In this document: positions 1-64,000 of the stretch, piece after piece | Numbering within the stretch: the first letter of the stretch is position 1 | How the letters are laid out: the number at the start of each line of letters is the position of its first letter | Sequence record: PV231354.1 | Strand: one strand, 5' to 3' | Length of the DNA stretch: 64,000 nt | Position numbers and translations under genes: made by a program | Notes under the pieces: model-generated | What the model saw: only the letters and a program-made list of their open reading frames with translations | The model's database searches: none | What the model was told of the DNA's origin: nothing

Positions 1-780
1 AGGGCGCTCGGCGAAGTTTTGTGGGACTACTATGACTTGCATTACTTCAAACGGAAGCGCTCCGAGTGGAAGTACCAAAGATTTGCTTTGGTTTATCAAC
101 AACTTGCGGACGCGGCCTCGGACACGTCGATCGCGTCCAAGTTCCAGACCTACCAGCACCTGCCGCACCTGGACCCGAAGGTCCTCAAGGCGCGCATGGA
201 CGCGGGGCATGTTGACGATCGCGGCCGGCCGATCCCGGACCGCAAGGAGCACTTCCGCCGCATCGTGACCTCGGTCGACGCGGCCCAGAAAAAGGGCGCG
301 CGCAACGACTACACGGTCGTCCAGGTGTGGGGCGAGACCCACGATCGCAAGCACTACCTGATCTACCAGGAGCGCAAGAAGGTCGAGATCAACGACCTGA
401 TCGAGATGGTCGAGCGCATCTCCAAGCGCTTCGACGTCGACTCCATCCTGGTCGAGGACAAGGGCAACGGCACGGCCTACATCCAGGCGCGGGGCCAGAC
501 CGACAACCAGCGGCGGCTCGCGCCGGCCCCGATCGAGGCGATCCAGGTCCCCAGCACCTACTCCAAGGAGTTCCGCTTCAACGAGGTCATCCCGATGATC
601 GAGGCCCAGGAGGTCTACCTGCCCGACAAGGCGCCGTGGCTCGACCTCTTCATCCGCGAAGTCGGGCAGTTCCCCGAAGGCGCCCACGATGACCAAGTCG
701 ACGCCATGACGCAGTACCTCCGCTGGGCCAAGTCCAAGCGCACGCGGTTCGGCGCGCGCAAGGTCGGCTCGATGGGCTGA
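1..780 (+). CDS. terL: Terminase large subunit, C-terminal RNase H-like nuclease domain (5' end outside window)
   Basis: Frame open from base 1; motifs VDAAQKKGARNDYTV, ILVEDKGNG and FPEGAHDDQVDAMTQ match TerL nuclease domains. Confidence 0.9.
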   Translation, partial: RALGEVLWDYYDLHYFKRKRSEWKYQRFALVYQQLADAASDTSIASKFQTYQHLPHLDPKVLKARMDAGHVDDRGRPIPDRKEHFRRIVTSVDAAQKKGARNDYTVVQVWGETHDRKHYLIYQERKKVEINDLIEMVERISKRFDVDSILVEDKGNGTAYIQARGQTDNQRRLAPAPIEAIQVPSTYSKEFRFNEVIPMIEAQEVYLPDKAPWLDLFIREVGQFPEGAHDDQVDAMTQYLRWAKSKRTRFGARKVGSMG

Positions 781-843
781 TTAACCATCTTCGTTCACCC
801 TGTCCGGGCCTGTTAACCTTAACACACCGAGGGTTAACAGGCC

Positions 844-987
844 AGGGACCCATCGAAATTAACCCTTGGGGACCCAGGGAAATCATCAGCCGGGGACCCT
901 GCCAAATTCAACGCTGGGGACCCACCGAAATCATCCCTCGGGGACCCTAGCAAATCGTGGCTCGGGGACCCTGGCAAATCAAGGAGC
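844..987 (+). repeat. Six direct repeats GGGGACCC-N4-AAAT with exact 24-bp period
   Basis: Cores at 844 (AGGGACCC), 868, 892, 916, 940 and 964. Confidence 0.9.
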
Positions 988-992
988 CGGCG

Positions 993-1226
993 ATGGCCGA
1001 ACTCATGAGCCTGCTGTTCAACCTCGCCCCGTTCCTGCTGGCGGCGATCATCGTCTACCACGTCCTGGAGGCCTTCTGGGCGGTCTGCCTGTGGGTCTAC
1101 GGCCTGCGCACCCTGTGGAAGGTCCACCGCGACGACCTGTGGGAGGCGCTGAGCCTGGAGCGCGCCCTGAGCCCGTTCACCCATCACCGGGACATGAACG
1201 GCAACCTGCCGCGCCCGCCGACCTGA
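993..1226 (+). CDS. Hypothetical membrane protein
   Basis: AAGGAG SD before ATG 993; hydrophobic N-terminal half. Confidence 0.6.
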   Translation: MAELMSLLFNLAPFLLAAIIVYHVLEAFWAVCLWVYGLRTLWKVHRDDLWEALSLERALSPFTHHRDMNGNLPRPPT

Positions 1227-1796
1227 TGCCCTAAGTCACGGACTGTAGGTTTCATGACAAGGTGGATTATTCCACAACGATTTCAAGGGCTTATCGCCAT
1301 GTCGCTCCGCCGTCTCGTCCACGATCTGGCCGTCCGCTTCGTCGTTTTGGGGTGGATTTTTGCTCAAAAGCCCCAGAAATGGGCTCCAAAAGGGCATAAT
1401 TTTCAGCCCAATCCGCCGGCCGAGGTCGTCCAGGACTGGCGCTTCATCGCCCTAGCCGTCGGCGCCAGCACCGCCGTGCTCTGGGCCGCATGCACAAGAC
1501 GGTCGATCCGTCAATACCTCGCGTGGCGCAACCCCCGCATGTCATAGACTAGGGCTTTCGTGACGACCTCACGTTTACGTTACTGGATAAACCCATGCCC
1601 CACCTCGGTTTCTGGCTCTCTGCCGCCTGCATAGCTCTGGCCTGGGTGATCTGGGCCGCCGCCCGGCTGATCCGCCGCGATCGCCAGCGTCGCGCCGCTG
1701 GAGCGCGCCTGGGCCGGCGCACCGCAGCCGCCCATATGCGCCATATCTGAGCCCTTATCGCCCTTTAGGGCTCAGATACGCGACATTACGGCCCTC

Positions 1797-1960
1797 TTGA
1801 CGCCCTCGTGTTCCTCTGAACGCGGGGGCGTTTTGACGTCGGCGCATTTCCCTCTTGACGCGCGAGCATTTCAACGCCGGAGCGTTTTGACGCGGGCGCA
1901 TTTTCGATTCAACGCGCGAGCGTTTTGACGTCCGAACGTTTTTCAACTTGACGTCGTTTC
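1797..1960 (+). repeat. Array of about 8 direct units T(T/C/G)(G/A)ACG-N6-C(A/G)TTT
   Basis: Units at 1797, 1817, 1833, 1855, 1871, 1887, 1909 and 1925. Confidence 0.8.
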
Positions 1961-1979
1961 ATTTACCACGAGCGCCTTA

Positions 1980-2210
1980 GGGTTAACCGCCGAGCCTGGG
2001 AATGGTTAAGGCCCGTTAACCATGTTTGTTAACCCTCAAGGCGTTAACCTATCACCCGTTAAGGTTAACGCACCCCGGCCATTAACCCTGAGCGTGTTAA
2101 GGTTAACGCCCCATTAAGGTTAACAATTAAGGTTAACGCGCCCGGTAACCCTGCCGTCGTTAAGGTTAACAAACATGGTTAACGGGCCAGACCGGCGTTA
2201 ACCTTAACGG
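1980..2210. repeat. Dense GTTAAC/TTAA cluster, non-coding
   Basis: More than 15 TTAA cores, many as TTAAGGTTAAC, within 230 bp of a GC-rich genome. Confidence 0.85.
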
Positions 2211-2392
2211 CGCGCGTCCCAGGCCATACCCGGTAGGGCCGTCAGGCCCTACCGGGTATGACTCCGCTGGCCAGCGCCAGCCGGCGAGCCCGGCGCCGAT
2301 TTTCTTTCGGCGTTTACTTTTTGTTAAGAATTGGCGTCTAGTGTCCTCCTTGTCGGGGCCAGCCCCGGCGCTCTTTGACATTGTGAGGCAAC

Positions 2393-2581
2393 ATGATTCC
2401 CTCTGAAGTTCTGAATCCGCGCGAGCACTGGACTCCCGTCGCCTCGCGCGAGGAAGCCGAAAAGATCGCCGCGCGCTGCACTGAAGGCGACCCCGTCGGC
2501 CGCTACTACGTCGAGGAAAAGGGCGCGGCCTACGCTGTCGCCTATGACGACGAGGCGGGCGAATTCGTCGCCTACCTGTAA
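2393..2581 (+). CDS. Hypothetical LTR protein
   Basis: GAGG SD; stop codon lies inside the next CtrA box. Confidence 0.75.
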   Translation: MIPSEVLNPREHWTPVASREEAEKIAARCTEGDPVGRYYVEEKGAAYAVAYDDEAGEFVAYL

Positions 2582-2643
2582 ACCTTTTGTTAAGACCTGA
2601 CCTCTAAACAGGGGTCAGGTTCAACCCCTGGAGGCCCTGCCCC

Positions 2644-3030
2644 ATGCCCAACCCCGGACTCTTTCGCGCCATGGCCAAAGTCGCCAAGCCGGTGATTAAG
2701 GCCTATCACGCCGATTTTGAGATTCACGACGCCAAGGTGATTCACGGCCTAAAGGACGGCGATGTCATCTTGTGGGCGCCGGATGCGCACGGAACGACTC
2801 TTATCGTCCTGGCGCGGGCTGGACGGCCCAACCATCGCGCCGCCGAACACTTCGAAGCCGCCAAGGCCCGCAACGCCCCCGCGTGGTTTGTCGCGTCGCT
2901 GTACCATGACGGCGAGTCGGGTCACTGGAGCCTTTCGCCGGCGCCGGACGCGCCCGAAATCGTCGCCCGCTTCGCCGAACAAGCCGCCCGCGACACCGCC
3001 CCGGACCCGGTGCGCGAGCTACACCTTTAA
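2644..3030 (+). CDS. Hypothetical LTR protein
   Basis: GGAGG SD; bounded by CtrA boxes. Confidence 0.8.
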   Translation: MPNPGLFRAMAKVAKPVIKAYHADFEIHDAKVIHGLKDGDVILWAPDAHGTTLIVLARAGRPNHRAAEHFEAAKARNAPAWFVASLYHDGESGHWSLSPAPDAPEIVARFAEQAARDTAPDPVRELHL

Positions 3031-3092
3031 CCTTTTGTTAAGACTTGACCTCTAAACAGGGGTCAAGTCCAACCCCCTGGAGGCCCTGCCCC

Positions 3093-3632
3093 ATGTCTGC
3101 AATCGAAACCGTCAACCTCTCGCGCGGCCGTGTTCTCACGGTCGAAATCGACGACTGCGCGCAAGAGCCCTACGCGGGCGACAAGGGCGTGCGAATCGTC
3201 GTCCTGCATCGCCAGTGGACGAATCCCGCCGCCGGCCTGCTGGACTCGGTCGAGGACGTCCAAGCCTTCGAGGCGGAGAACGCCGCGCCCGACTCGCCTT
3301 GGGCGATCTTCGCGCTATGGGTTATGGACCATAGCGGCCGGACCTTCAAAGCCGGCGCGCTGGGCGCCGGAAACCCGTTCGGCGCCGGACCCTATGCCCA
3401 GTGGGATAGCGGCCGGGTCGGAGTCATCGCCCTGGCGCGCGACGAGTGGCCCGCCGCCGACCTGACCACGGCGCAAAGCGTCGCCTCCACCTATCAGGCA
3501 TGGGCCGAAGGGGAGGTTTACGAATACGTCATTTCGAACAAGCGGGGCGACGTGCTCGACTCGTGCGGCGGGTTCTACAGCGTCGAGGAAGCCTTGACCG
3601 AAGGGCGCACCGCCGCGCGGGTGAAGGCGTGA
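3093..3632 (+). CDS. Hypothetical LTR protein
   Basis: GGAGG SD; C-terminal DSCGGFY motif. Confidence 0.8.
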   Translation: MSAIETVNLSRGRVLTVEIDDCAQEPYAGDKGVRIVVLHRQWTNPAAGLLDSVEDVQAFEAENAAPDSPWAIFALWVMDHSGRTFKAGALGAGNPFGAGPYAQWDSGRVGVIALARDEWPAADLTTAQSVASTYQAWAEGEVYEYVISNKRGDVLDSCGGFYSVEEALTEGRTAARVKA

Positions 3633-3823
3633 GGGTCGCCCGCGACGCCTTCGCCGTGTTCTGGACCCTCCCCGCCGGGGGCGTCCAGTTTCACGCCGAC
3701 ATGAAGCGGGCGCTATACCCGACCGCCAAGGCCGCCGCCGACGCCTTCGCCGCCATGTTCCCCGGTGATCGCGTCCAGAGCGTGCGCGACGGCTCCGGCC
3801 GCTTCCTGCCCTTCAAGGCCTGA
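3629..3823 (+). CDS. Hypothetical LTR protein
   Basis: GTG start overlaps upstream stop (GTGA); terminator follows. Confidence 0.65.
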   Translation: MRVARDAFAVFWTLPAGGVQFHADMKRALYPTAKAAADAFAAMFPGDRVQSVRDGSGRFLPFKA

Positions 3824-3932
3824 CAGAACGCCCCGGAATCTTTTTCCGGGGCGTTTACTTTTTGTTAAGGAATGGCGTCTAATGTCCTCTTGCGGCCGGG
3901 CAATCCCGCCCCGCCGCCCTGGATCAAGTCCG

Positions 3933-4280
3933 ATGCAAACCGTTCCCACTGGTCACCGCTTCACCCGCTACGGGCAAACCTACGTTGTCCGCCCTGGCCT
4001 TCGCTATGTGCCGGAGGCGCAAGCCGCCGACGTTTCGCGCCGGGGCTGGACCCTGCAAAATTCCGACCTTAAGGCCCTGCTGGGCTGGGCGCCAAAACTC
4101 CCCCGCGAAGCCGTCGCCCCGGTCATGATTGGTGACGTGTCGGTCTACGTCATGAGCGCGGCCGAAGCCGCCGCCCGCAAGCCGAAGAACAACCGGCCGC
4201 ACCGCGTGACGGCGGTTTGCCCCGGATGCGCCGCCCATGTCCCCGCCGGGCGCCTCTCGCAACACAAGTGCAAGCTTTAA
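3933..4280 (+). CDS. Hypothetical LTR protein with possible C-terminal Zn-binding motif
   Basis: CPGC...HKC; stop lies in CtrA box. Confidence 0.75.
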   Translation: MQTVPTGHRFTRYGQTYVVRPGLRYVPEAQAADVSRRGWTLQNSDLKALLGWAPKLPREAVAPVMIGDVSVYVMSAAEAAARKPKNNRPHRVTAVCPGCAAHVPAGRLSQHKCKL

Positions 4281-4339
4281 CCTTTTGTTAAGACCCGGCC
4301 GCTAGAGTGGCCGGGTCAAACCCCTCTGGAGCCCCTCCC

Positions 4340-4861
4340 ATGCCGGAATTTATCCTTGACCAGTCGGGCGCGGTTGAACTGCCCGCGCCGACCCCCAACG
4401 CCGCGCCCGCCGCCTATGAATTCGGCGACCTCGACGACTTCACCCAAGGCTATATCGAGGCCCTGTTTTTCACCGAGTCGTCGCCGGCCTTCATGCGCGC
4501 CGAATGGTTCGGCGCCGAGTGTCAAGAGGCCTTGGAGGAAGGCACGGCGGACGGGAACATTCCGGGCGATGTCGGATTCGCCGACCTCGCGCCCGCCACC
4601 CTGGCGCGCATCGTCGCCGATTGCGCCGACTTCCAACGCGACCACGCCGACACCCTGGCTAAGGCCTATGACCACGGCGGCGCGTCGGGCGACTATGACG
4701 ACGCCGCCGCCGGCCGTGATTATTGGTACACCCGCAACGGCCATGGCGTCGGGTTCTGGGATCGCGGACTCGGCGAGATCGGCGAGGCCCTGAGCAAGGC
4801 CGCCCGCTACAGCGAGCAAAACGCCTCTTTCGAGGATGACGAAAAGGTCTATCTCTCTTAA
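4340..4861 (+). CDS. Conserved-type phage hypothetical protein
   Basis: YTRNGHGVGFWDRG motif; GGAG SD; stop lies in CtrA box. Confidence 0.8.
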   Translation: MPEFILDQSGAVELPAPTPNAAPAAYEFGDLDDFTQGYIEALFFTESSPAFMRAEWFGAECQEALEEGTADGNIPGDVGFADLAPATLARIVADCADFQRDHADTLAKAYDHGGASGDYDDAAAGRDYWYTRNGHGVGFWDRGLGEIGEALSKAARYSEQNASFEDDEKVYLS

Positions 4862-4953
4862 CCTTTTGTTAAGACTTGGCCTCTAGGGTCAGGTTGTCCC
4901 GGCGCCGGGGCTGGAACCCCCGGCGCATCCATTCCGTGAAAGGAATCCATACC

Positions 4954-5700
4954 GTGTCTTTTGGTCAATTCTCCGCCGACGCCCGCGCCCCGCTGTCGAA
5001 AGCCGCCATGCTGGACGCCCTCCCCGCCGCGCGCCGTGACGCTCTGGTCAAGTCCAGCAAGCCGGCGCGAAACACGCTCGATTACACAACCGCCGACGGC
5101 GTGCGCCGCGTGCGCTTGCATGACACCGACGTCCTGACGTTCCACGTTGGCGGCGCCGTCGAGATCAACACGGGCGGCTGGAATACCCTAACCACGCGCG
5201 ACCGAATCAACACGTTCGCCCCGCCTCACGTGCGCGTCTACAGCGACAAGGGCCGCGCCGTGGTTCACGCCTTGCCGGCCGGTGACGGCGCCGTCACGTG
5301 GTCCAGCCCCGCCGCGTCCAAGCCGTTCGCCAAGCGCGCCACCGTTCACCCGGACGGCCGAATCGAAGTGGACGCGACCGTCAAGGAACTGGAGGCGATT
5401 CCTAGCCTCATCCGCCGCTATCTGGAGGCCTTCAAGGCCGGTTTCCCGTTCAACTCGTCGGGTGACCCGTGGATGACGCCCGGCGCCCTTGTCGCCCCGG
5501 AAACCGCCCTTGACTGGCTGGGCGCCGACACCGGCAAGCCGTACCTGTTCGACTCGATCCTGTTTCACGCCCATGTCGCGGCCGGCCTGACCGAAGAGGG
5601 CGCGGCGTTCTACATGCGCGAGGCCGCCCGGCGCGGCGTCGACAAATTCAATCTCGGCCGCATCCGGCGCTATCTGAAGCGTTGCCTTCGCGAAGCCTAG
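4954..5700 (+). CDS. Hypothetical LTR protein
   Basis: AAAGGA SD before GTG; terminator follows. Confidence 0.75.
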   Translation: MSFGQFSADARAPLSKAAMLDALPAARRDALVKSSKPARNTLDYTTADGVRRVRLHDTDVLTFHVGGAVEINTGGWNTLTTRDRINTFAPPHVRVYSDKGRAVVHALPAGDGAVTWSSPAASKPFAKRATVHPDGRIEVDATVKELEAIPSLIRRYLEAFKAGFPFNSSGDPWMTPGALVAPETALDWLGADTGKPYLFDSILFHAHVAAGLTEEGAAFYMREAARRGVDKFNLGRIRRYLKRCLREA

Positions 5701-5837
5701 ACCCTGCCCGGCCGCGCCTCCCCTGGCGCGGCCTTTCTTTTCCGTGTACGCGTTAACTTCTTGTTAAGACTTTACGCGCTAATGTCCCCTTGCCGCCGGG
5801 CAATCCCGCCCCGCCGCCTCTCAAAGGATCGCCACCC

Positions 5838-6458
5838 ATGGCCCGCCTGATCAAAGCCAAGTCCACCGCCGAACAAGCCGAAGCCCTGGCCAGCCTGCAA
5901 AAAATGCTCAAGCCGGGCGACACGGTTTATCCCGTGCTGCGCCACGTCTCGACCTCCGGCATGATGCGAGTCATTGACCTGATTATCCCGGTCACGGTCG
6001 AGACGTCGCAAACCCTGCCGGCCGGCGCGCGCGGCTTCAAGATCGGCGTTCAAGCCTATGCGACCCCGCCGGAGCGCAACGCCCCGCGCGCCTTCTCAAC
6101 CGGCGCCGTGACGGCTTTCGACGCCGACACCGTGACCATTGCCTATCAGGCCACCGCCGACGGCCGGGGCGTGGCGGAGTCGGTGACGTGGCCCCGTGGT
6201 CAGGTCAAGTTCTACGCCAAGAGCAAGCGCCCCGGCGTCCGCTCGATCGGCTGGCTTGCCGCGAAGGCCATGGGCGACACTTTCGACGCCGACCGCCAAG
6301 GAATCAAGGTCGGCGGGTGCGGAATGGATATGGGCTTTCACCTCGTTTACAGCCTGGGCCGCACGCTCTGGCCGAAGGGAACGAAAAAGCCGCACGGCTC
6401 GCGCAATGGCGAGCCCGACCGCGACGGCGGTTATGCGCTGAAACATTCCTGGCTTTAA
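5838..6458 (+). CDS. Conserved-type phage hypothetical protein
   Basis: LRHVSTSGMMRVI and GCGMDMGFHLVYSL motifs; AAAGGA SD. Confidence 0.8.
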   Translation: MARLIKAKSTAEQAEALASLQKMLKPGDTVYPVLRHVSTSGMMRVIDLIIPVTVETSQTLPAGARGFKIGVQAYATPPERNAPRAFSTGAVTAFDADTVTIAYQATADGRGVAESVTWPRGQVKFYAKSKRPGVRSIGWLAAKAMGDTFDADRQGIKVGGCGMDMGFHLVYSLGRTLWPKGTKKPHGSRNGEPDRDGGYALKHSWL

Positions 6459-6535
6459 CTTTTTGTTAAGAGTTTAGCCGCTAATGTCTCCTTGCGGCCG
6501 GGCAATCCCGCCCGGCCGCACCCGGAACCAAGCCC

Positions 6536-6808
6536 ATGACCCGCGCTCAAGTCCTCGCCGAAATCGCCGCCCTTGAAGGCGTCCAAGCCCGTTTCGTCAC
6601 CGAAACCAAGGAATTCCGCGTCACCCTGACCTTTGGCCCGCTTCCCATGGGGCGCGGCTCGCAAGCCTGGATGAACGCCCGCCGGGAAGCCGTCGCCTAC
6701 TACACCGAAGACAAGGCCGACGCCCTGGCCACCGCCCGCGACATGTCGGCCCGTTGGGTCGCCATGACCCCCGCGCAACGTGATCACCTGTACCGCAACG
6801 CCGCGTAA
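6536..6808 (+). CDS. Hypothetical LTR protein
   Basis: Bounded by CtrA boxes. Confidence 0.75.
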   Translation: MTRAQVLAEIAALEGVQARFVTETKEFRVTLTFGPLPMGRGSQAWMNARREAVAYYTEDKADALATARDMSARWVAMTPAQRDHLYRNAA

Positions 6809-6872
6809 CCCTTCGTTAAGACCCGGCCGCTAGAGTGGCCGGGTCATCAACCCCCCGCAAGGATCGCCCGAC

Positions 6873-7151
6873 ATGCGCAAGCCCCTGACCCAAGAGCAAA
6901 AGGCCCGCCGCCGCGCGCAACGCCGCGCCGCCCGCCTGACCTGGAGCGACGAACGCCGCGCGGCCGAATACGCCCGCCAATCGCGCTTTTTCCTGATGAT
7001 CGCCGAACGCGCCCAAGTCGCGGGCGACCGCACCGAAGCCGCCCGCCTCGCCACCGTCGCGCAACGCAAGGTAACGAACTGGCGCATGGCTCAAGCGTGC
7101 GCCCGCATCAACGCCCTTTCCGTCCACGCCTGGGCCGCTGTCGCGGCCTAA
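6873..7151 (+). CDS. Basic Arg/Ala-rich hypothetical protein
   Basis: AAGGA SD downstream of CtrA promoter. Confidence 0.75.
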   Translation: MRKPLTQEQKARRRAQRRAARLTWSDERRAAEYARQSRFFLMIAERAQVAGDRTEAARLATVAQRKVTNWRMAQACARINALSVHAWAAVAA

Positions 7152-7168
7152 CCGGAGAACCCCGCCCC

Positions 7169-7492
7169 ATGCCCCCGATGACTCACCCTCACGCCCTGGC
7201 CTTGATCGCGCTCGCTGAAAAGGTCTTGCCCCTGACCCGGCTGGACCCGCTGAATCAGCGCGCCGCCGCTGTCGATCTTATCGGCGACCTCTACAGCCTC
7301 GCCGACTCCATCGACGCCACCGCCGGCCACTTGGTCGCCGCTGTCAACGGCGCCTTGCGCGACGGCTGCGAGGGTTACGCGCCCAAGAGCCGCGCCGCCG
7401 CCGCTGTCGCCAGCGTCCGCGCCGACGAACTGCGCGCCGCCCTGGAAGCCTACACCGAAGCCGCCGCCCTGGCCCTGCCGAAAGTCGCCTGA
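7169..7492 (+). CDS. Hypothetical LTR protein
   Basis: GGAG SD; contiguous with neighbours. Confidence 0.7.
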   Translation: MPPMTHPHALALIALAEKVLPLTRLDPLNQRAAAVDLIGDLYSLADSIDATAGHLVAAVNGALRDGCEGYAPKSRAAAAVASVRADELRAALEAYTEAAALALPKVA

Positions 7493-7493
7493 C

Positions 7494-8078
7494 ATGACCG
7501 TCACCCGCTACCGCCTCCCGCCCGCCGGCCGTGTCGCCCGCGAACTGTCGGAAACCCATTTCGCCGCCCATGACCTGCTAGGCCACGTCAACGGCGCCGC
7601 CCTGACGCCCGACGACGCCCGCAAGCTGGCCAAGACTCGCGACTCGCTCATGACCTTCGCCGCCGGCGCCTATACGTTCAAGGCCCCCGACTCCGTGCTC
7701 GCAACCCTGCTTTGGGTTGTCGAAATGGCGCAAGAGCGCGCCACCGACTCCGACTTCAACACGGCGCGCGAAGCGCTGGACGAACACGACGCCTTAGCGT
7801 TCGTCACCGATTGGCTAGAGGCGCACGGGCTGGACGTGGCCCGCATCCGGGGCGCCGAGTTGAGCGCCGAAGCCCGCGCTTCGTTGGTTGAGGAAGCGAA
7901 CGCCGAACAAGCCAAGCTCGACGCCCTGGAAGCCGCCCAGAACCCCGAAACGGCCGCCGACGTGATCACCGAAGCCCTCGCCCCGTTCCTGGGCTCCACG
8001 GTCGCGGAAAACCACGCCGACGACGTGCTAGACGCCCTCACGCGCGCCGGCTTCACCCTGACCCGCAAGGAGGCCTGA
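7494..8078 (+). CDS. Hypothetical LTR protein
   Basis: Contiguous ORF with phage-like codon usage. Confidence 0.75.
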   Translation: MTVTRYRLPPAGRVARELSETHFAAHDLLGHVNGAALTPDDARKLAKTRDSLMTFAAGAYTFKAPDSVLATLLWVVEMAQERATDSDFNTAREALDEHDALAFVTDWLEAHGLDVARIRGAELSAEARASLVEEANAEQAKLDALEAAQNPETAADVITEALAPFLGSTVAENHADDVLDALTRAGFTLTRKEA

Positions 8079-8082
8079 AACC

Positions 8083-8571
8083 GTGCGCACCGTGACCCGC
8101 AACGCCGACCCCGCAAAGATCATCGGGGGCTATCTCATGAGCGCCCAACGCTCCGGCGCCCTGACCGCCTCAGACGAGGTTATCGCCACGCTTGAGGCCG
8201 CCGGCTATGTCATCGCCCGCCGCCGCGACGTGTTCACCGATACCGGCCAAAAGCTGGGCGCCGTCCTGGCGTCGCTTTATGACGCCGTGCCGAATTCGGC
8301 CGTCCGAACCCAACGCCTCGCCGACGCTCTGAAGCCGGCGCGAGATTACGTCTATCAGCCCCGGTTCCGGGTTGTGCTGGACGCCGCGCCGGGCGCTCGC
8401 CTCACCGACTGCGAAACCGGCGCATGCGTCTATTTCCAGCCGGGCGACGACGCCGACGCCTTCCGCGAAGAGTTTGGCCCGTGGGTGCGCGACGACGCCC
8501 CCGAAACGGCCGAAGGCCAGCCCCTGGCCTCGATGATGGACCCGACCGCCGAAGAGTATTTCAGCGGCTAA
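8083..8571 (+). CDS. Hypothetical LTR protein
   Basis: AAGGAGG SD; contiguous. Confidence 0.75.
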   Translation: MRTVTRNADPAKIIGGYLMSAQRSGALTASDEVIATLEAAGYVIARRRDVFTDTGQKLGAVLASLYDAVPNSAVRTQRLADALKPARDYVYQPRFRVVLDAAPGARLTDCETGACVYFQPGDDADAFREEFGPWVRDDAPETAEGQPLASMMDPTAEEYFSG

Positions 8572-8841
8572 GTCATCAAACCTACCGTCTATGACATGTC
8601 ACGGGCTGAATACTTGGCCCGTGACGACTTCCACTAGTAAAGCTCACGCCTGTTTTCGTGACATAGCGCAAGGAACTGAAATCGTTGGAAAAACTCCTAG
8701 AGGGTCACAAAGTTCTGGTTTGGCTGCTGCTTCTGGCTTGCCTCTGGCGCTTTTAACCCTTTGTTAAGACTTTACCCGCTAGGGTGACTTTGCGGCCGGG
8801 CAATCCCGCCCCGCCGCCCTTCCTTCTCTGGAGCCGCTACC

Positions 8842-9282
8842 ATGCAAACCGCTTCCGTGATCCTCCCCGCCCAAACCCTGGCCGGCGCCGACCTTGGCCC
8901 CGTGCTGATGGTCTTCGCCCTGGAACTGTCGCAGCACTTCGGCGACGTCGCCCAAGCCCCGACCGTCGAGCGCTGGACCGATGAGGCGACGGGCGCCGAA
9001 TTCGTCGCCGACTGTGTGGCGTTCACGGTGTCGGCGGACTGGACCGCCAAGGGCGGACGCATGGCGCGCCGCCTGGAGAACATGGCCGCCCGCTACGCCG
9101 CCCCGTGCGAGGCCCCGGCCCTGACCGTCCAGCACGCCGACGGCTCAACCGTCTACGTCGCCGCCCTGGAGGCCCTGGCGCGCCCTGCCCCGGTGCAAGG
9201 CCCCTCGCGCATCGCAGACCCGGCTTTCCTGCCCCGCCAGCGTGAGGACAAGGCCGCCCGCTTCGAGCGCCTGACCGCCTAG
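8842..9282 (+). CDS. Hypothetical LTR protein
   Basis: GGAG SD after CtrA promoter; terminator at 9307-9340. Confidence 0.75.
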   Translation: MQTASVILPAQTLAGADLGPVLMVFALELSQHFGDVAQAPTVERWTDEATGAEFVADCVAFTVSADWTAKGGRMARRLENMAARYAAPCEAPALTVQHADGSTVYVAALEALARPAPVQGPSRIADPAFLPRQREDKAARFERLTA

Positions 9283-9427
9283 GCCCTGGCCTAGCCTCTC
9301 CCCTTGGCGCACCGCCTCGCAAGCGGTGCGCTTTTCTTTGCGTATTAACTTGTTGTTAAGAGTTTAGCTGATAGTGTCTCCTTGTTGGCGGCGCATCCCG
9401 CGCCGCTCCTCTCTTGGATCGCTCGAC

Positions 9428-9820
9428 ATGGCCCGCCCTTCTGACCTGCTCAACGTCAACGCCGCCCGCGTCCTGGCTTGCCTCGAAGCCCTGGCCGGCG
9501 TCGTCAAGACCGCCCCGGAAGCCGACCGCGCCGCCTTTTCCTTCCTGCTGGACGCGGCCGAATTCGTCGCCTCCTGGCGCCGCAACCATACGGAAACCGA
9601 CCGTCGCCGCGCCTACGGTGCGGCGTGCGCGGCGCAAGCCCTGGCCCTGACCAATGCCTATCAGCCCGCGACCATGCAAGGCGGGGCGGTGCGCCGCGCC
9701 CTGGGCGCCTATGCCGCCGCCCTTAAGCTGCTGCTGGACGGCGAGCCGGTGCAAGCCGTGCGCGCGGCCGAAGGCGCCGCCCAAAGCGTGCGCGGGCGCT
9801 TCGCTAACACCCGCATCTAG
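9428..9820 (+). CDS. Ala-rich hypothetical LTR protein
   Basis: Bounded by CtrA boxes. Confidence 0.7.
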   Translation: MARPSDLLNVNAARVLACLEALAGVVKTAPEADRAAFSFLLDAAEFVASWRRNHTETDRRRAYGAACAAQALALTNAYQPATMQGGAVRRALGAYAAALKLLLDGEPVQAVRAAEGAAQSVRGRFANTRI

Positions 9821-9878
9821 TAACCTTTTGTTAAGACCCCCTGGCCTATAGTCAGGGGGTCGCAAGGAGACACCCGAC

Positions 9879-10070
9879 ATGACCCGCCCCGGCCCCGCCT
9901 CGCTCCTCTCGCCCGCCGCCACCTTCTCGGCGCATAACCTGACCCTTCCGGGCGCTCGCCCTATGCCCCTGCCCAAGGCGCAAGGCCTGACCTATGGCCA
10001 GTGCATCGCCCTGGGCGCGAGCCTGGGCTTGCTGGGCTTCCTCGCCTTGCGCGTGTTCGGTCTGGTCTGA
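9879..10070 (+). CDS. Small protein with C-terminal transmembrane helix
   Basis: AAGGAG SD; hydrophobic C-terminus. Confidence 0.7.
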   Translation: MTRPGPASLLSPAATFSAHNLTLPGARPMPLPKAQGLTYGQCIALGASLGLLGFLALRVFGLV

Positions 10071-10462
10071 CCAGACCCCCGGCGCCCCCGGTCGCCTCGC
10101 GGTAGGGCTGTCCCATATTGAGACGGCCCTACCGGGGTAGTGTTTCTTTTTGGGACGAGGGACCCAAAGGCCCCCTACGTTAACCATTTTTGGCGGCGCC
10201 CCCCGGCGCCTCAGGATAGCATTGAACTTTTCGGTTGACATAATCAGACCCTCAGGCGAAGAAGGGCGCGTTCAGGCCGAGCGGCGCCCCCCGACTAACC
10301 GCCGGTCCAGGCCCCATCCCTTCTCCCCACGTCCCAGTCCACGGGATGCAGGGCCAGGGGGTGGGGCCTTTTTATTTTCCGGCCGGGGACCCACCGGGAA
10401 GGCGTTTTCAAAACCCAAACGCCAAATCGACCCTCAAAAAATTTCCAAAATCATAAACCTGG

Positions 10463-10492
10463 TTGACAGAACCAGACTGGCTGCTAAGTGTT
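10463..10492 (+). promoter_or_regulatory. Sigma70-type promoter for the early/middle gene run
   Basis: TTGACA followed by a GCTAAG-type -10, upstream of the ORF at 10529. Confidence 0.6.
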
Positions 10493-10528
10493 GCTCCACG
10501 ACACGCCAACGCAAGCCCAGGAGGCTCC

Positions 10529-11260
10529 ATGACCGACACCAACACCACCGCCCGCTTCGCCCCGTTCGACTGGCGCGGCTTCATCGCCTTCCCGGCTGAT
10601 GTCGACCTTTCCAAGATCGTCCAGAGCGTCTACGCCCGCAGCCAGCCGCGCGGCCTGGGCATGCTCCACTTCCAGGCCGGTCCGCTGGAAGCCGACCGCG
10701 TCGCCGGCGCCATCGCCAAGGCCGACGAGAAGTTCACCGCCGAGCAGGCCGGTCCGACCCTCGACTATTCGGGCGAGCCCCGCGAGAGCAAGGCCACCTT
10801 CTTCGACTTCGACTATGTCGACGGCCGCTGCGTGAAGTTCCGCCTCTACCGCGACCTCAACACCGGCGCCTTCTACACCGACGTCGAATGGTACGACCAC
10901 GTCTTCATCGACGTCCTGGCCCTGGTCGCCGACACCTTCGGCGTCAATGATACGCAGGCCACCCAGATCATCGCCGACACCGAACTCGCCAAGAAGGCCA
11001 AGGCTAAGGACGAGTTCGACGTCAAGGCCGAAAAAGCCCTGCCGCTGCTGCGCCAAATCCGCCGCGACGGTCCCTTGCGCTTCCTGCGCGACAGCGACGA
11101 GTTCAAGGCCATCGCCGCCAAGCCGAGCATCGAGTTCGCCTACGACCTCGACGGCGATCCGCTGCTGGCCACCAAGTACAACTACGACGACAACACCGTC
11201 ACCTTCAACCTCGACGCCGGCGGGCACAAGCTGCTGGCCGACGACACCGTCACGGCCTGA
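10529..11260 (+). CDS. Hypothetical protein
   Basis: AGGAGG SD; strong codon bias. Confidence 0.85.
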   Translation: MTDTNTTARFAPFDWRGFIAFPADVDLSKIVQSVYARSQPRGLGMLHFQAGPLEADRVAGAIAKADEKFTAEQAGPTLDYSGEPRESKATFFDFDYVDGRCVKFRLYRDLNTGAFYTDVEWYDHVFIDVLALVADTFGVNDTQATQIIADTELAKKAKAKDEFDVKAEKALPLLRQIRRDGPLRFLRDSDEFKAIAAKPSIEFAYDLDGDPLLATKYNYDDNTVTFNLDAGGHKLLADDTVTA

Positions 11261-11268
11261 TCGACGTC

Positions 11269-12015
11269 ATGACCGCCGCCCCCGCCAACGACATCCTGAC
11301 GAGCGATCCGAGCGGCTATGCCCTGCTCGCCGCGCGCGAGACCCTGGCCATCGCCCTCTTCAGCCAGAAGCAGATGGCCAACCTGTCGTCGAAGTTCGTC
11401 GGCGGCGGGGGCTTCGCCCAGTCGACCTGGGCACAAATCTCCCCCGAGCAGCGCGCCAACTGGCGCCTGGACGCCGACAAGTACGTCAATGAGCAGGCCG
11501 GCGACGTCACCGCCGTGACCAAGGACCAGACGCGCAAGCTCGAACTCTGGGAGCGCGAGATGCTGGCGCTGACCGACGGCAACGATCCGGACGGCTATTT
11601 CGACGCCAAGGACAGCCGCGCCGGCAAGACCATCTCCGAGCACTACAAGCAGGAGGTCGCCTACGCCCACAAGCTGACCGGCGACGATCTCCTCAAGGCC
11701 TGGGCGACCGCCGACAGGCTGGGCCTGTCCCTGCCCGCCTTCCCGACCGACTATTTCGACCCGATCGTGGTCGAGAAGGTCGCCCGTCGCCAGTTGACCG
11801 AATGGGAGGCTTCGATCATGGCCTTCAAGGTCAGCGCCTCCGTTGGCTCCTGGCCGGACTACCGGTTTGGCGTGCCGTTCGAGTTCCGCTTCACCGCCGA
11901 GGACGTCCAGGCCCACGAGCGCCATCTCATCACGCCCGGCGCCATGGTCATCTCGACGCCGGCCATGACCAACGCCGACAAGGTCCGCTATGCCGGCGCC
12001 TGGGGCAAGGTCTGA
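11269..12015 (+). CDS. Hypothetical protein
   Basis: Contiguous ORF with phage codon bias. Confidence 0.8.
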   Translation: MTAAPANDILTSDPSGYALLAARETLAIALFSQKQMANLSSKFVGGGGFAQSTWAQISPEQRANWRLDADKYVNEQAGDVTAVTKDQTRKLELWEREMLALTDGNDPDGYFDAKDSRAGKTISEHYKQEVAYAHKLTGDDLLKAWATADRLGLSLPAFPTDYFDPIVVEKVARRQLTEWEASIMAFKVSASVGSWPDYRFGVPFEFRFTAEDVQAHERHLITPGAMVISTPAMTNADKVRYAGAWGKV

Positions 12016-12097
12016 TGGATCGTCTCGACCGCGTCATTCTCGCCGCCTTCGTCATCACCCTCGGCTGTTTCGCCGTTCAAGCCTGGACCCTCTGCTG

Positions 12098-12379
12098 ATG
12101 CGCTTCTTCGGCTTCCTCCTCACCGCCGCCCTGCTCAGCCTGCCCCTTGCTCTGGCCGCGTGCGGCGGCCCGGTCGAAAAGCACGACGAGGTCATCGCCG
12201 TGACCAAGGAAGGCTGCGCGGTCCACAAAATCTACACCTCCCAGGGCATCCTCTCGTCCGACGAGGTCTACACCACCATCTGCCCGGACGGTTCGACCAA
12301 GTCGGACTGGAAGACGACCCGCATGGTCGGCAAGACCATCTACGTCGACAAGCACCACTCCGAAACCCCGGCCCGCTGA
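12098..12379 (+). CDS. Putative lipoprotein
   Basis: Hydrophobic signal peptide ending in lipobox LALAA-C. Confidence 0.7.
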   Translation: MRFFGFLLTAALLSLPLALAACGGPVEKHDEVIAVTKEGCAVHKIYTSQGILSSDEVYTTICPDGSTKSDWKTTRMVGKTIYVDKHHSETPAR

Positions 12380-12837
12380 TGCCCAACCTCCCCTCGCGCT
12401 ACGATCACGAGCAGGTCATCGCCCTCTACGAGAGCGGCATGACCTTCATGGAGATCGCCGACAAGATCGGTGGCCAGCACAACTCGCTGCGCACGATCGT
12501 CGCCAAGAAGGCACCGCACCTGCTGCGCCCGGCTGGCCCGCGCCCGAAGTTCGACCACGCCGAGGCGATCGACCTCTACATGAGCGGCGAGGAGAACTAC
12601 GAGTCCCTGGCCCAGCGCTACGGCGTGTCGCGCTCGGCGGTCCAGCAGATCGTCAGCGGCAAGGCCAAGGGGCGTCGCCCGACCAAGCGCCGGCCCTCGC
12701 CGCGCGCCAAGATCAGGATCGACGAACTGCTCGCCCTCAAGGCCAAGGGTCTGCGCAACGCCGATCTGGCGCGCCACTTCGGCTGCTCGCCGGCCGCCAT
12801 CTCCAACACCTTCCGGAAACTGGACGCCCAAGTATGA
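12379..12837 (+). CDS. Multi-HTH DNA-binding protein
   Basis: Three HTH-like repeats (FMEIADKIG, YESLAQRYGVSRSAVQQI, NADLARHFGCSPAAISN). Confidence 0.75.
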   Translation: MPNLPSRYDHEQVIALYESGMTFMEIADKIGGQHNSLRTIVAKKAPHLLRPAGPRPKFDHAEAIDLYMSGEENYESLAQRYGVSRSAVQQIVSGKAKGRRPTKRRPSPRAKIRIDELLALKAKGLRNADLARHFGCSPAAISNTFRKLDAQV

Positions 12838-13364
12838 ACGCCCTCGCCACCCTGATCCTCCAGAAGGATTTCACGATCAACGCCCTGCGCGGCGCCAAGG
12901 GCTTCGACTACTTCCCGGTCATCCTGGCCGATGCCGCCGGCTGGAAGAGCGCCAAGCACTACGGATCGATGGAGGACGCGACCAAGTTCGAGACCTTGCT
13001 CGACGGCAGCAACGTGCTGATCTTCAACCACGCCCCGATCTGGATCGAGCCCGAACTGGCCCTGGGCCGCTCGACCAAGGACGGCACCGCGCCCGGTGGC
13101 AGTTTGCACTTCCTCCTCTTGGGCAACAAGGGCGCCGAGGAGTACAAGAAGGCGCGCCTGGAGGCCCGCGAGGGCCTGTCCCAGGTCCGCTGGCCCAAGG
13201 GCGGGGACTTGCAGACCGCCGCCGCCAACTTCCGCACCGTCCACCCGTTCTTCGAGTTCCCGACCGGGAACCTCTCCGAAGAGGGCGTCGCCCACTTCCT
13301 CTACCTGCCCGACAGCCTGAGCGTGCGCTTCATGCTGCCGGCCGAGATCGATCTGGACGCCTGA
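12834..13364 (+). CDS. Hypothetical protein
   Basis: ATGA overlap with upstream gene. Confidence 0.75.
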   Translation: MNALATLILQKDFTINALRGAKGFDYFPVILADAAGWKSAKHYGSMEDATKFETLLDGSNVLIFNHAPIWIEPELALGRSTKDGTAPGGSLHFLLLGNKGAEEYKKARLEAREGLSQVRWPKGGDLQTAAANFRTVHPFFEFPTGNLSEEGVAHFLYLPDSLSVRFMLPAEIDLDA

Positions 13365-13365
13365 C

Positions 13366-13560
13366 ATGAGCAGCGAGTTCGACCGCAGCGCGCAGATCGA
13401 GGTCATCGCCATCGGGCTCTACGAGAGCAAGGTGCGCGCCCTTGGTCCCGACAGCGCCAAATACTGGCCCTCCTGGGAAGGGCAAGTCCCCCTGGAGCGC
13501 GCCCGCTGGCGCCAGCAGGCCAAACGCATGATCCTCGAAAGCCGGGACCAGAAAATCTGA
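13366..13560 (+). CDS. Small hypothetical protein (paralogue of the next ORF)
   Basis: Shared IAIGLYES/LALGLYES motif. Confidence 0.75.
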   Translation: MSSEFDRSAQIEVIAIGLYESKVRALGPDSAKYWPSWEGQVPLERARWRQQAKRMILESRDQKI

Positions 13561-13799
13561 TGACCGTCACCTGCCCCGCCTGCGCCGCCCAATGGGACGG
13601 CCTGGATGAAGCCGTCTCCGTTGCCGAGGTCGAACTCTTGGCGCTCGGGCTCTACGAGAGCCAGCAGCGCATGTTCGGCCCCGGCGTGGACGAGCCCCGC
13701 AAGTCCTGGTCCGAAGCGCGCCTATCCACCCGTCAGACCTTCCGCGCCATGGCCATGAAGCTGATCGACGAGCACCTGGAAAACCGCGAGCCCGCATGA
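13560..13799 (+). CDS. Small hypothetical protein
   Basis: Translationally coupled; paralogous motif. Confidence 0.75.
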   Translation: MTVTCPACAAQWDGLDEAVSVAEVELLALGLYESQQRMFGPGVDEPRKSWSEARLSTRQTFRAMAMKLIDEHLENREPA

Positions 13800-14008
13800 C
13801 CGACCACGCCTACTACCTGCCGGCCCTGCGCCGGATGCGCAACGCCATCCACGAGATCAGGGATCAGGGGCTGCGCTCCTGGGCCGCCATCCAGTACAAG
13901 TTCGTGGAGTCGCGCCTGCGCGATCGGCGCTCCACCGAGGCCGACATCACCGTGCTCGAACTGCACATGACCGATGAGGACCGCGCCCGGCGGCCGTTGG
14001 CGGCATGA
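13796..14008 (+). CDS. Hypothetical protein
   Basis: ATGA overlaps at both ends. Confidence 0.7.
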   Translation: MTDHAYYLPALRRMRNAIHEIRDQGLRSWAAIQYKFVESRLRDRRSTEADITVLELHMTDEDRARRPLAA

Positions 14009-14424
14009 ACATCTTCAAGCGCCTGCTTTACCGGATCGCCGGCGTCGCGCCGATTAGCGTCCCGAAGACCGCCGCCTTGGTCGCCGCCGTCTGGTGGGCC
14101 ACGCGCATGGACGTCGACAAGGCCGTCGATCCGGGCACGAGCGACGAGGAGAAGCTGCTCATCGTCGACACCTTCCAGGACGAGCTTTGCCGGCTGATCG
14201 ACGGGCGGCTGCGCCGCATCGGCAAGAAGGACTGGTTCTCGCTCGACTTCGACTACACGCCCGACCCGCTGCTGGGCGAGGCCCTGCGCAGGGCCGGCGT
14301 CTCCCGCAGCGTCTGGAGCGACTTGTGGCTCAACAAAACCCGCATGACCGTCCAGCGCCATCAACTCAGCGTCAAGCCGGGCTACGGCCTGGAGCGCTAC
14401 ACCATCCCCATCGGAGAATCCTGA
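14005..14424 (+). CDS. Hypothetical protein
   Basis: Translationally coupled. Confidence 0.75.
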   Translation: MNIFKRLLYRIAGVAPISVPKTAALVAAVWWATRMDVDKAVDPGTSDEEKLLIVDTFQDELCRLIDGRLRRIGKKDWFSLDFDYTPDPLLGEALRRAGVSRSVWSDLWLNKTRMTVQRHQLSVKPGYGLERYTIPIGES

Positions 14425-14426
14425 CC

Positions 14427-14717
14427 ATGGCCCTCTTCCGCAAGAAGCCCGTCGTCATCGAGGCCATCACCTTCGACGAACTGGTCCAGCACGGCCTTTC
14501 CGTCCACGGCGCCCATCTCGTCAACGGCATGCCCTGGTCGTTCACCTACAAGGGCCAGCCGATCACCCACGAGAACGACGACACCTACCTGATCCCGACC
14601 CTGGAGGGCACCATGGCCTTCCGTCGCGGCGACATGCTGATCACCGGCGTCAAGGGTGAAATCTACCCCTGCGAGAAGTCCATCTTCGAGGCGACCTATG
14701 AGCAAGTCCAAGCCTGA
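14427..14717 (+). CDS. Conserved phage protein (PGDYG-like family)
   Basis: FRKKPVVIEA...IPTLEGTM...GD.LI.GVKGEIYPC...IFEATYE motif. Confidence 0.8.
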   Translation: MALFRKKPVVIEAITFDELVQHGLSVHGAHLVNGMPWSFTYKGQPITHENDDTYLIPTLEGTMAFRRGDMLITGVKGEIYPCEKSIFEATYEQVQA

Positions 14718-14982
14718 TCTGCTGGCGGTCGGCGAGCGCCGGCACGAGACCTGCCGCTTTGGTCGCCTGACCGAGCAGTGGGAAGTCGATCCGCGCACCG
14801 GCAAGGAGACGCCGGGCACGGCCCCGCTCTGCACCTGGGAGCCCGAGGGCGATGTGCCGCCGGCCCACAAGCGGGTCTGGGGCGGGATCATCGAGCTTGA
14901 CCGCGACTGCGCCGTCTGCTTCGCCTACCGCGAGTTGCCGGCCGCGCGCTTTGTCCTGCCGCCCAAGGATGCCGCCGCGTGA
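14698..14982 (+). CDS. Hypothetical Cys-containing protein
   Basis: Contiguous ORF. Confidence 0.6.
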   Translation: MSKSKPDLLAVGERRHETCRFGRLTEQWEVDPRTGKETPGTAPLCTWEPEGDVPPAHKRVWGGIIELDRDCAVCFAYRELPAARFVLPPKDAAA

Positions 14983-15389
14983 CCCACGAAGACGCCGACA
15001 TGTTCGAGGAGTTCTTCCCGGAGAACCGCCCGCCGGTCAAGTCGTGGGGCTTCTCCAAGCACCCGCGCTACCGCGCCCAGCGCGTGGGCTCGTCCGGCAG
15101 TAGCGCCCCGCCCTTCTTCGACTGGCGCGTCAGCCGGCGCCTGCCGCTGCCGTGGGTCAACATCTACGTCCCGCTGCGCCTGTGGGTCGTCGACAAGCCG
15201 GGCGAGATGCCCGTCAAGCGCTGGGCGCGCTACAACACCTCCGAGGGGGCCGAGAAGTTCATCGCCACCAAGCCGGCCTTCTTCCCGAAGAAACCCATCG
15301 GCGTCCTCAACGACGTTCTCTACTTCAACGAGCAGGGCGCGGGCGTGATCCTCGGCGCCGCGAAGGTCCGCAAGGAGCGCCTCTATTGA
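14979..15389 (+). CDS. Hypothetical protein
   Basis: GTGA coupling. Confidence 0.7.
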   Translation: MTHEDADMFEEFFPENRPPVKSWGFSKHPRYRAQRVGSSGSSAPPFFDWRVSRRLPLPWVNIYVPLRLWVVDKPGEMPVKRWARYNTSEGAEKFIATKPAFFPKKPIGVLNDVLYFNEQGAGVILGAAKVRKERLY

Positions 15390-16063
15390 CCCATCTTCGC
15401 CTCGGCCAGTTCGACCGCGACTACGCCACTCAGAAGACCCAGTGGGTCCCGCGCGGCTTCTCCAAGCAGTCCGACCGCTACGTCTATCCCAACACCGGGT
15501 GGTCGTGGACCGACTGGGGCGGCGAGGTCAAGGACACCTACGACACCCTGGAGCAGGCCAAGTCCGCGATCACCTCCGGCTACCTGAAGGACATGATCAA
15601 GGCCCAGGACATCGTCGACATCGTCTTCCTGGAGGTCAAGGTCGACCGCCAGATCGTCGAGAAGAAGTCGGTCAAGGCCTACACCGGCGCCGGCAAGCTC
15701 AAGGCCTTGACCGAGCCGGTCTTCCACGTGGGTCCTGGCAAGACGGCGCTCACCATGGGCGACTACGTCTTCCTCAACCTGAACGGCCGCAGCGAGCCCG
15801 ACATCTTTGGCCGCGTGATGGCGATCCACAAGGACATCGCCACCGTCTGGATATTGAACGGCGCCTGGACGCTGCTGATGCGCCTGGACGGCCTGGACCT
15901 CTTCATCGCGGCGGACGATCGCTCGGGCATGGGTGGCAAGCCCATCCATCTCCATTACGTCGGCCCGCTGCCCGATCCCACCATCGCCCCCCGCGACTAC
16001 GAAGGCCAGCTTGAGGCCCTGCGCGGCATGCAGTCCAACGGCTGTCACTACAACAAGGCCTGA
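15386..16063 (+). CDS. Hypothetical protein
   Basis: TTG start overlapping upstream stop; strong codon bias. Confidence 0.7.
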   Translation: MTHLRLGQFDRDYATQKTQWVPRGFSKQSDRYVYPNTGWSWTDWGGEVKDTYDTLEQAKSAITSGYLKDMIKAQDIVDIVFLEVKVDRQIVEKKSVKAYTGAGKLKALTEPVFHVGPGKTALTMGDYVFLNLNGRSEPDIFGRVMAIHKDIATVWILNGAWTLLMRLDGLDLFIAADDRSGMGGKPIHLHYVGPLPDPTIAPRDYEGQLEALRGMQSNGCHYNKA

Positions 16064-16067
16064 TCCC

Positions 16068-16922
16068 ATGACCGACCAACCCCTCGACCCGCTCGACCGC
16101 ACCATCCTCGACCTCCTCCAGGAGGAAGGCGCCGAGGTCCTGATCGAGTTCGCCCCGCTCGTCGGCCGGCTGATCAAGGTCGCCTCCAAGGTCAAGCGCT
16201 TCGGCAACGGCCGCAATCCGTTCGAGCCCGACGCCAAGCCCAACTTCGAGCTTCTCCAGGACGAGGTCGGCGACTTCGAGGCCCTGGTCGACATCCTGAT
16301 CGAGCGTGGCGTCCTGACCCGCGAGGGCATCGACGCGCGCAAGGTCTGGAAGCGCGGCATGCTGCGCGAGCACAAGACCCTGCCGGACGCGGCTTTCCTG
16401 CCCCCGGTCAGCGTGCCGTCGCCGCTTGACGACTTCCCGCCCGGCAACCCGGTCGTCCAAGCGGCCAAGGCCGCGCGCAACGGCGGCTATGTCGCCCTGT
16501 TTGGCGGGCACGCGCCGTCGGCCTTCCCGGATTACGACCTGCCGCCGTTGGAGATACGCCGGGCGGTCCCCGATGAGCCGGGCTTCCACTCGACCACCGA
16601 CGGGGTCACCGTCGAGCGCTTCGACGTGCGCCCGCCGAGCCCTGCGGTGACCGGCAAGGACCTCTACGAGGCCTATTACACCAAGGCGCGTGTCGCCGAC
16701 CATCTGCCCTCCTGGGATGATCTGCCGCCGGACAACCAGCGCCTGTGGGATGAAGCGGCCAAGAAGGGGCTGACCAAGCCTGAGTCGCGCGGCAAGGCCC
16801 TCTACACCCGCTACTGCGACACCCAGGGCATCCACTCCAACCGCTTCCCCGGCTGGAGCGAACTGTCGGCCGAGAACCAGCGCCTGTGGGACGAAGCCGC
16901 GAAAGCCGGGGTTAACCTGTGA
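16068..16922 (+). CDS. MazG-like NTP pyrophosphohydrolase domain plus two C-terminal repeats
   Basis: LQEEGAEV...ASKVKRFG...LQDEVGDFEAL resembles the phage MazG-like all-alpha NTP-PPase pattern. Confidence 0.6.
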   Translation: MTDQPLDPLDRTILDLLQEEGAEVLIEFAPLVGRLIKVASKVKRFGNGRNPFEPDAKPNFELLQDEVGDFEALVDILIERGVLTREGIDARKVWKRGMLREHKTLPDAAFLPPVSVPSPLDDFPPGNPVVQAAKAARNGGYVALFGGHAPSAFPDYDLPPLEIRRAVPDEPGFHSTTDGVTVERFDVRPPSPAVTGKDLYEAYYTKARVADHLPSWDDLPPDNQRLWDEAAKKGLTKPESRGKALYTRYCDTQGIHSNRFPGWSELSAENQRLWDEAAKAGVNL

Positions 16923-17155
16923 TCGAAGAGACCCTCGTCACCGCGCCGATCGACCCCGTGGATCGCAAGGAGCGCTTCCGCAAGTACGCCAAGGCCCGTC
17001 ACCTGCACGAGACCGACTTCGGCTGCTCGGCCTGGAGCCCTGAGGAGCAGGAGCAGTTTCGCGACGGCGTCAAGGCGCGCATCGCCCGGATCGAGGCGTC
17101 CGATCCGGACTTCCCGGCCCTGTTCGAGGAGACCCGGATGCGGAGGGCGTCGTGA
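16919..17155 (+). CDS. Hypothetical protein
   Basis: GTGA coupling. Confidence 0.7.
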   Translation: MIEETLVTAPIDPVDRKERFRKYAKARHLHETDFGCSAWSPEEQEQFRDGVKARIARIEASDPDFPALFEETRMRRAS

Positions 17156-17370
17156 AGCGCGCCCAGTGCAAGGCCGGGCGGCTCCTGCTGGGCTGGACCC
17201 AGGCTGAACTTGCCGACGCCGCCGGCTGCGCGGTCTCCACCGTCGCCGACTACGAGCGCGGCGCCCGGCGCACCGATGAGAGCATCATCCGCCGCTTCGT
17301 CGACTCCTTCTCCCGCCGGGGCGTGCGCTTCACCCGCACCTCCGTCATCCACCCTGAGTTCAAGGCCTGA
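17152..17370 (+). CDS. XRE-family HTH regulator
   Basis: GRLLLGWTQAELADAAGCAVSTVADYERG. Confidence 0.85.
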   Translation: MKRAQCKAGRLLLGWTQAELADAAGCAVSTVADYERGARRTDESIIRRFVDSFSRRGVRFTRTSVIHPEFKA

Positions 17371-17372
17371 TC

Positions 17373-18630
17373 ATGAGCTATGCTGAGCCCGACCTGGAGA
17401 ACGACGTCGATCTCCTCCGCCACGTCGCCGAGCGCCTGATGCACCTCCCACCGGCGGTCATGGGCATGAACGGCTACCACATCGACCGGCTGAACGAGAT
17501 CGCCAGCAAGCTGGAGAAGGGTGAGGCGTGACCGACATCTACGCCCGCATCATGGCGAGCCCGCCGACCGGGTCCTGCGACATGTGCAAGACCGCGCCGG
17601 CGATCCGCTGGTTCGGGCAGTCCTCTGTTGCCCACTGCGGCGCCCAGGCCTGCATCGACGCCTGCAACGCCCAGGCGCGGGAGACCCTGGCGCGGATCGA
17701 GCGCGAGCAGCAGCCGCAGGAAGAGTCATGATCCCCTACGAGGTCCGCCAGCAGCACGATGAGTGGGGCAACGCCGGGCATCTACTGTCGGTGATGGACG
17801 CGGGCAAGCTGCGCGACAACGACTGGCGGCGGGTCTCGGGCGATTGCACTTGCGAGACCTGCGGCAAGCTCTACTATGACCATCCGCCCGTCCTGGGCGC
17901 CCTTTGGCTCAACCGCATCTGCAACGGCGATCTGGTGAAATTGTGACTCAAGTCCCTGAACCCGCCCTGCGCGATCTCTTCGTCGCGGTCGAGCGCCAGA
18001 AGCTGCGGCTGGCCTTCCTGCCGGACGCCTTCTACGACGTGCGCATCAGGGGCCAGGACACCTTCGCGCGCGACGACATCGAGGCGATGTACCAGCGCTT
18101 TGCTCGCGATGCCCGCCACTTCCTGAGCGGCTGGGACGCGGGCGTCCATCACGCCCTCGACTACAACGATGGCGGGTCCGAGACCCAGCGCCTGACCGCG
18201 CTGCGCAACGCCCTGGGGGTTCTGTGACCGATCTGCGCGAGCGCTACGAATCCTGGGTGATCACCAACACCCTCAAGTCGTGCGAGAAGAAGGGCATGTC
18301 CTGGGTCACCGAGGACAGCATCCGCACGTCGATCCTCATGCGCGCGGCCGAGCGCCCGGAGGAGTACGAGATCAACGACATCCAGGCCGGCTACGTCGGC
18401 TTCCTGGCGGGCTATCGCTTGAGGGGCGCCTAGTGAACCGTGACGGCATCCTGATCAAGACCTGGGAGGTCCACTGCCGGGCCTGCCAGCAGCCCAACCT
18501 CGGCATCCGGGGCGACAACACGGCCGCGCAGGTGCAACTCCGCAAGGAGGGCTGGCGCATCCGGGGCGAGCGCTGGGTCTGTGGGGATTGCGTTGACCAC
18601 GTGCCAATCGGCCACCGGTGGCCAATTTGA
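17373..18630 (+). other. Run of six small coupled hypothetical ORFs (17373-17531, 17528-17731, 17728-17946, 17943-18227, 18224-18433, 18433-18630), several with CxxC motifs
   Basis: Overlapping start/stop codons throughout. Confidence 0.65.
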
Positions 18631-18679
18631 GGCCGAATGGCTTACCTATCGTCCATATAGGGCCGATATGCCTTACGTA

Positions 18680-18886
18680 TCAGGCGCCGGCCATGAACCG
18701 GCGGACCTGGAGGTAGCGGCCGAGCAGGTCGTGCAGCACCTCGGCCTCCTTGAGCGTGATGATCTGCTCGCCCAGCGACGTTGGGCCTTCCAGGGCGACC
18801 AGCACCTGCTCGTCGACCGCGTCCTCGACCGTGACCAGGATCGGGTTGCCGAGTTCGTTGATGAAGGCCTTCTGGATCGTGCGCAT
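18680..18886 (-). CDS. Hypothetical protein
   Basis: MRTIQKAFINELGNP..., directly downstream of the minus-strand protease gene. Confidence 0.65.
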   Translation of the reverse strand: MRTIQKAFINELGNPILVTVEDAVDEQVLVALEGPTSLGEQIITLKEAEVLHDLLGRYLQVRRFMAGA

Positions 18887-18888
18887 GC

Positions 18889-19629
18889 CTACTCCTTGAG
18901 ATACCCGGCCTTGATCGCCTCGGCCCGCGTGTCGGCCTTGCTGAGAATCGTGTCGCCGCCCCGGCGGATGAACTTGACGCCCTCGTAAAGCTGGACCTCC
19001 AGCTTGCCGTCCATCTGGATGCGCCCCAGGCGCACCGGGCCGCCGGCGTAGGGCTCGGGCGGATCGCCCACGCCGATCTCGATCATGCCCTTGTCGCTGG
19101 TCTGCACCAGGAGCGTGGCGTGCCCGCCGATCCACACCGGGTTCCAGATTTCGAGCCACATCGAGGCCCCGTCAGCGCCCGCGTCGCTCAGCCGGCGCGC
19201 CAGGGTCAGCGCGTAGTCCTCGCAGTCGCCGCAGAAGCCGTTTTCGGCGTAGAAATCGCTCCTCTGGTAGAGGATGTCGTCCGAAACGTAGGTGTAGTGG
19301 CTCCGAAGGGCCGAATCCTGCTCCGAAACCTCCGAAAACGTCAATTTTCGGCCGGTTTTTGCCTTGCAGAGCGGATTTTCGGTGAATTTTTGACAGAATT
19401 CAGTGATTCCGTCGATCGAGACCTCGACTTTGCCCCCGTAGTCGCGTTTTTCCTCGCCGGACGCGGCGATCAGCTTGACTTGAGGGCAATGACCGGCGTC
19501 GCGGGCCGGCGCGGTGACGATCGGGACATCCTGGCCGCCGGCGACGACCTGATGGGCGCTCCAGGCGAACCAGCCGAGCGGCAGGAGCAGGCCGAGCGAG
19601 AAAAAGACGATCGCGATCCAGCGCCACAT
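18889..19629 (-). CDS. Membrane-anchored transglutaminase-like cysteine protease (BTLCP/LapG-like)
   Basis: N-terminal TM/signal; GDCEDYAL nucleophile motif followed by GHATLLV. Confidence 0.7.
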   Translation of the reverse strand: MWRWIAIVFFSLGLLLPLGWFAWSAHQVVAGGQDVPIVTAPARDAGHCPQVKLIAASGEEKRDYGGKVEVSIDGITEFCQKFTENPLCKAKTGRKLTFSEVSEQDSALRSHYTYVSDDILYQRSDFYAENGFCGDCEDYALTLARRLSDAGADGASMWLEIWNPVWIGGHATLLVQTSDKGMIEIGVGDPPEPYAGGPVRLGRIQMDGKLEVQLYEGVKFIRRGGDTILSKADTRAEAIKAGYLKE

Positions 19630-20064
19630 GACGACACCCCCGAAATGTCATTAACCATGACACAGGATGTCGTGACGCGCAACATTCGCGCATAAGAAGA
19701 GCCCCGCCAGTAAGCCTAGCGGGGCTTGTTGCTGCTACAGGAGTTCAGGGAAGAAGAGCGGCCTCCTGGGTGTTCGGCCGCCCCACTTCTCGTCAAGGCT
19801 ACTTCATACCGGTCTCCTTCCATGGTCTGTCGTTTTCAAGGGCCTACCCTGGCCCTGCTTGAGAGATTTCACGCTAGAGCTAGGCGAAACGGCCGTCAAG
19901 GGCAAAGTGTGTTGCCAGACCACTTTTCTACCCGCCAAATGTCGTGAATCTTGACAACCGCACGTTAACCATGCCATTTTCCGGCTCACCTGCCTCATCC
20001 GGCGGGCTTCCCACGTCAAACTTCGGGGAGGATTCGTCCTCCCCGCCTCTTTCTCGGGCGCCGA

Positions 20065-21972
20065 ATGGCCGGTCAGACTCCGAACTCCACGAACATCTCG
20101 CGGGTCGCCCGCGCGACCTCGCAGGCGATCTATCTGGTCACCCATCCCGAGTACCAATACTGGCGCCCGGAGTGGACGAAGCTGCGCGACGTGATGGCGG
20201 GGCAGCGCGAGATCAAGCGCAAGGCCGAAGCCTACCTGCCGGCCATGAAGGGCGCGGACGGCGACGACTACGCCATCTACCTCCAGCGCGCGACCTTCTT
20301 CAACATGCTGGCCCAGACCCGCGACGGCATGACCGGGATGGTTTTCCGCCGCGATCCGATCGTCAAGAACCTGCCGCCCAAGTTCAAGGACGCCGTGCGG
20401 CGCTTTGCCAAGGACGGCTCCTCGCACGCGACGTTCGCCAAGGCCGTGCTGTCCGAGCAGGCCGGCGTCGGCCGCTTCGGTGTCCTGGTCGACGTGGTCG
20501 ACAATCCGCGCAAGGGCGCGGTCGCAACCAGCTTCGCCGTTGGCTACTCGGCCGAGAACATCCTCGACTGGGACGAAGTCGTCGACATGGGCGGCTTCTA
20601 CGTCCCCAGCCGCGTCCTGCTGCGCGAATTCGTCCGCGACCTGCGCTGGAAGTCCGACATCGAGCCCCTGACCACCGCCCAGGCCCGCAAGGCGCGCGCG
20701 GCGGCCCTGGCCTCGGGTAGCGCCAGCAGCCCGATGGTCCGTCAGACCGCCCGCACCCTGGGCGGCTACAGCTACATCACCGTCTACCGGGAACTGAAGC
20801 TCGAAGAGATCGAGTGGCCGTCCGGCGAGGTCAAGCTCGCCTACGTCCAGTACCTCTACGAAGAGGACCCCGAGAGCCGGCCGATCGCCCGCATCGTCCC
20901 GACCGTCCGGGGCGAGCCGCTCGACTTCATCCCCTTCAAGTTCTTCGGCGCCTCGGGCAACACCGCCGACGTCGAAAAGCCGCCGCTTCTCGACATCTGC
21001 GATCTGAACCTGTCGCACTACCGCACCTACGCCGAACTCGAATACGGCCGCCTGTTCACCGCCCTGCCGGTCTACTACGCGCCGGGCACCGACAGCGAGG
21101 GCACGGGCGAATACCACATCGGCCCGAACATGGTCTGGGAAGTGCCCCAGGGCTCCGAGCCGGGCATCCTCGAATACACGGGCCAGGGCCTGAAGGCGCT
21201 CGAAACCGCCCTCAACGACAAGGAGCGGCAGATCGCCGCGATCGGCGGCCGGATGATGCCGGGCGCCTCCAAGTCGGTCTCCGAGAGCAACAACCAGACC
21301 GTCCTTCGCGAGGCCAACGAGCAGTCGCTGCTCCTCAACATCATCCAGGCCTGCGAGTCCGGCATGACCGACGTCGTGCGCTGGTGGCTGATGTGGCGCG
21401 ACGTGCCGCTGGCCGACACCGAGAACCTGCGCTACGAGGTCAACACCGACTTCCTGTCGACGCCGATCGGCGCGCGCGAGATGCGCGCCATCCAGCTTAT
21501 GGCCAACGACGGCCTGCTGCCCGACCCGGTCTTCTACGAGTACATGCGCAAGGCCGAGGTCATCTCGTCCGACATGACCTTCGAGGAATTCCAGGCCCTG
21601 CGCGCCGACGAGAACTCGTTCATCAACAACCCCGACGCCCAGGCCCGCCAGCGCGGTTACACCAACCGTGGCCAGGAACTGGAGCAGTCGCGCATGGCGC
21701 GCGAAGCCGACTTCACCCAGCAGAAGATCGACATCCAGGAGCGCAGTGTCGCGGTCCAGGAAGGTCACGCCGAGGTGGCGCACGCCGCTGGCTCGACCTC
21801 GATCTCTGGCTCGCGCAAGCTGGGCGACCCCGAGCAGGCCAAGCCCGCCGTGGCCGATCAGGCAACCATCGACAACGCCAAGAAGCAGACGGCGAACGCG
21901 GCGAAGGTCGCCGCCCAGCCGCCGGCTCCGGCCGCGCCGGGCGCTCCGCCCACCAATCGTCGCCCGACCTGA
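20065..21972 (+). CDS. Portal protein (DUF4055 type)
   Basis: HPEY...W..LRDVM.GQ..IK...YLP...Y..YL.RA.FFN; PPLLDICDLNLSHYR; position in the head module. Confidence 0.85.
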   Translation: MAGQTPNSTNISRVARATSQAIYLVTHPEYQYWRPEWTKLRDVMAGQREIKRKAEAYLPAMKGADGDDYAIYLQRATFFNMLAQTRDGMTGMVFRRDPIVKNLPPKFKDAVRRFAKDGSSHATFAKAVLSEQAGVGRFGVLVDVVDNPRKGAVATSFAVGYSAENILDWDEVVDMGGFYVPSRVLLREFVRDLRWKSDIEPLTTAQARKARAAALASGSASSPMVRQTARTLGGYSYITVYRELKLEEIEWPSGEVKLAYVQYLYEEDPESRPIARIVPTVRGEPLDFIPFKFFGASGNTADVEKPPLLDICDLNLSHYRTYAELEYGRLFTALPVYYAPGTDSEGTGEYHIGPNMVWEVPQGSEPGILEYTGQGLKALETALNDKERQIAAIGGRMMPGASKSVSESNNQTVLREANEQSLLLNIIQACESGMTDVVRWWLMWRDVPLADTENLRYEVNTDFLSTPIGAREMRAIQLMANDGLLPDPVFYEYMRKAEVISSDMTFEEFQALRADENSFINNPDAQARQRGYTNRGQELEQSRMAREADFTQQKIDIQERSVAVQEGHAEVAHAAGSTSISGSRKLGDPEQAKPAVADQATIDNAKKQTANAAKVAAQPPAPAAPGAPPTNRRPT

Positions 21973-21998
21973 TGACCATCCAGCAAGCCTGAGTTCAG

Positions 21999-22181
21999 AT
22001 GCCGCGTTCCTACGATTCCTTCGAAGACCTGATCCATGACCTCGACCACGAGGGGATCGTCGACGCTGACGGCATCGCCGAACTGGACGACGAGGACCTG
22101 TCCTTGCTCGCCCCGCCGGTGATCCGCAAGGCCCCCGCCGCCCCGGCCAAGAAGCGCGGGCGCCCGAAGAAAGCGGCCTGA
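21999..22181 (+). CDS. Small acidic protein with basic tail
   Basis: Coupled to the next gene. Confidence 0.6.
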   Translation: MPRSYDSFEDLIHDLDHEGIVDADGIAELDDEDLSLLAPPVIRKAPAAPAKKRGRPKKAA

Positions 22182-22606
22182 TGCGCCACGCCACCGCCTG
22201 CTGGAACGTCCTGACCGTCCGCCTGGACGGCATCGCCCACTGGGTCGACGAGGTCGACGTCTCCATCATCGACCTGGAGACGGGCGAGCACCCGCGCGGC
22301 GACGACGGCGTGTTCCTGCCGATCCTGTCGGCCACCGAGACGACCATCAACCTCTACGGCGGTCAGACCATCGACGGCCGCTACGAGATCACCTCCAGCC
22401 TGCCCGAGGCTTCCATGACCGACCCCGTCCTGATCGGCGACCCCGCCGCCGAGCGCACCATCGAAGTCCTGGCCCTGCACCCCGACGAGGCCGCCGAGTT
22501 CGTGCCCTCGCCCGAGCAGGCCGCCAAGATCGCGGCCGGCGACATGATCATCGGCATCATCCGCTACGCCATGCCCGAGGACCTGGAGCAAATCCTCACG
22601 TCGTGA
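22181..22606 (+). CDS. Hypothetical protein
   Basis: TGATG coupling. Confidence 0.7.
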   Translation: MRHATACWNVLTVRLDGIAHWVDEVDVSIIDLETGEHPRGDDGVFLPILSATETTINLYGGQTIDGRYEITSSLPEASMTDPVLIGDPAAERTIEVLALHPDEAAEFVPSPEQAAKIAAGDMIIGIIRYAMPEDLEQILTS

Positions 22607-22666
22607 ATCTTGACACCCAGAGTCAGGTGTGATGACATCGCCCTCGTTAACCACGAGGGCTTTTTC

Positions 22667-22927
22667 ATGACCACCGCCGTCTCCATCACCGCTGCCGGTC
22701 ACAACCTCATCGTCTACCTGAACGATGCCTACGAGCCCTCGAACGGCGGCGAACTGGTCGAGACCGAGACCATCGAGTTCGTGACCAAGAGCACCCAGCG
22801 CACCTTCCACGTCCACCAGACGCGCGACCTCTACGTCACCGAGGTCCGCGATGGCGAGACCGATCTCAACGGCCTGATCGACGCCGGCGACTTCGACGCC
22901 GCGCGCGCGTACATCCAGGCCGGCTAA
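22667..22927 (+). CDS. Hypothetical protein
   Basis: Downstream of a late-type promoter; strong codon bias. Confidence 0.75.
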   Translation: MTTAVSITAAGHNLIVYLNDAYEPSNGGELVETETIEFVTKSTQRTFHVHQTRDLYVTEVRDGETDLNGLIDAGDFDAARAYIQAG

Positions 22928-23113
22928 AGTTCTACGGCGCCCTAATTGCCAGCCGGCGCATACGGACACGGGCTGGATAAATCGGCAGCGATGCGAAGCG
23001 CTTGGGGCGAGGGGCCACGGGCGTGAGTCACAGGAGGGGGCGCCGCTGGGTCACCGGCCCGGTCCTTTCACCTCCCAATCGCCGCAAGTCCGCACCCTTC
23101 CAAGAGGCCCTCG

Positions 23114-23752
23114 ATGAGCGACGATTTCGACAAGCAGTTCGACGACAAGGTCCGCGCGCGTGACGCCGCCGCCGTCGACGAGCAGCTTCGCCTTGCCCTG
23201 CCCGAGCCGGGCGTCTCCAGCAAGACGGTGGCGGAGTTGATTCAGCGCATCGCCCTGGGGCAGAGCGGGGAAGTCATCTTCGAGGTGAACGATCCGCCCT
23301 ACGAGGCCGAGGTCGAACAGGCCGTGGAGATCGAGACCGCCCAGCGCCGCGACGGCAAGCCGGACGCGGTCTTCACCGAGCAGGACTACCTCGACCAGTC
23401 GGTCGACAAGTGCGCGGCCAAGTTCCTCGACACGCCGCTGGGCGGCCTGCCGTTCAAGCCGACGCCGGACGGCAAGGGCTACGTCTACGCGCGCGAGTTG
23501 GCCGGGCAAGCGGCGCCCAAGATCACGATCTCGGTCTACCTCAACAACGGCACGGTCCGCGAGTACGACGTCGCCGACGCGGCGACCGCGCGCGAGCATG
23601 CCTTCGAGATCATCCAGACCGGCTACCGCAGCGTCGACCAGGATGCGCCCAACGTGCTCGTCCACTGGCCGCCGCACGAGATCAAGAAGGTCAAGCTGAC
23701 CGCCAGCGAGCCGCTCAAAACCACCTACTTCGACCGCGTCCGGGGGACCTGA
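23114..23752 (+). CDS. Hypothetical protein
   Basis: GAGG SD; codon bias. Confidence 0.75.
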   Translation: MSDDFDKQFDDKVRARDAAAVDEQLRLALPEPGVSSKTVAELIQRIALGQSGEVIFEVNDPPYEAEVEQAVEIETAQRRDGKPDAVFTEQDYLDQSVDKCAAKFLDTPLGGLPFKPTPDGKGYVYARELAGQAAPKITISVYLNNGTVREYDVADAATAREHAFEIIQTGYRSVDQDAPNVLVHWPPHEIKKVKLTASEPLKTTYFDRVRGT

Positions 23753-23755
23753 CCC

Positions 23756-24148
23756 ATGCCCACCATCCAATTTGATTCGATCGGCCTCGTGCCGGAAGGC
23801 CTTCGTGCATATGCCAAGGTCGCCGGCGACTACGAAGGTGAAGCCGTCTCGGTCGACGTCGTGCCGGCCGTCAGGATCGACGAATTCCGCGAAGCCAACA
23901 TCCGCCTGGGCAAGGAGCGCGACGAGCTTGCCGAGCGCCTCGTCCAGGCTGACCGCCACGCCCAGGCCCTGGCCCAGGAACTCGTCGAGGCCGACGAGCG
24001 CATCCAGGTCCTTACCGACGATCTGGCTGCGAGCACCCGGCAGACGACGGTCCTGGCGGAATACATCGACGCCAACATCGATCTCGAAGCCGTGCGCAGC
24101 CATGTCAACGAGGTGATCATGATCGTCGACACCTGCGTCGAGGCCTGA
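23756..24148 (+). CDS. Coiled-coil protein paralogous to the scaffold N-terminus
   Basis: VPEGLR...V.VVPA..IDEFR..NI...KERD.L.ERL shared with 31034-31825. Confidence 0.75.
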   Translation: MPTIQFDSIGLVPEGLRAYAKVAGDYEGEAVSVDVVPAVRIDEFREANIRLGKERDELAERLVQADRHAQALAQELVEADERIQVLTDDLAASTRQTTVLAEYIDANIDLEAVRSHVNEVIMIVDTCVEA

Positions 24149-24150
24149 TC

Positions 24151-26091
24151 ATGTGCGTCGTCTCCGCCGTTATGGATCACGGCCGCCAGCAGTGGCCTGA
24201 TCTGATGGAGCCCAAGTTCTGGCCGCTCCCCACCCCGGTCGTCCCGGCGCATCCGGGCATGAAGCTCTGGCCGCCGCAGGAGCCCAAGCTCCCGACCAAG
24301 GCGGAGATCGAAGCGTTCCTGGCGCTCTACAAGGCCGCCCAGGAATACGACGCCAAGACCGGCCAGCCGCACTGCGAGGACCCCGAGAAGATCAAGCTCC
24401 TCGACGCCATCAACCGGCTCGCCGATCGCCTGGAGGCGATTGAAAAGCGCCTCGGCGCCCAGGACGCGGCAGAGGCCGAGGACGCGGCGGCGATCGCCGC
24501 CTCCGTCAAGACGTGAGCGTCTTCGACCTGCCGGCCGACGGCTTTGACCGCCGCAAGCCGCTCTTCCGCGTCTTCGACATCGACGGCGAGACCCAGTGGT
24601 GGACGGTGATCGCCGCGCTCAACGCGCCCGGCCGCCGCTGCACCCCCGAGGAGGAAGCGCGGATCGTCGAGCGCCTCCAGGCCAAGTCCTGGGCCGACAA
24701 GTTCTGGACCTGCTACCACCTGAGCGGCAAGGCCACCATCTACGAAAGCACCCCGGAATGAAGCTGACCATCAGCGGCCAGGACATGAGTGGCGAGGCCA
24801 CCGTCTATTTGATGCTGGTCCCGCGCGCGGGCGTGCGCATGCAGAATGACGTGCCCGTCGCCCTCACCTTCGAGGCTCTGCCGGGCGCGGCCGGCGATGT
24901 GCGCCTGGACGCCATGACCGAGGTCTCCCTGTCGGACGCGCCGCCGCCGGGCACGCTCGTCTTCCTGCCGGGGGAGGCCGAGAAGGTCTTCTTCATCAAC
25001 ACCGCCGGCCCGTGGAAGCTCACGTTCCGGGAGACGCCGTGAACGCCAACCAGCACATGCCCGACAACATGCCGTTCGGCCTCAAGGGGTTCCCCAAGGT
25101 CGAGCGGATCGACGGCGTGCGCAACATCGTCTACCTGACCTGCGGCGACAGCGTGCCGATCGTCCACTACATGGCGGGCGGCGAGGAGTGCGGCAATCCG
25201 CTGCGGGCCGACACCCTGGTCGCCGGCCCCTATCAGGACAAGTGGCTGGTCCTGCCGATCCCGGACGGCGCCCTGTGACCCGGCCGCTCAACGCCACCGA
25301 GGTCCTCTGCGACGCCTTCCGCGACCTTTTGACCAAGGGCTTCTACGTCACCGACGAGCACGGCGAGGTTCACGGACCGGGCACCCCGCTGGGCGATGCG
25401 GCCCTGGCGGCGACCAAGGCGTGGCGCGGCGACCTGTGGAAGGCCTTCCGCCCGATCGACGACAGCATGTGCCCGGTGCGGGTTCACGAGCGCGAAGCGG
25501 CCAAGCGCGCGGGCTGAACATGTCCGGATATGTCCGGATTTGGCCGGCAAATGTCCGGCAAGCACCACCGCTCATTGATTTCATTGAACTTTTAGTCTCG
25601 ACCGGTGTCCAGCAAATGTCCGGCAATGGCCGGATTAAGGTTTGGCCGGATGACCGGATCGCCGGCCGGTTTCGAAAGTGGTGTCGTGATTCTTGACACC
25701 CCATGTCGTCTGTGGTGACATCCCCTCGTTAACCACGACGGGCTCTCCGATGATCCGCCTGACCCAGACCAAGCACATGAGCAACGAGGCCTCCAGCGAC
25801 CAGCGTTGGTTCCTCGACCACACCCTGCGGTTCGAGGTGCATCCGATCCGCAACGAGGCCCAGGTCAAGGCTTGGCCGGGTGCCAGGGCGGCGGTCGTGG
25901 TCCACGGCGAAGCCCACTACGTCGACGAGACGCCCGAGCAGGTCATGTCTCTGCTGAAGGTCGTGCGCCATCCGCACGCCTACCGGCTTCAGGACGAAGC
26001 AGGTCACCTGATCGCGCCGGACGATCTGATCTGGATCGGCATGGACGGCGAGGGCGTCCTGGAATTCGGTCTGACCGAGATCAAGGGGTAG
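24151..26091 (+). other. Run of hypothetical ORFs (24151-24516, 24513-24761, 24758-25042, 25039-25278, 25275-25517, 25750-26091)
   Basis: Coupled starts/stops and phage codon bias. Confidence 0.65.
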
Positions 26092-26094
26092 GCC

Positions 26095-26775
26095 ATGACC
26101 TTCAATCTCGTCAACCAGCGCGAGTACGAGGCGCTGACCTACGCCAAGATCGTGGCCGACGGCGGCGTGCTGGCGGAGAGCGAGGTCAGGGTCCTGGCCA
26201 ACGCCCTGCTGCGCGAGGAAGCGCGCTACGAGGACCGGCGCCTTGCCTTCATGCACCCGTCGATCCTCTGCGCGAACGGCGAGTATTACGACTTCACCAA
26301 CCCGGACGCCTTCTCCTGGGACATCCAGGTGATCGCCGCCGGCCTGCGCGCGCCGCGCTTCACGGCCCAGACCCGCAGCAAGGGCACCTACTCGATCGCC
26401 CAGCACTCGCTTCTGGCCAGCTACATCGTGCCCAAGGGCTTCGAACTGGAGGCCCTGCTGCATGACGCTCAGGAGAGCGTGCTGGGCGACAAGGCCACGC
26501 CGTTCAAAATCCTGCTGCCCGACTACAAGCACTACGAGGACATCGCCGAGGCCTCCGTGCGGCGCCGGTACGGCCTGCCGCCGACGATGAGCCCGGAGGT
26601 CAAGCACGCCGACCTCGTCATGCTCGCCACCGAGAAGCGCGACATCATGCCCAACCCCGAGGACGAGTGGGCGATGCTCAAGGGCGTCGAGACCCTGCCC
26701 TTCGAGATCGAGGTCTGGGACGTCGAGCGCGCCCGCGACGCCTTCATCGCCCGCTTCGCCGACCTGACGGCCTGA
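26095..26775 (+). CDS. HD-domain 5'-deoxynucleotidase-like protein (YfbR/YfdR type)
   Basis: YSIAQHS...ALLHDAQES.LGD..TPFK...HADLVMLATEKRD. Confidence 0.85.
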   Translation: MTFNLVNQREYEALTYAKIVADGGVLAESEVRVLANALLREEARYEDRRLAFMHPSILCANGEYYDFTNPDAFSWDIQVIAAGLRAPRFTAQTRSKGTYSIAQHSLLASYIVPKGFELEALLHDAQESVLGDKATPFKILLPDYKHYEDIAEASVRRRYGLPPTMSPEVKHADLVMLATEKRDIMPNPEDEWAMLKGVETLPFEIEVWDVERARDAFIARFADLTA

Positions 26776-26807
26776 CGTCCGCTCCTGACGTAGAACGATA
26801 CGAGAAC

Positions 26808-27149
26808 ATGCCCATGATCCCCGCCCTGACCGACCAGCCTGCGATCCTTTCCGCCGAGCAGGCCCGCGAATTGACGGCCGGCATTTCGACCGACCGCCTG
26901 ATCGAGGCGATCAAGAACGCGGTGATCGCCGCCGCGACCGCCGGCCTGAGCCGTGCGGTGATCGGCAAGGACGTTGTGCGCGGCGTGCCTGACTGGAACG
27001 GCGACGCCGACGACACCGTGATCGGCCGGGCCGCCAAGCAGGCGCGCGCCGCCGGCTACACGGTCAAGAAAGGCATGGACGGCGACCTCGTCATCGAGTG
27101 GAAGGCCGCTTCTCGCCCGACGGGCGGGCTGGGCTATCTCGACCGCTGA
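26808..27149 (+). CDS. Hypothetical protein
   Basis: Codon bias; contiguous. Confidence 0.65.
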   Translation: MPMIPALTDQPAILSAEQARELTAGISTDRLIEAIKNAVIAAATAGLSRAVIGKDVVRGVPDWNGDADDTVIGRAAKQARAAGYTVKKGMDGDLVIEWKAASRPTGGLGYLDR

Positions 27150-27153
27150 TCCG

Positions 27154-27357
27154 ATGTCCACCCGCGTCCAGCCCCATGACCTGCGCCTGGAGTCGGCCTT
27201 CGCCGACTTCCACGAGCGCAACCTGATGTGTCCGGAGCCGGATTGCGACTGGGGCGTGATCGACACCGGCGAGACCGACCCCGACACCTGCATCCCCATC
27301 ACCAAGTCCTGCCCGGTCTGCGACGGCAAGGGCTTCATGCCTAGGAAGGCCGCCTGA
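27154..27357 (+). CDS. Small Zn-finger protein
   Basis: CPEPDC...CPVCDGKG. Confidence 0.7.
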   Translation: MSTRVQPHDLRLESAFADFHERNLMCPEPDCDWGVIDTGETDPDTCIPITKSCPVCDGKGFMPRKAA

Positions 27358-27797
27358 TGGTGGAGGTGGATCGGGCCTACCTCGCCGGCCTTATTGATGG
27401 CGAGGGGTGTATTTCCGTCAGTCGGACGCACTCGAACGCCTCGGCTAAGGGGTGCCGTCGGGGTTACGCGTACAGGTCGAGTGTCTCGGTAGCGATGACC
27501 AACAAGGAGGTTCTGCTCTGGGCGTCTGAGACTACGGGCTTTGGTAAGATTTGCCCCAAGAAAACTAAACCGCACCACCGTCCAGCATGGACTTGGACGG
27601 TTTGGAGCAAGCAGGCGGCAGAGCTTTTGAAGGCTCTTCAACCCTACCTCAGGATCAAGGCTGAACAGGCCAAGGCCCTGATCGAGTTCCAGCAAGCTAT
27701 GCGTCAGCCGGGAAGCAAGGGCCTCTCGGATGAAGAATGGGAAAATCGGGAGCGCTCTTATGAGGCCTTCCGTCAAATGAACAAGAGAGGCCTATAA
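27357..27797 (+). mobile_element. Free-standing single-motif LAGLIDADG homing endonuclease
   Basis: AYLAGLIDGEGCI motif, LQPYLRIK.EQA; markedly lower GC3 than neighbours. Confidence 0.85.
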
Positions 27798-28846
27798 TGA
27801 CCGATGCTTACGCCCCCGATCTTTGCCTCTATCACGGGTCGTGCGCCGACGGCTTCACCGCCGCCTGGGCGGTTTACCAGCGCTTCGGCGGCCTGACCCA
27901 GTACCTGCCGGCGACCTACGGCCGGCCGATCAGCGACGACGTCGTCCTGGGCCGCCACATCCTGCTGGTCGACTTCTCCTTCAAGAAGGAGGAGTTGAAG
28001 CGCATCGCCCGGATCGCCGCCTCGGTGACCATCATCGACCACCACAAGTCGGCGGCCGAGGACCTGCGCGAGTTCATCGTCAGCGACGCGCTGATGGACC
28101 TGACCCCGAACGAGTACGCCGAACTGAGCCACTTCGCCGGCAAGCTGCCGATCCGCGCCATGTTCGACATGGACCGCTCGGGCGCGGGCATGGCCTGGGA
28201 CTTCTTCATGCGCTCCAGCCCGCGCATGAAGATCATCAACTACGTCGAGGACCGCGACCTCTGGCGCTTCGACCAGGAAGGCTCGCGCGAGGTCTCGGCC
28301 TACATCTTCGCCCACGACTACACGTTCGACAACTGGAACGCCCTGGCCGGCGAGATCGAGATCGACCTGCCCACGGTGATCTCCGCCGGCGCGGCGATCG
28401 AGAAGAAGCACCACAAGGACATCGGCGAGCTTCTGCGCCAGACCAAGCGCGAGATGATCATCGGCGGCTACCGCGTGCCGGTCGCCAACATGCCCTACAC
28501 CCTGGCCAGCGACGCGGCCAATAAGATGGCCTCGACCCCGAACGAGGACGGCACCATGCCGGCCTTCGCCGCCTGCTACTTCGACAACAACGCCGGCAAG
28601 CGGGCCTTCTCGCTGCGGGCGATCGACGGCGGCGCCGACGTGTCCCAGGTGGCGTCCAGCTACGGCGGCGGCGGCCATGCCAAGGCTGCTGGCTTCTCGG
28701 CCCCGCAGGGCTGGGAAGGCGAGGACGGTGACGACCACATCACCGCCCAGATCAAGCGCGCCCTGGCCGACCCGCGTCCGGGCATCCCCGCCGCCCAGGT
28801 CGAAGCCGAGTTCGCCGCCCGTCGCGCGGGCAAGACCAATGCCTGA
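27797..28846 (+). CDS. DHH-family phosphoesterase (NrnB-like)
   Basis: YHG.CADG, LLVDFS, IIDHHKS, RSGAG, EDRDLW, YGGGGHAKAAGF. Confidence 0.9.
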   Translation: MTDAYAPDLCLYHGSCADGFTAAWAVYQRFGGLTQYLPATYGRPISDDVVLGRHILLVDFSFKKEELKRIARIAASVTIIDHHKSAAEDLREFIVSDALMDLTPNEYAELSHFAGKLPIRAMFDMDRSGAGMAWDFFMRSSPRMKIINYVEDRDLWRFDQEGSREVSAYIFAHDYTFDNWNALAGEIEIDLPTVISAGAAIEKKHHKDIGELLRQTKREMIIGGYRVPVANMPYTLASDAANKMASTPNEDGTMPAFAACYFDNNAGKRAFSLRAIDGGADVSQVASSYGGGGHAKAAGFSAPQGWEGEDGDDHITAQIKRALADPRPGIPAAQVEAEFAARRAGKTNA

Positions 28847-29900
28847 CGCCGTCCCCGCGCTCTCGGACGCCTCCAAGGCGGTGCTGGTCCTGGAGGACCG
28901 CTATGCCTGCTCCGAGGCCAAGAAGGTGGCGCTGCGGCAGTTCCGCAGCGCGATCGGCGAACTCGGCCGGGTCGCCAACCAGTTTGAGCAGGAGGTCGGC
29001 GGTGGCTGACGAAAGCACCCTGCCGGCACCGCCCGAGCCGCCGGCCTACGATTTCCGCAAGGACGTCCTCCTGGTCGACCGCGCCCGGATGATCGCCAAC
29101 GGCCTGCTCTCGGGCCAGCGCATCCTCCACGGGGACGAGCACACCCTGGCGCGCGCCTTGATCGTCCTGCTGGAAGATCGCGAAGCGCGCGCCAACCCGC
29201 CTTGCACCTTGCTGGTGGTCGAGGGCGTCGTAGAACGCGATCGGCTCCAGTGGATGCTCGATCCGACCGCCAGGGCCGTCCACGTCATCACGCCGATGCA
29301 GCGCGGACACGCCACGGTCGGCCGGCGCTACGCCGCGATCTTCGTTCGCTATCCCACCGCCGCGTGGTTCGAGGCCAAGAAGGTCGAGACCCACGAGTTC
29401 CAGCAATGGGAACGCGAACACCTCTATCCCCGCCTGACCAAGGGCGGCCACTTCCAGCACATCTGAGGTCCCATGGAACCCGAAGTCTTCACCGTCGACG
29501 CCGCCCCGGCTGACATCCCCGCCCCGAAGCCCAAGCCGCGCGCCCGGCCCTACGAGCCCCAGCGCTTCAACAGCTTCAAGGCTGCGCTGTTCGGCACCTC
29601 GTCGCTGGTCCAGATCACCTTCTACGCCGGATGACCCCGTCCCGCCGCAAGGCGCTCCAAGCCCAGATCGAGACGTGCAAGGAGTCGAGCTTGGTGGTCG
29701 AGGAGTCCACCAAGCACTGGCGGCGCGACTACGAGGCCTACCATCACATCATGGTCTCGGGCGAGGTGGGGCGCTATTCCGACGAGGCCCTGAAGGCGAT
29801 CAGCCTGAGGGCCTCGGCCACCTACGAGGCGCTCTTGGACGCGCTCCGTGTACACGCCAACAACCTGGACCGCCTGAGGTCCATCAAGGGCTCCTTCTGA
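28839..29900 (+). other. Hypothetical ORFs (28839-29009, 29002-29466, 29473-29634, 29631-29900)
   Basis: Coupled starts/stops. Confidence 0.6.
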
Positions 29901-30343
29901 TGCGCTACTTCCTGGACACCGAGTTCAACGCGTTCGGCGGCGACCTGATCTCGCTGGCCCTGGTCCGCGAGGACGGGGCCTACATCTACCTCATCTACCC
30001 CAAGCTCGACGAGTACGATCCCTGGGTCGCCGAGAACGTCCTGCCCAAGCTGCGCCCGACCGGCATCGCCTGCACCGAGGTCGACCAGCAGCAGGGGGCC
30101 GTCCACATCGCCGAGTTCCTGAAGGGCGATCCCTCGCCGATGATCGTCACCGACTGGCCCGACGACATCCGCTACTTCTGCGCCGCGATCATCACCGGCC
30201 CTGGGCAGATGGCGCCGATCCCCGGTCTGGCCTTCCAGATGATCCGCATCGACGCCTACCCGACCAAGCTGGCGGGCGCGACCGAGATGCAGCACAACGC
30301 CCTGTGGGATGCGCGCGCCCTGCGCTATCTGCTGCTGTCGTGA
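29900..30343 (+). CDS. DnaQ/DEDDh-like 3'-5' exonuclease
   Basis: YFLDTEFN...LISLALV...HNALWDARAL. Confidence 0.85.
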   Translation: MRYFLDTEFNAFGGDLISLALVREDGAYIYLIYPKLDEYDPWVAENVLPKLRPTGIACTEVDQQQGAVHIAEFLKGDPSPMIVTDWPDDIRYFCAAIITGPGQMAPIPGLAFQMIRIDAYPTKLAGATEMQHNALWDARALRYLLLS

Positions 30344-30873
30344 GGCCGACCAGCCGGCGGGGGCGCAAGAAGCCCCCGCGCAACTACCGGATGATGGCGG
30401 CGACCTCGACGGTCGGGGCGTCCGCCACCCACCGTACCTATCCGGGCAAGCTGGTCGCGCCCGCGCCGGGCCACTGCCGCTGGTGCAACGCCGGCATCTT
30501 CAAGCCGGACGGCACGATCAATCGCCGCAAGACCTTCTGCTCGCAGGTCTGCGTCTCCCACTACCTCCTGCGGGCCGATCCCTCCGAGATGCGCCGCCAC
30601 GTCTTCTTCCGCGACCAGGGGGTCTGCGGCATGTGCGGACAGCGCTGGCTCTACCTGGACGATAAGTGGCAAGCCGACCACATCGAGCCGTTGTTTATGG
30701 CCTTCGGGGACATCTCCTACTGGGAGCCCGAGAACGTCCAGGTCCTCTGCACCGACCCCTGCCACAAGGAAAAGTCGGCCTCCGACATGCGGAAATACGG
30801 CTTCGTCCTGAAGATGACCAAGCCTGCCAAGCAGGCCCAGCCCCACCGGCGCCTAGCCGAAAGGTTGGGGTGA
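30340..30873 (+). CDS. HNH endonuclease
   Basis: CRWC..., RDQGVCGMCG...WQADHIEPL...NVQVLC..CHKEKS. Confidence 0.85.
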   Translation: MRPTSRRGRKKPPRNYRMMAATSTVGASATHRTYPGKLVAPAPGHCRWCNAGIFKPDGTINRRKTFCSQVCVSHYLLRADPSEMRRHVFFRDQGVCGMCGQRWLYLDDKWQADHIEPLFMAFGDISYWEPENVQVLCTDPCHKEKSASDMRKYGFVLKMTKPAKQAQPHRRLAERLG

Positions 30874-31033
30874 GTCAAGCGCGAAAAGTCGTGAATCTTG
30901 ACATTCCACGAATTTTTTGCTAGAACTCCCAGCATCCCGATTGAGGCTGGCGCCCATCCCCGACAAAGCCAGTCGTCTCGCAACGCGACGGGTCGTCGCC
31001 CACTCCACGGGGTCCGTGGAAAGAGAGAAACCT

Positions 31034-31825
31034 ATGCCTGTTCTTACGTATGATACCCTCGACATGGTCCCCGAGGGCCTGCGCGAGGTGGCGAAGCAAG
31101 TCGATGGCAGCGACAAGTTCAGCGTGAACGTCGTTCCGGCCAAGACGATCGACGAGTTCCGCGACAACAACATCAAGATTTCGAAGGAGCGTGACTCGCT
31201 CCTGGAACGGCTGGGCGTTCTGGAGCCCATCGTCGGGGAAGACCCCGCCGGCTTCCAGGCCAAGCTCGCCGAACTTCAGTCGATCGCCCAACGGGTGGCC
31301 GACGGTGACCTGAAGGAAGGCCGCACCCTCGAAGAAGCGCTTCAGAAGCGCACCGAGGAAATGCGGAAGCAGTACGACGAGCAGCTTCAGAAGACGGGCA
31401 AGGACCGCGCCGCGTGGCAGTCCAAGCACGACGACCTGGAGCGCCGCTTCAAGCAGTCGCTGGTGTCGAACGCGATCACCGCCGCTGCGATGGCGCAGGG
31501 CTCGGGCGTCGATCCGACGGCCATCGGCGACGTGGTCCGCTCGGGCCTCGACGTCTTCAAGGTCGACGATCAGGGCCGCCTGACCCCCTATGCGGGCGAT
31601 GCTCCGATCTACGGCGCCGACGGCGTCACGCCGATGACCGCCAAGGAGTGGCTGGCCAAGCTGAAGGAGGAGAAGCCCTACTTCTTCCTCAACAGCAGCG
31701 GCGGCGGCGCCGGTGGCGACAAGACCAAGACGGTCCATGGCGTCTCGGCCGAGAAGCTGAAGGGCATGTCGGCGGCCGAACGGCTGGCGATCGCCAACAA
31801 CGAGAAGTCGGCGCGTCTGCGCTAA
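31034..31825 (+). CDS. Capsid scaffold protein
   Basis: Coiled-coil protein directly upstream of MCP; C-terminal EKPYFF...SGGG...AERLAIA. Confidence 0.7.
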   Translation: MPVLTYDTLDMVPEGLREVAKQVDGSDKFSVNVVPAKTIDEFRDNNIKISKERDSLLERLGVLEPIVGEDPAGFQAKLAELQSIAQRVADGDLKEGRTLEEALQKRTEEMRKQYDEQLQKTGKDRAAWQSKHDDLERRFKQSLVSNAITAAAMAQGSGVDPTAIGDVVRSGLDVFKVDDQGRLTPYAGDAPIYGADGVTPMTAKEWLAKLKEEKPYFFLNSSGGGAGGDKTKTVHGVSAEKLKGMSAAERLAIANNEKSARLR

Positions 31826-32083
31826 GTCACGAAACCCTGGTTTTGTGAGATGCGCCCTTCGGGGCAGGAGTTGCCGGGCTCTCCTAAAAGCCCGGAGCCA
31901 ATTCGCCTGAACGGGCATCGGAGCTTGAGCGCCTAGCTGGCGATCGCTCGCACAAGTCAAGTCACGAAACCCTGGTTTCGTGACAAGAGAATTCCCTCGG
32001 TGACTGCCGGTCGACCGAGGGACAGACCGAGACGGGGTCCGTCTCTCAACACGGCCGGCGCGAACACCAAAAGGAGCAAGCCA

Positions 32084-33019
32084 ATGGCTGCTGTGACCCT
32101 GCTGCAAGCGTCCGAAATGGCGCTCGGCAACGACGAAGTCAAGCGCGCCGCGATCATCGAGCTTTTCGCGACGCCCGACATCCTGCGCGTGATCCCGTTC
32201 CTGGACATCCAGGGCGGCGCGTACACCTACCTGCAAGAAGGCCAGCTCTCGGGCGTCGCCTTCCGGGGCATCAACGAGTCCTACGACACGTCGACCGGCG
32301 TGATCAACCCGCAAGTCGAGCGCCTGCGCATCGTCGGCGGTGACCTGGACGTCGACAAGGCCCTGCTGAAGACCCACGGCGCCAACGTCCGCTCGCAGCA
32401 GGAGCGCATGAAGGTCAAGGCTCTGAGCCTGTACCTCGCCGGCAAGATCGTCAACGGCGACTCGGAAAACGACCCGCGTGAGTTCGACGGTCTGCGCAAG
32501 CGCATCACCGGCTCGCAACTCTTCCCGGCCGGCAACACCTCGGGCGGCGACGCCCTGTCGCTGGCCGTCCTGGACGAAGCCATCGACGCGGTCGACGGTG
32601 CGACGCACCTGATCATGTCGAAGCGCATGCGTAACCTGCTCGCGCAGTCGGCCAACAACCCCAACGTCACCGGCTACGTGACCTGGGACAAGGACGAGTT
32701 CGGCATGCGCGTCATGCGCTACGCCGACCTGCCGATCCTGGTGACCGACTACGACGACAAGAACCAGCAGGTCATCGACTTCAACGAAGCCAACCCCGGC
32801 GGTGGCGCCGCTGTCGGCACCTCGATCTACGTCGTCAACATCGGCGACGAAGGCGTGGTCGGCCTCCAGAACGGCATCATGGAGATCGAAGACCTCGGCG
32901 AGATCGACGCCAAGCCGGTTCTGCGTACCCGCGTGGAATGGCTGGTTTCGCTGGCCGTCCTGAGCGGCCGTGCTGCCGCTCGCGTCTGGGGCATCAAGAA
33001 GGCCGCTGTCACCCGCTAA
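32084..33019 (+). CDS. Major capsid protein (HK97 fold)
   Basis: AAGGAG SD; VAFRGINESY, EFDGLRKR, RVEWLVSLAV; follows scaffold. Confidence 0.9.
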   Translation: MAAVTLLQASEMALGNDEVKRAAIIELFATPDILRVIPFLDIQGGAYTYLQEGQLSGVAFRGINESYDTSTGVINPQVERLRIVGGDLDVDKALLKTHGANVRSQQERMKVKALSLYLAGKIVNGDSENDPREFDGLRKRITGSQLFPAGNTSGGDALSLAVLDEAIDAVDGATHLIMSKRMRNLLAQSANNPNVTGYVTWDKDEFGMRVMRYADLPILVTDYDDKNQQVIDFNEANPGGGAAVGTSIYVVNIGDEGVVGLQNGIMEIEDLGEIDAKPVLRTRVEWLVSLAVLSGRAAARVWGIKKAAVTR

Positions 33020-33095
33020 GGGTGATGGCTCAGGGGGCTTCGGCCCCCTGACCTTCCTGGACCTCGTCAACCCCATCTAAGCAGGAACTCCCCAG

Positions 33096-33542
33096 ATGGA
33101 ATCCAAGATTCGTCACCAGTACGACGCGCTCCTGGCGCTTCAGCCGGTCGGCACCGCTGCGGTCACCGCTGACGGTTCGTCCGTGAATTCGGTCGACCTG
33201 TACCGCATCGCCAACGGTCGCGGCGACATCGCCGGCCGCTACGGCATCGGTTCGTTCGACATCGTCTTCAACTTCAAGGCGATCACCACCGGCGGCACCG
33301 TCGCTGAGACCTACTCGGTCTCGGTCGTGACCACCGACGCGGCCGGCGCCAACCCGGTTGTCCAGCACACCTTCACGGTGGACGCTGGTCTGATCGGCGA
33401 CCCCTACGTCCTGGCCTTCCACCCGGCTTCGCTGAAGCTGAAGGATGCCGACGCGGCCAAGGTGAAGCTGACCATCGACGTCGCGGGCACCGCCCCGTCG
33501 CTCGACTTCTTCGCCTTCGTGGCTCCGCACTCGCACCAGTAA
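33096..33542 (+). CDS. Minor capsid/decoration protein
   Basis: AGGA SD; immediately follows MCP; beta-rich. Confidence 0.7.
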   Translation: MESKIRHQYDALLALQPVGTAAVTADGSSVNSVDLYRIANGRGDIAGRYGIGSFDIVFNFKAITTGGTVAETYSVSVVTTDAAGANPVVQHTFTVDAGLIGDPYVLAFHPASLKLKDADAAKVKLTIDVAGTAPSLDFFAFVAPHSHQ

Positions 33543-33578
33543 TGGGCGAGCCGGACCACCGGCAAGTCGACCAAGTCA

Positions 33579-33610
33579 AACCCCGGACCTCGCGGTCCGG
33601 GGTTTTTCTT
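33579..33610 (+). terminator. Intrinsic terminator after the capsid operon
   Basis: AAACCCCGGACC-TCGC-GGTCCGGGGTTT followed by TTCTT. Confidence 0.85.
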
Positions 33611-33741
33611 TGGACCCAGCCCGGAAGCTCTCCGGACTGTCGTGAATCTTGACACAAGGCCCGTTTCATGCCAGAAGTCAAGGTCTCTTTTGCGCGCGTC
33701 TTTTTAGGCGCGCCGGCCTTCCCCGAAACGGATATTTCCCC

Positions 33742-34101
33742 ATGAGCAACAAGAACCTCGTCGAAGTCTTCTCGCCCGAAGGCAAGCGCGAACTGCACTC
33801 CCGCCTGAACGCCAACGATCTGGTCAACGGCGCCGGCTGGACCTGGAAGAAGAACGCCAGCCCGGACGTCACGCCGGCCGCGCACGCGCCCTACCGCTCG
33901 ACCGCCAAGAACGGTCCCGAGCCGGCCCAGGCCGTCCTCGACATGGCGGGTCACCGCAACGATCGCACGATCGAAGAAGTCACCGGCGCCGCCGACGCTG
34001 ACGACACCGAAGTCGAGGACGAAGTCGTCGAGCCGGCCGCCGAGGAAGAAGCCCCGGCCGCTGCTCCGGCGCGCGGTCGCGGTCGCAAGGCGGGCGCCTA
34101 A
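33742..34101 (+). CDS. Hypothetical protein
   Basis: Downstream of late promoter; acidic C-terminus ending in GRGRKAGA. Confidence 0.75.
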   Translation: MSNKNLVEVFSPEGKRELHSRLNANDLVNGAGWTWKKNASPDVTPAAHAPYRSTAKNGPEPAQAVLDMAGHRNDRTIEEVTGAADADDTEVEDEVVEPAAEEEAPAAAPARGRGRKAGA

Positions 34102-34104
34102 GCC

Positions 34105-34386
34105 ATGCTGGAACTCGGCTACTTCGCAAAGACCTGGGTGCTCGACGTGACGTCGGCCTCGGACGCGTTCGACAATCCGGGCAACGGCCAGACGTTCGTC
34201 GTCCGCGCCGACCGCAAGGTGCATCTGGCGCGCTCGAACGATGCGGGGGCCGAGGCGACCACGGACGATTGTCCGCTGCTGGAAAACGAAGCCGCGCGCT
34301 TTGCGATGGAGGCTGGCGGCTCGCTGGCCTTCATCCTGGCGGACGGCGAGACCGACGGCAAAATCTACATCACCCAGGTGAACTAA
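34105..34386 (+). CDS. Putative virion protein
   Basis: Position in head module. Confidence 0.7.
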   Translation: MLELGYFAKTWVLDVTSASDAFDNPGNGQTFVVRADRKVHLARSNDAGAEATTDDCPLLENEAARFAMEAGGSLAFILADGETDGKIYITQVN

Positions 34387-34389
34387 CCC

Positions 34390-34782
34390 GTGGCCAACCA
34401 GTCCTACAAGCTCCACGACGTCATCATCGCCTACGTCAAGGCCGGCAACCCGGAACTCGGGTTGCTGACCGCTGCCCCTAACCCGGACGGCACTGGCGTG
34501 GTCGAGCCCAACAGCGTCTTCGGCTATGGACGCCAAGCCATCTCCTTCGGCTCGACCGTCCGCATGACGGGCGTCGACGCCGGCAAGTCCTCGATCTCCA
34601 ACACCGTGCCGATCGTCTTCGGCCCGACCGTCACCGATGGCTGGCCCACCGTCACCCACTGGGGCGTGTTCAACGAAGACGGCGACCTGCTCGATTACGG
34701 CCCGCTGCCGGCCACCCGCACCCTGCCGGTCGGGGACTCGATCTCGTTCGGCGTGGGCGCGGTGCAACTGCGCTACGCCTAA
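34390..34782 (+). CDS. Virion structural protein
   Basis: VTHWGVFNEDGDLLDYGPL...GDSISFGVGAV, typical of phage fibre-base proteins. Confidence 0.75.
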   Translation: MANQSYKLHDVIIAYVKAGNPELGLLTAAPNPDGTGVVEPNSVFGYGRQAISFGSTVRMTGVDAGKSSISNTVPIVFGPTVTDGWPTVTHWGVFNEDGDLLDYGPLPATRTLPVGDSISFGVGAVQLRYA

Positions 34783-34785
34783 CCC

Positions 34786-36729
34786 ATGGCTCGCGTCTGG
34801 ACTGCACGCGCCGGCGCCGTTGTCCGCTCCGAAGCGGTCATGGTGTCGAACATCGAGCAGGCGACTTCGTTCGTCGGCGAGATCGCGTTCGAGTCCACGC
34901 TCAAGCCGCTGGCGGGCCAGACCGCCGCTTTCGTCGCCGAGTTCGGCATCGACGGCGACTCGGTCTGGTGGCCCGGCTACCCGGTCGCCTTTGATCCGCC
35001 GTTCCGGATCATCGGCGAGTTCGGGCTTAGCCTGTCCAAGAGCGGCGGCTCGATCTTCCCGTTCGAGTTCGACCGGGGCATCGACGACAAGGACGCCCTG
35101 GTCCAGGCCCTCAACGACGCGGGCTATGAGGGCGGAGGCGGCGGCACCCCGTTCGACGACAGCTTCGACATCGTCCTGAGCGACGGCGACGAGGATGTCT
35201 CGCAAGGGGCCATTGATCTGACGGGGCTGTCGGTCGGCGAGTCGATCGTCAACCTCGACGTCCTCCTGGGCAAGCTGATCCCGCCGCAGCCGCCGGCCTT
35301 CCCGAACGGCACGCTCTCGATCAGCAACGTCTCGGGCAACGACCCGCGACTGGCGATCGGGTTCACCGACAACACCGCCTCGGGCCTGACGGCGGGGACT
35401 TCGGTCTCCCGGATCACGGCCTCGGGGGTTTCGACCTTCACGTTCAACGACATCGGTCCGGGCAAGGAAGGCACGCTCGCCGCGCTCCTCAACGGCGCCG
35501 AGGCCGCCAGCCGGGTCCTGACGGGCACGGACGAGGGCACCTACTCGGGTCTGGTCATCGCCGACCAGAAGGACTACCCGGCCGATCGCCCCGGCTTCTG
35601 GAAGTCGATGGACGTCAGCCTGAACCTCCTGGCGGTCCCGGTCGGCGTCAACAAGATCAAGCTGACCCATTCGGCGGCGGGGCAGACCAACGAAGCGGTG
35701 TTCATCCGCGACACCCTGACGGCGGTCCCGACGGTCTCGGCCGGCAGCGTCGTCCAGGAAGTCGCCGGTGCCCTGGCCTACTCGTCGAGCGTCCCACACT
35801 ACGGCACGGGCGCCTCGCTGACGGTGGGGATGTCCTACAACAACCTCGCGGGCGAGACCTACTATGGCGGGTCGGACCCGGTGACGATCTCGGGCTCCAA
35901 CTCGATCATCGCCGCCAAGTCCCTGAGCTACGGCTCGATCGGCTTCGTCACGCCGTTCGCGCGTAACACCACCGCCGCCCAGGCGATCAGCGCTCAGTCG
36001 ATCGCCATCGACGGGACCAACGTCCACACCTCGGGCGTCATCCAGGGCGTGGCGCGTAACGTCAACGGCGCATCCGCCACGGTCACCCTGTCGTCGACCA
36101 TCATCCTGGTCAAGCGCGGGACCGCGACGGGCAAGATCGACGAGCTTTCGGTGCCGGTCACCGGCATGGGCTCGACCCCCAACGGCCTCAACGCCCTGCG
36201 CGTGGGCCTGGGGGCGGGCGACACGCCGGCGGGCACGCCCCAGTCCTGGGATCAGACGGCGGCTCTGGCGACCCATGAAGCGGCCTGCGTCGCCGGCATC
36301 ATGGGGCACAACCAGAACAACTACGCCACCGGCTATCTGCCCCAGGGGCCGAACCTGTCGGTGGGGCGCTCGGGCGCCCAGTACGTCACCCTGTCGTTCA
36401 AGCGCGCGGCGCGCTCGACCTTCAGGATCGCCATCACCGGCTCCTACGCCGGCTGCTGGGTCAAGCTGCCGGGCGTCTCCACCGCCCAGCCCAACGCCCC
36501 GAACGGCTGGTGGAACGGTTTCCAGGCCTACGACGGCGCCGGTATTCCGGGCGAGGCCGGGGACCCCAACGCCGGCTGCGCCCTGGGCGCGGTCATGAAC
36601 GGGACCTCCGGGACCTTCCAGATCACCTTCGGCACGGAGTCGTCGACCAACGCGACCAACAACGAAATCCTGGTCCGCCTGAAGTTCGTCGCCGGGCAGA
36701 CGCTCACGGCGCTGAGCTTCACGAACTAA
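34786..36729 (+). CDS. Virion structural protein
   Basis: 647 aa, G/S/T-rich beta protein in the structural module. Confidence 0.75.
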   Translation: MARVWTARAGAVVRSEAVMVSNIEQATSFVGEIAFESTLKPLAGQTAAFVAEFGIDGDSVWWPGYPVAFDPPFRIIGEFGLSLSKSGGSIFPFEFDRGIDDKDALVQALNDAGYEGGGGGTPFDDSFDIVLSDGDEDVSQGAIDLTGLSVGESIVNLDVLLGKLIPPQPPAFPNGTLSISNVSGNDPRLAIGFTDNTASGLTAGTSVSRITASGVSTFTFNDIGPGKEGTLAALLNGAEAASRVLTGTDEGTYSGLVIADQKDYPADRPGFWKSMDVSLNLLAVPVGVNKIKLTHSAAGQTNEAVFIRDTLTAVPTVSAGSVVQEVAGALAYSSSVPHYGTGASLTVGMSYNNLAGETYYGGSDPVTISGSNSIIAAKSLSYGSIGFVTPFARNTTAAQAISAQSIAIDGTNVHTSGVIQGVARNVNGASATVTLSSTIILVKRGTATGKIDELSVPVTGMGSTPNGLNALRVGLGAGDTPAGTPQSWDQTAALATHEAACVAGIMGHNQNNYATGYLPQGPNLSVGRSGAQYVTLSFKRAARSTFRIAITGSYAGCWVKLPGVSTAQPNAPNGWWNGFQAYDGAGIPGEAGDPNAGCALGAVMNGTSGTFQITFGTESSTNATNNEILVRLKFVAGQTLTALSFTN

Positions 36730-36739
36730 GGGGGCGGCC

Positions 36740-37438
36740 ATGGCGATCAATAGCACTGAACTCGTCGACCGCCTGATCAAGCTGGTCGCCTTCGGGGTCA
36801 CCAAGACCGGCAAGGCGTCCGACAAGAGCGGCTCGAACGAATCGATCCCCTCTCCGTCCGTGGTGTTCCCCGAGAACATCTGGAACGAGAAGGGCCTCCT
36901 GCCGGCGCTGCCGCCGACCAGCGACAGCGCCCAGGTCAAGGTCTACTCGGGCGCCACGCGCATCCGGGCGACCGCCGATCCCACGGCCCAGCCCAACGAG
37001 ACGTGGCTGGCCACCTCGACCTTCGGAACGCCGTCGACGCGGCTGACCAATTTCATCGCCCCCTCGGTGGGTGGCTCGGGCTACGCCGCCCGCGTCTTCA
37101 TCGGGGACCCCAACACCGGCCCGGCCGCCCGCATCTTTCCCGACACCACCGGGGAAGAGTGGACCTTCGACTACATGGCCGGCGTCCTCAACTTCCCGAC
37201 CGCCGTGCCGGGAGCCAAGACCGCAACCATCGGCTCCGGCTCCGTCAGCATCGCGGCCAACGGCATCTATCTCGAACTCTACCGCTACATCGGCGCGACC
37301 GGCGGCGGCGGAGGCGGGGTCGACCCCGACAGCCTGGGCACCATGGCGTACCAGGATGCCGATGACGTCGACATCACCGGCGGAGCGATCCGCAACGTCG
37401 TCTTCACCAACGTCACCATCGACGGCGGTACGTTCTAA
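36740..37438 (+). CDS. Virion structural protein
   Basis: WTFDYMAGVLNF motif; structural module. Confidence 0.7.
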   Translation: MAINSTELVDRLIKLVAFGVTKTGKASDKSGSNESIPSPSVVFPENIWNEKGLLPALPPTSDSAQVKVYSGATRIRATADPTAQPNETWLATSTFGTPSTRLTNFIAPSVGGSGYAARVFIGDPNTGPAARIFPDTTGEEWTFDYMAGVLNFPTAVPGAKTATIGSGSVSIAANGIYLELYRYIGATGGGGGGVDPDSLGTMAYQDADDVDITGGAIRNVVFTNVTIDGGTF

Positions 37439-37456
37439 CCCTCAGGAGCCCCAACC

Positions 37457-37873
37457 ATGGCCTCGCTCGTCTACAACTCCATGCTGCACGATCTGGTCAA
37501 TGGCGACATCGCCTTTGACACCGACACCTTCAAGGTCATGCTGGTGACCTCGGCCTACACGCCGAACAAGGACACCCACACCCGCAAGAACCAAGTCACC
37601 AACGAAGTGACCGGCGCGGGCTACACCGCCGGCGGTCAGGCCTCGGCCGTGACCATCACGCCCGACACCGCCAACGACCGCGAGGACCTGTCGTTCGCGA
37701 CCGTGACCTGGACCAGCGCCACCATCACCGCCCGCGCGGCCGTGATCTACAAGGACACCGGCACGGCCTCGACCTCGCCGCTGGTCGCCTACGTCGACTT
37801 CGGCACGGACGTGTCGTCGACCAACGCGAACTTCGCCGTGTCGTTCTCGTCGCCGCTGCGCTTCCAGAACTAA
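37457..37873 (+). CDS. Virion structural protein
   Basis: DTFKVML.TSAYTP...EVTG.GYTAGG..., a common phage structural family. Confidence 0.8.
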   Translation: MASLVYNSMLHDLVNGDIAFDTDTFKVMLVTSAYTPNKDTHTRKNQVTNEVTGAGYTAGGQASAVTITPDTANDREDLSFATVTWTSATITARAAVIYKDTGTASTSPLVAYVDFGTDVSSTNANFAVSFSSPLRFQN

Positions 37874-37944
37874 TCCCTAGGTCACGAAACCAGGGTTTTG
37901 TGACCTAGCCCTCCCGTCCATCCTCCCGTCAAAGGTCTCCCGCG

Positions 37945-40900
37945 TTGGTCGATCTCGTCGCCGGCACGCCCGCTTCCGTTGCCTATTCCGGCAGCGCGGT
38001 GGAGTATGTCGTCAAGGCTGCGGGTCAGGTCGACATCTACCTGTGGGGTGGCGCGGGCTCGGGCGGCTACTATGCCAACGGTTCGGGCAACGCCAACAAG
38101 TTCGGCGGCGCGGGCGGCTACACCAATGCCCGCTTCATGGTCGATGTCGGCGACATCATCACCGTCGAGGTGGGCCAGGGCGGGCGCGTCCCGACCGGCT
38201 CGGGCACCACCGCGTCTGCCGGTGGCCTGGGCGGCTGGCCTGATGGCGGCTTCGGGGCGATCAACTCTGGCGCGGCTTGGGTTGCTCCTGGCGGCGGCGG
38301 CGGTTCGACCCGCATCTATAAGAACGGCGATCTGGTCGCCGTCGCGGGCGGCGGCGGCGGCGCCACGGGCTTCTACAGCGGCGGCAACGGCGGCGGCGCG
38401 CTCGGCATGGCGTCGACCGACGCCTCGTCCGGCGCGGGCGGCACGCAGCTTGCCGGCGGCGTGGCCGGCTCGGGCACGCTGGCTGTCCAGTCCGGCGGCT
38501 ACTTCCGGGGCGGTCAAGCCAGCACCGCCGCGAACGTCTCCAACGCCTACACGGGCGGCGGCGGCGGCGGCGGCTTCTATGGCGGCGCGTCCAACGGCGG
38601 CGGCTCGGGCGCGCACGGCTCGGGCGGCGGCGGCTCGGGCTGGCTGTCCCAGGCCACCGACGTCGCGGGCGCGTGCCGTGTTGCGCCGCAGGACGGCACG
38701 GGCGCTCCGATCAACCCGGCGGGCATCACCATTCCGGCCGGCACCGCGCAAGGCGGGGTCGGCCCCACGGTCGCAAGCACGGGCTGGGCCTCGATCACGC
38801 CGGGCGGCAACGGCTTTGCCTACCTCGCCCTGACCGACATCGGGGCCACGGCCTCGGCCCTGCCGTCGGGCAGTAGCACGCTCAGCTATACCGGAACCCG
38901 GCAGGTCTACGAGGTCACCGACATCTGCTCGGTCGACTTCGAGATGTGGGGCGGCGGCGGCGGCGGCGGCTTCTATACCTCTGGCGGCAACGCCGCGCGC
39001 TTCGGCGGCGCGGCCGGCTACACCAAGCTCACCCGCATCCTCTATCCGGGCGACATCGTCGAGGTCGAGGTCGCCCAGGGCGGTCAGGCCCCGAGCGGCG
39101 TCAGCCAGACCGGCGGCGCGGGCGGCTGGCCCAATGGGGGCTCCGGCGGACGCCCGGCGGCGGCGGCGCCCAACTTTGGTGGCGGCGGCGGCTCGACCAA
39201 CGTCTGGGTCAACGGACGTCTGCTGGCGATCGCGGCCGGCGGCGGCGGCTCGACCGGCTTCTACTACGGCGGTGTGGGCGGCGGGCGCTTTGGCCTCCAG
39301 TCGACCGACCAGACGACCAACAACGGCACCGGCGGCACCTGGGGCGGCGTCAACGCGGTCAGCAGCCAGGGTCGCGGCTATTTCCTGCAAGGCGGCCACG
39401 GCTCGCCGATCGAATCCCCGACCGTCGCGATCGCCACGGCTGGCGCGGGCGGCGGCGGCGGCTATTACGGCGGCGGGGGCGCCAAGGGCGGCTCGGGCAC
39501 GCACGGCTCGGGCGGCGGCGGCTGCGGCTACACCTCGGGCGATAACACCTACAACCGCGTTATGCAGGCGGGGACGCCTGCCACCGGCGCGCCCTACGAT
39601 CCGGGCACCAAGCCGGCTGGCGTGGGCGTGGGCGGAACGGGCGGCTCGTCGGCTGGCACCACCGGCCCTGGCGGCGACGGTGCGATCAACCTGACCGTCA
39701 CCCCCCTGACGAGTCTGCCGACCCTGCCGACTGGCAAGACGGTCTTCAGCTTCACCAACGCGGCTGAGCATTACGTCGCCGGAACCACGGGCCTGATGGC
39801 CCTGAAGGTCTGGGGCGCGGGCGGTGGCGGCTGCACGCGCTCGTCTGGCACGCTGCGGCGCGGCGGCGGCGGCGGCTTCTTCAAGGTCGACATCGTCAAG
39901 ATCAACCAGGGTGACATCGTCACCTTCGTGGTCGGCGAGGGCGGCAAGGGCATGCCCGGCCCGAACCTGGGCGGACGCGGTGGCTTCCCGAACGGCGAAT
40001 ACGGCAACGCCGGCGACGCCACGGGTGGCAACGCCGGCGGCGGCGGCTCCTCCCACGTCTACATCAACGGCAAGCTTGTTGGGGTCGCGGGTGGCGGTGG
40101 CGGTGGCGCGATCTCGTTCGACGGCGGCACGGCGGGTCTGGCGTCCTATCCGCCCAGCGGCGACGGCTTTGGCCCCTCCGGCTCGTCCCTCTTCTATGGC
40201 GGCTTCTCGCCCCAGCGCGGCGCGGAAGGCAACAACCGTGGCGTCTTTATGCTGGCCGGCATCGGTCAGATTGACGGCGGCACGATCGACACGCCCAACA
40301 ACCTCGCGGGCGGCGGCGGTGGCGGCGGCTACTGGGGCGGCGCCGGCTCGGCGCCCAACAACTCCCGCTTCCAGCCCGGCGGCCCTGGCTCCACCTACAT
40401 CACCGCCAACTATGTGGGCACCCAGCAGGCGGGCACCACCAGCGGCACCAACCTGTCCGATCCCGATTGGGGGTCCTCGGCCAGCGTGGGTGGCCAGGGC
40501 TCTAACACGCCCGGCAACTCCGTCACCAATGGTGGGCACGGGCGCATCGTCTGCTCGTTCGACATCCCGACTCTGCTGAACGAAAGCGTCAGCGCCAACG
40601 TCCCCGTGGCCTCGGCGGTCCAGACCTTCATGGTCGGCAACGACGGCACCATCACGCTCAAGGCCTGGGGCGCGGGCGGCGGCGGCTCGATGATGACCGC
40701 CAACAGCGGCTCGGAACTGGCCGGCGGCGGCGGCTATGCGGCGGCGACGCTCGACCTCAAGAAGGGCCAAATCCTGCGCGTCTATAACGGCGCGGGCGGC
40801 AATGGCGCGGTCTATACCAGCGGCGTCTCTGGGGCCTTCGTTGGCACCGGCGGTCCCGGCGGCTGGCCCGATGGTGGTCAGGGCGGCATGCACGTCTCGG

Positions 40901-43900
40901 GCATCTTCGGCGGCGGCGGCGGCTCCTCGCGCGTCTATGTCGACGACATCCTGCTTCTGGTCGCGGGCGGCGGCGGCGGCGGCGGCATCCATACGGCCAC
41001 GACCACCGCCGGCGGCGGCGGTGGCACGACGGGCGGCAACTCCGACACCGTCACGGTCTTCAACACCGGCGGCCAGACCTATCGCGGCGGCTGGAACACC
41101 GGCCGCACGACCGACGCGACCACCTCGGGCAGCGGTTTCAAGGGCGGCGCGGGCTATCTGGCAGGCAGCACGGCCTCGACCAGCAACATCGCCCATGGTG
41201 GCGGTGGCGGCGGCGGCCTCTATGGCGGTTCGGGCTCCGGTTCCACCAACGCCTCCTCGACCGGCTGGCTGGGCGGCGCCGGCGGCTCGGGCTTCGTCGC
41301 GGACGGCTGGGACGTCACCGAGTACGACTACCTGCGCGACTACGTGGTCTTGCAGTATAGCTTCGACACGCCCAGCGGCGTGGCCGACGATGCGCGCAAG
41401 CTGAACACCCTGCTGCTCGATACGGCCCCGACGACGACGACCTCCGGCCCGAAGTTCGGCACCACCTGCCTGACCATGTCTGCCGGCCACTTGACGACGG
41501 ACATCCCGGCGATCGGCCAGCAGGACTTCACCCTGGAAGGTTGGTTCAACCCCGCGTCCTTGACGACCGGGGTCATGATGATCATCGGGGACCAGAGCAT
41601 CAACGGCCTGTCCCTGCACTACTACCCCTCGGCCACGGTCCTGGGCCTGCGGTACAACAACGCCGATCCCTCGGGCGCCACGCTCGACACCAAGTACACC
41701 GACTCTGCGCGCGCCGCCAACGTCTGGGCGCACTATGCGATCTCGCGCGACATCAACGGCACGCGCGTCTACAAGGACGGCATCCTCGTCTCGACGACGA
41801 CCGGCTCGCCGTTCTCGATCACCGCCACCACCCTGACCCTGGGCAACTACCGGTCGATCGCGGGGGCCAGCACGCGCTTCGTCGGCAAGATCGACGAGGT
41901 GCGCCTGACGGTGGGTGTCGCCCGCTACCGCCAGAACTTCAAGCCCCAGCAGTTCCGCAACAAGCGCACCCTGGGCCTGACGGGTGCGAGCACGGTCCAG
42001 GCCGGCAGCAGCGGCAACGGCCTGCCGGCCTCCACGGGCGTCTCGGGCTATGCCGCCGGTCGCGGTGTCGGCGCGGCCGTCAAGACCACGCCCGCCAATG
42101 GCAACCCTGGCGGCGACGGGCAGATCAACTATTTCCTGGCGACCTCGACGGTCGCGGCGACGGGTCCGATCGGCACCGTCCAGGTCGGTGGACTGATCAC
42201 GGCCGCCGCCGGCGCCTTCTATCCGCTGCCGGCGGCCGGCACCACCGTCGTCCATCCCTATACCGGCTCGCGCTACAACTACTCGGTCGACGATCCGGGT
42301 GGGGCGCGCATCAAGGTCGAGATGTGGGGCGCGGGCGGCGGCGGCTGCTCGGCGACCAACTCCAGCACCTCGACGGGTGGCGGCGGCGGCGGCTATACCG
42401 TCTACGAGATGGACCTTGTCCAGGGTGACAAGATCACGCTCCAGACGCCGTCCGGGGGCTTCGGCTCCAACACCGCCGGCGGCAGCGACGCCTCGGGCAT
42501 CAATGCCGGCGGCTATCCCGACGGTGGCAACGGCTATCGCCCCGCCTTCACCGCGTTCAACGGCGGCGGCGGCGGCTCTGCGCGCATGTGGGCGGGCGGC
42601 GATCTGGCGGCCGTGGCGGGCGGCGGCGGCGGCGGCGCCTATGGCTCGGTCGCCTATGACTTCGCGGGCGGCCCCGGTGGCGGTTCGTCGGGCGGCTCGG
42701 GTGGCTACGACGGCGTCAACGCGACCTTCCCCAACACCGGCGGCACCCAAAGCGTCGGTGGCACGGGCACGCCCAACGGTGTCTCGGGCTCGTTCATGCA
42801 AGGCGGCGTGGGCGGCACCACGATCAGCGTCGCCAACAACGGCCCCGGCGGCGGCGGTGGCTATTACGGCGGCGGCGGCGGCGGCGCCTACAAGGCGGCC
42901 GGCGGCGGCTCGGGCTACATCAACACCACCCTGAGCGGCTATCGCACCGGCTCGACCTCGGGCGGCTCGGGCAACCTGCCGGGCGGCATGGGCTCGCCCA
43001 ACTACGCCTCGGGCATCGGGGTCGGTTCGAACGGCAAGGCGGGCGTTCGCGACGGCGGCAACGGCCGGATCGTCCTGACGGTCATCACGCCCACGCCCGG
43101 CAACGCCGCCGGTCTGATCGGCACCGTCAACGTCTCGGGCCTGAACACCTTCGGCACCCTGGTCGGCACCCCGACCGGCGCGATCGGCACGGTCAATGTC
43201 GTCGTCCCGGTCGGCACGTCCGGTCAGCCGGCCTTTGCGTCGGGCGTCCTGCCGGTCATCGGGCTGGGTCCGCCCGAGACGATCCCGCAGGCCCAGGCGA
43301 TCGTCATCGTTCCGATCAACGACCAGACCTCGCTCCTGGTCAGCCCGCCCGATCACGCGCCGTTCGCCATCGACGCCGAGGGCACGGGTGATCTGGGCAC
43401 GATCACCGTCACGTCGTTCAACTCGACCCAGACGGCCGCCGCCAACGCCACCCCCGCCCTGCCGACGGTCACGCTCACCGCGCCCGAGGCTGACGCGGTC
43501 GAAATCCCGCCGGTCCTGGCGTCGGGCGCGCTCGTCACCATCCCGGTCACCGCGCCCGAGGCGTCCACCCAGGTCATCCCCCCGGTCGAGACCAGCGGCG
43601 ACATCGGCACGATCACGCTCGTCACGCTCAACGGCGACGCCTCGACCAACAACAACGTCGCCACCTCGGGCGACATCGGCACGATCACGCTCACCGCGCT
43701 GGATGGCAGCGCCCAGGGTGATGATCTGGCCGAGGGCCTGATCGGTACGATCACGGTCACCGTCCCCACGGCGGTCGTTCAGCAGAGCGCCGAGGCGACC
43801 GGCGACATTGGCACCATCTCGGTCTACGCGATCGAAGGGGGTCAACCGGCTGACGCCAGCGGCGACATCGGCACGATCCAGATCGTCCCGCTGGGCGTCT

Positions 43901-46362
43901 CGGTCAACGCCAGCAGCGGCGACGACGTCAACCTCTACGTCGATCCGGGCCTGATCTATGTCGTGGCCCCGTTCGGCCAGGGCTTCTGGATTTCCGAGGA
44001 CAACTTCGTCCACGCCCTGCCCGATCCGCTGGTCGTGTCGGTCACCACGCCGACCGGCAGCGCGCGCGGCGACGTGCGCATGGTCGGCTCGTTCGCGCCG
44101 ATCATCCTGTCCAAGCTGGATGGATCGGCTGGCGGCGACGGCCTCGCCGAGCCCTATACGGGCGACTGGATCATCCTGGTCTCGCCGCCGGTTCCGCAAA
44201 CGGAACTGAACGCCAACGTCAACGTGGCGATGCCGCCGCCGATCGTCATCAACGGCAACGACGCGGAAGCCTCGCTCGACATCACCGTGCCGTTCAGCGA
44301 CACGGCGGTGTTCATCACCGGCCCCGAGGCGTTGGGTCTGGGCTTCCACGGCGGGCAACTGGGTCCGCCGATCCTGGTCACGCCCCCGGCGGGCGGCCCG
44401 GAGATCAGCGCCAACGGCATCGGCCAGATCGGCACGATCGGCGTTGAGCCGCCGCGCTTCCACTACATCCCGCCGATCACCGTCATCCCGCCCGAAGGCG
44501 TGGCGCTGGACGCCAAGTCGGCCCAGGCCTCCGGCTCGCTGGGCACGATCACCATCGGCGTGCCGACGGGCGGCTATCAGGCCGCTGTCGCCATCAACCT
44601 GCCGCTGCCGACGATCTTCGTCACCACGCCGCAGGCCATGGTCTTCGCCTCGGTCGCCATCAGCGGCGCCCTGAGCACGATCACGCTCACCCCGCCCGTC
44701 GCCAGCCTGACGGCCGGCGCGAACGCGTCCTTCACTCTGCCCGGTCCCATCGTCCTGACCTCGCCCGAGGCGACGGCGACGGCCGGCACGGCGGCCTCGA
44801 CCTCCGGCGCACTGACCACCATCACCCTGACGGCGCCGACTGGTTCGGTCGCGACCGGCAGCGCCGCCTCGGCCACCGGCTCGATCGGCACGATCACGGT
44901 CACGCCGTTCGACGGCAGCGTCTTCATCTCCTACCCCGGTTTTGCCACGGGCGCGATCGGCACGATCACCCTGACGCCGCCGGCCGCGACCGTCAGCAAC
45001 GGCCGTAACCTCTCGCTCGCTTTCCCCGGCCCGATCGTCGTCACCTCGCCGGTCGCCGTACCGCGCGGCTCGGTCGCCATCACCGGCACCATCGGCACGA
45101 TCACGCTCACCGCGCCCATCGGCACGGCGACCGGCGACACCATCTTCGGCACCGGCGACATCGGCACGATCACCGTCACGGGGATCAATGGCGCGGCGAC
45201 CGGGCGCGGCCTGGGCACGGGCGCGATCGGCACGATCGTCGTCACCCCGCCGGCCGCGACGCTCACCACCGGCGCCAACAAGTCCGTCGCCCTGCCCGGC
45301 CCGATCGTCGTCACCGCCCCGACGGGCGTGGGCCGCGTGCCCAGCGCTACCTCGGGCGCGCTCGGCACGATCACGATCACCAGCACGCCCGAGGCTACGG
45401 TCTCGGCCGGGCAGGGTCTGTCGGGTCAGATCGGCACGATCACGATCACCCCGCCCGAGGCGCAAGGCCAGGGCGCGGTCTTCATCCAGGCGACCGACGA
45501 ACTCGTCGTTCAGACCCTGCCGCCGCAGGCGATCCTCTTCCAGGAAGCCACGGTCATCGTCGGCTTCCCGACGATCTACCTTGTCGCGCCCGAGGCGATC
45601 ACCTACTCGCTGGCCGAGTTCGCCTCGATCACCCTGCTGCCGCCGGACGCCTATGTGACCGTGCCGCTGCCGCTGGGCAAGAACCGCATCCGCTATCGCC
45701 GCAACAACACGGCGGGACATGCGCCCGCGAGCCTGCTGCCCCACGAGATCGCGCTGAACGAGACCGACGGCCTGCTGTTCACCCGCGACGGCGCGGGCGC
45801 GGTCAAGTCCACGCCGCTGGGCTTCATGCACGGCGAAGGCCTTCCGCCGCCGGCCACCGACGATGGCAAGGTGCTGTCGGGCGGGATGTCCTGGGAGACG
45901 CCGTTCACCCAGTACCTGCTCCCGGTCCGCAACGCCCCGCCGGCCGGCGCGCGCATCGCCCTGGCCGAGGGCGTGGTCGGCACCACGACCTTCACGCCGA
46001 CGCTCGACGTCACCTACACCCGTCCGTTCTTCGTGGCCAAGACCATCGACATCCAGGCGCTGTCGATCGAGGTCGTGGGCACCGCCGTCTCGACGGCCGA
46101 ACTGGGCCTGATCGGCTGGTCGCTCACCGGCACGCCGGGCGCGGCGATCGTCACCGGCACGGTCAGCACCAGCACGGCGGGCGTCAAGTCCGCCGCCGGC
46201 ACGGCCACGGTCTTGACGCCGGGCTGGTACGCCGCCACCTTCAAGGTCACCGGCGCGGCGGGGGCTTCGTTCCGGGCTCCCACCACCCCGACGGCGATCG
46301 CGCCGGACTTCACCACCGCGCCGGGCGCGCCCGCGCCGGTCATGGCGACCCTGGAGACCTAA
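37945..46362 (+). CDS. Giant Gly-rich filament/fibre protein (candidate head filament)
   Basis: 2805 aa; five x-x-WG(A/G)GGGG Gly-rich domains, a LamG/concanavalin-like domain, many GxIGTIT repeats and a fibre adaptor motif (HEIALNETDGLLF). Confidence 0.8.
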   Translation: MVDLVAGTPASVAYSGSAVEYVVKAAGQVDIYLWGGAGSGGYYANGSGNANKFGGAGGYTNARFMVDVGDIITVEVGQGGRVPTGSGTTASAGGLGGWPDGGFGAINSGAAWVAPGGGGGSTRIYKNGDLVAVAGGGGGATGFYSGGNGGGALGMASTDASSGAGGTQLAGGVAGSGTLAVQSGGYFRGGQASTAANVSNAYTGGGGGGGFYGGASNGGGSGAHGSGGGGSGWLSQATDVAGACRVAPQDGTGAPINPAGITIPAGTAQGGVGPTVASTGWASITPGGNGFAYLALTDIGATASALPSGSSTLSYTGTRQVYEVTDICSVDFEMWGGGGGGGFYTSGGNAARFGGAAGYTKLTRILYPGDIVEVEVAQGGQAPSGVSQTGGAGGWPNGGSGGRPAAAAPNFGGGGGSTNVWVNGRLLAIAAGGGGSTGFYYGGVGGGRFGLQSTDQTTNNGTGGTWGGVNAVSSQGRGYFLQGGHGSPIESPTVAIATAGAGGGGGYYGGGGAKGGSGTHGSGGGGCGYTSGDNTYNRVMQAGTPATGAPYDPGTKPAGVGVGGTGGSSAGTTGPGGDGAINLTVTPLTSLPTLPTGKTVFSFTNAAEHYVAGTTGLMALKVWGAGGGGCTRSSGTLRRGGGGGFFKVDIVKINQGDIVTFVVGEGGKGMPGPNLGGRGGFPNGEYGNAGDATGGNAGGGGSSHVYINGKLVGVAGGGGGGAISFDGGTAGLASYPPSGDGFGPSGSSLFYGGFSPQRGAEGNNRGVFMLAGIGQIDGGTIDTPNNLAGGGGGGGYWGGAGSAPNNSRFQPGGPGSTYITANYVGTQQAGTTSGTNLSDPDWGSSASVGGQGSNTPGNSVTNGGHGRIVCSFDIPTLLNESVSANVPVASAVQTFMVGNDGTITLKAWGAGGGGSMMTANSGSELAGGGGYAAATLDLKKGQILRVYNGAGGNGAVYTSGVSGAFVGTGGPGGWPDGGQGGMHVSGIFGGGGGSSRVYVDDILLLVAGGGGGGGIHTATTTAGGGGGTTGGNSDTVTVFNTGGQTYRGGWNTGRTTDATTSGSGFKGGAGYLAGSTASTSNIAHGGGGGGGLYGGSGSGSTNASSTGWLGGAGGSGFVADGWDVTEYDYLRDYVVLQYSFDTPSGVADDARKLNTLLLDTAPTTTTSGPKFGTTCLTMSAGHLTTDIPAIGQQDFTLEGWFNPASLTTGVMMIIGDQSINGLSLHYYPSATVLGLRYNNADPSGATLDTKYTDSARAANVWAHYAISRDINGTRVYKDGILVSTTTGSPFSITATTLTLGNYRSIAGASTRFVGKIDEVRLTVGVARYRQNFKPQQFRNKRTLGLTGASTVQAGSSGNGLPASTGVSGYAAGRGVGAAVKTTPANGNPGGDGQINYFLATSTVAATGPIGTVQVGGLITAAAGAFYPLPAAGTTVVHPYTGSRYNYSVDDPGGARIKVEMWGAGGGGCSATNSSTSTGGGGGGYTVYEMDLVQGDKITLQTPSGGFGSNTAGGSDASGINAGGYPDGGNGYRPAFTAFNGGGGGSARMWAGGDLAAVAGGGGGGAYGSVAYDFAGGPGGGSSGGSGGYDGVNATFPNTGGTQSVGGTGTPNGVSGSFMQGGVGGTTISVANNGPGGGGGYYGGGGGGAYKAAGGGSGYINTTLSGYRTGSTSGGSGNLPGGMGSPNYASGIGVGSNGKAGVRDGGNGRIVLTVITPTPGNAAGLIGTVNVSGLNTFGTLVGTPTGAIGTVNVVVPVGTSGQPAFASGVLPVIGLGPPETIPQAQAIVIVPINDQTSLLVSPPDHAPFAIDAEGTGDLGTITVTSFNSTQTAAANATPALPTVTLTAPEADAVEIPPVLASGALVTIPVTAPEASTQVIPPVETSGDIGTITLVTLNGDASTNNNVATSGDIGTITLTALDGSAQGDDLAEGLIGTITVTVPTAVVQQSAEATGDIGTISVYAIEGGQPADASGDIGTIQIVPLGVSVNASSGDDVNLYVDPGLIYVVAPFGQGFWISEDNFVHALPDPLVVSVTTPTGSARGDVRMVGSFAPIILSKLDGSAGGDGLAEPYTGDWIILVSPPVPQTELNANVNVAMPPPIVINGNDAEASLDITVPFSDTAVFITGPEALGLGFHGGQLGPPILVTPPAGGPEISANGIGQIGTIGVEPPRFHYIPPITVIPPEGVALDAKSAQASGSLGTITIGVPTGGYQAAVAINLPLPTIFVTTPQAMVFASVAISGALSTITLTPPVASLTAGANASFTLPGPIVLTSPEATATAGTAASTSGALTTITLTAPTGSVATGSAASATGSIGTITVTPFDGSVFISYPGFATGAIGTITLTPPAATVSNGRNLSLAFPGPIVVTSPVAVPRGSVAITGTIGTITLTAPIGTATGDTIFGTGDIGTITVTGINGAATGRGLGTGAIGTIVVTPPAATLTTGANKSVALPGPIVVTAPTGVGRVPSATSGALGTITITSTPEATVSAGQGLSGQIGTITITPPEAQGQGAVFIQATDELVVQTLPPQAILFQEATVIVGFPTIYLVAPEAITYSLAEFASITLLPPDAYVTVPLPLGKNRIRYRRNNTAGHAPASLLPHEIALNETDGLLFTRDGAGAVKSTPLGFMHGEGLPPPATDDGKVLSGGMSWETPFTQYLLPVRNAPPAGARIALAEGVVGTTTFTPTLDVTYTRPFFVAKTIDIQALSIEVVGTAVSTAELGLIGWSLTGTPGAAIVTGTVSTSTAGVKSAAGTATVLTPGWYAATFKVTGAAGASFRAPTTPTAIAPDFTTAPGAPAPVMATLET

Positions 46363-46365
46363 GGC

Positions 46366-47034
46366 ATGTCGACCGACATCACCATGCCGCCTGACACGAC
46401 GATCTTCGCGGACGTCAAGCTCAATGGCGGCGCCGGCGCGCCCGTCGATCTGGCCGATGGCGAACTCTACATCGACGAGGCTGGACGCAAGCTCTATGTC
46501 GAGACCGTGGTCGGCGTCCAGCCGATCCCGCTCGACGTCGGCTACATCCCGCGCCGGCCCAGCGGCACGCCGCTCGACCACGTGGTCACCAAGACCGCCA
46601 CCGGCTCCGAGTGGGGGCCGCTCCAGGGCGGCGCGGGCGGCTCTCCGTTCGACGCGGCTGAGTTCCGCGTGCCGGGCATCGCGCCCACGGGCCTGGACAC
46701 GGTCGTTCTGCCGGGCGCGTCCGGTGGCATGGCTCTCTTCGAGATGCCGCTCCAGGACGTCCTCCTGAGCGTGCGTGTACACGCCTCCGCCGGCGTCGGC
46801 GCGGTAACCCTGGGACTCTACCCGTTCAACGGCTCCCTGGGCTCGGAAATCTTCGCCCAGACCCTGACGTTCACCGCGCCCGAGACCCAACTGGTGCCCG
46901 TCTCCCTGGCCTTGACGCCGGGGGTGTACGCCTGGGTGTGGACGGGGGCGTCCTCCGTGACTCTGGACGCGGTCAAGGGCTCCCTGCCCTGGGCGACGAG
47001 CGAGCAGGTCCACCCCGTGGCGATGAAGTTCTAA
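46366..47034 (+). CDS. Fibre-associated protein
   Basis: LADGELYIDEAGRKLY adaptor motif shared with its neighbours. Confidence 0.7.
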   Translation: MSTDITMPPDTTIFADVKLNGGAGAPVDLADGELYIDEAGRKLYVETVVGVQPIPLDVGYIPRRPSGTPLDHVVTKTATGSEWGPLQGGAGGSPFDAAEFRVPGIAPTGLDTVVLPGASGGMALFEMPLQDVLLSVRVHASAGVGAVTLGLYPFNGSLGSEIFAQTLTFTAPETQLVPVSLALTPGVYAWVWTGASSVTLDAVKGSLPWATSEQVHPVAMKF

Positions 47035-47810
47035 TGGCTATCCAGAACCCCCACTCCACCACGCCGGGCGTCATGCCCCACCTGACGCCGGGCGAGATCG
47101 GCGTCAACAAGGCCGATGACATCCTCTGGTTCCGGTCCGAGGGCCGCCGCGTGCCGATCATCCTGAGCGATCTGGATCGGGCGCCGCCGCTCGACGGCCT
47201 GACCGGCGCGCCGCTGACCCTGGAAGGTGGCCAGCCGATCTGGAACGCGCATCTGGCCCCGTCCTCCGTGGTCAATGGGCAGGTCAAGGTCGATCTGCCG
47301 CCGGCGACGGGCCTGCACGCCATGCCCAGCGTCCTGCTGCAAGGCCTGGGAGCCGATCGCGCCCTGGCGGCCAACGATCTGGACCTCTCGCCCTTCTACG
47401 TCCGGTCCGACTCCATCACCCTGACCCAGTTGGCGTTCAGCGTCCGCTCGGCGGGCGCGCCGGCCATGCGGGTGGGGATCGTCGACAGCTTCGGCGTGGT
47501 CCAGGCCGACATTCTGGTCGCCGCGCCCGTGGTGGGCGCCAACGTGGTCAACCTCTCGCCGGTGCTGACGCTCCAGCGCGGCGTCTACCGCACGATCCTG
47601 GCAACCACCGGCGCGGTGACGATCGGGGTGGTCACGGGCGCGCGCATGGAGCAGGGCTGGGACATCATCGGGGACACGCCCTCCTTCATCCACGGCTACA
47701 GCGGCTCGAAGAACACCGGCGGGGGGATCGGCAGTTTGCCGGGCCTGACCGCGCGGCGCTCGGGCGTGCCGGGTCAGGATCATTCGGTCCTGATGCGCTG
47801 GACGGCGTAG
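47034..47810 (+). CDS. Fibre-associated protein
   Basis: LTPGEIGVNKADDILWF adaptor motif; TAATG coupling. Confidence 0.7.
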   Translation: MAIQNPHSTTPGVMPHLTPGEIGVNKADDILWFRSEGRRVPIILSDLDRAPPLDGLTGAPLTLEGGQPIWNAHLAPSSVVNGQVKVDLPPATGLHAMPSVLLQGLGADRALAANDLDLSPFYVRSDSITLTQLAFSVRSAGAPAMRVGIVDSFGVVQADILVAAPVVGANVVNLSPVLTLQRGVYRTILATTGAVTIGVVTGARMEQGWDIIGDTPSFIHGYSGSKNTGGGIGSLPGLTARRSGVPGQDHSVLMRWTA

Positions 47811-47982
47811 TGGGGAGAGCCGGGTGGGGCTTTGTATCGCTGGGGGAGCGAGGGACGGGCCGCTCCCCGGCGGCCCACCCGCTCTTTATAGACGGCCCTT
47901 TCCCGGCCCGCAAGACGTGAATCTTGACATGGTGGAAGATCGGGGTTAACCTGCGCGCTCATCTGGAGTTTCGAGCGCCACC

Positions 47983-48246
47983 ATGGCTGAGCTTGTCCGC
48001 ATCTATCACCCTGAGACGAACGAGCCGTTCGACGTGATCCCGTCGACCGCCGAACGTCTGCGCCTGGGTGATGGTCCCGACGGGCTGGTCTGGCTCTCGC
48101 AGCCCTTCGAGCGCGTCGCTGTCGAAGCCGCGCCGGAAGCCCCCAAGGGGCGAGGTCGTAAGCGCGTCAGCGCGCCCGTCTCGGAAGAAGCCGAAGACGA
48201 CGGGTGGCGTGACGTGCCGACCGAGGAAGATCGCGAAGCCGCGTAA
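47983..48246 (+). CDS. Hypothetical acidic protein
   Basis: Downstream of late promoter 47914; codon bias. Confidence 0.75.
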   Translation: MAELVRIYHPETNEPFDVIPSTAERLRLGDGPDGLVWLSQPFERVAVEAAPEAPKGRGRKRVSAPVSEEAEDDGWRDVPTEEDREAA

Positions 48247-48290
48247 GGCGCTTCGTCTTCCACTCTGCTGAAATTCGGTCTCAGTCCCAT

Positions 48291-48366
48291 GTCGGTCTAG
48301 CTCATGGGGTAGAGCGGCGGTCTCCAAAACCGCGCGTGGCAGGTTCGAGTCCTGCGTCCGGCGCCA
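48291..48366 (+). tRNA. tRNA-Trp(CCA)
   Basis: Cloverleaf; loop CT-CCA-AA; encoded CCA end. Confidence 0.9.
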
Positions 48367-48370
48367 TTTC

Positions 48371-48445
48371 GCATCCGTAGTATATAGGTGATTACAGCGC
48401 GTTGCCAACGCGTAGAGTCGGGTTCGAGTCCCGACGGATGCTCCA
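48371..48445 (+). tRNA. tRNA-Gly(GCC)
   Basis: Loop TT-GCC-AA; U73 CCA. Confidence 0.9.
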
Positions 48446-48449
48446 TTTC

Positions 48450-48523
48450 GCGGGTATAGCTCAAAGGGAGAGTTGCTGCCTTCCAAGCAGAAGATGCGAG
48501 TTCGAGCCTCGCTATCCGCTCCA
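48450..48523 (+). tRNA. tRNA-Gly(TCC)
   Basis: Loop CT-TCC-AA; U73 CCA. Confidence 0.9.
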
Positions 48524-48831
48524 ACCTCGTGGTGAGGTGAGAACGCCCTCCTCATGCACCGCTTCGGCGGTAAAGTAGGCTCCAGCCGAAGAGATGCGGG
48601 ACCAGGGGACCCCGCCACCACGAACGAAGTGCGCCCCAGGTACGCCTCTGACCGAGAAAGCCCGCTGGCCGTGGGTGAAGTGTATGGTCAAGCGTCTGGG
48701 TCCCCGTCCGCCAGGACCGGCGAAGGCCATATGCGCCGAATTCCTGGACCGGATCGTAGGAGGGGAGCGTTGGCGCCGGCCCAGCAGGGAAGGGTGAAGA
48801 GCCCAGCCGGCAATTTTCTTCAACAACAAGC

Positions 48832-48860
48832 TTGACAGCCGTCGAGTTTCGTGAGAGCCT
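48832..48860 (+). promoter_or_regulatory. Promoter P1 (Glu/Asp tRNA unit)
   Basis: TTGACA-17-GAGCCT; closely similar to P2. Confidence 0.7.
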
Positions 48861-48870
48861 CCTCAACATT

Positions 48871-48933
48871 ATGACGCACCTCCTCACCCGTTACGAACGC
48901 GAGGCCACCGGCCTCGATACCACCACCGCCTAA
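48871..48933 (+). CDS. Putative leader peptide 1 (MTHLLTRYEREATGLDTTTA)
   Basis: Starts just after the predicted TSS; contains GAA, GAG and GAT codons; followed by hairpins, then tRNA-Glu and tRNA-Asp. Confidence 0.5.
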   Translation: MTHLLTRYEREATGLDTTTA

Positions 48934-48965
48934 AAGCGGTTTTGGTCCGAGGCCTCTTGTGATGT

Positions 48966-49043
48966 GGCCCGGTCGTCTAGCGGTTTGCAGGATTCCTGAC
49001 TTTCAATCAGGAGAGCGGAGTTCGAGTCTCCGTCGGGCTTCCA
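48966..49043 (+). tRNA. tRNA-Glu(TTC)
   Basis: Loop CT-TTC-AA; CCA end. Confidence 0.9.
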
Positions 49044-49068
49044 CACCCCCAACTCATCTCTGAGCTTT

Positions 49069-49143
49069 GGTGCCGTCGTATATGGGTTATTATCACCGGC
49101 TGTCTCCCGGTGGAAACGGGTTCGAGTCCCGTCGGCATCGCCA
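49069..49143 (+). tRNA. tRNA-Asp(GTC)
   Basis: Loop CT-GTC-TC; G73 CCA. Confidence 0.9.
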
Positions 49144-49191
49144 GCCCTCGCAGCAAATCCAGGTTCCAGCGCGGCTGTTCCGCGCGCCTGC

Positions 49192-49428
49192 ATGCACGAG
49201 GCTACCATGTTTTTCGATCCCTCCTCGCAGTCGAGCGACGCGCTCCTGCGCCACGTCTCCACCCAATCTCCGTATGCGGAAGCGGCTCGCACCGAGTTGC
49301 TGTCCCGAGGCCTCGTTCCGCTCCTGACGCGGTTCAACGGCTGGCGCCTCGCCCCGAGCGCGCCGTTTCCGCAGCACCTCATCCCGCGCCCCGATCCGCT
49401 CGCGAAGTACACGTGGCGGGCGGGATGA
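49192..49428 (+). CDS. Hypothetical protein inside the tRNA array (start may be 49207)
   Basis: Fills the gap between tRNA-Asp and P2. Confidence 0.55.
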   Translation: MHEATMFFDPSSQSSDALLRHVSTQSPYAEAARTELLSRGLVPLLTRFNGWRLAPSAPFPQHLIPRPDPLAKYTWRAG

Positions 49429-49447
49429 AAAATATTCACCACGACGC

Positions 49448-49476
49448 TTGACATCCGTCGGGAGTTGTGAGAGCTT
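49448..49476 (+). promoter_or_regulatory. Promoter P2 (Pro/Thr/Lys/Leu/His/Ala/Ser tRNA operon)
   Basis: TTGACA-17-GAGCTT. Confidence 0.75.
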
Positions 49477-49569
49477 ATGGACTGTCACGGATCACGACAC
49501 TCCTCGGAGTGCAAAAGCGTGATCCTTCGTTTTTCACGGCCGCCAGCGGGTGGCCAGTCGAGAGTTGTC

Positions 49570-49707
49570 ATGTTCGCCTTGTCGCATCTCAGCCTGAGCA
49601 CGAAAGCCGCCTCCCCGGCGACGCTTTCGCTTGCCCTGCTGGCGACGGCCGCGAAGCCCTCGACCAAGCCGACCACCTCGGCCTCGCACTCGACGGAGAC
49701 CCACTAG
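49570..49707 (+). CDS. Attenuator leader peptide 2 (MFALSHLSLSTKAASPATLSLALLATAAKPSTKPTTSASHSTETH)
   Basis: Codons 3-42 encode only A, L, S, H, T, K or P, the seven amino acids of the downstream tRNAs. Confidence 0.85.
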   Translation: MFALSHLSLSTKAASPATLSLALLATAAKPSTKPTTSASHSTETH

Positions 49708-49809
49708 GGCTCTCGTCTCGGGTGCAGGCCTTGGAGCCGCACCCGCTACCTACATCCTGTAGACCTAGCGCAAGGCGGCTCCTCACCAGGGAGACCGCCT
49801 TTTCTTTTT
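49680..49809 (+). terminator. Attenuator 2: alternative hairpins and intrinsic terminator
   Basis: Terminator AAGGCGGCTCC/GGAG(A)CCGCCTT + TTCTTTTT (49772-49809); antiterminator GGAGCCGC (49733-40) pairs with GCGGCTCC (49775-82). Confidence 0.85.
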
Positions 49810-49821
49810 CGCGTTGATCAT

Positions 49822-49897
49822 CGGGGTGTAGCTCAGTCGGTAGAGCGCTCGGTTCGGGACCGAGAGGCCGTGGGTTCGAGTCCCGCCACCCAGACCA
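49822..49897 (+). tRNA. tRNA-Pro(CGG)
   Basis: Loop TT-CGG-GA; CCA end. Confidence 0.9.
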
Positions 49898-49904
49898 ACG
49901 CCAT

Positions 49905-49981
49905 CGGGATGTAGCTCAGTTTGGGAGAGCGCGCGGCTGGGGGCCGCGAGGCCGCAGGTTCAAGTCCTGCCACCCCGACCA
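49905..49981 (+). tRNA. tRNA-Pro(GGG)
   Basis: Loop CT-GGG-GG; CCA end. Confidence 0.9.
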
Positions 49982-49986
49982 ACAAC

Positions 49987-50059
49987 GCTGTTGCGCGTGG
50001 CTTCGCGCCCACCCCTTGGTATGGGGCGGTAGAAGGTTCAATTCCTTCCAGCAGCACCA
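49987..50059 (+). tRNA. tRNA-Thr(GGT)
   Basis: Loop TT-GGT-AT; G1:C72, C2:G71; atypical D arm. Confidence 0.8.
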
Positions 50060-50064
50060 ACAAC

Positions 50065-50134
50065 GCCGATGCCTCTGGGAGGACGCGCCTTTCGTAAGGG
50101 TGCGAGGTGGGTTCAATCCCCACTTTCGGCTCCA
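50065..50134 (+). tRNA. tRNA-Thr(CGT), short D arm
   Basis: Loop TT-CGT-AA; CCTC-TGG-GAGG D hairpin. Confidence 0.8.
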
Positions 50135-50189
50135 TCAAACAGCCTGCGGGCTATATCGGAGATCAAGTTTCATAGCCTCCAGGCTATAT

Positions 50190-50276
50190 GGATGTGTCAC
50201 CTCAGTGGCGAGAGGAACGGGCTCTTAATCCGTCAGCGCAAGCTCACCGTGGGTTCGAGTCCCACCACATCCTCCA
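50190..50276 (+). tRNA. tRNA-Lys(CTT) with long variable arm
   Basis: Loop CT-CTT-AA; AGC-GCAA-GCT extra arm. Confidence 0.85.
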
Positions 50277-50281
50277 ACAAT

Positions 50282-50371
50282 GCACAAGTGACCCGAGCGG
50301 CGAAGGGCGTCGACTTTTAATCGACTAGGCGTCCAGCCTCACCGAGGGTTCGAGTCCCTCCTTGTGCTCCA
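50282..50371 (+). tRNA. tRNA-Lys(TTT) with long variable arm
   Basis: Loop CT-TTT-AA; AGGC-GTCCA-GCCT extra arm. Confidence 0.85.
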
Positions 50372-50374
50372 TGT

Positions 50375-50461
50375 GCGAATGTGGCGGAACTGGTAGACGC
50401 GCCGGCCTCAGGTGCCGGTGCCCTTCGGGGCGTGTGGGTTCGAGTCCCACCTTTCGTACCA
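50375..50461 (+). tRNA. tRNA-Leu(CAG)
   Basis: Class II; loop CT-CAG-GT. Confidence 0.9.
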
Positions 50462-50468
50462 ACGACAT

Positions 50469-50556
50469 GCCTTGCTGGCGGAAGTGGTAGACGCACTGTT
50501 CTCAAAAAGCAGGCCGGGCGACCGGGCTCTGGGTTCGATCCCCAGGTGAGGCACCA
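50469..50556 (+). tRNA. tRNA-Leu(CAA)
   Basis: Class II; loop CT-CAA-AA. Confidence 0.9.
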
Positions 50557-50563
50557 AGACTGA

Positions 50564-50651
50564 TGCGAAGTGGCGGAAACTGGTAGACGCACCGGCATGA
50601 GAGGCCGGCGCCCTTCGGGGCGTGAGGGTTCGAGTCCCTTCTTCGCGACCA
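50564..50651 (+). tRNA. tRNA-Leu(GAG)
   Basis: Class II; loop AT-GAG-AG. Confidence 0.9.
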
Positions 50652-50731
50652 ATGTCCCGATCGGGAAGATTCCAGGCGGCGCGGCGCTCGCGACACCCGG
50701 ATTTTCCCGATCGGGAAGACGACGAGATTAT

Positions 50732-50802
50732 GCTGATCGCCGCTGGGCGGGGAGCGGGTTGTGTCCCCGCTAGGCACGGTTCGATCCCGTGGGTCAGTAC
50801 CA
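50732..50802 (+). tRNA. tRNA-His(GTG), short D arm, A73, no G-1
   Basis: Loop TT-GTG-TC; A73 without G-1 matches the known alphaproteobacterial tRNA-His type. Confidence 0.8.
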
Positions 50803-50807
50803 GATAC

Positions 50808-50878
50808 GGGGTATGCGCAGGGCGCAGGCATCCTTTGCAAGGAAGTCGGGGTGGGTTCGAGTCCCACATACTCCACCA
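50808..50878 (+). tRNA. tRNA-Ala(TGC)
   Basis: G3:U70 pair, A73; loop TT-TGC-AA. Confidence 0.85.
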
Positions 50879-50882
50879 ACAT

Positions 50883-50972
50883 GGAAGGTCAACCGGACAG
50901 GCGCGCCGGGACTGCCTCGAAAGCAGATCGCACTCTCCGGGGTGTGGGGATCGAGACCTCGGCCTTCCTCCA
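50883..50972 (+). tRNA. tRNA-Ser(CGA)
   Basis: Class II; loop CT-CGA-AA. Confidence 0.85.
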
Positions 50973-50976
50973 ATAT

Positions 50977-51066
50977 GGTGAGCGAACGGGACAGGCGTGC
51001 CCGGTCCGCCTGGAAAGCGCGACGCACTCTCCGGGGTGTGGGATTCGAGTTCTCCGCTCACCGCCA
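50977..51066 (+). tRNA. tRNA-Ser(GGA)
   Basis: Class II; loop CT-GGA-AA; G73. Confidence 0.9.
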
Positions 51067-51070
51067 ACAG

Positions 51071-51160
51071 GGTAGGCGAACCGGACAGGCGCGCCGGCGC
51101 CGTTTGCTAAACGAGCGGCACTCTCCGGGGTGTGGGATTCAAGCTCTCCGCCTACCGCCA
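51071..51160 (+). tRNA. tRNA-Ser(GCT)
   Basis: Class II; loop TT-GCT-AA; G73. Confidence 0.9.
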
Positions 51161-51436
51161 TTTTGATGTTGACGCCGGCCAGCACCGATGTCATACGTCA
51201 CGACAGAGCCAACGCCCTCGGCCGGGTTGGTGGATGTGCCGGTTGCATCGCGCCCCGTCGAGCCCTAGTAGCTCTTGCCGTGGAGTTTTCCGCCTCCCTC
51301 CCAGACAAGGAGGCGGACCCCTACATCGCGATCCAGTGATCGTCGGCGACGGGCGCCGTCAGAGCCCCTTGCGCGCGGGAACGCTGCGGAGGGGATCGTC
51401 CCGACCACATTTTTCGACCCACGTTAACTTTTCTTC

Positions 51437-51465
51437 TTGACCTTCCCGAAAACGTAGTGTAGCTT
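51437..51465 (+). promoter_or_regulatory. Promoter P3 (Tyr/Phe/Val/Ile/Gln/Asn/Arg tRNA operon)
   Basis: TTGACC-17-TAGCTT; ATG 8 nt downstream, so a probably leaderless mRNA. Confidence 0.75.
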
Positions 51466-51472
51466 TCCCGTC

Positions 51473-51568
51473 ATGAGCAAGTCGTACCGTCAATTCGTGC
51501 AGATTCAGGTCGTCCGGAATTTCCGGGCGGGCCGTTCGCGCATGGATGATGGCGGGACCTTTATCTAG
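51473..51568 (+). CDS. Attenuator leader peptide 3 (MSKSYRQFVQIQVVRNFRAGRSRMDDGGTFI)
   Basis: Codons 5-18 (TAC CGT CAA TTC GTG CAG ATT CAG GTC GTC CGG AAT TTC CGG) are all read by downstream tRNAs. Confidence 0.85.
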   Translation: MSKSYRQFVQIQVVRNFRAGRSRMDDGGTFI

Positions 51569-51634
51569 GTCCAGACACCTCAACCCAATTCGCGAAAGGC
51601 CCGCCTGGACACCCAGGCGGGCCTTTTTCTTTTT
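51512..51634 (+). terminator. Attenuator 3: 1:2 hairpin, antiterminator and intrinsic terminator
   Basis: Terminator AAAGGCCCGCCTGG-ACAC-CCAGGCGGGCCTTT + TTCTTTTT (51595-51634); leader segment 51523-51540 pairs with 51591-51608. Confidence 0.9.
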
Positions 51635-51691
51635 CCGTTTCGCTGATCCGCAGGAGATCGCAGATGAACAACGGGGGCTAGTCCTCCACAT

Positions 51692-51776
51692 GGATGCTTA
51701 AAGCTGGAGGGCTCCAGCCGGGGGCTGTAAACCCCCTCTCTTCGGAGGAGTGGTTCGATCCCACAAGCATCCACCA
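51692..51776 (+). tRNA. tRNA-Tyr(GTA), atypical D arm
   Basis: Loop CT-GTA-AA; class II arm; GCTGGAG/CTCCAGC extended D stem. Confidence 0.85.
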
Positions 51777-51781
51777 ATCAT

Positions 51782-51857
51782 GGACTCGTAGCTCAGCAGG
51801 TAGAGCGCCGGCTTGAAACCCCGGAGGTCGGAGGTTCGATTCCTCCCGTTTCCACCA
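51782..51857 (+). tRNA. tRNA-Phe(GAA)
   Basis: Loop TT-GAA-AC. Confidence 0.9.
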
Positions 51858-51862
51858 ACAAC

Positions 51863-51938
51863 GCCCGATGAGCCAGATGGGAAGGCACCGCTTTGACATG
51901 GCGGCATTGAGAAGGTTCGATTCCTTCATCAGGCACCA
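51863..51938 (+). tRNA. tRNA-Val(GAC)
   Basis: Loop TT-GAC-AT. Confidence 0.9.
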
Positions 51939-51943
51939 ACCAC

Positions 51944-52019
51944 GCAAGTGTAGCTCAGTTGGTAGAGCAGCGGACCGATAATCCGCCCGTCCCTGGTTCG
52001 AGTCCAGGCATTTGCACCA
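51944..52019 (+). tRNA. tRNA-Ile(GAT), C33
   Basis: Loop CC-GAT-AA. Confidence 0.85.
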
Positions 52020-52026
52020 TTTCTGA

Positions 52027-52102
52027 TGTGGCATAGCTCAGGGGTCAGAGCGCGCGCTTGATAAGCGTGAGGTCGGTGGTTCGAGACCACCTGTCACTAC
52101 CA
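52027..52102 (+). tRNA. tRNA-Ile(GAT)
   Basis: Loop TT-GAT-AA. Confidence 0.9.
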
Positions 52103-52136
52103 ATTCCCAGGCCCGGTGGAGATGCGCCGGTTCTGT

Positions 52137-52210
52137 AGGCGATTAGCTCAATGGTAGAGCAGGGGTGCCACATACCTCGGTCGTAGGTTCGATTCCTACA
52201 TCGCCCACCA
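52137..52210 (+). tRNA. tRNA-Val(CAC), G32/C33
   Basis: Loop GC-CAC-AT; A73. Confidence 0.8.
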
Positions 52211-52216
52211 ACATGT

Positions 52217-52290
52217 TGAGGGTTCGTCTAACGGTAGGACGCCTGGGTCTGGTCCAGGTAATCTAGGTTCGAGTCCTAGCCCCTCATCCA
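52217..52290 (+). tRNA. tRNA-Gln(CTG)
   Basis: Loop GT-CTG-GT. Confidence 0.9.
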
Positions 52291-52296
52291 AGTTGT

Positions 52297-52370
52297 TCTC
52301 GGGTCGTCTAATGGTAAGACATCTGGTTTTGGTCCAGAGGATTGGGGTTCGATTCCTTGGCCGAGAGCCA
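52297..52370 (+). tRNA. tRNA-Gln(TTG)
   Basis: Loop TT-TTG-GT; G73. Confidence 0.9.
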
Positions 52371-52387
52371 ACTGCTTTAGAGTTCAT

Positions 52388-52462
52388 TCCAGTCAATGCA
52401 CAAGGTGTGCAGCGGCACTGTTAATGCCTGTGAGCCCGGTTCGATTCCGGGGTCTGGAGCCA
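52388..52462 (+). tRNA. tRNA-Asn(GTT)
   Basis: Loop CT-GTT-AA; G73. Confidence 0.9.
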
Positions 52463-52487
52463 ACACGCCGGCCAAGGCCGGTCATGC

Positions 52488-52570
52488 GCCCTGGTAACCG
52501 AGGGGGATTACGAATCCCTTAGTCGTAGCAGGAGTTGAAAAGGGTGGTTCGAATCCACTCCAGGGTGCCA
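52488..52570 (+). tRNA. tRNA-Arg(ACG)-like RNA lacking a D arm
   Basis: Acceptor GCCCTGG/CCAGGGT, 7-nt link, loop TT-ACG-AA, long variable region, normal T arm and CCA. Confidence 0.65.
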
Positions 52571-52577
52571 AATCTAT

Positions 52578-52660
52578 AGCGCGCAGGCCGATCAGGATCA
52601 TCGTCAGGCGTCGCCCTCCGAAGGCGAAGAGGCCCGGTTCGAGTCCGGGGCGCGCTGCCA
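52578..52660 (+). tRNA. tRNA-Arg(CCG), enlarged D region
   Basis: Loop CT-CCG-AA; G73. Confidence 0.8.
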
Positions 52661-52663
52661 ACT

Positions 52664-52741
52664 GCGCGGGTAGCTCAACGGAACCAGAGCAGCCGTCTTC
52701 TACACGGTGGGTTGGGGGTTCGAGTCCCTCCCCGTGCGCCA
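52664..52741 (+). tRNA. tRNA-Arg(TCT)
   Basis: Loop CT-TCT-AC; G73. Confidence 0.9.
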
Positions 52742-53332
52742 AAACTTGACGGGCAATGCCGAATCGCCCAACTTCGACCCTGGCTCTCGGTGGGCCACGA
52801 TTGCACGCCGTCGGTGCCCTGGCCGTACACCCAGGGAGCAGCCCGGCGGCGTTCCAACACGGTTTCTGGACGATCTTCGAACGCGGCTTGCCGTGGAGGG
52901 GTGCTGGATAGGGCCGAGGTAGGAGGAACCATCGAGCATCTCCTAATCCCGGCCTGGGCCTCCTGGGGGCTCCGCTGGGTCGATCAGGGCCTGACCCGAC
53001 CCCGGAGATGCGCCGACCTAGATCACCCAGGATCGCTGGGTCGGTTGAAAGGGTCTGAAATTTTCTGGCTCCTATGTGTTGACACGCATTTCGGAGCCGG
53101 CTACAACCCTCCTCGTAGAGCGGCGCTGGGGCCTGAAGGCCCCAATCGTTGAGCCTCTGCGTTGTCGTCAGAAACGGCCCGCCGGCATCCCGCCGCGCGG
53201 GCCGTTTCGTCATGGGCGTCATGCGACCTTGAGTCCACCGTGGGTAGTGTCGTGAATCTTGACTTTCGACCACCTTTCCGGTAGCTTCCCCTTCATCACC
53301 AACGCTCATAAGTCGGGGACTAGAGAGCCGAT

Positions 53333-53731
53333 ATGTCGCAAGACCACACCGGCTCCGCAACGCAGAGCCAAGAACACATCTTTCGTAAGCTGGATGAGCT
53401 TGGCGCAATGCACATGCGTACCCGCGAGGACATGGCCGAAGTCAAGGAGAAGGTGAAGACCATCGCCTCCTCTCAGGAGCGCTTTGAGCGCGACGTTTGG
53501 CGCGAGATGGACATTCGCCACGCCGAGACCAAGGAGCAACTGGCCGCCATCAAGAATCAAACCGCCGATCGGATCGACGAGATCGAGGCCAAGGTGAACA
53601 CCATTCGCGAGGAGCGGATCGCCGAAAAAGCCCAGTGGCGTGGCCCCGAGAAGGTCATTGCCGGCATCGTCGCCCTGGCGGGCGGCGTCACCGCGATCGG
53701 CGTTCTCTGGAGCATCTTCAAACCCCACTAA
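53333..53731 (+). CDS. Coiled-coil protein with C-terminal TM helix (possibly holin-like)
   Basis: Amphipathic helices, then VIAGIVALAGGVTAIGVLWSIF. Confidence 0.6.
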   Translation: MSQDHTGSATQSQEHIFRKLDELGAMHMRTREDMAEVKEKVKTIASSQERFERDVWREMDIRHAETKEQLAAIKNQTADRIDEIEAKVNTIREERIAEKAQWRGPEKVIAGIVALAGGVTAIGVLWSIFKPH

Positions 53732-53836
53732 GCCTACAGTCAAGCTTGTTCGCCTGCGGCCAGAAGTCGCGGTTCTTGACACCCCCCAGCGGCCCGAGCT
53801 AACCATAGGGTCATCTGTTCCTGGGGAGTTTCCTAG

Positions 53837-54058
53837 ATGGCTGCTGCGCTTACCCTCGTCTCCTGCGAGACGAACTTTTCGACCACCACGGACACCGATC
53901 CGGACGCGGCGCACGAGCGCCTCATTCTGGTCCTCAACACCGCCTCAGAAGCGGGCCTTGGTGAAATGACGTTGGAAGTCAAAGAAGAGATCGAGGCCCT
54001 GCTCAAGCAGGCGTCTATCGAACTCTCGAACTGCCGGATCGTGGGGGGAGTTCCTTAA
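53837..54058 (+). CDS. Hypothetical protein
   Basis: GGAG SD; promoter at 53766. Confidence 0.6.
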   Translation: MAAALTLVSCETNFSTTTDTDPDAAHERLILVLNTASEAGLGEMTLEVKEEIEALLKQASIELSNCRIVGGVP

Positions 54059-54080
54059 TCGCCATCCCAGAGGGAGCGAC

Positions 54081-54947
54081 GTGTCCGAGTCTTCCGAATT
54101 CAACCCGCTCGACCAATCCCAGTTCCCTCCTCGCCTCACCAAGGCTGCTGCGCGTCAGGCGCGGCGCCAGGAGCGCAGCCAGAAAAAGGACCCCACGGCG
54201 AACAAGCCCAACTACAAGGCGCTCGAAGCCAAGACTGAACGCCAGAAGCGCTACATCCAGGCGCTGAAGGCCGGCGAGAGCGCCATCGCCATCGGCGGGG
54301 CCGGCACGGGGAAGACCTACATCCCGTCCCGGCTCTTCGCCAAGAAGCTGATCGAAGGCAAGACCGAACGCCTGATCATCGCCCGCGTCACCGCCTCGCG
54401 GGCCAAGCACGCCCTGGGCTTCCTGCCCGGCAAGCTCGAAGCCAAGCTGGCCCCGTGGCTGGTGCCGGTGATCGAGGGCGTCAAGGCGGAAATGAACGCC
54501 CAGACCTATACGCAGTTGCAGGAGGCCGGCAAGATCGAGTTCGCCTCCTTCGAGCACATGCGCGGCCGGACCTTCGGCGAGTGCTGCGTCCTGCTGGACG
54601 AGGCCCAGAACGCCGACTACAAGGACCTGAAGATGGTCCTGACCCGTTGGGGTGAGAACGCCCAGTACGCGGTCACCGGCGACGTCGACCAGATCGACGT
54701 GGACGACTCCGGGCTGGACACGGTCATCGACATCGTCGAGGCCAACGACATCCCCATCCACGTCATCGAGTTCACCGACGAAGACGTCGTGCGCTCGCCC
54801 ATGGCCAAGGCCTGGGTCAAGGCCTTCTCCGCCCACGAGGGCAAGGACGGCCGGCCCCGGCGCTTCCACCGCCCGGCTGTCAGGAATCTTGACGCTTTGC
54901 CGGCGTTCATCGATAATGGCCATGTCACGAAACCCGTGGCATCGTGA
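54081..54947 (+). CDS. phoH: PhoH-like ATPase
   Basis: GGAGTGKT Walker A; LGFLPG; FEHMRGRTF; LLDEAQN; TGDVDQID; DVVRSP. Confidence 0.95.
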   Translation: MSESSEFNPLDQSQFPPRLTKAAARQARRQERSQKKDPTANKPNYKALEAKTERQKRYIQALKAGESAIAIGGAGTGKTYIPSRLFAKKLIEGKTERLIIARVTASRAKHALGFLPGKLEAKLAPWLVPVIEGVKAEMNAQTYTQLQEAGKIEFASFEHMRGRTFGECCVLLDEAQNADYKDLKMVLTRWGENAQYAVTGDVDQIDVDDSGLDTVIDIVEANDIPIHVIEFTDEDVVRSPMAKAWVKAFSAHEGKDGRPRRFHRPAVRNLDALPAFIDNGHVTKPVAS

Positions 54948-54964
54948 CAAAGACGTAGAGCACC

Positions 54965-55486
54965 ATGGCCTTCACCTTCGTTGTTGAGACCGGCGCCGGC
55001 GACCCGGCCGCGAACTCGTACTGCGACGTGCAGTTCGCGGACGACTACATCTACGCCAACGTCTACTCGAACACCGCCTGGGCCGCCTTGGAGGACGAGG
55101 ACAAGGAACGCTTCCTGGTCCGCGCCTCCAAGTACCTGGACCGGACGGTGCAATGGGCGGGGGAGAAGATCGAGGAGGACTCCGGCCTGCGCTGGCCGCG
55201 CGCCGGGGTCTATGACGTCGACGGCTTCCTGATCCCCAGCGACGCCATCCCGCAGCAGTTGATGGAGGCCACCGCCGAAATGGCGGCGGCGCTCCTCAAC
55301 AACGACTGGACCTCGCCGCAGACCACGCGCGGCATGAAGGAAATCCAGGTCGACGTCATCGAACTGAAGTTCGACACCGAGGTCCAGCGCGGCTCGATGC
55401 CGGACATCGTCATGCAAATCCTGGAGGGCCTGGGCGTGGTCAAGACCGGCCAGCGCCCGGCCTTCAAGAAGATCATCCGGCACTAA
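54965..55486 (+). CDS. Head-tail connector/adaptor (DnaT-like ssDNA-binding family)
   Basis: ANSYCDV..AD.Y...LVRASKYLD...GLRWPR...IP.QL.EATAEMA. Confidence 0.8.
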   Translation: MAFTFVVETGAGDPAANSYCDVQFADDYIYANVYSNTAWAALEDEDKERFLVRASKYLDRTVQWAGEKIEEDSGLRWPRAGVYDVDGFLIPSDAIPQQLMEATAEMAAALLNNDWTSPQTTRGMKEIQVDVIELKFDTEVQRGSMPDIVMQILEGLGVVKTGQRPAFKKIIRH

Positions 55487-55878
55487 TGGCGCTCGAAGCG
55501 TTCATCCAGTCGCAGGTCCTGGTTGCCTTCAACCAGCTTGACGACCTCTGCAAGCGCTGGACCTATGTCCAGCGTTCGGGGACTGGCGTGCGCGACGTCG
55601 AGAGCGGCAAGACCGTCTACCCCACGACCGAGATCGACATCCCCAAGGCCGTGCGGGTGCGCTTCAAGAAGGACGAGAAGGACAAGACCGGGCAGGTCCT
55701 GGTCGGCGAGAAGCTCCTCTTCCCGCGCGTCTACCTGCCCAAGGGCTTCGAGACCAAGACGTCCGACTACCTCATCGACGAGGCGGACGTGATCTGGGAG
55801 ATCATGAGCGACCTGTCGGACCCGGCCAAGGCCGTGGCGATCCTCCAGGTGCGCACCTCCCGGATCGTGACGCCGTGA
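55486..55878 (+). CDS. Head closure/neck protein
   Basis: Position; G..D..SGKTVYP motif. Confidence 0.7.
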   Translation: MALEAFIQSQVLVAFNQLDDLCKRWTYVQRSGTGVRDVESGKTVYPTTEIDIPKAVRVRFKKDEKDKTGQVLVGEKLLFPRVYLPKGFETKTSDYLIDEADVIWEIMSDLSDPAKAVAILQVRTSRIVTP

Positions 55879-56348
55879 AGGTAGGCGGCGCCAAGCTCAA
55901 CTTCTACACCGACGGGAACCTGGAGGCGGCGTTCAAGCGCTTCTTCGCCACCGCCGAGAAGCGTTACGACGAGCGCGCCGACCGGTTGCTGATCCGGCTG
56001 AACGAACTGATCCTCTCGCGCACCCCGGTGTGGGAGGGCGACACGATCCACAACTGGCGCTGGTCGACCCGCGCGCCGGACATGCGTCACGAAGACCCGA
56101 TCGGCGGCGTCGACCCTGGCCGCACCAACGACATGCCCCTGGGCGTGGAGCCCCGGCGCCGCGCCAACGAGGCCCGCCCCCGCCAGTCGCTGGCCGGCGC
56201 GCTGCGGGCCAAGGAGCCGATCGACATCTACCTGACCAACACCGCCGAGAGCGCGGTCGATCTCGAATACGGGCTGCTGCCGACCAAGGCCCAGAGCCGT
56301 AACAGCATGGGGATGGTCCGAATCTCGGTTAAAGAGGTGTTCGGGTGA
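55875..56348 (+). CDS. Tail completion/neck protein (HK97 gp10-like)
   Basis: RTPVWEG...NW; IYLTN...A..LEYG; SRN.MGMVRI. Confidence 0.75.
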   Translation: MKVGGAKLNFYTDGNLEAAFKRFFATAEKRYDERADRLLIRLNELILSRTPVWEGDTIHNWRWSTRAPDMRHEDPIGGVDPGRTNDMPLGVEPRRRANEARPRQSLAGALRAKEPIDIYLTNTAESAVDLEYGLLPTKAQSRNSMGMVRISVKEVFG

Positions 56349-56419
56349 TCCCCGCGTTCATCATTCTGCCGCGCGTCTATCTCGCGGCGTGGCTTTCGTT
56401 CTGGCTCGGGGAGGACTAG

Positions 56420-56875
56420 ATGCTCGAACACGACATGCTCCGTCAAGTCCTGGAACAGCAGGCGCTCGCCGCCGCCGTCCTGGCCAACCTCGACCTGAAG
56501 TTCGACAACTCCCAGTTCGTCCAGCCGACCGACGGACGCCACTGGGCGGAGTTCTGGCACAAGACCGGCGCGACCAAGGCCTGCGAGGTCGCTGGGCCGA
56601 AGGGCTATGAGAAGACCGCTGGGCTGCTGCAATTCACCCTCAAGGCCCCCGAGGAGGAAGGCAACGGCGCGATCATCCGCGCCGGCGGTCTCGTCAAGCG
56701 GGCGCTGAACCGCAAGCAGTTGGTGATCCCGCCCGACGGCTGGGTCACGCTCGATCCGATCTCGGTCGACATGCACGGCAAGCCGATCGACGGCTTCTTC
56801 AACGTCATCGTCTGGGCGACGTTCGACTTCTACCACCGCGATCCCGACGCGCCCGATCACTGGCTCCGGGGTTGA
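56420..56875 (+). CDS. Tail terminator protein
   Basis: Position before tail tube; size and beta-rich profile. Confidence 0.7.
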   Translation: MLEHDMLRQVLEQQALAAAVLANLDLKFDNSQFVQPTDGRHWAEFWHKTGATKACEVAGPKGYEKTAGLLQFTLKAPEEEGNGAIIRAGGLVKRALNRKQLVIPPDGWVTLDPISVDMHGKPIDGFFNVIVWATFDFYHRDPDAPDHWLRG

Positions 56876-57020
56876 CGGCGGAGCTTCACGGCTGCTATAG
56901 TCGTGAATCTTGACATTCCGCGAAGTCTAGGGTAGGTTCACCACACTTGCGATGCAGGGCCGGGTCGGCGCGCTCGCTACCCTTCCTTTTGTCACAAAAC
57001 CCTGGATTGGTGACCTGCAC

Positions 57021-58853
57021 ATGGCTGCATCGTTCTTCGCCGACTCCAACCGCGCGCGGATGCGCTACATCAAGGAAAACAACGTCATCTGGGGTGTCAC
57101 CCCGGCGACGGGCGTTTCCCGCGAACTGCGGTACACCGGCTCCACCGTCAACGCCCAGAAGGACACGACCCTCTCGGAAGAAATCCGTGCTGACCGCATG
57201 GTGTCCGAGATCGTCGAGGTCGCTGCGCGCACCACTGGCGAAATCAACGTCGAATTCTCGGCTGGCTCGCACGACGACCTGCTCGAAGCCTTCATGTACG
57301 GCGCGTGGACGCGCCCGATGACCTTCGACTCGGTCCAGGGCGTCTCGCTCGAATGGTCCGACACCGACACCCTGTACGTCAAGGGCAAGGACGTCACCCC
57401 CTACTTCTTCGCGGGCCGCCGCGTCCGCACGCAGGGCTTCATCAACGTCGCGAACAACGGCTACTGGCAGATCGCCACGATCACGTTCAACGCCGGCGCC
57501 AACCGCACCGAGATCAACATGTCCGCGTCGACGGCTGTCGCCGAGCGCGGCACCGCCTACTCGGCGATGTATGACGCCAACGACGTCATCGTCCTGAACA
57601 ACGTCGCGATCCGCGCGGGCACCTCGGGCGAAGCTGCGTTCGACTCCAACGGCACCAACGCCTTCGCCGCCGCGATCGCTGCCGGCCAACTGCTGGTCGG
57701 TCAGAAGATTTTCGTCGAGGGCCTGGGCTTCGAGACGGGCACCGTCACCCTGGCTGATCTGCCGGCGGCTGGCGCGCGCGTCAAGATCGCCGACGGCGCC
57801 AAGGACGTCACCTTCCAATTCGGCGGCAGCGCCTCCCAGCCGATCGTCGTCGTGCCCCTGGGCACCGACGAAATCGACACCGCCCAGAACCTCGCTGACG
57901 CCATCAACAAGCTGCGCGTCCGCAAGCAACTGGAAGTGGGGGCCTCGGCCGCTGCCGGCGTCGTGACGCTGCGCAACCTGCTGGTGACGGGCGGCTCGGT
58001 CACCGAGACCGTCGCCGACGCCAACGTGACCGTCGCCAACTTCTCGGGCGGCAACGCCACGGTGCGCGGCATCTTCACCATCGAGTCGCTGACCGATGAC
58101 AAGATCGGCGTCAACCCGGCTCCGACCACGCTGAACAACTCGACGGCCAAGGTCAACATCAAGGCCTCGACCCTGCGCAACCCGTCCGACCCGGACGTCA
58201 TCACCGCGCAGTCGTTCACCTTCGAGACCGGCTTCGAAGACGTCGACCAATACTACCTCGCCGACGGCATGCGGATCGGTACGATCGGCCTGAACATCGC
58301 GGCCAACTCGATCCTGACGGGCTCCTACGGCCTGCAAGGTCGCGCCTCGACCCGCCAGAACGAGACCAAGCTGGGCGCTTCGCCCTACGTTGCGCTCCAG
58401 ACGACCGCGACCCCGGTGGCCAACGCCACGGTCAACGTCGGCAAGATCGCGATGAACGGCGAGGAACTCTCGACGGCCGTCCAGTCGATCGCCATCAACG
58501 GCACGAACAACCTGCGCGACCAGATGGCCGTGGGCTACAAGTTCCCCGCCGGCATCGGCGCGGGCCGGATGGAAATCTCGGGCTCGCTGGTCGCCTACTT
58601 CGCTGACGGCAACCTGTGGGACAAGTTCATCAACCACGAGACCGTCTCGGTGAGCTTCCCGCTGACCGACGTGCTGGGCAACCACTACGAGTTCACGATC
58701 CCGGCGGCGAACTTCTCGACCGACACCGTGAACCCGGCCGGCGGCAACCAGGACATCATGGAGAACCTGGAGTACACCGCCAAGCGCGACCCGGTCACCG
58801 ACTGCCAGTTCCAGATCGACCGCTACTCCTCGATCTTCGCGAACACGAACTAA
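57021..58853 (+). CDS. Major tail tube protein
   Basis: LRYTG.T......SEEIRADRM...GEINVEFS and C-terminal ISGSLVAYFADG...YEFTIP. Confidence 0.85.
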   Translation: MAASFFADSNRARMRYIKENNVIWGVTPATGVSRELRYTGSTVNAQKDTTLSEEIRADRMVSEIVEVAARTTGEINVEFSAGSHDDLLEAFMYGAWTRPMTFDSVQGVSLEWSDTDTLYVKGKDVTPYFFAGRRVRTQGFINVANNGYWQIATITFNAGANRTEINMSASTAVAERGTAYSAMYDANDVIVLNNVAIRAGTSGEAAFDSNGTNAFAAAIAAGQLLVGQKIFVEGLGFETGTVTLADLPAAGARVKIADGAKDVTFQFGGSASQPIVVVPLGTDEIDTAQNLADAINKLRVRKQLEVGASAAAGVVTLRNLLVTGGSVTETVADANVTVANFSGGNATVRGIFTIESLTDDKIGVNPAPTTLNNSTAKVNIKASTLRNPSDPDVITAQSFTFETGFEDVDQYYLADGMRIGTIGLNIAANSILTGSYGLQGRASTRQNETKLGASPYVALQTTATPVANATVNVGKIAMNGEELSTAVQSIAINGTNNLRDQMAVGYKFPAGIGAGRMEISGSLVAYFADGNLWDKFINHETVSVSFPLTDVLGNHYEFTIPAANFSTDTVNPAGGNQDIMENLEYTAKRDPVTDCQFQIDRYSSIFANTN

Positions 58854-58992
58854 GGGCTATGTCACGATTCCCCCGGATCGTGACAGCCCCCTCCAGCTTC
58901 CCCCGATAGACGAACGTCCACAGGACAGTTGTCTCAGCGCTGAGCACGGGCCGCCCGGAAATCGGGGCCGGGCGGCCCACCCTCCCCGATAC

Positions 58993-59436
58993 ATGGACTC
59001 CCCGAAAATGACCGACAAGATCAAGATCGACATGCTGGACCTCTTCTCGACCGACCGCGAGTCGGAAGAAGCCGGCACCTGGATTTTCCTGGACGAGGCC
59101 GAGGAAGTCGGCTTCAAGATTCGCGCTCTGGGCGCCAAGGCCGTCCTGGACCTGCGCGACGACCTGACCAAGAAGTACCAGTCCCTGCTCCGGGCCGGCG
59201 GCAAGCTGCCCGACGAGAAGGTCGAAGAAATCAACCTGAAGGTCATCGCCGGCGGCGTGCTGGCGGACTGGAAGGGCATCGTGGTCGGTGGGGAGGAAGT
59301 TCCCTACAGCCCCGACAACGCCTATGCGGTCCTGAGCAACCCGAAGCTGGGCAAGATGGCCGGCTTCATCGCCCAGCACTCGACGGACGCCCAGAACTAT
59401 CGTGACGGCACCCGCGAGGACGCCGCAAAAAACTAA
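58993..59436 (+). CDS. Tail assembly chaperone (G)
   Basis: Between tube and TMP; LADWKGI...EVPYS..NAY.VL; ends at a slippery site. Confidence 0.85.
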   Translation: MDSPKMTDKIKIDMLDLFSTDRESEEAGTWIFLDEAEEVGFKIRALGAKAVLDLRDDLTKKYQSLLRAGGKLPDEKVEEINLKVIAGGVLADWKGIVVGGEEVPYSPDNAYAVLSNPKLGKMAGFIAQHSTDAQNYRDGTREDAAKN

Positions 59437-59888
59437 CGGCGGCTCTTGAGTTCGCGCTGAACCAGAAGCAGGGCGGGAGCGGCCGAGTCAAATCGGCCGC
59501 CAAGTCCAACGAGTCCACCGACGATTGGCTCGCCCGCTTCAAGCAGCAGAAGGCTTCGGTCCCTGACCCCGAGGATGAAGCCGAGGACTCCGAGCCGCAG
59601 GGGGTCCAGCCCTATCCCGACCTGATGTGGGTCTGGGACGGCTTCTGGCGCCTCTCCAACAAACGCCCTCAAGGCATGGCCGGCCCGGCGCGGATTCCCA
59701 CCTCGGAGATCGAGGCTTTCACCCGCATCCGCCGCTGGGGCTACGCCAAAAGCAACGAGTTCCTCTACTTCGTTGACCTGATGGATGAGGTCTACATGGC
59801 CTACGTCGCAAAGGTCCTCGAAGAGCAGGAGCGGCAACGAGAAACCGCCAGCCAGAAGCCCCAGACCCATAGACGGGGCCGCCGATAG
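59427..59888 (+). CDS. -1 frameshift extension (G-T) of the tail chaperone
   Basis: A-AAA-AAC at 59427-59433 just before the stop; the -1 frame is open to 59888. Confidence 0.8.
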   Translation, partial: KKLTAALEFALNQKQGGSGRVKSAAKSNESTDDWLARFKQQKASVPDPEDEAEDSEPQGVQPYPDLMWVWDGFWRLSNKRPQGMAGPARIPTSEIEAFTRIRRWGYAKSNEFLYFVDLMDEVYMAYVAKVLEEQERQRETASQKPQTHRRGRR

Positions 59889-59893
59889 GATCA

Positions 59894-62800
59894 ATGGACA
59901 GCGAAGCCCTCAAGCTTAAGATCGACTCTTCGCAGGCGCGCCAGGACCTGGATGCGCTTGCGCGGAGCCTCGACCGTGCTTCCAAGGCCGCCGGCTCCAT
60001 GCAGTCGAACCTCGCCAAGGGGGTCGACAAGTCCAACGACGCGCTGGTGCGCGGCGCCAAGAACATCGAGAAGTTCGCCCGCGTCACCGCCGAACTCTCG
60101 AAGGTCAAGCTCTCGGGCGATCCCGCCAAGCAGTTGACCGAATTCGCCAACGCCGTCTCGGCCGTGGCGCGCGCGCGGGAAATCTCCGCCGCCAAGCTGA
60201 CCGGCCTGTCGAAGTTTGTCCAGGTCGGCGCCCAAATCTCCAAGCTCAAGTTCAGCGCCGAGTCGTTCTCGGGGCTGCGCGCCTTCACCCAGGCGATGGA
60301 CGAGGCCGGCCGCGCGCGCGCCGTCTCGGGCGCCAAGCTGAAGGCCTGGGTCGATTTCATCGACGTCTCGGCGCGCGCCTCGCGCCTGCGCTTCCCCTCT
60401 CAGACCACCTCGTCGATCAAGGCGCTGGCCGAGGCCATGGACGCCATCGCCAAGGTGCGCACGCTCAGCCCCTCGCGGCTGGCCTCGATCAAGGAAATGT
60501 TCACCGTCCTGGCTTCGGCCAAGGGCATCAACGGAGCCAACGGCATCGCTCGGGACCTCGACGCCATCGCCGGCGCGGCGACGCGCGCGGCCAAGGCGAT
60601 GAACGAACTGAAGGGCGCGCGCTCGGGCATGGGCGGCGCGCGCGGCTCGGGTGGTGGAAGTGGCGGGATCAGCGCCGGCTCGGCCGCGACCGTCAAGCGC
60701 TTCAACGAAGAGGTCGCCAAGACCTCCCAGCACACCGCCACCGCCAAGAAGGGCCTCACGGGTCTGGGCGAGGGCCTGACGGGTCTGTCGGGCCGGTTCA
60801 ACCTCGCCTATCAGGCCGGGACGCTGTTCAGCGCCATGTTCTCCTCGTTCACCTTCGGCGGGCTGATCAAGGGCATCTACGACACCTCGGTCTCGTTCCA
60901 GAAGCTGAACAAGGCCATGCTGTTCGTCACCGGCACCTATGACGGCGCCAAGAAGGCGTCGCAGGACTTCATCGACATCTCGGTGCAACTGGGCGCATCC
61001 GTCGAGGACAACGCCGACGCCTACTCGCGCTTCGCCATCTCGTCGGCCGCCGCCGGCCTGAAGCTGAACGACGTCAACAAGATTTACAAGTCGACCCAAC
61101 TCGCCCTGACCGCCGTCGGCGCGAATAGCGAACAGGTCGGCTACGCCTTCTACGGCCTGTCGCAAGCCATGGCCAAGGGCAAGATTTCGTCCGAAGAGTT
61201 CAACCGCCAGATCGGCGAGCAAATCCCCGGCAACGCCCAGGCGGGTGCGCGCGCCCTGTCGAAGCTGACGGGCCAGCAGAAGTCGGTCGCCGACCTCTTC
61301 GACGAGATGCGCAAGGGCACGCTCCAGTCCGCGCCGTTCCTGAAGGCCTGGGCCGATGAAGTCAGCCGCATGTTCGCGCCGCTGCTGCCGGAAGCTGAGA
61401 AGCGCCCCGACTTCCAACTGAACAAGGTCAAGACCGCCTTCTCCCTGTGGAAGAAGGAAGTGGGCCAGTCGCAGTTCATCGGCGCCCTCACCACGCAGTT
61501 CAAGCGCCTGTCGGACATGCTCATCGTGGTCAAGGGCGACCACTACGTCCTGACCGATCGCGGCAAGAAGCTGGCTGACTCGTTCGGCAAGGGTCTGGCC
61601 CAGGCCGTCAACATCCTGGGCAACGCCCTGGCGTGGCTGGCGGACAACATGGACAAGGTCGTGTCGGTGATCAAGGTCATCGGCGCCCTGGCGATCGGCA
61701 ATGAGTTCGCCAAGTGGGGCTCCCAGGTCGCCAAGTTCGCCGACAACATGCTGGGCGTGAAGAAGGCGATCGAGGAAGTCTCGGCCGCTGAGTCGACCGC
61801 CCAGGCCAAGCGCGCCGTCGTCAACAAGTCCGGCGCGGTCAACACCGCCGCGTCGCTGGCGACCGATCGCATGGCGATGGCGACCAACCGCAGCCGTGAC
61901 GCCGTCATGGGCGGCACCTTCGTGGGCTCGGCCGCCGCGCCGGCCGTGCGTCAGGCTCCGGCCTTCTCGCAACTGTCCTACCTGACCGGCGCTCCGACGG
62001 AGGCTGCGCGCGGACGCGCGACCTTCGGCCAGCGCCAGCCCTTCACCGGCAACTCCACCTTCGACGCGCGCCCGGCCGCGCGCGGTAACATGCTGGGCGG
62101 CCTGATGGGCGCGGCAAGCGCCGGCGCTGCCACGGCGGCGACCACCGCGTTCAGCGGCCTGCGTAAGGTCATCAACCTCCTGCCCGGCGTTGCGCTGACG
62201 GCGGCCGTTGCCCTGGCGATCTTCGGCAACAGCATGACCAAGCTGAACGACAAGGCCGTCTCCTACAACAACATCGCCGCCGGCGCCCTGGGCACGGCAG
62301 GCGATCAGGTTGGCATGGGCCTGACCGGGCTGTTCAACGGCATCCGGGGCCTGCTGGGCGCCCAGCAGAAGGCCGCCGGCACCGGCGACTGGCTGGTCGA
62401 CATCTCCGCCTCGCTGATCGTCTTCGGCAAGACCATCTTCACCCTGGCCTCGACCCTGGGCAAAATCCTCGGCACGATGATGTCCAACATCATCATCCCC
62501 TGGATCGACCTGGGTCAGAAGCTGTCCTCGGGCGACCTGAAGGGCGCTGCGGCGGCCTCGGGTGAAATCCTGCTGGGTCAGTTCGGCAAGGAGAGCCGCA
62601 AGCGCTGGGGTGACCTGGGCAAGGAACTGGGTCAGGACTGGGGCAAGGCCCTGGACTACGCGGGCACGCGCAAGTCGATCGTCGACGGCGCCCTGAAGTC
62701 GGCCGCCGGCGACACGGCCGCCACGCAAGGCGCCAACGCCGCCCAGAAGATGACGGAAGCGGCCCTCGCCCAGATGAAGGCCGCCGACGATCAGGCCCTG

Positions 62801-64000
62801 GCTGCGGCTGACCTGAAGGACGCCACGGCGAACTTCAAGAAGGACCTCGCGCCGCTCAACTTCAACGACCTCTTCAAGCGCGCCCAGGCCCTGGCCGACG
62901 GCACCTTCCAGCGCACGGCCGCCGCCTCCAAGCCGGGCAGCGCGCTGATGGCTCCGTCGCCGGCGCAGACCCAGGCCAATGCCGCTGCCGTCAAGGCGAC
63001 CATCGCCTCGATGGGCGATCGCGTGTACGCGACGGCTGGCCAGCACATGGGGCAGACCGCCGCCAAGGACGGCGCCTCGCTGCAAGCCTACTTCAAGGCC
63101 AACGGCGTCACCATCGACCCCAAGAAGTTGTCCTGGTGCGCGGCCTTCGTCAACGCGGTCCTGGCTCAAAACGGTCTCTCGGGCACGGGCTCGCTCGCGG
63201 CGTCGTCGTTCAAGGACTACGGCTCGGAAGTCAGCCGCGCCGACGCCAAGAAGGGCGACATCGTCGTCCTCAAGCCGCAGGACAAGCTCAAGCGCACGAC
63301 GGGTCACGTCGGCTTCCTGGACGGCTTCAACAGCGACGGCAGCGTCCGCCTGCTGGGCGGTAACCAGGGCGGCGGCGTCAAGGTCTCGAACTTCAAGGCC
63401 GATCAGGTCGTCTCCTTCCGCCGCACCGGCACGGGCGGTGCTTCGGGCGCTGATCCCAGCTTCCTGGGCGGCGCGATCAAGGACGGCCAGGGCGAAGAGG
63501 GAGGCTCGCGCTACGAGCGCCGCATGAACGCCTTCAAGGCCCTGGGCACCATCACCGGCCAGTCTTCGCCGGCCGCCGACGCCTTGTCCGACTACCAGGG
63601 CAACCTCGAAAAGCTGCGCGACATCATCGTCTCGGAAGAGAAGTTGATGACCGACGTCGGCTCCGACGGGCAGTCGTTCTTTAACAAGACCAACCTCGAA
63701 GCCCTGGCGGCCACCCAGAAGAAGTGGAACCGCTCGATCGTCGAGGCGCTGAACCCGATCGCCAAGGAAGCGCGTCTGCTGTCGGAAGGCAATGACGTGC
63801 TGGAACTGCGCGCCAAGGGCCTGTCGCAGGAGGCCGACTGGCAAGAGCGCCTGACCAACATGCGCAACGACGGCCTGAACGTCGACCTGATGCAGGACGA
63901 GGCCAAGTGGACCCAGTACCTGAACGAGTTGAAGAAGCAGGGCCTGGAGATCGACGTCAAGGCGCTGATGATGAAGCCGGACGAACTGCGCTACCAGCAG
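59894..64000 (+). CDS. Tape measure protein (3' end outside window) with embedded NlpC/P60-type peptidase domain
   Basis: AGGA SD; Ala-rich helical; GKISSEEFNRQIGEQIPG tape-measure motif; WCAAFV...GHVGF...LLGGNQ near 63130-63370. Confidence 0.9.
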   Translation, partial: MDSEALKLKIDSSQARQDLDALARSLDRASKAAGSMQSNLAKGVDKSNDALVRGAKNIEKFARVTAELSKVKLSGDPAKQLTEFANAVSAVARAREISAAKLTGLSKFVQVGAQISKLKFSAESFSGLRAFTQAMDEAGRARAVSGAKLKAWVDFIDVSARASRLRFPSQTTSSIKALAEAMDAIAKVRTLSPSRLASIKEMFTVLASAKGINGANGIARDLDAIAGAATRAAKAMNELKGARSGMGGARGSGGGSGGISAGSAATVKRFNEEVAKTSQHTATAKKGLTGLGEGLTGLSGRFNLAYQAGTLFSAMFSSFTFGGLIKGIYDTSVSFQKLNKAMLFVTGTYDGAKKASQDFIDISVQLGASVEDNADAYSRFAISSAAAGLKLNDVNKIYKSTQLALTAVGANSEQVGYAFYGLSQAMAKGKISSEEFNRQIGEQIPGNAQAGARALSKLTGQQKSVADLFDEMRKGTLQSAPFLKAWADEVSRMFAPLLPEAEKRPDFQLNKVKTAFSLWKKEVGQSQFIGALTTQFKRLSDMLIVVKGDHYVLTDRGKKLADSFGKGLAQAVNILGNALAWLADNMDKVVSVIKVIGALAIGNEFAKWGSQVAKFADNMLGVKKAIEEVSAAESTAQAKRAVVNKSGAVNTAASLATDRMAMATNRSRDAVMGGTFVGSAAAPAVRQAPAFSQLSYLTGAPTEAARGRATFGQRQPFTGNSTFDARPAARGNMLGGLMGAASAGAATAATTAFSGLRKVINLLPGVALTAAVALAIFGNSMTKLNDKAVSYNNIAAGALGTAGDQVGMGLTGLFNGIRGLLGAQQKAAGTGDWLVDISASLIVFGKTIFTLASTLGKILGTMMSNIIIPWIDLGQKLSSGDLKGAAAASGEILLGQFGKESRKRWGDLGKELGQDWGKALDYAGTRKSIVDGALKSAAGDTAATQGANAAQKMTEAALAQMKAADDQALAAADLKDATANFKKDLAPLNFNDLFKRAQALADGTFQRTAAASKPGSALMAPSPAQTQANAAAVKATIASMGDRVYATAGQHMGQTAAKDGASLQAYFKANGVTIDPKKLSWCAAFVNAVLAQNGLSGTGSLAASSFKDYGSEVSRADAKKGDIVVLKPQDKLKRTTGHVGFLDGFNSDGSVRLLGGNQGGGVKVSNFKADQVVSFRRTGTGGASGADPSFLGGAIKDGQGEEGGSRYERRMNAFKALGTITGQSSPAADALSDYQGNLEKLRDIIVSEEKLMTDVGSDGQSFFNKTNLEALAATQKKWNRSIVEALNPIAKEARLLSEGNDVLELRAKGLSQEADWQERLTNMRNDGLNVDLMQDEAKWTQYLNELKKQGLEIDVKALMMKPDELRYQQ

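Follow-up and report, generated by a model that had tools for sequence, protein, structure and literature searches.

Leader-peptide attenuation as the likely control of two tRNA operons in Caulobacter phage RBC8

The tRNA genes of Caulobacter phage RBC8 (CcrRogue-like), analyzed here in a 64-kb window of its DNA, fall into four blocks, and it is likely that two of these, blocks 3 and 4, are independent operons that are each controlled by ribosome-mediated (leader-peptide) transcription attenuation. The tRNAs of both blocks would probably be made only when ribosomes run short of them, with each leader ORF acting as a test strip for the codons that are served by the tRNAs encoded downstream. This model infers that the leaders are translated and that transcription terminates at the T-runs.

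ARAGORN identified 24 tRNA genes between positions 48291 and 52741, all on the + strand, of which 19 reached the Rfam gathering score. A T-loop scan with individual folding added seven further cloverleaf-like genes with encoded CCA ends, which gives the 31 tRNA or tRNA-like genes that the initial annotation had counted. Judged by sequence, these seven of the 31 genes are non-canonical and tRNA-like, and putative as working tRNAs:

50063-50138: added tRNA-like gene, Thr-CGT
50881-51160: three added tRNA-like genes, Ser (CGA, GGA, GCT)
51692-51778: added tRNA-like gene, Tyr-GTA
52487-52570: added tRNA-like gene, Arg-ACG
52575-52663: added tRNA-like gene, Arg-CCG

The ARAGORN call 'Ile-aat' at 52388 is better described as Asn-GTT (anticodon loop CUGUUAA). 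As previously noted, the four blocks carry disjoint amino-acid sets, with zero overlap between any of them, and only Met and Cys are without a gene in the array:

48291..48523, +: block 1, tRNA-Trp(CCA), Gly(GCC), Gly(TCC)
48966..49143, +: block 2, tRNA-Glu(TTC), Asp(GTC)
49822..51160, +: block 3, 14 genes: Pro CGG, Pro GGG, Thr GGT, Thr CGT, Lys CTT, Lys TTT, Leu CAG, Leu CAA, Leu GAG, His GTG, Ala TGC, Ser CGA, Ser GGA, Ser GCT
51692..52741, +: block 4, 12 genes: Tyr GTA, Phe GAA, Val GAC, Ile GAT (two genes), Val CAC, Gln CTG, Gln TTG, Asn GTT, Arg ACG, Arg CCG, Arg TCT

The attenuation mechanism is strongly supported for block 4, whose leader (L4) and further elements of the unit are as follows:

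51437..51442, +: -35 hexamer TTGACC of the L4 promoter
51473..51568, +: leader ORF L4 (unannotated), MSKSYRQFVQIQVVRNFRAGRSRMDDGGTFI, then stop codon
51522..51540, +: segment 2 (CCGGGCGGGCCGUUCGCG), partner of segment 1 (the control codons) or of segment 3
51554..51573, +: hairpin P2, with the stop codon in its loop
51588..51637, +: segments 3 and 4, intrinsic terminator (stem 51594-51627, then UCUUUUUCCG)
51643..51681, +: small hairpin GAUC-CGCAGGA-GAUC bearing a Shine-Dalgarno sequence, then mini-ORF MNNGG with stop codon (51664-51681), both placed between the L4 terminator and tRNA-Tyr
53166..53210, +: terminator-like hairpin (AAACGGCCCGC..GCGGGCCGUUUCGUC), read from the sequence, putative end of the block-4 unit; another TTGAC promoter follows at ~53255

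The -35 hexamer precedes the ATG by exactly 30 nt (17-nt spacer, -10 hexamer, 7 nt), and therefore a leaderless L4 mRNA is predicted, with the transcript starting at the A of the AUG. This distance is 30 nt in 11 of 12 relatives and 31 nt in CcrSC, with diverged sequence in between; leaderless mRNAs are translated normally in the host (PMC4117421). The control core comprises codons 5-18 (51485-51526) and encodes Tyr, Arg, Gln, Phe, Val, Ile and Asn only. Without delay in these codons the ribosome would reach the stop codon and segment 1 would re-pair with segment 2, so that the 3:4 terminator could form and RNA polymerase would halt ~55 nt ahead of tRNA-Tyr, the first tRNA of the block. A shortage in any of the seven aminoacyl-tRNA families would instead stall the ribosome in the core and mask segment 1, whereupon 2:3 pairing would preclude the terminator and the 12 tRNA genes would be transcribed.

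Consistent with this, the minimum-energy fold of L4 contains the 1:2 pairing and the terminator, while masking of segment 1 yielded the antiterminator (-56.9 kcal/mol). The 1:2, 2:3 and 3:4 pairings are mutually exclusive and show compensatory changes among 12 leaders, which represent five Caulobacter and Brevundimonas phage lineages. Pairing is 95.5% in the terminated state, with 8 pairs changed on both sides, and 95.1% in the antiterminator, with 4 such pairs; the antiterminator covariation score was matched by 0 of 500 shuffles. CcrSC and CcrBL9, for example, share an identical G-to-A substitution in segments 2 and 4, and in segment 3 both carry the C-to-U substitution that matches it. The P2 hairpin with the stop codon in its loop is present in 12/12 L4 leaders, built from at least five different stem sequences, and in a megablast search with a 5.4-kb query the L4 leader was the sole part matched in Bertelyvirus genomes. 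In equilibrium folding with a single 28-nt ribosome footprint, most sequences gave the antiterminator at only a short stretch of L4 codons, and Colossus and CcrPW at no codon position; the L4 model therefore leans on kinetics, like the trp model.

A passive architecture could be proposed, in which the terminators close the preceding units, transcription from the promoters is constitutive and the short ORFs arose by coincidence and are not translated. The annotators of phiCbK listed the hairpins merely as rho-independent terminators, neither L2 (the leader of block 2) nor L4 is annotated as a gene, and the leader model is derived from sequence. We nevertheless consider this reading very improbable, as each promoter is situated downstream of the preceding block and upstream of the terminator, which would then end the very unit that it belongs to. 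The fixed spacing from -35 to ATG and the covariation of segment 2 with both of its partners speak against it as well, as does an extreme match of residue alphabets, kept through divergence in five lineages, that is described below.

For block 3, attenuation is moderately supported and would reach the same outcome through a five-segment switch in its leader, L3:

49448..49453, +: L3 promoter, -35 hexamer TTGACA, with a structured 5' UTR (~88 nt) after it
49570..49707, +: leader ORF L3 (RBC8_083, annotated as hypothetical), MFALSHLSLSTKAASPATLSLALLATAAKPSTKPTTSASHSTETH, then stop codon
49680..49745, +: switch segments 1-3, from ribosome-mask folding
49774..49809, +: intrinsic terminator, GGCGGCUCC..GGGAGACCGCC and UUUUCUUUUU, also annotated as a terminator in phiCbK

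Segment 1 consists of the final ~9 codons, the stop codon is placed in the 1:2 loop, segment 2 lies past it and segment 3 (GGAGCCGCACCC) is the alternative partner of the terminator's 5' arm; the terminator ends 12 nt before tRNA-Pro, the first tRNA of the block. A ribosome at the end of the ORF would mask segment 1, allowing 2:3 pairing and formation of the terminator (4:5), while a ribosome stalled anywhere in codons 2-33 would leave 1:2 intact and segment 3 free to sequester the terminator's 5' arm. The claim of the initial annotation that stalling triggers read-through is supported for block 4 by alternative pairings and compensatory changes; for block 3, ribosome-mask folding gives the same direction, but the switch helices are invariant among 6 aligned relatives and therefore provide no covariation evidence, with compensatory pair changes confined to the stop hairpin and H3. 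Folding gave no clean L3 switch in the Brevundimonas phages, and a clear U-tract was not found in the L3 region of Colossusvirus or Bertelyvirus.

The two leaders are also distinguished by their composition. Of the 44 L3 residues, 42 fall within the block-3 alphabet {P,T,K,L,H,A,S} and 1 within that of block 4, while the L4 core has 14/14 residues in the block-4 alphabet and none in that of block 3 (binomial P = 1.4e-13 for L3 and 8.7e-8 for the L4 core). In composition the leaders of blocks 3 and 4 thus exclude each other (Fisher P=2.4e-10). In none of the six frames of the window is there another run in the block-4 alphabet as long as the L4 core (14 vs 9 for the next best), and the L3 run is likewise the longest in the block-3 alphabet (40 vs 19). 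In nine distinct L4 cores, drawn from five lineages, 131/134 residues are within the alphabet; 13 of 16 alternative residues also fall inside it (P=5.5e-5), among them radical exchanges like F/N, V/R and N/V/F. Among 15 L3 leaders, one 3-codon insertion included, 84-95% of residues are in the alphabet, the foreign ones being a conserved Phe at position 2-3 and, in some phages, Asn or Tyr at position 7. In Bertelyvirus, tRNA-Trp has been relocated to the end of block 3, and only Bertelyvirus leaders have a Trp codon in L3. What these sequences conserve is the alphabet and not the peptide: the leader peptides diverge while remaining inside it. At the level of codons, the leaders match 14/14 and 10/11 anticodons of the isoacceptors, which is not above the expectation from peptide and codon usage (P=0.13 and 0.24); an AGA codon for tRNA-Arg(TCT) is absent, and six GCC codons are unreadable by tRNA-Ala(UGC) under standard wobble.

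This pattern makes it hardly conceivable that L3, and perhaps also L2 and L4, are genes for small functional proteins whose composition reflects protein function, for example as low-complexity or membrane peptides. Many genomes do list L3 as a hypothetical protein, and phiCbK-like phages share it with high conservation; across genera, however, the peptide is poorly conserved with chemically radical substitutions while the alphabet is kept. Its conservation is at the nucleotide level (97% identity among phages that are ~85% identical over the whole region) and extends beyond the stop codon, and a protein search matched close relatives only (five phiCbK-like proteins), none with a Pfam domain. 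Since much of each leader is constrained as RNA structure and many tRNAs of the array are non-canonical, the leaders might alternatively be RNA-only elements that serve processing, stability or folding of tRNA precursors (access of RNase P or RNase E, chaperoning of unusual tRNAs), with the frames as by-products of nucleotide constraints. The L2 hairpin, which adjoins tRNA-Glu and is without a U-tract in several genera, would suit such a role. Yet this leaves unexplained why divergent sequences retain an open frame whose start codon keeps a set spacing to the promoter, whose stop codon falls in the loop of a hairpin and whose amino-acid alphabet is that of the tRNAs encoded downstream, and we give it very little credence.

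Separate sensing of every block had been proposed initially. Block 3 and block 4 are each equipped with a separate promoter, a matching ORF and a terminator, but blocks 1 and 2 fall short, and 'separately sensed' therefore applies to two of the four blocks. Block 1 is without sensing: neither a leader ORF nor a terminator is present ahead of it in RBC8, and its upstream neighbor is an 87-aa protein gene or other CDSs. In RBC8 this neighbor is:

47983..48246, +: RBC8_081, conserved 87-aa protein gene directly 5' of block 1

A promoter-like TTGACA (47924-47929) precedes RBC8_081, and the CcrColossus homologue of this gene, gp094, is also found upstream of block 1; RBC8_081 is no leader peptide. 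Block 2 does have a leader:

48832..48837, +: -35 hexamer TTGACA of the L2 promoter
48871..48933, +: leader ORF L2, MTHLLTRYEREATGLDTTTA, then stop codon
48910..48954, +: long hairpin, putative regulatory element (a terminator in the phiCbK record)

The L2 ATG lies ~3 nt downstream of the predicted start site, a geometry repeated in relatives, and every lineage retains one Asp codon together with one or more Glu codons, most lineages having two. The final 7 codons form the 5' arm of the hairpin, which has the stop codon in its apical loop, a weak U-rich tail and its end 11 nt before tRNA-Glu; Bertelyvirus is among the genera in which the U-tract is missing. L2 may thus be described as a related and conserved leaderless mini-ORF, with its logic of control assigned to neither direction. 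The L2 ORF enters the 5' arm of a terminator-like hairpin, so a ribosome at its end must melt the hairpin, and a stall on the Glu codons would mask a competing upstream segment. Both would suit an inverse logic, whereby ribosomes that keep up with RNA polymerase suppress the hairpins, a stall leads to termination and tRNAs are produced only during active translation, as a coupling or quality check and not a demand sensor. As a general account we deem this unlikely, as it fits L2 only: the L4 control codons are the 5' arm of the anti-antiterminator, such that masking them gives the antiterminator, and a ribosome at the end of the L3 ORF gives the terminator.

Demand-sensing attenuation of blocks 3 and 4 is reminiscent of the proteobacterial leader-peptide attenuators of the trp, his, multivalent ilvGMEDA and thr biosynthetic operons, which likewise comprise a promoter, a short ORF rich in regulatory codons, exclusive 1:2, 2:3 and 3:4 pairings and an intrinsic terminator that is read through upon stalling. 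L4 matches the classic four-segment attenuator segment for segment, while the extra segments of L3 resemble the his leader. The phage leaders differ in being phage-encoded, in the predicted leaderless mRNA of L4, in sampling seven amino acids each (three in ilv, two in thr) and in having tRNA genes instead of enzymes as cargo, so that the loop closes directly on decoding capacity. In E. coli, the pheST (pheM) leader-peptide attenuator controls an aminoacyl-tRNA synthetase operon; it similarly regulates a component of the translation apparatus by stalling on cognate codons, but its target is a synthetase, it senses one amino acid and it is cellular. The E. coli tRNA-Phe gene pheV was rejected as a leader-controlled precedent, its promoter abutting the tRNA. 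T-box riboswitches also couple the state of a specific tRNA to terminator read-through upstream of translation-related genes, though they bind uncharged tRNA directly and need no ribosome, recognition relying on the specifier codon and T-box sequence; the leaders of the tRNA array matched neither T-box nor any other riboswitch family.

Phage tRNA arrays have been proposed to compensate for codon usage or for host tRNA loss, the latter in a counter-defense role. Such accounts concern the same genes and the same presumed benefit, namely tRNA supply during infection, but treat the tRNAs as simply expressed, whereas supply here appears to be feedback-regulated per amino-acid group. For phiCbK, codon supply was proposed as the role of the tRNAs, and leaders or attenuation are not mentioned in its genome paper (Gill et al. 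2012, PMC3556154). We found no earlier description of leader-peptide attenuation for tRNA genes in the literature, and this type of cargo appears to be new.

In both operons newly made tRNA would relieve the stall, and the loop would therefore be self-limiting. The sensor would also fire on amino-acid starvation, which it could not distinguish from tRNA loss and in which extra tRNA would give no help. The tRNA depletion to which it responds could stem from phage codon demand, host tRNA decay or anticodon nucleases. That the purpose is an inducible counter to anticodon nucleases is pure conjecture, and the sequence would fit such a counter and a simple homeostasis of tRNA supply alike.

By sequence comparison, the query region matched Caulobacter phage RBC8 (PV231354.1) at 100% identity, with the same coordinates, and CcrRogue at 99.8%; both are phiCbK-like siphophages of the subfamily Dolichocephalovirinae. 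ARAGORN placed 24 tRNA genes at 48291-52741, all on the + strand, and missed 7 of the 31 genes of the array; these seven (Thr-CGT, three Ser, Tyr, Arg-ACG and Arg-CCG), all cloverleaf-like and ending in an encoded CCA, were recovered by a T-loop motif scan and folding of the gaps. The count of 31 tRNA or tRNA-like genes in the initial annotation was thereby confirmed, as was their division into four blocks with disjoint amino-acid sets: {Trp, Gly}, {Glu, Asp}, {Pro, Thr, Lys, Leu, His, Ala, Ser} and {Tyr, Phe, Val, Ile, Gln, Asn, Arg}. The Rfam gathering score was reached by 19 tRNA genes of the array, and the gene at 52388 that ARAGORN called Ile-aat has the anticodon loop of Asn (GTT). Several genes are unusual, the long variable arms of the Lys and Arg tRNAs being one example, and the seven added genes are therefore more safely called "tRNA-like". 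Long variable arms, which in bacteria are normally reserved for Leu, Ser and Tyr tRNAs, occur in both Lys tRNAs (87-90 nt; 50190-50371) and in Arg-ACG and Arg-CCG (84-89 nt; 52487-52663), while two Thr genes (49984-50138) have odd D-arms.

Across the whole array (48291-52741), the partition roughly tracks the middle codon base: the NCN amino acids Ser, Pro, Thr and Ala are all in block 3, block 4 holds the NUN amino acids Phe, Ile and Val together with the NAN amino acids Tyr, Gln and Asn, the GAN amino acids Asp and Glu make up block 2, and the NGN amino acids Trp and Gly make up block 1. We also observed a direct repeat pair, UCCCGAUCGGGAAGA, at 50652-50722 (+), each copy with the palindrome CCCGATCGGG; the copies flank a G+C-rich spacer of ~35 nt between tRNA-Leu(GAG) and tRNA-His, and Brevundimonas phage Bajun has a comparable pair (GTTCCCGATCGGGATCA) in its own tRNA array (locus L012, 3940-4010).

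Upstream of each of blocks 2, 3 and 4 we found a promoter of its own and a short ORF (L2, L3 and L4; 20, 45 and 31 codons, respectively). Blocks 3 and 4 additionally have a G+C-rich hairpin with a T-run directly 5' of their first tRNA gene, so that a predicted intrinsic terminator separates ORF from genes for L4 and, in RBC8, for L3. The elements are as follows.

Promoter and leader elements of blocks 2 to 4 (window positions)
48832, 49448 and 51437: -35 hexamers of the TTGACA type before blocks 2, 3 and 4, respectively
49570-49707, + strand: leader ORF L3, reading MFALSHLSLSTKAASPATLSLALLATAAKPSTKPTTSASHSTETH
49774-49809: predicted intrinsic terminator of L3
51473-51568, + strand: leader ORF L4, reading MSKSYRQFVQIQVVRNFRAGRSRMDDGGTFI
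51594-51637: predicted terminator of L4, a 15-bp stem with a T-run

A generic promoter scan missed the leader promoters because their -10 regions are not TATAAT-like. The RBC8 record lists L3 as "hypothetical protein" RBC8_083 and leaves the L2 and L4 ORFs unannotated. Within the L3 5' UTR of ~88 nt (49483-49569, +), a hairpin, GGAUCACG...CGUGAUCC, is conserved; RBC8 has a further ATG upstream in the same frame, at 49477, which overlaps the -10 region and is unlikely to be part of the transcript.

The codon content of L3 and L4 follows the amino-acid set of the block behind each leader (its "alphabet"). In L3, 42 of the 44 residues after Met fall within {P,T,K,L,H,A,S}, and codons 5-18 of L4, its core, are drawn only from {Y,R,Q,F,V,I,N} (14/14), with all seven amino acids present. 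When all six frames of the 64 kb window were scored, the L3 ORF held the longest run in the block-3 alphabet (40 versus 19 for the next) and the L4 core the longest in the block-4 alphabet (14 versus 9). Binomial P values were 8.7e-8 for the L4 core and 1.4e-13 for L3, at background frequencies of 0.31 and 0.43. The proposal that the two compositions are mutually exclusive beyond chance stood (Fisher P=2.4e-10 between the leaders). Both leaders are thus enriched in codons for the downstream amino acids; in L2 the enrichment is weak, with just 3 of 19 codons in the downstream set. A cognate leader codon exists for every block-3 anticodon and for 10 of the 11 block-4 anticodons; as independent evidence we discarded this isoacceptor-level match, for which simulation with the codon usage of the window gave P=0.13 and 0.24. 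The L4 core includes four rare A/T-ending codons (GC3 0.71 versus 0.90), which may tune sensitivity or simply serve the pairings described below.

To see how far these features extend, we compared regions from Shapirovirus, Poindextervirus, BL57, Colossusvirus, Bertelyvirus and two Brevundimonas phage groups. By megablast, the L4 leader with its terminator (51467-51635) was 79% identical in Bertelyvirus jumbo phages, and nothing else of the 5.4 kb query matched them; a more sensitive search found the L4 leader in 49 phage records, eight of them Brevundimonas phages. Once unannotated Phe-, Tyr- and Arg-like genes were counted, the amino-acid sets of blocks 3 and 4 were identical in every lineage, even where 5.5 kb of protein genes lies between the two blocks. 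Variation in the block-4 set, sought for a covariation test, was absent, the same seven amino acids being found in all lineages. The L4 peptides themselves diverge (e.g. YRQFVRQIQFVRVNR, YRNNVRQIRVRQFN and YRQNVQNIRVVRFNR), and yet 131 of 134 core residues across lineages lie within the alphabet, as do 13 of 16 alternative core residues (P=5.5e-5), among them chemically radical exchanges. The L3 leaders (n=15, five lineages) were 84-95% in-alphabet, those of Colossus, Bajun, Kikimora and Bertelyvirus being hardly alignable to RBC8 L3, and a three-codon insertion (Ala-Ala-Thr) within the phiCbK group also stays in the alphabet. The alphabets of L3 and L4 are hence kept in five lineages. A separate observation concerns the final block-4 gene, which is tRNA-Arg(TCT) in all relatives and carries a one-base anticodon change to TCC, read as Gly, in phiCbK (L004 5914-5991, equivalent to window 52664-52741); this change would place a Gly tRNA behind a leader whose core has no Gly.

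One shift of a tRNA between blocks was found. In three Bertelyviruses block 3 ends with tRNA-Trp, and in RB23, the only Bertelyvirus whose upstream region was read, a lone tRNA-Gly replaces block 1. The Bertelyvirus L3, MTRIHTTL(T/P)TAKPASTGALTLASWPASSKPLLRHSAVLA (RB23 and CcrBL9, the two read), has a Trp codon in its sensing part, and no Trp codon was present in the L3 of the four lineages with Trp in block 1. The shift and the codon agree with the predicted direction, as a single event for which the chance of a W at this place is estimated at ~0.1.

The control logic could be followed furthest in L4. In 11 of 12 relatives 30 nt separate the -35 hexamer from the ATG, and in the other 31 nt, despite diverged intervening sequence. 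With 17 nt of spacer, a -10 element of 6 nt and a further 7 nt in this interval, transcription should begin at the A of the AUG, and the host has 375 leaderless mRNAs that are translated as well as others (PMC4117421). We divided the leader into four segments, of which segment 1 comprises the control codons, segment 2 can pair with 1 or 3, and 3:4 forms the terminator. The minimum-energy fold of the full leader consists of a long hairpin, a small stop-codon hairpin and the terminator, the long hairpin having the control codons as its 5' arm and segment 2 (CCGGGCGGGCCGUUCGCG plus the "RSRMDDGG" codons) as its 3' arm. Segment 2 is also complementary to the terminator 5' arm at 17 of 18 positions. 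In RBC8 the calculated energies were -36.7 (1:2), -52.8 (antiterminator) and -31.1 kcal/mol (terminator); the unmasked optimum was 1:2 plus terminator (-79.5), and with segment 1 masked it was the antiterminator (-56.9).

These mutually exclusive pairings (1:2, 2:3 and 3:4) show compensatory changes. In a 12-sequence alignment, the terminated state was 95.5% paired with 8 pairs changed on both sides, and the antiterminator helix 95.1% paired with 4 such pairs; both pair counts were far above slid controls, and 0 of 500 shuffles reached either covariation score. CcrSC and CcrBL9, for example, carry GGACGGGCC in segments 2 and 4 and GGCCCGUCC in segment 3. The stop codon sits in a local hairpin loop in 12 of 12 L4 leaders, built from at least five unrelated stem sequences. 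L4 would accordingly follow a trp-type scheme, in which no stall or no translation leads to termination and a stall in the core leads to read-through. With a single 28-nt footprint, equilibrium folding gave the antiterminator at only a few codon positions, and at none in Colossus and CcrPW; as long as segment 4 is still to be transcribed, nearly every state has segments 2 and 3 paired. Given this narrow equilibrium window and the early 3:2 pairing, the folding models imply that the decision must be kinetic, as in classical systems.

Between the L4 terminator and tRNA-Tyr (51643-51681, +) we noted a hairpin, GAUC-CGCAGGA-GAUC, with a strong Shine-Dalgarno sequence, followed by a mini-ORF, MNNGG*. 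The latter is kept as MNNGG* in BL57, Colossus and CcrPW and reads MTGGD* in Kikimora and Bambus and MTGN* in RB23; in phiCbK, Ccr5 and Magneto the Shine-Dalgarno hairpin is kept and the ATG is lost. On read-through transcripts, this element might serve as a second checkpoint or as a site for loading ribosomes.

For L3, ribosome-mask folding of the RBC8 leader yielded a five-segment switch, the last two segments (4:5) forming the terminator. Segment 1, the last ~9 codons, would pair with segment 2 past the stop codon, leaving the stop in the loop and freeing segment 3 (GGAGCCGC) to sequester the terminator 5' arm (GCGGCUCC). A ribosome at codons 34-stop would mask segment 1, so that 2:3 (GGGUGC:GCACCC) forms and the terminator with it. 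A stall anywhere in codons 2-33 would therefore give read-through, a range that fits the whole-ORF alphabet of L3, as opposed to a short core. Among six phiCbK-like phages the L3 leader is 97% identical, versus ~85% for the region, and the switch helices are invariant and so uninformative on covariation, compensatory changes being confined to the stop-codon hairpin and a hairpin named H3. Bertelyvirus has analogous repeated GGGUGC/GCACCC elements, the U-tract of the L3 terminator is weak or absent in Bertelyvirus and Colossus, and global folding of the Brevundimonas phage L3 gave no clean two-state picture. On these models we regard an L3 attenuation switch as probable.

The two remaining blocks differ from this pattern. 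L2 (MTHLLTRYEREATGLDTTTA) is kept as a leaderless mini-ORF in all lineages, always with Arg-Glu and Arg/Leu-Asp-Thr, and mostly with two Glu and one Asp (one of each in RB23). A long hairpin, which has the stop codon in its apical loop, takes its 5' arm from the last seven codons of L2, and its 3' arm stops 8-11 nt short of tRNA-Glu. The hairpin tail is U-rich in phiCbK-like phages, where the phiCbK record annotates a terminator; Bertelyvirus and the Brevundimonas phages have no such U-rich tail. CGAGGCC, an upstream sequence that contains the second Glu codon, is able to compete for the 5' arm. From this layout, translation of the putative peptide must influence the hairpin, which a stall may open or close and which may act in termination or in 5' processing. 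Block 1 is without a leader and is preceded by a conserved protein gene or other CDSs. The idea of separately sensed blocks in the initial annotation thus held in part: alphabet leaders and terminators, with covariation in L4, speak for blocks 3 and 4, the missing leader speaks against block 1, and block 2 is unclear, which leaves two of the four blocks convincingly "sensed".

Several further elements lie in or around the arrays. The Rfam "skipping-rope" RNA motif (RF02924), for which we know of no function, matched at 48527-48623 (+) with 45.8 bits (gathering score 36.7), beginning 4 nt past tRNA-Gly(TCC) at the end of block 1. In RB23, a GOLLD-RNA-like match (RF02032; L002 1829-2246, -; 104 bits, E=2e-26, under the gathering score of 150) falls in the 1.4 kb of non-coding DNA that separates block 3 from block 4 in the Bertelyvirus tRNA region. 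Weak matches to the tmRNA model in Kikimora and Bambus (L015 1783-1914 and L016 1274-1405; 32 bits, E ~4e-9, gathering score 47) are located between the block-3 Ser tRNA genes. The array also has conserved, translation-related neighbor genes: in Colossus, CcrPW and Brevundimonas phages the L4 promoter is immediately preceded by a gene for peptide deformylase, and in the relatives for which the sequence past block 4 was retrieved, a PhoH-like ATPase is encoded there. The RBC8 gene at the PhoH-like position (54081-54947) is annotated as a hypothetical protein only.

As judged from its sequence, L4 shows all the testable features that define leader-peptide transcription attenuators. It would work like the multivalent ilv and thr leaders, from which it differs in its tRNA gene cargo, seven amino acids, leaderless mRNA and viral setting. 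For the alternative of a T-box, defined by a specifier loop and the conserved T-box sequence, we searched 46500-54500 and five related loci with Rfam models; neither T-box nor other riboswitch families gave a match at E<=1. The E. coli tRNA-Phe gene pheV, considered as a leader-peptide precedent, was dropped, as its promoter abuts the tRNA without a leader. Leader-peptide attenuation has been a paradigm for 50 years, confined to the biosynthesis of amino acids and to a few synthetase genes, and tRNA arrays of phages are usually described as supplements that are expressed passively. Full-text searches of the open-access literature returned no report of attenuation of tRNA genes in phages, and the phiCbK genome paper treats the tRNAs solely as codon supplements and does not mention a leader or attenuation.

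Searches for L4 motifs beyond the known phages returned chance matches only for a two-part motif in IMG/VR, known isolates only for a three-part motif in IMG/VR, and chance matches only for the three-part motif in metagenomes and 185,579 bacterial and archaeal genomes; L3, searched as a protein, matched phiCbK-like relatives only. A prototype that scores the longest run of a cluster's amino-acid set upstream of tRNA clusters recovered every Dolichocephalovirinae leader, and matching leader alphabet to downstream anticodon set suggests itself as a search rule for other tRNA-rich phages.

Taken together, we lean towards the view that these leaders are the first ribosome-mediated attenuators with tRNA cargo: closed homeostatic loops, kept across the Dolichocephalovirinae, in which a seven-amino-acid test strip gates exactly those tRNA families, in which leader and tRNA set co-evolve (Trp in Bertelyvirus), and which would replace only the limiting families, for example after cleavage by an anticodon nuclease. 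Since aminoacyl-tRNA availability is what the leaders would read, such a sensor is blind to cause and cannot tell tRNA cleavage from amino-acid starvation, and defense against anticodon nucleases is one of several possible purposes. The supply of the array appears to be regulated by the very quantity to be restored, ribosome speed on cognate codons, with 14 codons integrating seven amino acids in one sensor, and attenuation would explain the conserved order and grouping of the tRNA genes in these arrays. If true, this would extend leader-peptide attenuation to tRNA genes and to viruses. The leaders would then be compact reporters of which tRNA families become short, and when, and the debated question of whether phage tRNAs answer depletion during infection would become directly testable.

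Follow-up and report, generated by a model that had tools for sequence, protein, structure and literature searches.

An element that is probably a ribosome-mediated (leader-peptide) transcription attenuator gates a 14-gene tRNA operon in the Caulobacter phage RBC8. The window analyzed here is a stretch of 64,000 nucleotides from record PV231354.1. It represents the left end of the genome of RBC8, a phage of the phiCbK-like Dolichocephalovirinae that is near-identical to CcrRogue. Along the plus strand, a TTGACA promoter (P2) is followed by a hairpinned 5' untranslated region (UTR), a 45-codon open reading frame (ORF) at 49570-49707 (leader C), a strong intrinsic terminator, and 14 tRNA genes, with a gap of 12 nt between the end of the terminator and the first of them, tRNA-Pro (Table 1). 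The output of tRNA is probably tuned to the speed of the ribosome over leader codons drawn from the amino acid set of the operon.

A preliminary description of this DNA had proposed attenuation. Its statements on the promoter, the ORF, the helices, and the anticodons were all found to be correct on re-reading, and its attenuation reading was supported: the element has all the parts, and both the comparisons among phages and the folding favor the proposed direction. The reading was further strengthened by a second leader/cluster pair, by a composition conserved across five lineages, and by substitutions that stay within the amino acid set.

Table 1. Positions of the leader elements and tRNA genes in the window
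Feature	Position	Strand	Remarks
Promoter P2	49448-49476	+	TTGACA 49448-53, 17-nt spacer, GAGCTT 49471-76; predicted from sequence
5' UTR hairpin 1	49489-49525	+	GGATCACG...CGTGATCC, inner CACTCC/GGAGTG stem; -18.5 kcal/mol, z -4.6
5' UTR hairpin 2	49538-49555	+	GGCCGCC/GGTGGCC; -14.5 kcal/mol, z -3.2
Leader C ORF	49570-49707	+	45 codons; translation predicted
Region 1	49680-49693	+	In ORF, codons 37-42; pairs with region 2 (13 bp, one bulge)
Region 2	49718-49730	+	Pairs with region 1 or, by 49719-25, with region 3
Region 3	49733-49748	+	3' part (49739-45) pairs with region 2; entire region pairs with region 4
Apex hairpin	49750-49762	+	CTAC-ATCCT-GTAG; inside antiterminator
Region 4	49766-49782	+	TAGCG...GCGGCTCC; partner of region 3, 5' arm of terminator
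Intrinsic terminator	49774-49809	+	9-bp G+C-rich stem, one bulge, 7-nt loop, then TTTTCTTTTT
tRNA-Pro(CGG)	49822-49897	+	ARAGORN; Rfam 62.5 bits
tRNA-Pro(GGG)	49905-49981	+	ARAGORN; Rfam 59.7 bits
tRNA-Thr(GGT)	49984-50059	+	ARAGORN default; atypical D arm; no Rfam tRNA match
tRNA-Thr(CGT), low confidence	50064-50133	+	ARAGORN at 80% threshold only; no Rfam match
tRNA-Lys(CTT)	50190-50276	+	87 nt, long variable arm; ARAGORN; Rfam 50.6 bits
tRNA-Lys(TTT)	50282-50371	+	90 nt; ARAGORN; Rfam 45.9 bits
tRNA-Leu(CAG)	50375-50461	+	ARAGORN; Rfam 51.7 bits
tRNA-Leu(CAA)	50469-50556	+	ARAGORN default; no Rfam tRNA match
tRNA-Leu(GAG)	50564-50651	+	ARAGORN; Rfam 42.2 bits
tRNA-His(GTG), atypical	50732-50802	+	ARAGORN default; no Rfam match; annotated in BL10
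tRNA-Ala(TGC), atypical	50808-50878	+	ARAGORN default; Rfam 23.2 bits, under gathering score
tRNA-Ser(CGA)	50883-50972	+	ARAGORN, 90% threshold
tRNA-Ser(GGA)	50977-51066	+	ARAGORN, 90% threshold
tRNA-Ser(GCT)	51071-51160	+	ARAGORN, 80% threshold; annotated at matching position in CcrSC and BL9
Leader B	48871-48933		Before Glu/Asp; conserved in all lineages
Leader D	51473-51568		Core YRQFVQIQVVRNFR; amino acids exactly Y, R, Q, F, V, I, N

Amino acid composition of leader C

The peptide encoded by leader C is MFALSHLSLSTKAASPATLSLALLATAAKPSTKPTTSASHSTETH, followed by the stop codon. As first described, codons 3 to 42 specify only Ala, Leu, Ser, His, Thr, Lys, or Pro; for codons 3 to 45, 42 of the 43 are in this set, the exception being E43. 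The in-set amino acids are those carried by the 14 downstream tRNAs. In the six frames of the 64-kb window, the 40-residue run was the longest for the set, with a runner-up of 19. The share of in-set residues was 0.44 in the long, high-GC3 ORFs, which served as a proxy for the genes of the window, and 0.47 in the six-frame translation. At 0.44, the chance of a 40-residue in-set run is 0.44^40, or about 5e-15 per position. The run contains the rare residues Lys and His and is devoid of the abundant Gly, Arg, Val, Asp, and Glu.

The leader was also said to hold a codon for each of the 14 anticodons. This is true but not significant: when the peptide was resampled with synonymous codons, 18% of the versions likewise had all 14, and the match was dropped as evidence. 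The phage Ala(UGC) tRNA is unable, by standard wobble, to read GCC (Ala), the codon at six of the 40 positions. Homologs of the ORF are annotated as hypothetical coding sequences in CcrRogue, phiCbK, Swift, BL10, BL57, Ccr10, and RBC57.

Promoter and 5' UTR

P2 was read, as before, as TTGACA at 49448-49453 and GAGCTT at 49471-49476. It is of the type of the other TTGAC promoters in the tRNA region, its core is conserved in seven related phages, and we infer that it is used. No TTGAC box besides that of P2 was detected by a sequence scan from 49448 to 51169. The spacer between the Thr and Lys genes carries two -10-like GCTATAT boxes, the sole internal promoter-like signals in the cluster. They might belong to an internal promoter, although the cluster has no TTGAC box. 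An upstream in-frame ATG at 49477 was rejected as the start of the ORF; it lies immediately next to the -10 box and is missing in phiCbK, Swift, Ccr10, and RBC57.

Hairpin 1 of the 5' UTR, in which 95 to 97% of the cells are paired across seven phages, may, as a guess, be a pause or stability element. Hairpin 2 shows one compensatory change, from C-G to A-U, in CcrSwift. Directly 3' of hairpin 2 lies a Shine-Dalgarno-like GAGAG (49560-64), a weak match.

The tRNA genes of the operon

The genes downstream of leader C, from 49822 to 51160, are tRNA genes only, and the 14 anticodons were all as listed in the preliminary description. By default, ARAGORN detected 10 of the 14; Thr(CGT) and the three Ser tRNAs appeared at relaxed thresholds only. 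Six reached the gathering score of the Rfam tRNA model, and half of the 14 are structurally atypical. The clusters of CcrSC and BL9 have an annotated Thr(CGT) at a similar position, there directly after a single Pro gene. At the positions of Ser(CGA) and Ser(GGA), the same tRNAs are annotated in Ccr10 and CcrSC, and a tRNA-Ser is annotated in phiCbK without an anticodon. The length of tRNA-Lys(TTT) suggests a long variable arm like that of Lys(CTT). According to a 2012 genomics paper, these phages all lack Thr and Tyr tRNAs, and only Colossus has Asn and His tRNAs; candidate Thr, Tyr, His, and Asn tRNA genes are present in the window.

Alternative helices and their modeled dependence on ribosome position

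Helix stabilities were compared with those of dinucleotide shuffles. The helices and the terminator described earlier were all recovered, and each was far more stable than its shuffles (z, -3.3 to -5.6). The helix between 49680-93 and 49718-30 was calculated at -32 kcal/mol (z, -4.9) with the enclosed stop-codon hairpin counted in, the anti-antiterminator helix (49719-45) at -17.6 kcal/mol (z, -3.3), and the terminator hairpin (49774-99) at -18.3 kcal/mol (z, -4.3). The antiterminator (49733-82), which includes GGAGCCGC/GCGGCTCC, CGCTA/TAGCG, and CTAC/GTAG, was calculated at -26.4 kcal/mol (z, -5.6). It shares 49775-82 with the 5' arm of the terminator, and the two are mutually exclusive. The apex hairpin can form in both states and does not discriminate between them; in four of seven phages, its CTAC/GTAG is replaced by the compensatory CAAC/GTTG. 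The homologous site in phiCbK and CcrSwift carries the annotation of a rho-independent terminator.

The switch was modeled by equilibrium folding with a ribosome footprint as a constraint. With the A site placed anywhere from codon 34 through the stop codon, approximately 100% terminator was obtained; with the ribosome upstream of codon 34, the antiterminator mostly prevailed. With no ribosome on leader C, the two states were at about 50/50 in the ensemble. A like cascade and the same direction of the trend were obtained for Colossus and CcrSC from unrelated sequences: a ribosome at the stop codon gave 70 to 80% terminal hairpin, and most earlier positions gave 10 to 30%. The terminal hairpins of these two phages are without a good U tract. 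The leaders of three Brevundimonas phages were rejected as support; the segment layout can be drawn, yet the antiterminator was obtained in every state. At equilibrium, to which this modeling is confined, structure depended on ribosome position in the window, Colossus, and CcrSC and not in the Brevundimonas phages.

A second leader/cluster pair

Leader D and its cluster are an independent replicate of the leader-composition rule. After leader D come a terminator and the next tRNA cluster, with genes for Tyr, Phe, Val, Ile, Gln, Asn/Ile, and Arg, and the run in leader D is the longest for its set in the window (14; runner-up, 9). Among the changes in its core across lineages, a hand tally gave 2 out-of-set exceptions in about 17 to 20. 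In footprint folding, the read-through window was narrow (A-site codons 10 to 12), and a stall at codons 14 to 18 gave the terminator.

Two other clusters were considered and set aside. Leader B contains 2 Glu and 1 Asp in 20 to 21 residues (1 Glu and 1 Asp in Bertelyvirus), which is no compositional enrichment for these amino acids. Cluster A (Trp, Gly, Gly) was rejected as a case of attenuation: in the window, the ORF upstream of it is an ordinary one of 87 amino acids, by eye without enrichment for Trp or Gly, and enzyme genes lie there in other genera.

Conservation and substitution pattern

Leaders C and D are both present in five phage lineages, with their composition kept and their sequence drifting. 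Leader C is conserved as an ORF in all sampled lineages and is 84 to 95% in-set in Poindextervirus, Shapirovirus, Colossusvirus, Bertelyvirus, and three Brevundimonas phages. Among close relatives, 13 replacements were counted versus 2 synonymous differences, and 12 of the 13 were in-set, compared with an expected 47% (P, ~9e-4). A 9-nt insertion in leader C of Ccr10 keeps the reading frame. In Bertelyvirus, tRNA-Trp has moved to the end of the corresponding cluster, and a TGG codon is present in the leader, a possible co-change. The peptide motifs LSH and LAHA recur between genera; a scan of IMG/VR for an LSH...LS leader motif returned 64 loci, every one a chance match.

Across seven phages, 92 to 95% of the alignment columns were invariant for ORF codons 30 to 42 and segments 2 to 5, versus 59% for codons 17 to 29. 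The protein neighboring the element is only about 86% identical, less conserved than the switch segments. The terminator stem is invariant and its loop variable. Since helices 1:2, 3:4, and 4:5 are also invariant among the seven sequences, the alignment neither supports nor tests the switch, and covariation was dropped as proof of these helices. The two compensatory pairs fall in state-independent hairpins. Out-of-set residues near the end of the ORF (E43 in the window; R33 and V37 in CcrSC) appear, by our reading of the folds, to sit in the segments that form the 3'-end helices.

Proposed mechanism and alternative explanations

In the proposed mechanism, host RNA polymerase would start at P2 and transcribe the structured 5' UTR and the 45-codon ORF. 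Five RNA segments would then compete, segment 1 within the 3'-terminal codons of the ORF and segments 2 to 5 beyond it, with 1:2 and 3:4 forming the antiterminator and 2:3 and 4:5 the terminator. A fast ribosome would cover segment 1 before the polymerase gets to the T tract, so that 2:3 and the terminator form and transcription halts 12 nt short of tRNA-Pro. When charged Ala, Leu, Ser, His, Thr, Lys, or Pro tRNAs are scarce, decoding would slow, the lagging ribosome would allow 1:2 and 3:4 to form, and the polymerase would enter the tRNA genes. Because the ORF is limited to the amino acids of its own operon, the transit time would report only on tRNAs that the operon is able to supply. The outcome in vivo would be a negative feedback that matches the operon's tRNA supply to demand.

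Leader translation might instead control tRNA output by a route other than the modeled hairpin competition. Rho might terminate transcription on a leader that is not translated, the ribosome might govern whether the precursor is protected or processed (RNase E/III), or a ribosome that stalls or terminates might simply block the terminator arm. The poor U tracts of the Colossus and CcrSC terminal hairpins, the Brevundimonas leaders that do not switch in equilibrium folding, the narrow read-through window of leader D, and the conserved 5' UTR hairpins, which have no role in a simple hairpin model, all fit such a route. However, the terminator of the window is canonical, the four competing helices are individually significant with two nearly isoenergetic states, and the segment logic recurs in Colossus and CcrSC with other sequences. 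On balance, we regard a different route as unlikely. The logic might also be reversed, with efficient leader translation giving read-through and stalling giving termination, so that tRNAs are made only when translation is healthy. This we consider highly improbable: the terminator was indeed modeled for stalls at leader D codons 14 to 18 and leader C codons 34 to 42, but stalls across most of leader C favored the antiterminator, and a ribosome at the stop codon gave nearly all terminator in the window and predominantly the terminal hairpin in Colossus and CcrSC. Moreover, a tRNA operon shut off by a shortage of its own tRNAs would constitute a destabilizing positive loop.

An ordinary small, low-complexity phage protein, followed by a leaky constitutive terminator that sets the mRNA:tRNA ratio, would make the match to the tRNA set coincidental. 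The ORF is labeled as a hypothetical protein in GenBank, its LSH and LAHA motifs are shared between genera, and runs rich in Ala, Ser, Thr, and Pro are common in this G+C-rich genome, reaching 16 to 19 elsewhere in the window. Against this, the leader C run is twice as long as the next, with the rare Lys and His included and the abundant Gly, Arg, Val, Asp, and Glu left out. The second ORF (Y/R/Q/F/V/I/N) is not of low complexity and still matches its own cluster. The excess of replacements over synonymous changes, with the replacements nevertheless in-set, is unlike a protein under ordinary purifying selection, and the out-of-set residues near the end of the ORF seem, from the folds, to coincide with RNA-helix segments. 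We regard this explanation as very unlikely.

Comparison with known regulatory systems

Like the hisL, trpL, leuL, and pheL attenuators, leader C is a promoter-proximal short ORF rich in operon-cognate codons, with an intrinsic terminator and an overlapping antiterminator ahead of the first regulated gene and an in-ORF segment whose coverage by the ribosome would select the fold. The classical attenuators regulate biosynthetic enzymes and use a short run for one amino acid, whereas leader C precedes tRNA genes and spans seven amino acids in 40 codons. Its element also differs in being phage-borne, with an alphaproteobacterial host, and in having five segments (1:2/3:4 versus 2:3/4:5); its untranslated leader was modeled at about half read-through, whereas the untranslated trp leader is super-attenuated. 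No match to the Rfam families His_leader, Leu_leader, Thr_leader, Trp_leader, or Phe_leader was obtained in 46000-56000 at E values up to 1. The term "his-operon-like" used for the element therefore holds as an analogy of mechanism and not as homology.

Multivalent attenuators with mixed regulatory codons are found in the thr operon (Thr and Ile), ilvGMEDA (Ile, Leu, and Val), and ilvBN (Val and Leu). As proposed for leader C, the supply of several amino acids is integrated by one leader peptide, but these are two or three metabolically linked amino acids, whereas the seven of leader C are unrelated and grouped by the downstream tRNA genes only. The pheST operon, with its pheM leader, is an attenuator of phenylalanyl-tRNA synthetase that responds to one amino acid in a cellular genome. 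It resembles leader C in subjecting a component of the translation apparatus to leader-peptide attenuation by the supply of charged tRNA, but the regulated product is a synthetase rather than the tRNAs themselves. T-box riboswitches likewise report tRNA status through a terminator/antiterminator choice in a 5' leader; they bind uncharged tRNA directly, without translation, whereas a conserved ORF is central to the element described here. No T-box model of Rfam was matched in 46000-56000 (E up to 1), and nothing of the Nus/boxA type was among the Rfam matches in that interval.

To our knowledge, the leader-peptide attenuators described to date control only amino acid biosynthesis or aminoacyl-tRNA synthetase genes. 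Full-text literature searches returned no leader-peptide attenuation for tRNA genes or in a phage. What is new here, as far as we know, is tRNA genes as the target of a known attenuation mechanism.

Implications for phage tRNA regulation

If true, attenuation would account for how phage tRNA genes are regulated, a live question given that phage tRNAs are now regarded as tools of codon supply and counter-defense. It would also account for the terminators predicted right before tRNA clusters in phiCbK-like genomes, and the amino acid alphabets of the leaders, which include Thr, Tyr, His, and Asn, may aid tRNA annotation. We tentatively suggest that the phages of this subfamily possess a closed-loop, demand-sensing control of their tRNAs, in which each large operon has its own "test-track" ORF, confined to amino acids for which the operon has tRNAs, and any shortage of those tRNAs would slow the ribosome and open the operon. 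The triggers could be amino acid limitation, host shut-off, or late-infection demand; host anticodon nucleases that cut Lys, Tyr, His, Asn, or Arg tRNAs are another possibility. In that case, the attenuators would act as built-in sensors that, just when host tRNAs fail, bring in replacements, many with atypical structures. The element itself would be a compact, tractable, and modular sensor with a seven-amino-acid input in the model host Caulobacter crescentus.

tRNA clusters of the phage

Positions 49400-51200 matched Caulobacter phage RBC8 at the same coordinates with 100% identity and CcrRogue with 99.9%. Thus, the window represents the left end (64 kb) of a phiCbK-like jumbo siphophage (Dolichocephalovirinae, Poindextervirus). 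All of its tRNA genes fall within 48.3-52.8 kb, in four clusters (see table). The 14 anticodons of cluster C were as listed in the preliminary description, with confidence varying between calls. ARAGORN returned 10 of the 14 tRNAs by default; two more, Ser(CGA) and Ser(GGA), required the 90% threshold, and the last two, Thr(CGT) and Ser(GCT), the 80% threshold. Only 6 of the 14 passed the Rfam tRNA model. Acceptor stems and CCA ends, read by eye, were intact in those that failed it. Unusual D arms were found in the two genes inspected closely, Thr(GGT) in cluster C and Tyr in cluster D. Across the clusters, about 12 tRNA-like genes failed the Rfam model or default ARAGORN. In CcrRogue, only 20 tRNAs are annotated in GenBank, and the phiCbK genomics paper (2012) listed neither a Thr nor a Tyr tRNA for these phages.

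Several other features of the clusters were recorded. The two putative tRNA-Lys genes (anticodons CTT and TTT) are 87-90 nt long and end in U73-CCA (read by eye), and Lys(CTT) was drawn by ARAGORN with a long variable arm resembling class II; annotated Lys genes of related phages are of comparable length (84-97 nt). A skipping-rope RNA (RF02924) scored 45.8 bits, above the gathering score of 36.7. Two copies of a 15-mer containing a palindrome, TCCCGATCGGGAAGA, lie 50 nt apart in the tRNA-Leu(GAG)/tRNA-His spacer and may be a processing or protein-binding site.

Features of the tRNA region and its leaders
Feature	Position	Strand	Description
Cluster A		+	Trp, Gly, Gly
Cluster B		+	Glu, Asp
Cluster C		+	Pro x2, Thr x2, Lys x2, Leu x3, His, Ala, Ser x3
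Cluster D		+	Tyr, Phe, Val, Ile, Ile, Val, Gln, Gln, Asn/Ile, Arg x3
tRNA-like genes failing Rfam or default ARAGORN	49984-50133, 50469-50556, 50732-51160, 51690-51777, 52388-52660		Thr x2, Leu(CAA), His, Ala, Ser x3, Tyr, Asn or Ile(AAT), Arg(CCT), Arg(CCG?)
Skipping-rope RNA	48527-48623		Immediately 3' of tRNA-Gly(TCC)
Leader B unit	48832-48965		TTGACA promoter, ORF, hairpin; before tRNA-Glu/tRNA-Asp
Leader B ORF	48871-48933		MTHLLTRYEREATGLDTTTA, 20-21 codons
P2, upstream box	49448-49453		TTGACA, then 17-nt spacer
P2, downstream box	49471-49476		GAGCTT
Leader C ORF	49570-49707		MFALSHLSLSTKAASPATLSLALLATAAKPSTKPTTSASHSTETH, then stop
Segment 1	49680-49693		Within leader C ORF
Segment 2	49718-49730
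Segment 3	49733-49748
Segment 4	49766-49782
Leader C terminator	49774-49799		9-bp G+C-rich stem, one bulge, then TTTTCTTTTT; ends 12 nt 5' of tRNA-Pro
AT-richer Thr(CGT)/Lys(CTT) spacer	~50150-50185		GCTATATC and GCTATATG
tRNA-Lys(CTT)	50190-50276
tRNA-Lys(TTT)	50282-50371
15-mer, two copies	50655-50669, 50705-50719
Leader D unit	51437-51640		Promoter, ORF, terminator
Leader D promoter			TTGACC, 17 nt, TAGCTT; ATG 7 nt later
Leader D ORF	51473-51568		MSKSYRQFVQIQVVRNFRAGRSRMDDGGTFI, then stop
Leader D antiterminator	51525-51541 with 51590-51607		-46 kcal/mol, z -6.4
Leader D terminator	51594-51627		15-bp
tRNA-Tyr	51690-51777
tRNA-Asn or Ile(AAT)	52388-52462

Codons 3-42 of leader C are confined to the amino acids of its own cluster

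Leader C, the short ORF ahead of cluster C, had been described as encoding only Ala, Leu, Ser, His, Thr, Lys, or Pro over codons 3-42, behind the predicted promoter P2. Both statements were borne out, as were the terminator and every helix named. The seven amino acids account for 0.44 of residues in long high-GC3 ORFs, used as a gene proxy, and 0.47 in the six-frame translation of the window. None of the six frames of the 64 kb contains a longer run of this set than the 40 residues of leader C; the second longest, a Pro/Thr/Ser/Ala stretch, has 19 residues. The leader C run includes Lys (3) and His (2), both of which are rare, and lacks Gly, the commonest residue (12.6%), Arg, Val, and Asp. 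It is also true that the leader contains a codon for each of the 14 anticodons, but this is weak evidence, as 18% of synonymous redraws also cover all 14. Six GCC codons are unreadable by Ala(UGC) under standard wobble.

The SD-like GAGAG of leader C is a weak match. A sequence scan found no TTGAC box from P2 to the end of cluster C, and therefore the tRNAs would rely on read-through. The AT-richer spacer within the cluster carries two motifs resembling the Caulobacter sigma-73 -10 box, with no TTGAC box upstream; an internal promoter may serve the distal part of cluster C.

Alternative folds and the ribosome

Segments 1 to 4 can pair with their neighbors, and segment 5 is the 3' arm of the terminator. 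Pairings 1:2 and 3:4 make up the antiterminator state, and 2:3 and 4:5 the terminator state. All of these helices were far more stable than dinucleotide shuffles: -32 kcal/mol (z -4.9) for 1:2 with its enclosed stop-codon hairpin, -17.6 kcal/mol (z -3.3) for 2:3, -26.4 kcal/mol (z -5.6) for 3:4, and -18.3 kcal/mol (z -4.3) for the terminator hairpin.

Equilibrium folding was carried out with ViennaRNA at 30 C using a 30-nt ribosome footprint. Without a ribosome, leader C was bistable (terminator 0.49, antiterminator 0.51). With the A site on codon 33, the antiterminator reached 0.9; with the A site on codons 38-42 or the stop codon, the terminator reached 1.0. When the RNA 3' of the ribosome was folded alone, the terminator was at least 0.9 for codons 34-46. 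Over codons 1-33 it was generally low but rose to 0.6-0.9 at two peaks, codons 18-20 and 26-28. In Colossus and CcrSC, the direction was as in the window, with segments of different sequence: segment 3 is contested by segments 2 and 4, which are near-identical, and the terminal hairpins are without good U tracts. The Brevundimonas leaders showed no switch, the antiterminator prevailing in all equilibrium states. Toward the end of the ORF, the residues outside the set (E43 in the window; Arg and Val in CcrSC) fall in 3'-end segments that form helices, according to folds read by eye.

Cluster D has its own leader

Cluster D is preceded by a unit of its own, the third of this design, with a promoter, an ORF, and a terminator; it repeats the leader C pattern independently. 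Because its ATG lies so close to the promoter, the leader D mRNA is probably leaderless or nearly so. The 14-residue core of leader D, YRQFVQIQVVRNFR, consists of exactly Tyr, Arg, Gln, Phe, Val, Ile, and Asn and is the longest run for the cluster D set in the window; the runner-up, Arg-rich, has 9 residues. Thus, the two leaders match two different clusters. The tRNA-Tyr gene, missed by the tools, can be aligned end to end with the tRNA-Tyr annotated in Bajun and Kikimora, with paired changes in the acceptor and D stems (by eye). The gene called Ile(AAT) by ARAGORN can alternatively be read with a CU-GUU-AA loop, giving Asn, and sits where other genera have an annotated tRNA-Asn. The modelled read-through window of leader D comprises only codons 10-12.

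Conservation across lineages

Five lineages were sampled (Poindextervirus, Shapirovirus, Colossusvirus, Bertelyvirus, and three Brevundimonas phages), and in all five a promoter is followed by a short ORF, hairpins, and a tRNA cluster. The leader C peptides of Colossus (MTFSTHKPSTLKPATGAASLAHASLLTPATSKPSLSRSL), Bajun (after a GTG start codon; TTLSHKLSLKSAPSALLSLAHAPATLKSTPATVASTSETFS), and CcrSC (MTRIHTTLPTAKPASTGALTLASWPASSKPLLRHSAVLA) diverge widely, yet the peptides remain 84-95% in-set across lineages. In the leader D cores of Bajun (YRQNVQNIRVVRFNR), Colossus (YRNNVRQIRVRQFNL), and CcrSC (YRQFVRQIQFVRVNR), residues are shuffled within the set; by hand tally, 2 of ~17-20 changes were out-of-set, against an in-set expectation of 24%. 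Among seven close relatives, leader C showed 13 amino acid replacements, one in-frame 3-codon insertion, and only 2 synonymous differences. Twelve of the replacements were in-set, compared with 47% expected from random single-base changes (P ~9e-4). These comparisons indicate that selection acts on which tRNAs read the leader C ORF and not on the peptide.

Leader C conservation among close relatives is uneven in the expected way: 59% of columns were invariant in codons 17-29, and 92-95% in codons 30-42 and segments 2-5. The neighboring protein had only ~86% identity between the same phages. Among alignable phages, the switch helices showed zero variation; the two compensatory pairs found were both in hairpins shared by both states.

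Two features set Bertelyvirus apart from the other sampled lineages: tRNA-Trp has moved to the 3' end of cluster C, and leader C has an internal Trp codon (LASWPASS; CcrSC L014 6740-8400, also L015 and L016). This apparent co-change is no more than suggestive, because it concerns a single lineage and the Marchewka leader has a C-terminal Trp without the tRNA-Trp move. Bertelyvirus also has Thr(GGT) relocated to the first cluster, and its cluster D Arg tRNA is ACG; of the four Arg codons in its leader D core, three are CGT, CGC, and CGA.

Leader B was found in every lineage sampled, with conserved Arg-Glu and Asp (Glu-x-Glu except in Bertelyvirus); though conserved, it was not enriched in Glu or Asp. 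In both Colossus and PW, the leader C promoter is preceded by a nearly identical stretch of ~150 nt, CATAACGTCGTTCGTAATGCGGCTGCGC to CACCCACAAG (L006 ~3400-3640, L007 ~3460-3650), which appears structured by eye.

Relation to known attenuators

Leader C would operate in the manner of the his, trp, leu, and thr attenuators, its closest counterparts being the multivalent thr and ilv leaders together with the pheST leader. Four structural features of leader-peptide attenuators are present in it; a fifth, the choice of fold by ribosome position, is predicted in silico. Unlike those systems, it is phage-borne and precedes tRNA genes. It would respond to seven amino acids across 40 codons, and in its five-segment design the untranslated leader is not super-attenuated. 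No Rfam leader family and no T-box matched the leader C region. The phiCbK genomics paper predicted terminators and listed tRNAs; leaders and attenuation go unmentioned. In the collection searched, a full-text literature search turned up no account of tRNA genes under the control of a leader peptide.

The interpretation as attenuation in the preliminary description is supported. In the proposed kinetic race, transit time over the 40 in-set codons would set whether the ribosome already covers segment 1 when the polymerase arrives at the T tract. With the ORF confined to the operon's own amino acids, this time would be specific to the tRNAs that the operon can supply. Leader C is probably ribosome-mediated attenuation applied to a phage tRNA operon, that is, a known mechanism with a new cargo. 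From the genomes compared, this predicted leader attenuation element is conserved across the phage subfamily.

Follow-up and report, generated by a model that had tools for sequence, protein, structure and literature searches.

A putative leader-peptide attenuator answering to seven amino acids ahead of a 12-tRNA operon in Caulobacter phage RBC8

Leader-peptide attenuators of enterobacteria can be multivalent, with the thr leader carrying codons for Thr and Ile, and the ilvGMEDA and ilvBN leaders for Leu, Val, and Ile; others are those of trp, his, leu, and pheA. In mycobacteria, leaderless polycysteine short open reading frames (ORFs) attenuate downstream Cys genes. Phage-encoded tRNAs are widespread, and the regulation of their expression is little understood. 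Here, in a 64-kb stretch of DNA (the window) from the Caulobacter phage RBC8, which is of the CcrRogue type, we describe a leader ORF, a cluster of cognate codons, a terminator, an antiterminator that shares a strand with that terminator, and a 1:2 hairpin that overlaps the control codons (Table 1). Classical attenuators precede genes for amino acid biosynthesis, amino acid transport, or aminoacyl-tRNA synthetases, whereas here tRNA genes alone lie downstream. The trp/his/pheST-type layout that had been proposed from the letters of the DNA (hereafter, the sequence-only reading) was recovered, with all of its sequence features in place. We consider it very likely that this leader is a ribosome-mediated (leader-peptide) transcription attenuator of the phage tRNA operon, answering to seven amino acids jointly. 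Given that the leader codons are almost all read by the downstream tRNAs, the operon is probably expressed only upon shortage; that is, its tRNAs would most likely be made only when ribosomes run short of these same tRNAs.

Table 1. Features of the candidate attenuator, its tRNA operon, and the sister device, in window coordinates
Feature	Position	Strand	Details or basis
Whole element: promoter, apparently leaderless 31-codon ORF, and putative three-way RNA switch	51437-51634	+	12 tRNA genes downstream
Promoter-like site	51437-51465	+	TTGACC 51437-51442, 17-nt spacer, TAGCTT 51460-51465 (read directly)
Leader ORF, 31 codons + TAG, peptide MSKSYRQFVQIQVVRNFRAGRSRMDDGGTFI	51473-51568	+	homologues in 16/16 fetched relatives
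Control run, codons 5-18, YRQFVQIQVVRNFR	51485-51526	+	codon-anticodon table
1:2 anti-antiterminator hairpin	51487-51552	+	51487-51518 (control codons) with 51522-51552; minimum-energy fold
Region 2, antiterminator 5′ strand, CCGGGCGGGCCGTTCGCG	51523-51540	+	partner 51591-51608
Stop-codon hairpin, GGACCT/AGGTCC	51555-51572	+	51555-51560 with 51567-51572; TAG 51566-51568
Region 3	51591-51608	+	common to antiterminator (with 51523-51540) and terminator 5′ arm
Intrinsic terminator, then TTTTTCTTTTT	51594-51634	+	51594-51608 with 51613-51627, 4-nt loop
Putatively regulated operon, 12 tRNA genes	51692-52741	+	ARAGORN, manual reading, and homology
tRNA Tyr(GTA)	~51692-51776	+	manual reading, homology
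tRNA Asn(GTT)	52388-52462	+	ARAGORN, relaxed threshold
tRNA Arg(ACG)	~52488-52570	+	manual reading, homology
tRNA Arg(CCG)	~52578-52660	+	manual reading, homology
tRNA Arg(TCT)	52664-52741	+	
Sister device, preceding operon	49448-49809	+	promoter, leader ORF, terminator
Sister promoter	TTGACA 49448-49453, GAGCTT 49471-49476	+	
Second leader ORF, MFALSHLSLSTKAASPATLSLALLATAAKPSTKPTTSASHSTETH	49570-49707	+	42/44 residues from P/T/K/L/H/A/S
Second-leader terminator	hairpin 49772-49801, T-tract to 49809	+	
tRNAs Pro x2, Thr x2, Lys x2, Leu x3, His, Ala, Ser x3	49822-51160	+	follow second leader

The tie between leader and operon lies in the control run, whose codons (TAC CGT CAA TTC GTG CAG ATT CAG GTC GTC CGG AAT TTC CGG) specify amino acids drawn solely from the seven of the operon (Y/R/Q/F/V/I/N). 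By the codon-anticodon table, all 14 are decoded by operon tRNAs and, as had been noted at the isoacceptor level, a cognate control codon exists for 11 of the 12 tRNA genes, with Arg(TCT) as the exception. No longer run from this set occurs in the six-frame window (~128,000 codons), where the runner-up, mostly Arg, has a length of 9. The seven amino acids account for 30.3% of residues in the genes of the phage, giving p^14 = 5.6e-8; the earlier chance estimate, for an assumed share of one third, was ~2e-7. Further, rare codons ending in A or T are enriched, making up 20-53% of the control run versus 9.6% in phage genes; ATT, for example, is invariant in the run and represents only 4% of Ile codons. 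A cause in base composition alone was considered and rejected, as an A/U-rich, unstructured 5′ end would also favor codons for Lys, Leu, Ser, Thr, His, Asp, and Glu, none of which occurs in any of the 10 versions of the run.

The leader ORF is without annotation in the RBC8 and CcrRogue records, and its 31-aa peptide had no Pfam or PHROG match at E <= 0.1. Homologues of 31-32 codons were found in each of the 16 relatives fetched, which infect Caulobacter and Brevundimonas and comprise Poindextervirus, Shapirovirus, Bertelyvirus, Colossusvirus, and Brevundimonas phages (14 sequences formed the RNA alignment), while exact-pattern scans for the leader/terminator motif in IMG/VR viral and JGI metagenome contigs returned only known isolates and chance matches in unrelated coding DNA. 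Across these relatives, the residue order of the control run is altered, but its membership stays Y/R/Q/F/V/I/N, yielding 10 distinct control runs and 11 distinct leader peptides. At least 16 nonsynonymous events have occurred in the run, at least 13 of them in-set, against an expectation of 23-30% (P ~2e-6 to 3e-5), and the 13-residue tail of the leader varies freely. The sole control-run change within the close pairs RBC8-BL10, RB23-BL47, and Bambus-Kabachok is synonymous, and Domovoi, Kabachok, RBC57, and BL47 show synonymous changes only, with no additional peptide variants. Selection here acts on set membership, not on sequence. Since the amino acid set of the 12-tRNA operon is constant throughout the Dolichocephalovirinae, the case that this particular leader co-varies with tRNA content rests on comparison with other operons and on the XM05/L02 homologue.

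One such operon precedes the 12 tRNA genes in RBC8 and is headed by a sister device (Table 1). The amino acid set of this second leader is exactly that of the tRNAs behind it, all 14 of which have a cognate codon, and its in-set run extends over 40 residues, the next best in the window being 19. Homologues occur in Bajun, Kikimora, Bambus, and Colossus, and the only PHROG match, phrog_12742 (“unknown function”), was presumably built from such annotated leader ORFs. An automatic terminator/antiterminator finder was successful on the L02 and XM05 op1 leaders and unsuccessful on the second leaders of phiCbK, Bajun, Kikimora, and Colossus; in the RBC8 second leader, the partner it assigned to the terminator 5′ arm falls downstream of the ORF. 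In the Erythrobacter phages XM05 and vB_EliS-L02 and the Sphingobium phage Lacusarx, the tRNA operons are arranged otherwise, and three leaders from these phages again match their own operons (P/M/V/I/A/N, K/G/D/E/R/F, and S/Y/L/T/H/Q/C/W). Each leader of the five leader/operon pairs uses every amino acid of its own set (7/7, 7/7, 6/6, 6/6, and 8/8) and attains its top score on that set. Specifically, the XM05 op1 leader shares its tail (...GDGGT..) with the RBC8 leader, with a control run switched to P/M/V/I/A/N, tracking its tRNAs. The comparison of leader codons with tRNA content among relatives, suggested by the sequence-only reading, was thus positive, in that differently composed operons have differently composed leaders. 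In a blind scan, flags in these phages were confined to the gaps at operon starts, and 0 of 16 gaps were flagged in two unrelated tRNA-rich phages. What the sequences show directly is the elements themselves, with their conservation and covariation, and a match of leader codons to operon content that recurs across several operons and phage groups. Two further candidates were set aside: the conserved small ORF of the Glu/Asp operon (48871-48933) is unenriched (3/19 Glu/Asp codons, P = 0.3), and the 87-aa ORF (phrog_10343) preceding the Trp/Gly/Gly operon shows no enrichment.

At the 5′ end, the promoter and ORF could be read where the sequence-only reading had placed them. The ATG (51473) lies only 7 nt beyond TAGCTT, so the mRNA would be leaderless; such messages abound in C. 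crescentus and are translated well there (PMC4117421). The TTGAC-17-hexamer-7-ATG layout is retained in 14 of 14 aligned relatives. An E. coli-type consensus scan gave no score for this promoter and missed all four shared TTGAC...GAGCTT-type sites of the region; our promoter calls are hence based on conservation.

The fold of the leader RNA is much better than those of its shuffles (z = -7.2, 0/200) and can adopt a 1:2 hairpin, a 2:3 antiterminator, and a 3:4 terminator, the parts of the putative three-way switch; an identical trio of alternative folds was found in 14/14 relatives. The GTCCGG/CCGGGC pairing first taken as the 1:2 hairpin is present, but at 6 bp it fell short of the full element, being the core of a conserved 9-bp apex (51510-51518 with 51522-51530) within a long hairpin (Table 1) that forms in all 14 relatives. 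RNAalifold recovered this apex, with compensatory changes at 3 pairs. The pairing of regions 2 and 3 spans 18 positions with one G:U and one mismatch, just as had been described, and its 14-bp core (51523-51536 with 51595-51608; alignment columns 54-67 with 133-146) persists in almost every one of the 14 sequences. Compensatory changes appeared in 5 of the 17 antiterminator pairs tested, and cutting the RNA at the terminator loop produced the antiterminator helix in 14/14 sequences. The terminator scan likewise agreed with the earlier description, returning a 14-15 bp stem (15 pairs, 10 of them G-C) followed by a T-tract; 99% of its cells are paired over the 14 sequences, 4 pairs are compensatory, and the phiCbK, Swift, Karma, and Colossus records annotate it. 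The hairpin over the stop codon, also anticipated, forms in 14/14 relatives from differing sequences (e.g., GGGAC/GTCCC, GAGGGT/GCCCTC, and GTGGGC/GCCCAC). Further, the leaders of CcrSC, CcrBL9, and Bajun share one G-to-A change, to which C-to-T in the terminator 5′ arm corresponds in all three and G-to-A in the 3′ arm in CcrSC and CcrBL9, a three-way covariation. Compensatory stem changes in relatives, the other comparison put forward at the outset, are hence seen for the terminator, the antiterminator, and the 1:2 hairpin. Scanning 51437-51690 against Rfam 15 revealed no T-box riboswitch or other family above threshold; sub-threshold hits were terminator-like chance matches to ctRNA models (23-28 bits versus gathering values of 45-50) and HepC_CRE (24 versus 140).

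The operon behind this leader runs in the order Tyr GTA, Phe GAA, Val GAC, Ile GAT (x2), Val CAC, Gln CTG, Gln TTG, Asn GTT, Arg ACG, Arg CCG, and Arg TCT. ARAGORN at its defaults found 9 of the 12 and labelled Asn(GTT) as “Ile aat”. The identities of Tyr(GTA), Arg(ACG), and Arg(CCG), which ARAGORN miscalled or left unassigned, derive from hand reading and homology to tRNAs called or annotated in relatives, and these three non-canonical tRNAs might be non-functional. At least five to eight tRNA genes identified here had been overlooked by annotation pipelines.

From these elements we infer the regulation itself, including the transcription start, translation of the ORF, stalling, the 3′ ends and efficiency of termination, and the physiological signal. 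Transcription would begin at or beside the A of the ATG, and a ribosome would load on the leaderless 5′ end. Codons 5-18 would then require charged tRNA for Tyr, Arg, Gln, Phe, Val, Ile, and Asn, the species encoded downstream. Were any one of these scarce, the ribosome would stall on the control run and cover the 5′ half of the 1:2 hairpin (51487-51518), leaving region 2 free to pair with region 3 as it emerges; with the antiterminator formed, the terminator would not fold, and RNA polymerase would read into the 12 tRNA genes. With fast decoding, the ribosome would reach the TAG, inside the small hairpin midway along the 2-3 loop, and behind it regions 1 and 2 would re-pair, region 3 would pair with region 4, and transcription would end at ~51630. 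The net outcome would be negative feedback, with the operon on while its own tRNAs are limiting and off once they are supplied.

Our modeling raises several difficulties for this scheme. With the ribosomal A-site at codons 2-15, the occupancy model leaves at least 12 antiterminator pairs, and at codons 16-25 it blocks the antiterminator; a ribosome stalled at one of the last three control codons (16-18) would probably itself cover region 2 rather than release it, and should favor termination. At equilibrium, the full-length RNA is predicted to prefer the terminator unless a ribosome sits at codons 11-13, so the switch must be kinetic, a behavior that folding programs cannot show. Under simple blocking, the antiterminator is still possible in the model with the ribosome at the stop codon, and thus the scheme needs either quick re-pairing of regions 1 and 2 or steric exclusion.

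Other readings of the same evidence seem less apt. It is unlikely that the RNA switch, while real, reports general translation status (ribosome availability, or the coupling of the first ribosome to RNA polymerase) with codon make-up secondary. Any ribosome slowing on 51485-51517 would free region 2 in the model, and a leaderless start ties loading to the availability of 70S ribosomes (PMC4117421), but such a sensor leaves unexplained why the amino acid content of each of five leaders is complete for its own operon and almost free of others, why substitutions are in-set, and why ATT and other rare synonymous codons have become fixed. We find it very unlikely that the ORF encodes a small functional protein, or that the terminated leader RNA of ~160 nt is a trans-acting small RNA, with the likeness to the tRNA set incidental or secondary. 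ORF and RNA are both conserved across genera, a strong terminator would set free a separate RNA with extensive structure, and the trp attenuator of Sinorhizobium, an alphaproteobacterium, offers a precedent in the rnTrpL RNA and peTrpL peptide, which are described as acting in trans. However, residue order is permuted between lineages with the set kept, unlike in a folded or binding peptide, the peptide lacks a protein-family match, and pairing with the control region and region 3 explains the conserved tail nucleotides; a role in trans would, moreover, supplement attenuation rather than replace it.

Least probable is a constitutive terminator or insulator between transcription units, in which the hairpin and T-tract would do no more than separate the units, the ORF would be a chance frame, and the tRNAs would be transcribed from elsewhere. 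Although several genome records annotate just a “terminator” and the promoter is a predicted one, every relative has the conserved promoter-to-ATG layout ahead of the terminator, the ORF remains unbroken in 16/16 of them with its substitutions in-set, and the 14-codon run exceeds every other of its kind in the window. A conserved, covarying antiterminator would be purposeless in a constitutive terminator, and the same design recurs ahead of other tRNA operons.

If leader-peptide attenuation of the tRNA operon is real, it would extend the classical mechanism to a new target class, and from one to three amino acids up to six to eight, through a simple feedback in which synthesis of the phage tRNAs would continue until ribosomes can decode a short sample of the matching codons. 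A broader idea, which we regard as possible yet doubtful, is that CbK-like phages of Alphaproteobacteria run a codon-resolved “tRNA homeostat”, in which every tRNA operon would have its own leader listing its codons and be switched on independently when decoding of those codons slows. If so, transcription of tRNA genes would, for the first time in any system, be seen to depend directly on decoding capacity, and the phage could thereby sense the loss of host tRNAs (through host shut-off or tRNA-cleaving defense nucleases) and replace exactly the missing species. Given that several candidate sensors of non-overlapping specificity lie side by side, each would be an internal control for the others. 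A public RNA-seq time course of phiCbK infection exists (PMC10688885). Annotated “hypothetical proteins” (e.g., CcrRogue_gp083, phrog_12742) and lone “terminators” may be re-interpreted as regulatory leaders, and synthetic biology could make use of compact sensors that report how well individual tRNAs are supplied. The sequence-only reading knew of no description for phage tRNA operons, and our full-text literature searches likewise found no earlier description of such control for tRNA genes.

Among known systems, the E. coli pheST attenuator, with its pheM leader, resembles the phage element in that a leader peptide controls a component of the translation apparatus through codons for the cognate amino acid, although pheST and other synthetase leaders sense one amino acid and target the charging enzyme rather than the tRNA; in C. 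crescentus, trpS is preceded by a small CDS (PMC4117421). The mycobacterial polycysteine ORFs are likewise leaderless regulatory short ORFs whose codon content reports amino acid or tRNA supply, but they respond to a single amino acid, have chromosomal metabolic targets, and use an RNA mechanism that is different or less well defined. T-box riboswitches also sense the state of specific tRNAs through a terminator/antiterminator switch in the 5′ leader of translation-related genes, yet they bind uncharged tRNA directly, with neither ribosome nor ORF. The enterobacterial amino acid attenuators share a short leader ORF, a stretch of regulatory codons, mutually exclusive 1:2, 2:3, and 3:4 structures, and a terminator before the first structural gene; there, too, stalling of the ribosome over region 1 selects for the antiterminator, sensing can extend beyond a single amino acid, and rare synonymous codons can serve as sensors, as in the leu leader (CUA). 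In contrast to these, the element described here belongs to a phage, would act from a leaderless mRNA on tRNA genes rather than biosynthetic enzymes, and would respond to six to eight amino acids (10-14 isoacceptors) as against one to three, with the products of the operon themselves decoding the sensor, a direct feedback.

The window matches Caulobacter phage RBC8 (PV231354.1) at 100% identity with unchanged coordinates, and CcrRogue (Poindextervirus, Dolichocephalovirinae) at 99.8%. The 31-codon ORF preceding the 12-tRNA operon lacks annotation in the CcrRogue record, and the leader region in most relatives is annotated as 'none' or merely 'terminator'. The observation made in the sequence-only reading is confirmed, every element that it listed being found in its place (see table). 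Specifically, default ARAGORN reports nine tRNAs 3' of the leader, with a wrong label for Asn(GTT), which was called once the threshold was relaxed; together with three hand-read genes, these calls reach the claimed total of 12. Further, all 14 codons of the control run (leader codons 5-18) are decoded by the operon under standard wobble rules, and Arg(TCT) is, as claimed, the sole operon tRNA without a codon there. Several tRNAs of the window (Tyr, Arg ACG, Arg CCG, Thr CGT and two Lys) are non-canonical and escape default ARAGORN, the Rfam tRNA model, or both; the Tyr tRNA has a 5-bp D stem, Arg ACG lacks a normal D arm and has a long variable region, and the two Lys tRNAs are 87-90 nt long. 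In phiCbK, the gene that relatives have as Arg(TCT) carries anticodon TCC and is annotated tRNA-Gly, and leader codon 30 is CGG in phiCbK and Ccr10 and AGG in Swift, Ccr5 and RBC57.

Features of the leader regions in the window and in other phages (L0xx, sequence records of other phages in local coordinates)
Feature	Position	Strand	Remarks
Promoter-like site	TTGACC 51437-51442; TAGCTT 51460-51465	+	17-nt spacer; read directly; ATG 51473 after 7 nt
Leader ORF	51473-51568	+	product MSKSYRQFVQIQVVRNFRAGRSRMDDGGTFI*
Long 1:2 hairpin	51487-51518 with 51522-51552		single-sequence folds
1:2 hairpin, 9 bp	51510-51518 with 51522-51530		RNAalifold
Antiterminator (2:3)	51523-51540 with 51591-51608		14-bp core 51523-51536 with 51595-51608
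Terminator (3:4)	51594-51608 with 51613-51627	+	15-bp stem, then TTTTTCTTTTT; terminator scan
Tyr(GTA)	~51692-51776	+	ARAGORN miscall or unassigned; manual reading and alignment with relatives' called or annotated tRNAs
Arg(ACG)	~52488-52570	+	as Tyr(GTA)
Arg(CCG)	~52578-52660	+	as Tyr(GTA)
Thr(CGT)	50063-50134		non-canonical
Two Lys	50190-50371		non-canonical
Gly-annotated gene, phiCbK	L007:5177-5254		anticodon TCC
Second leader device	promoter 49448-49476; ORF 49570-49707; terminator 49772-49809	+	ahead of preceding tRNA operon
Palindrome TCCCGATCGGGA	50655-50666; 50705-50716		50 nt apart
Promoter and 20-codon ORF	48832-48965 (ORF 48871-48933)		product MTHLLTRYEREATGLDTTTA
Skipping-rope RNA (RF02924)	48527-48623	+	45.8 bits; gathering score 36.7
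Leaders, XM05/L02/Lacusarx	L041:1418-1504, 3009-3071, 4540-4623; L042:3175-3234, 4502-4570; L039:~154-234		unannotated or inside longer annotated ORFs
op3 devices	L039:269-420; L041:4656-4810; L042:4605-4740		contain Ser(CGA)
Peptide deformylase gene	L012:3222-3764; L014:2629-3171; L015:2147-2668; L009:3278-3955		5' of leader

Chance appears a poor account of the control run. The seven amino acids of the operon tRNAs (Y/R/Q/F/V/I/N) make up 30.3% of residues in the genes of this phage, so that 14 consecutive in-set residues have p = 5.6e-8 per position. In six-frame translation of the 64-kb window, the control run, which includes all seven amino acids, is the longest such run, followed by one of 9 residues in which Arg predominates. 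Codons ending in A or T account for 20-53% of codons within the run versus 9.6% of codons for the set amino acids in phage genes, and the Ile codon ATT, only 4% of Ile codons in phage genes, is invariant. Further, the leader RNA (162 nt) has a folding energy of -79.6 kcal/mol, versus -51.8 +/- 3.9 for shuffles (z = -7.2).

Among 16 relatives and 4 near-duplicates, every one has an ORF of 31-32 codons behind a promoter-like site at constant spacing (TTGAC-17-hexamer-7-ATG), and Tyr, Phe, Val, Ile, Gln, Asn and Arg tRNAs lie downstream in all relatives, with the Phe tRNA relocated to the operon end in Bertelyviruses. DNA similarity confined to the leader reaches Bertelyvirus, Colossusvirus and Brevundimonas phages, while elsewhere in the region there is almost none except in a few tRNA genes. 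Residues of the control run (YRQFVQIQVVRNFR in RBC8, YRQFVRQIQFVRVNR in RB23, YRQFVRQIQVVRNIR in phiCbK, YRQNVQNIRVVRFNR in Bajun, YRQNVQNIRVVRFYR in Kikimora, YRNNVQQIQVVRFNR in Bambus and YRNNVRQIRVRQFN in Colossus) swap in order and identity (F/N, V/N/F, Q/R, V/R, I/F/N/Y) and retain set membership. At least 16 nonsynonymous events occurred in the run, 13 of them in-set, where 23% would be expected from single-base nonsynonymous neighbours (P = 1.7e-6) or 30% from background (P = 3e-5); the 13-residue tail shows substitutions to numerous out-of-set residues. In the close pairs RBC8-BL10, RB23-BL47 and Bambus-Kabachok, the sole run difference is synonymous. A peptide deformylase gene lies a short way 5' of the leader in Brevundimonas phages, Colossus and CcrPW.

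Compensatory changes, which the sequence-only reading had proposed to look for in relatives' stems, are present in the terminator, the antiterminator and the 1:2 hairpin across an alignment of 14 distinct leaders. For the terminator, 99% of alignment cells are paired, with 4 compensatory pairs; the antiterminator has compensatory changes at 5 of 17 tested pairs and retains its 14-bp core in nearly all leaders. The clearest covariation is a leader G-to-A change (GCG to ACG) in CcrSC, CcrBL9 and Bajun with C-to-T in the terminator 5' arm, accompanied in CcrSC and CcrBL9 by G-to-A in the 3' arm. The short 1:2 hairpin proposed earlier stands as a 9-bp version, found independently by RNAalifold with 3 compensatory pairs, but it is only the tip of a longer hairpin in which the control codons pair with region 2 and tail codons. 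In predicted folds, the leader by itself forms the long hairpin and a small stop-codon hairpin (14/14), RNA ending at the terminator loop forms the antiterminator (14/14), and the full RNA forms 1:2 plus terminator (13/14); the sequence of the stop-codon hairpin differs between lineages.

A ribosome stalled on region 1 would leave region 2 free to pair with region 3, allowing read-through into the tRNA genes, while translation unhindered up to the stop would let 1:2 re-pair, the terminator form and transcription end. The choice between these structures is a matter of kinetics. With a modelled ribosome blocking the stretch from -15 to +12 of the A-site, at least 12 antiterminator pairs remain possible at codons 2-15 and region 2 is masked at codons 16-25; at codons 11-13 the antiterminator competes with the complete terminator even at equilibrium. 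The ribosome-blocking results and the folds therefore give the layout of a classical attenuator, and the leader anatomy has every structural feature of leader-peptide attenuation. C. crescentus has 375 leaderless mRNAs, translated on par with leadered ones (PMC4117421).

The window holds a second such leader, whose product MFALSHLSLSTKAASPATLSLALLATAAKPSTKPTTSASHSTETH is annotated as hypothetical CcrRogue_gp083 (phrog_12742). P/T/K/L/H/A/S make up 42 of the 44 residues following Met, and the operon behind it encodes Pro x2, Thr x2, Lys x2, Leu x3, His, Ala and Ser x3, with a cognate leader codon for 14 of 14 tRNAs. Its 40-residue run is the longest from this set in the window (runner-up, 19), and homologues in Bajun, Kikimora, Bambus and Colossus have diverged in sequence and retained composition (84-93% of residues in-set). 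The alternative RNA structures of this second leader appear to be more complex. Two copies of a palindrome lie between tRNA-Leu(GAG) and tRNA-His; Rogue, BL10 and Bajun share this pair, a single copy is present in CcrSC, and three lie near record ends in XM05, all in tRNA regions.

The proposed check that leader codons track tRNA content also came out in favour, with differently grouped operons carrying correspondingly different leaders. In Erythrobacter phages XM05 and vB_EliS-L02 and Sphingobium phage Lacusarx, tRNA grouping differs, and three more matching leaders are found: MFNVIAMNNPAPAIMVPVAMACVEGTRD (op1, L02; Pro, Pro, Met, Val, Ile, Ala, Asn), MTYGFTKRDRREGDERGFTS (op2, XM05; Lys, Lys, Gly, Gly, Asp, Glu, Glu, Arg, Arg, Phe) and MFTQTTLLTQCHYWQLLSSSSL (op3, Lacusarx; Ser, Tyr, Leu, Leu, Thr, His, Gln, Ser, Cys, Trp). 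No leader lacks any amino acid of its set, not even the rare Cys, Trp, His or Tyr, and each scores highest for that set in a cross-table of leaders and sets; Phe and Arg codons sit with Lys/Gly/Asp/Glu where the tRNAs for Phe and Arg are so grouped, and with Tyr/Val/Ile/Gln/Asn in RBC8. Because its tail (...VGDGGTAF) resembles that of RBC8 (...MDDGGTFI; Bambus, ...MGDGGTQI), the XM05 op1 leader looks like a homologue of the RBC8 leader with exchanged control codons. The op1 leaders have strong terminators downstream, whose 5' arm is predicted to pair with a segment within the ORF. A blind scan, which took each gap preceding a tRNA and sought its longest run of residues within the set of the operon downstream, flagged operon-start gaps in these phages and internal gaps almost never; in Stenotrophomonas Moby and Aeromonas TS3, unrelated phages rich in tRNA genes, 0 of 16 gaps were flagged. 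In op3 devices, a strong intrinsic terminator comes after Ser(CGA), the first tRNA behind the leader ORF; that tRNA may thus belong to the attenuator region or be made constitutively. An RtcB-like 'tRNA splicing ligase' adjoins the XM05 tRNA region.

Elsewhere in the window, a conserved promoter and a 20-codon ORF precede tRNA-Glu and tRNA-Asp. Glu/Asp codons make up 3 of 19 in this ORF, no significant enrichment, and its 3' end supplies the 5' strand of a hairpin that the phiCbK and Swift records label a terminator. The skipping-rope RNA match lies directly 3' of the Trp/Gly/Gly tRNAs.

The leader matched no T-box or other Rfam family, and its peptide no protein family in Pfam or PHROG. The original phiCbK genome paper leaves a leader or attenuator unmentioned and states that tRNAs for Tyr and Thr are lacking (PMC3556154). 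We found no earlier description of leader-peptide or attenuation control of tRNA operons or phage tRNAs, in Dolichocephalovirinae or otherwise, in the open full-text literature; an older report in a subscription journal is possible. Several independent comparative lines support reading the leader as a putative attenuator, conserved in at least seven phage groups (Poindextervirus, Shapirovirus, Bertelyvirus, Colossusvirus, Brevundimonas phages, Erythrobacter phages and Lacusarxvirus). As predicted from sequence, it would be a known kind of regulation, leader-peptide attenuation, in a new form with tRNA genes as the target. Among known systems it comes nearest to the multivalent leaders of thr and ilv and to that of pheST (pheM), and it stands apart from them by what it targets, how many amino acids are sensed, its leaderless start and its phage context.
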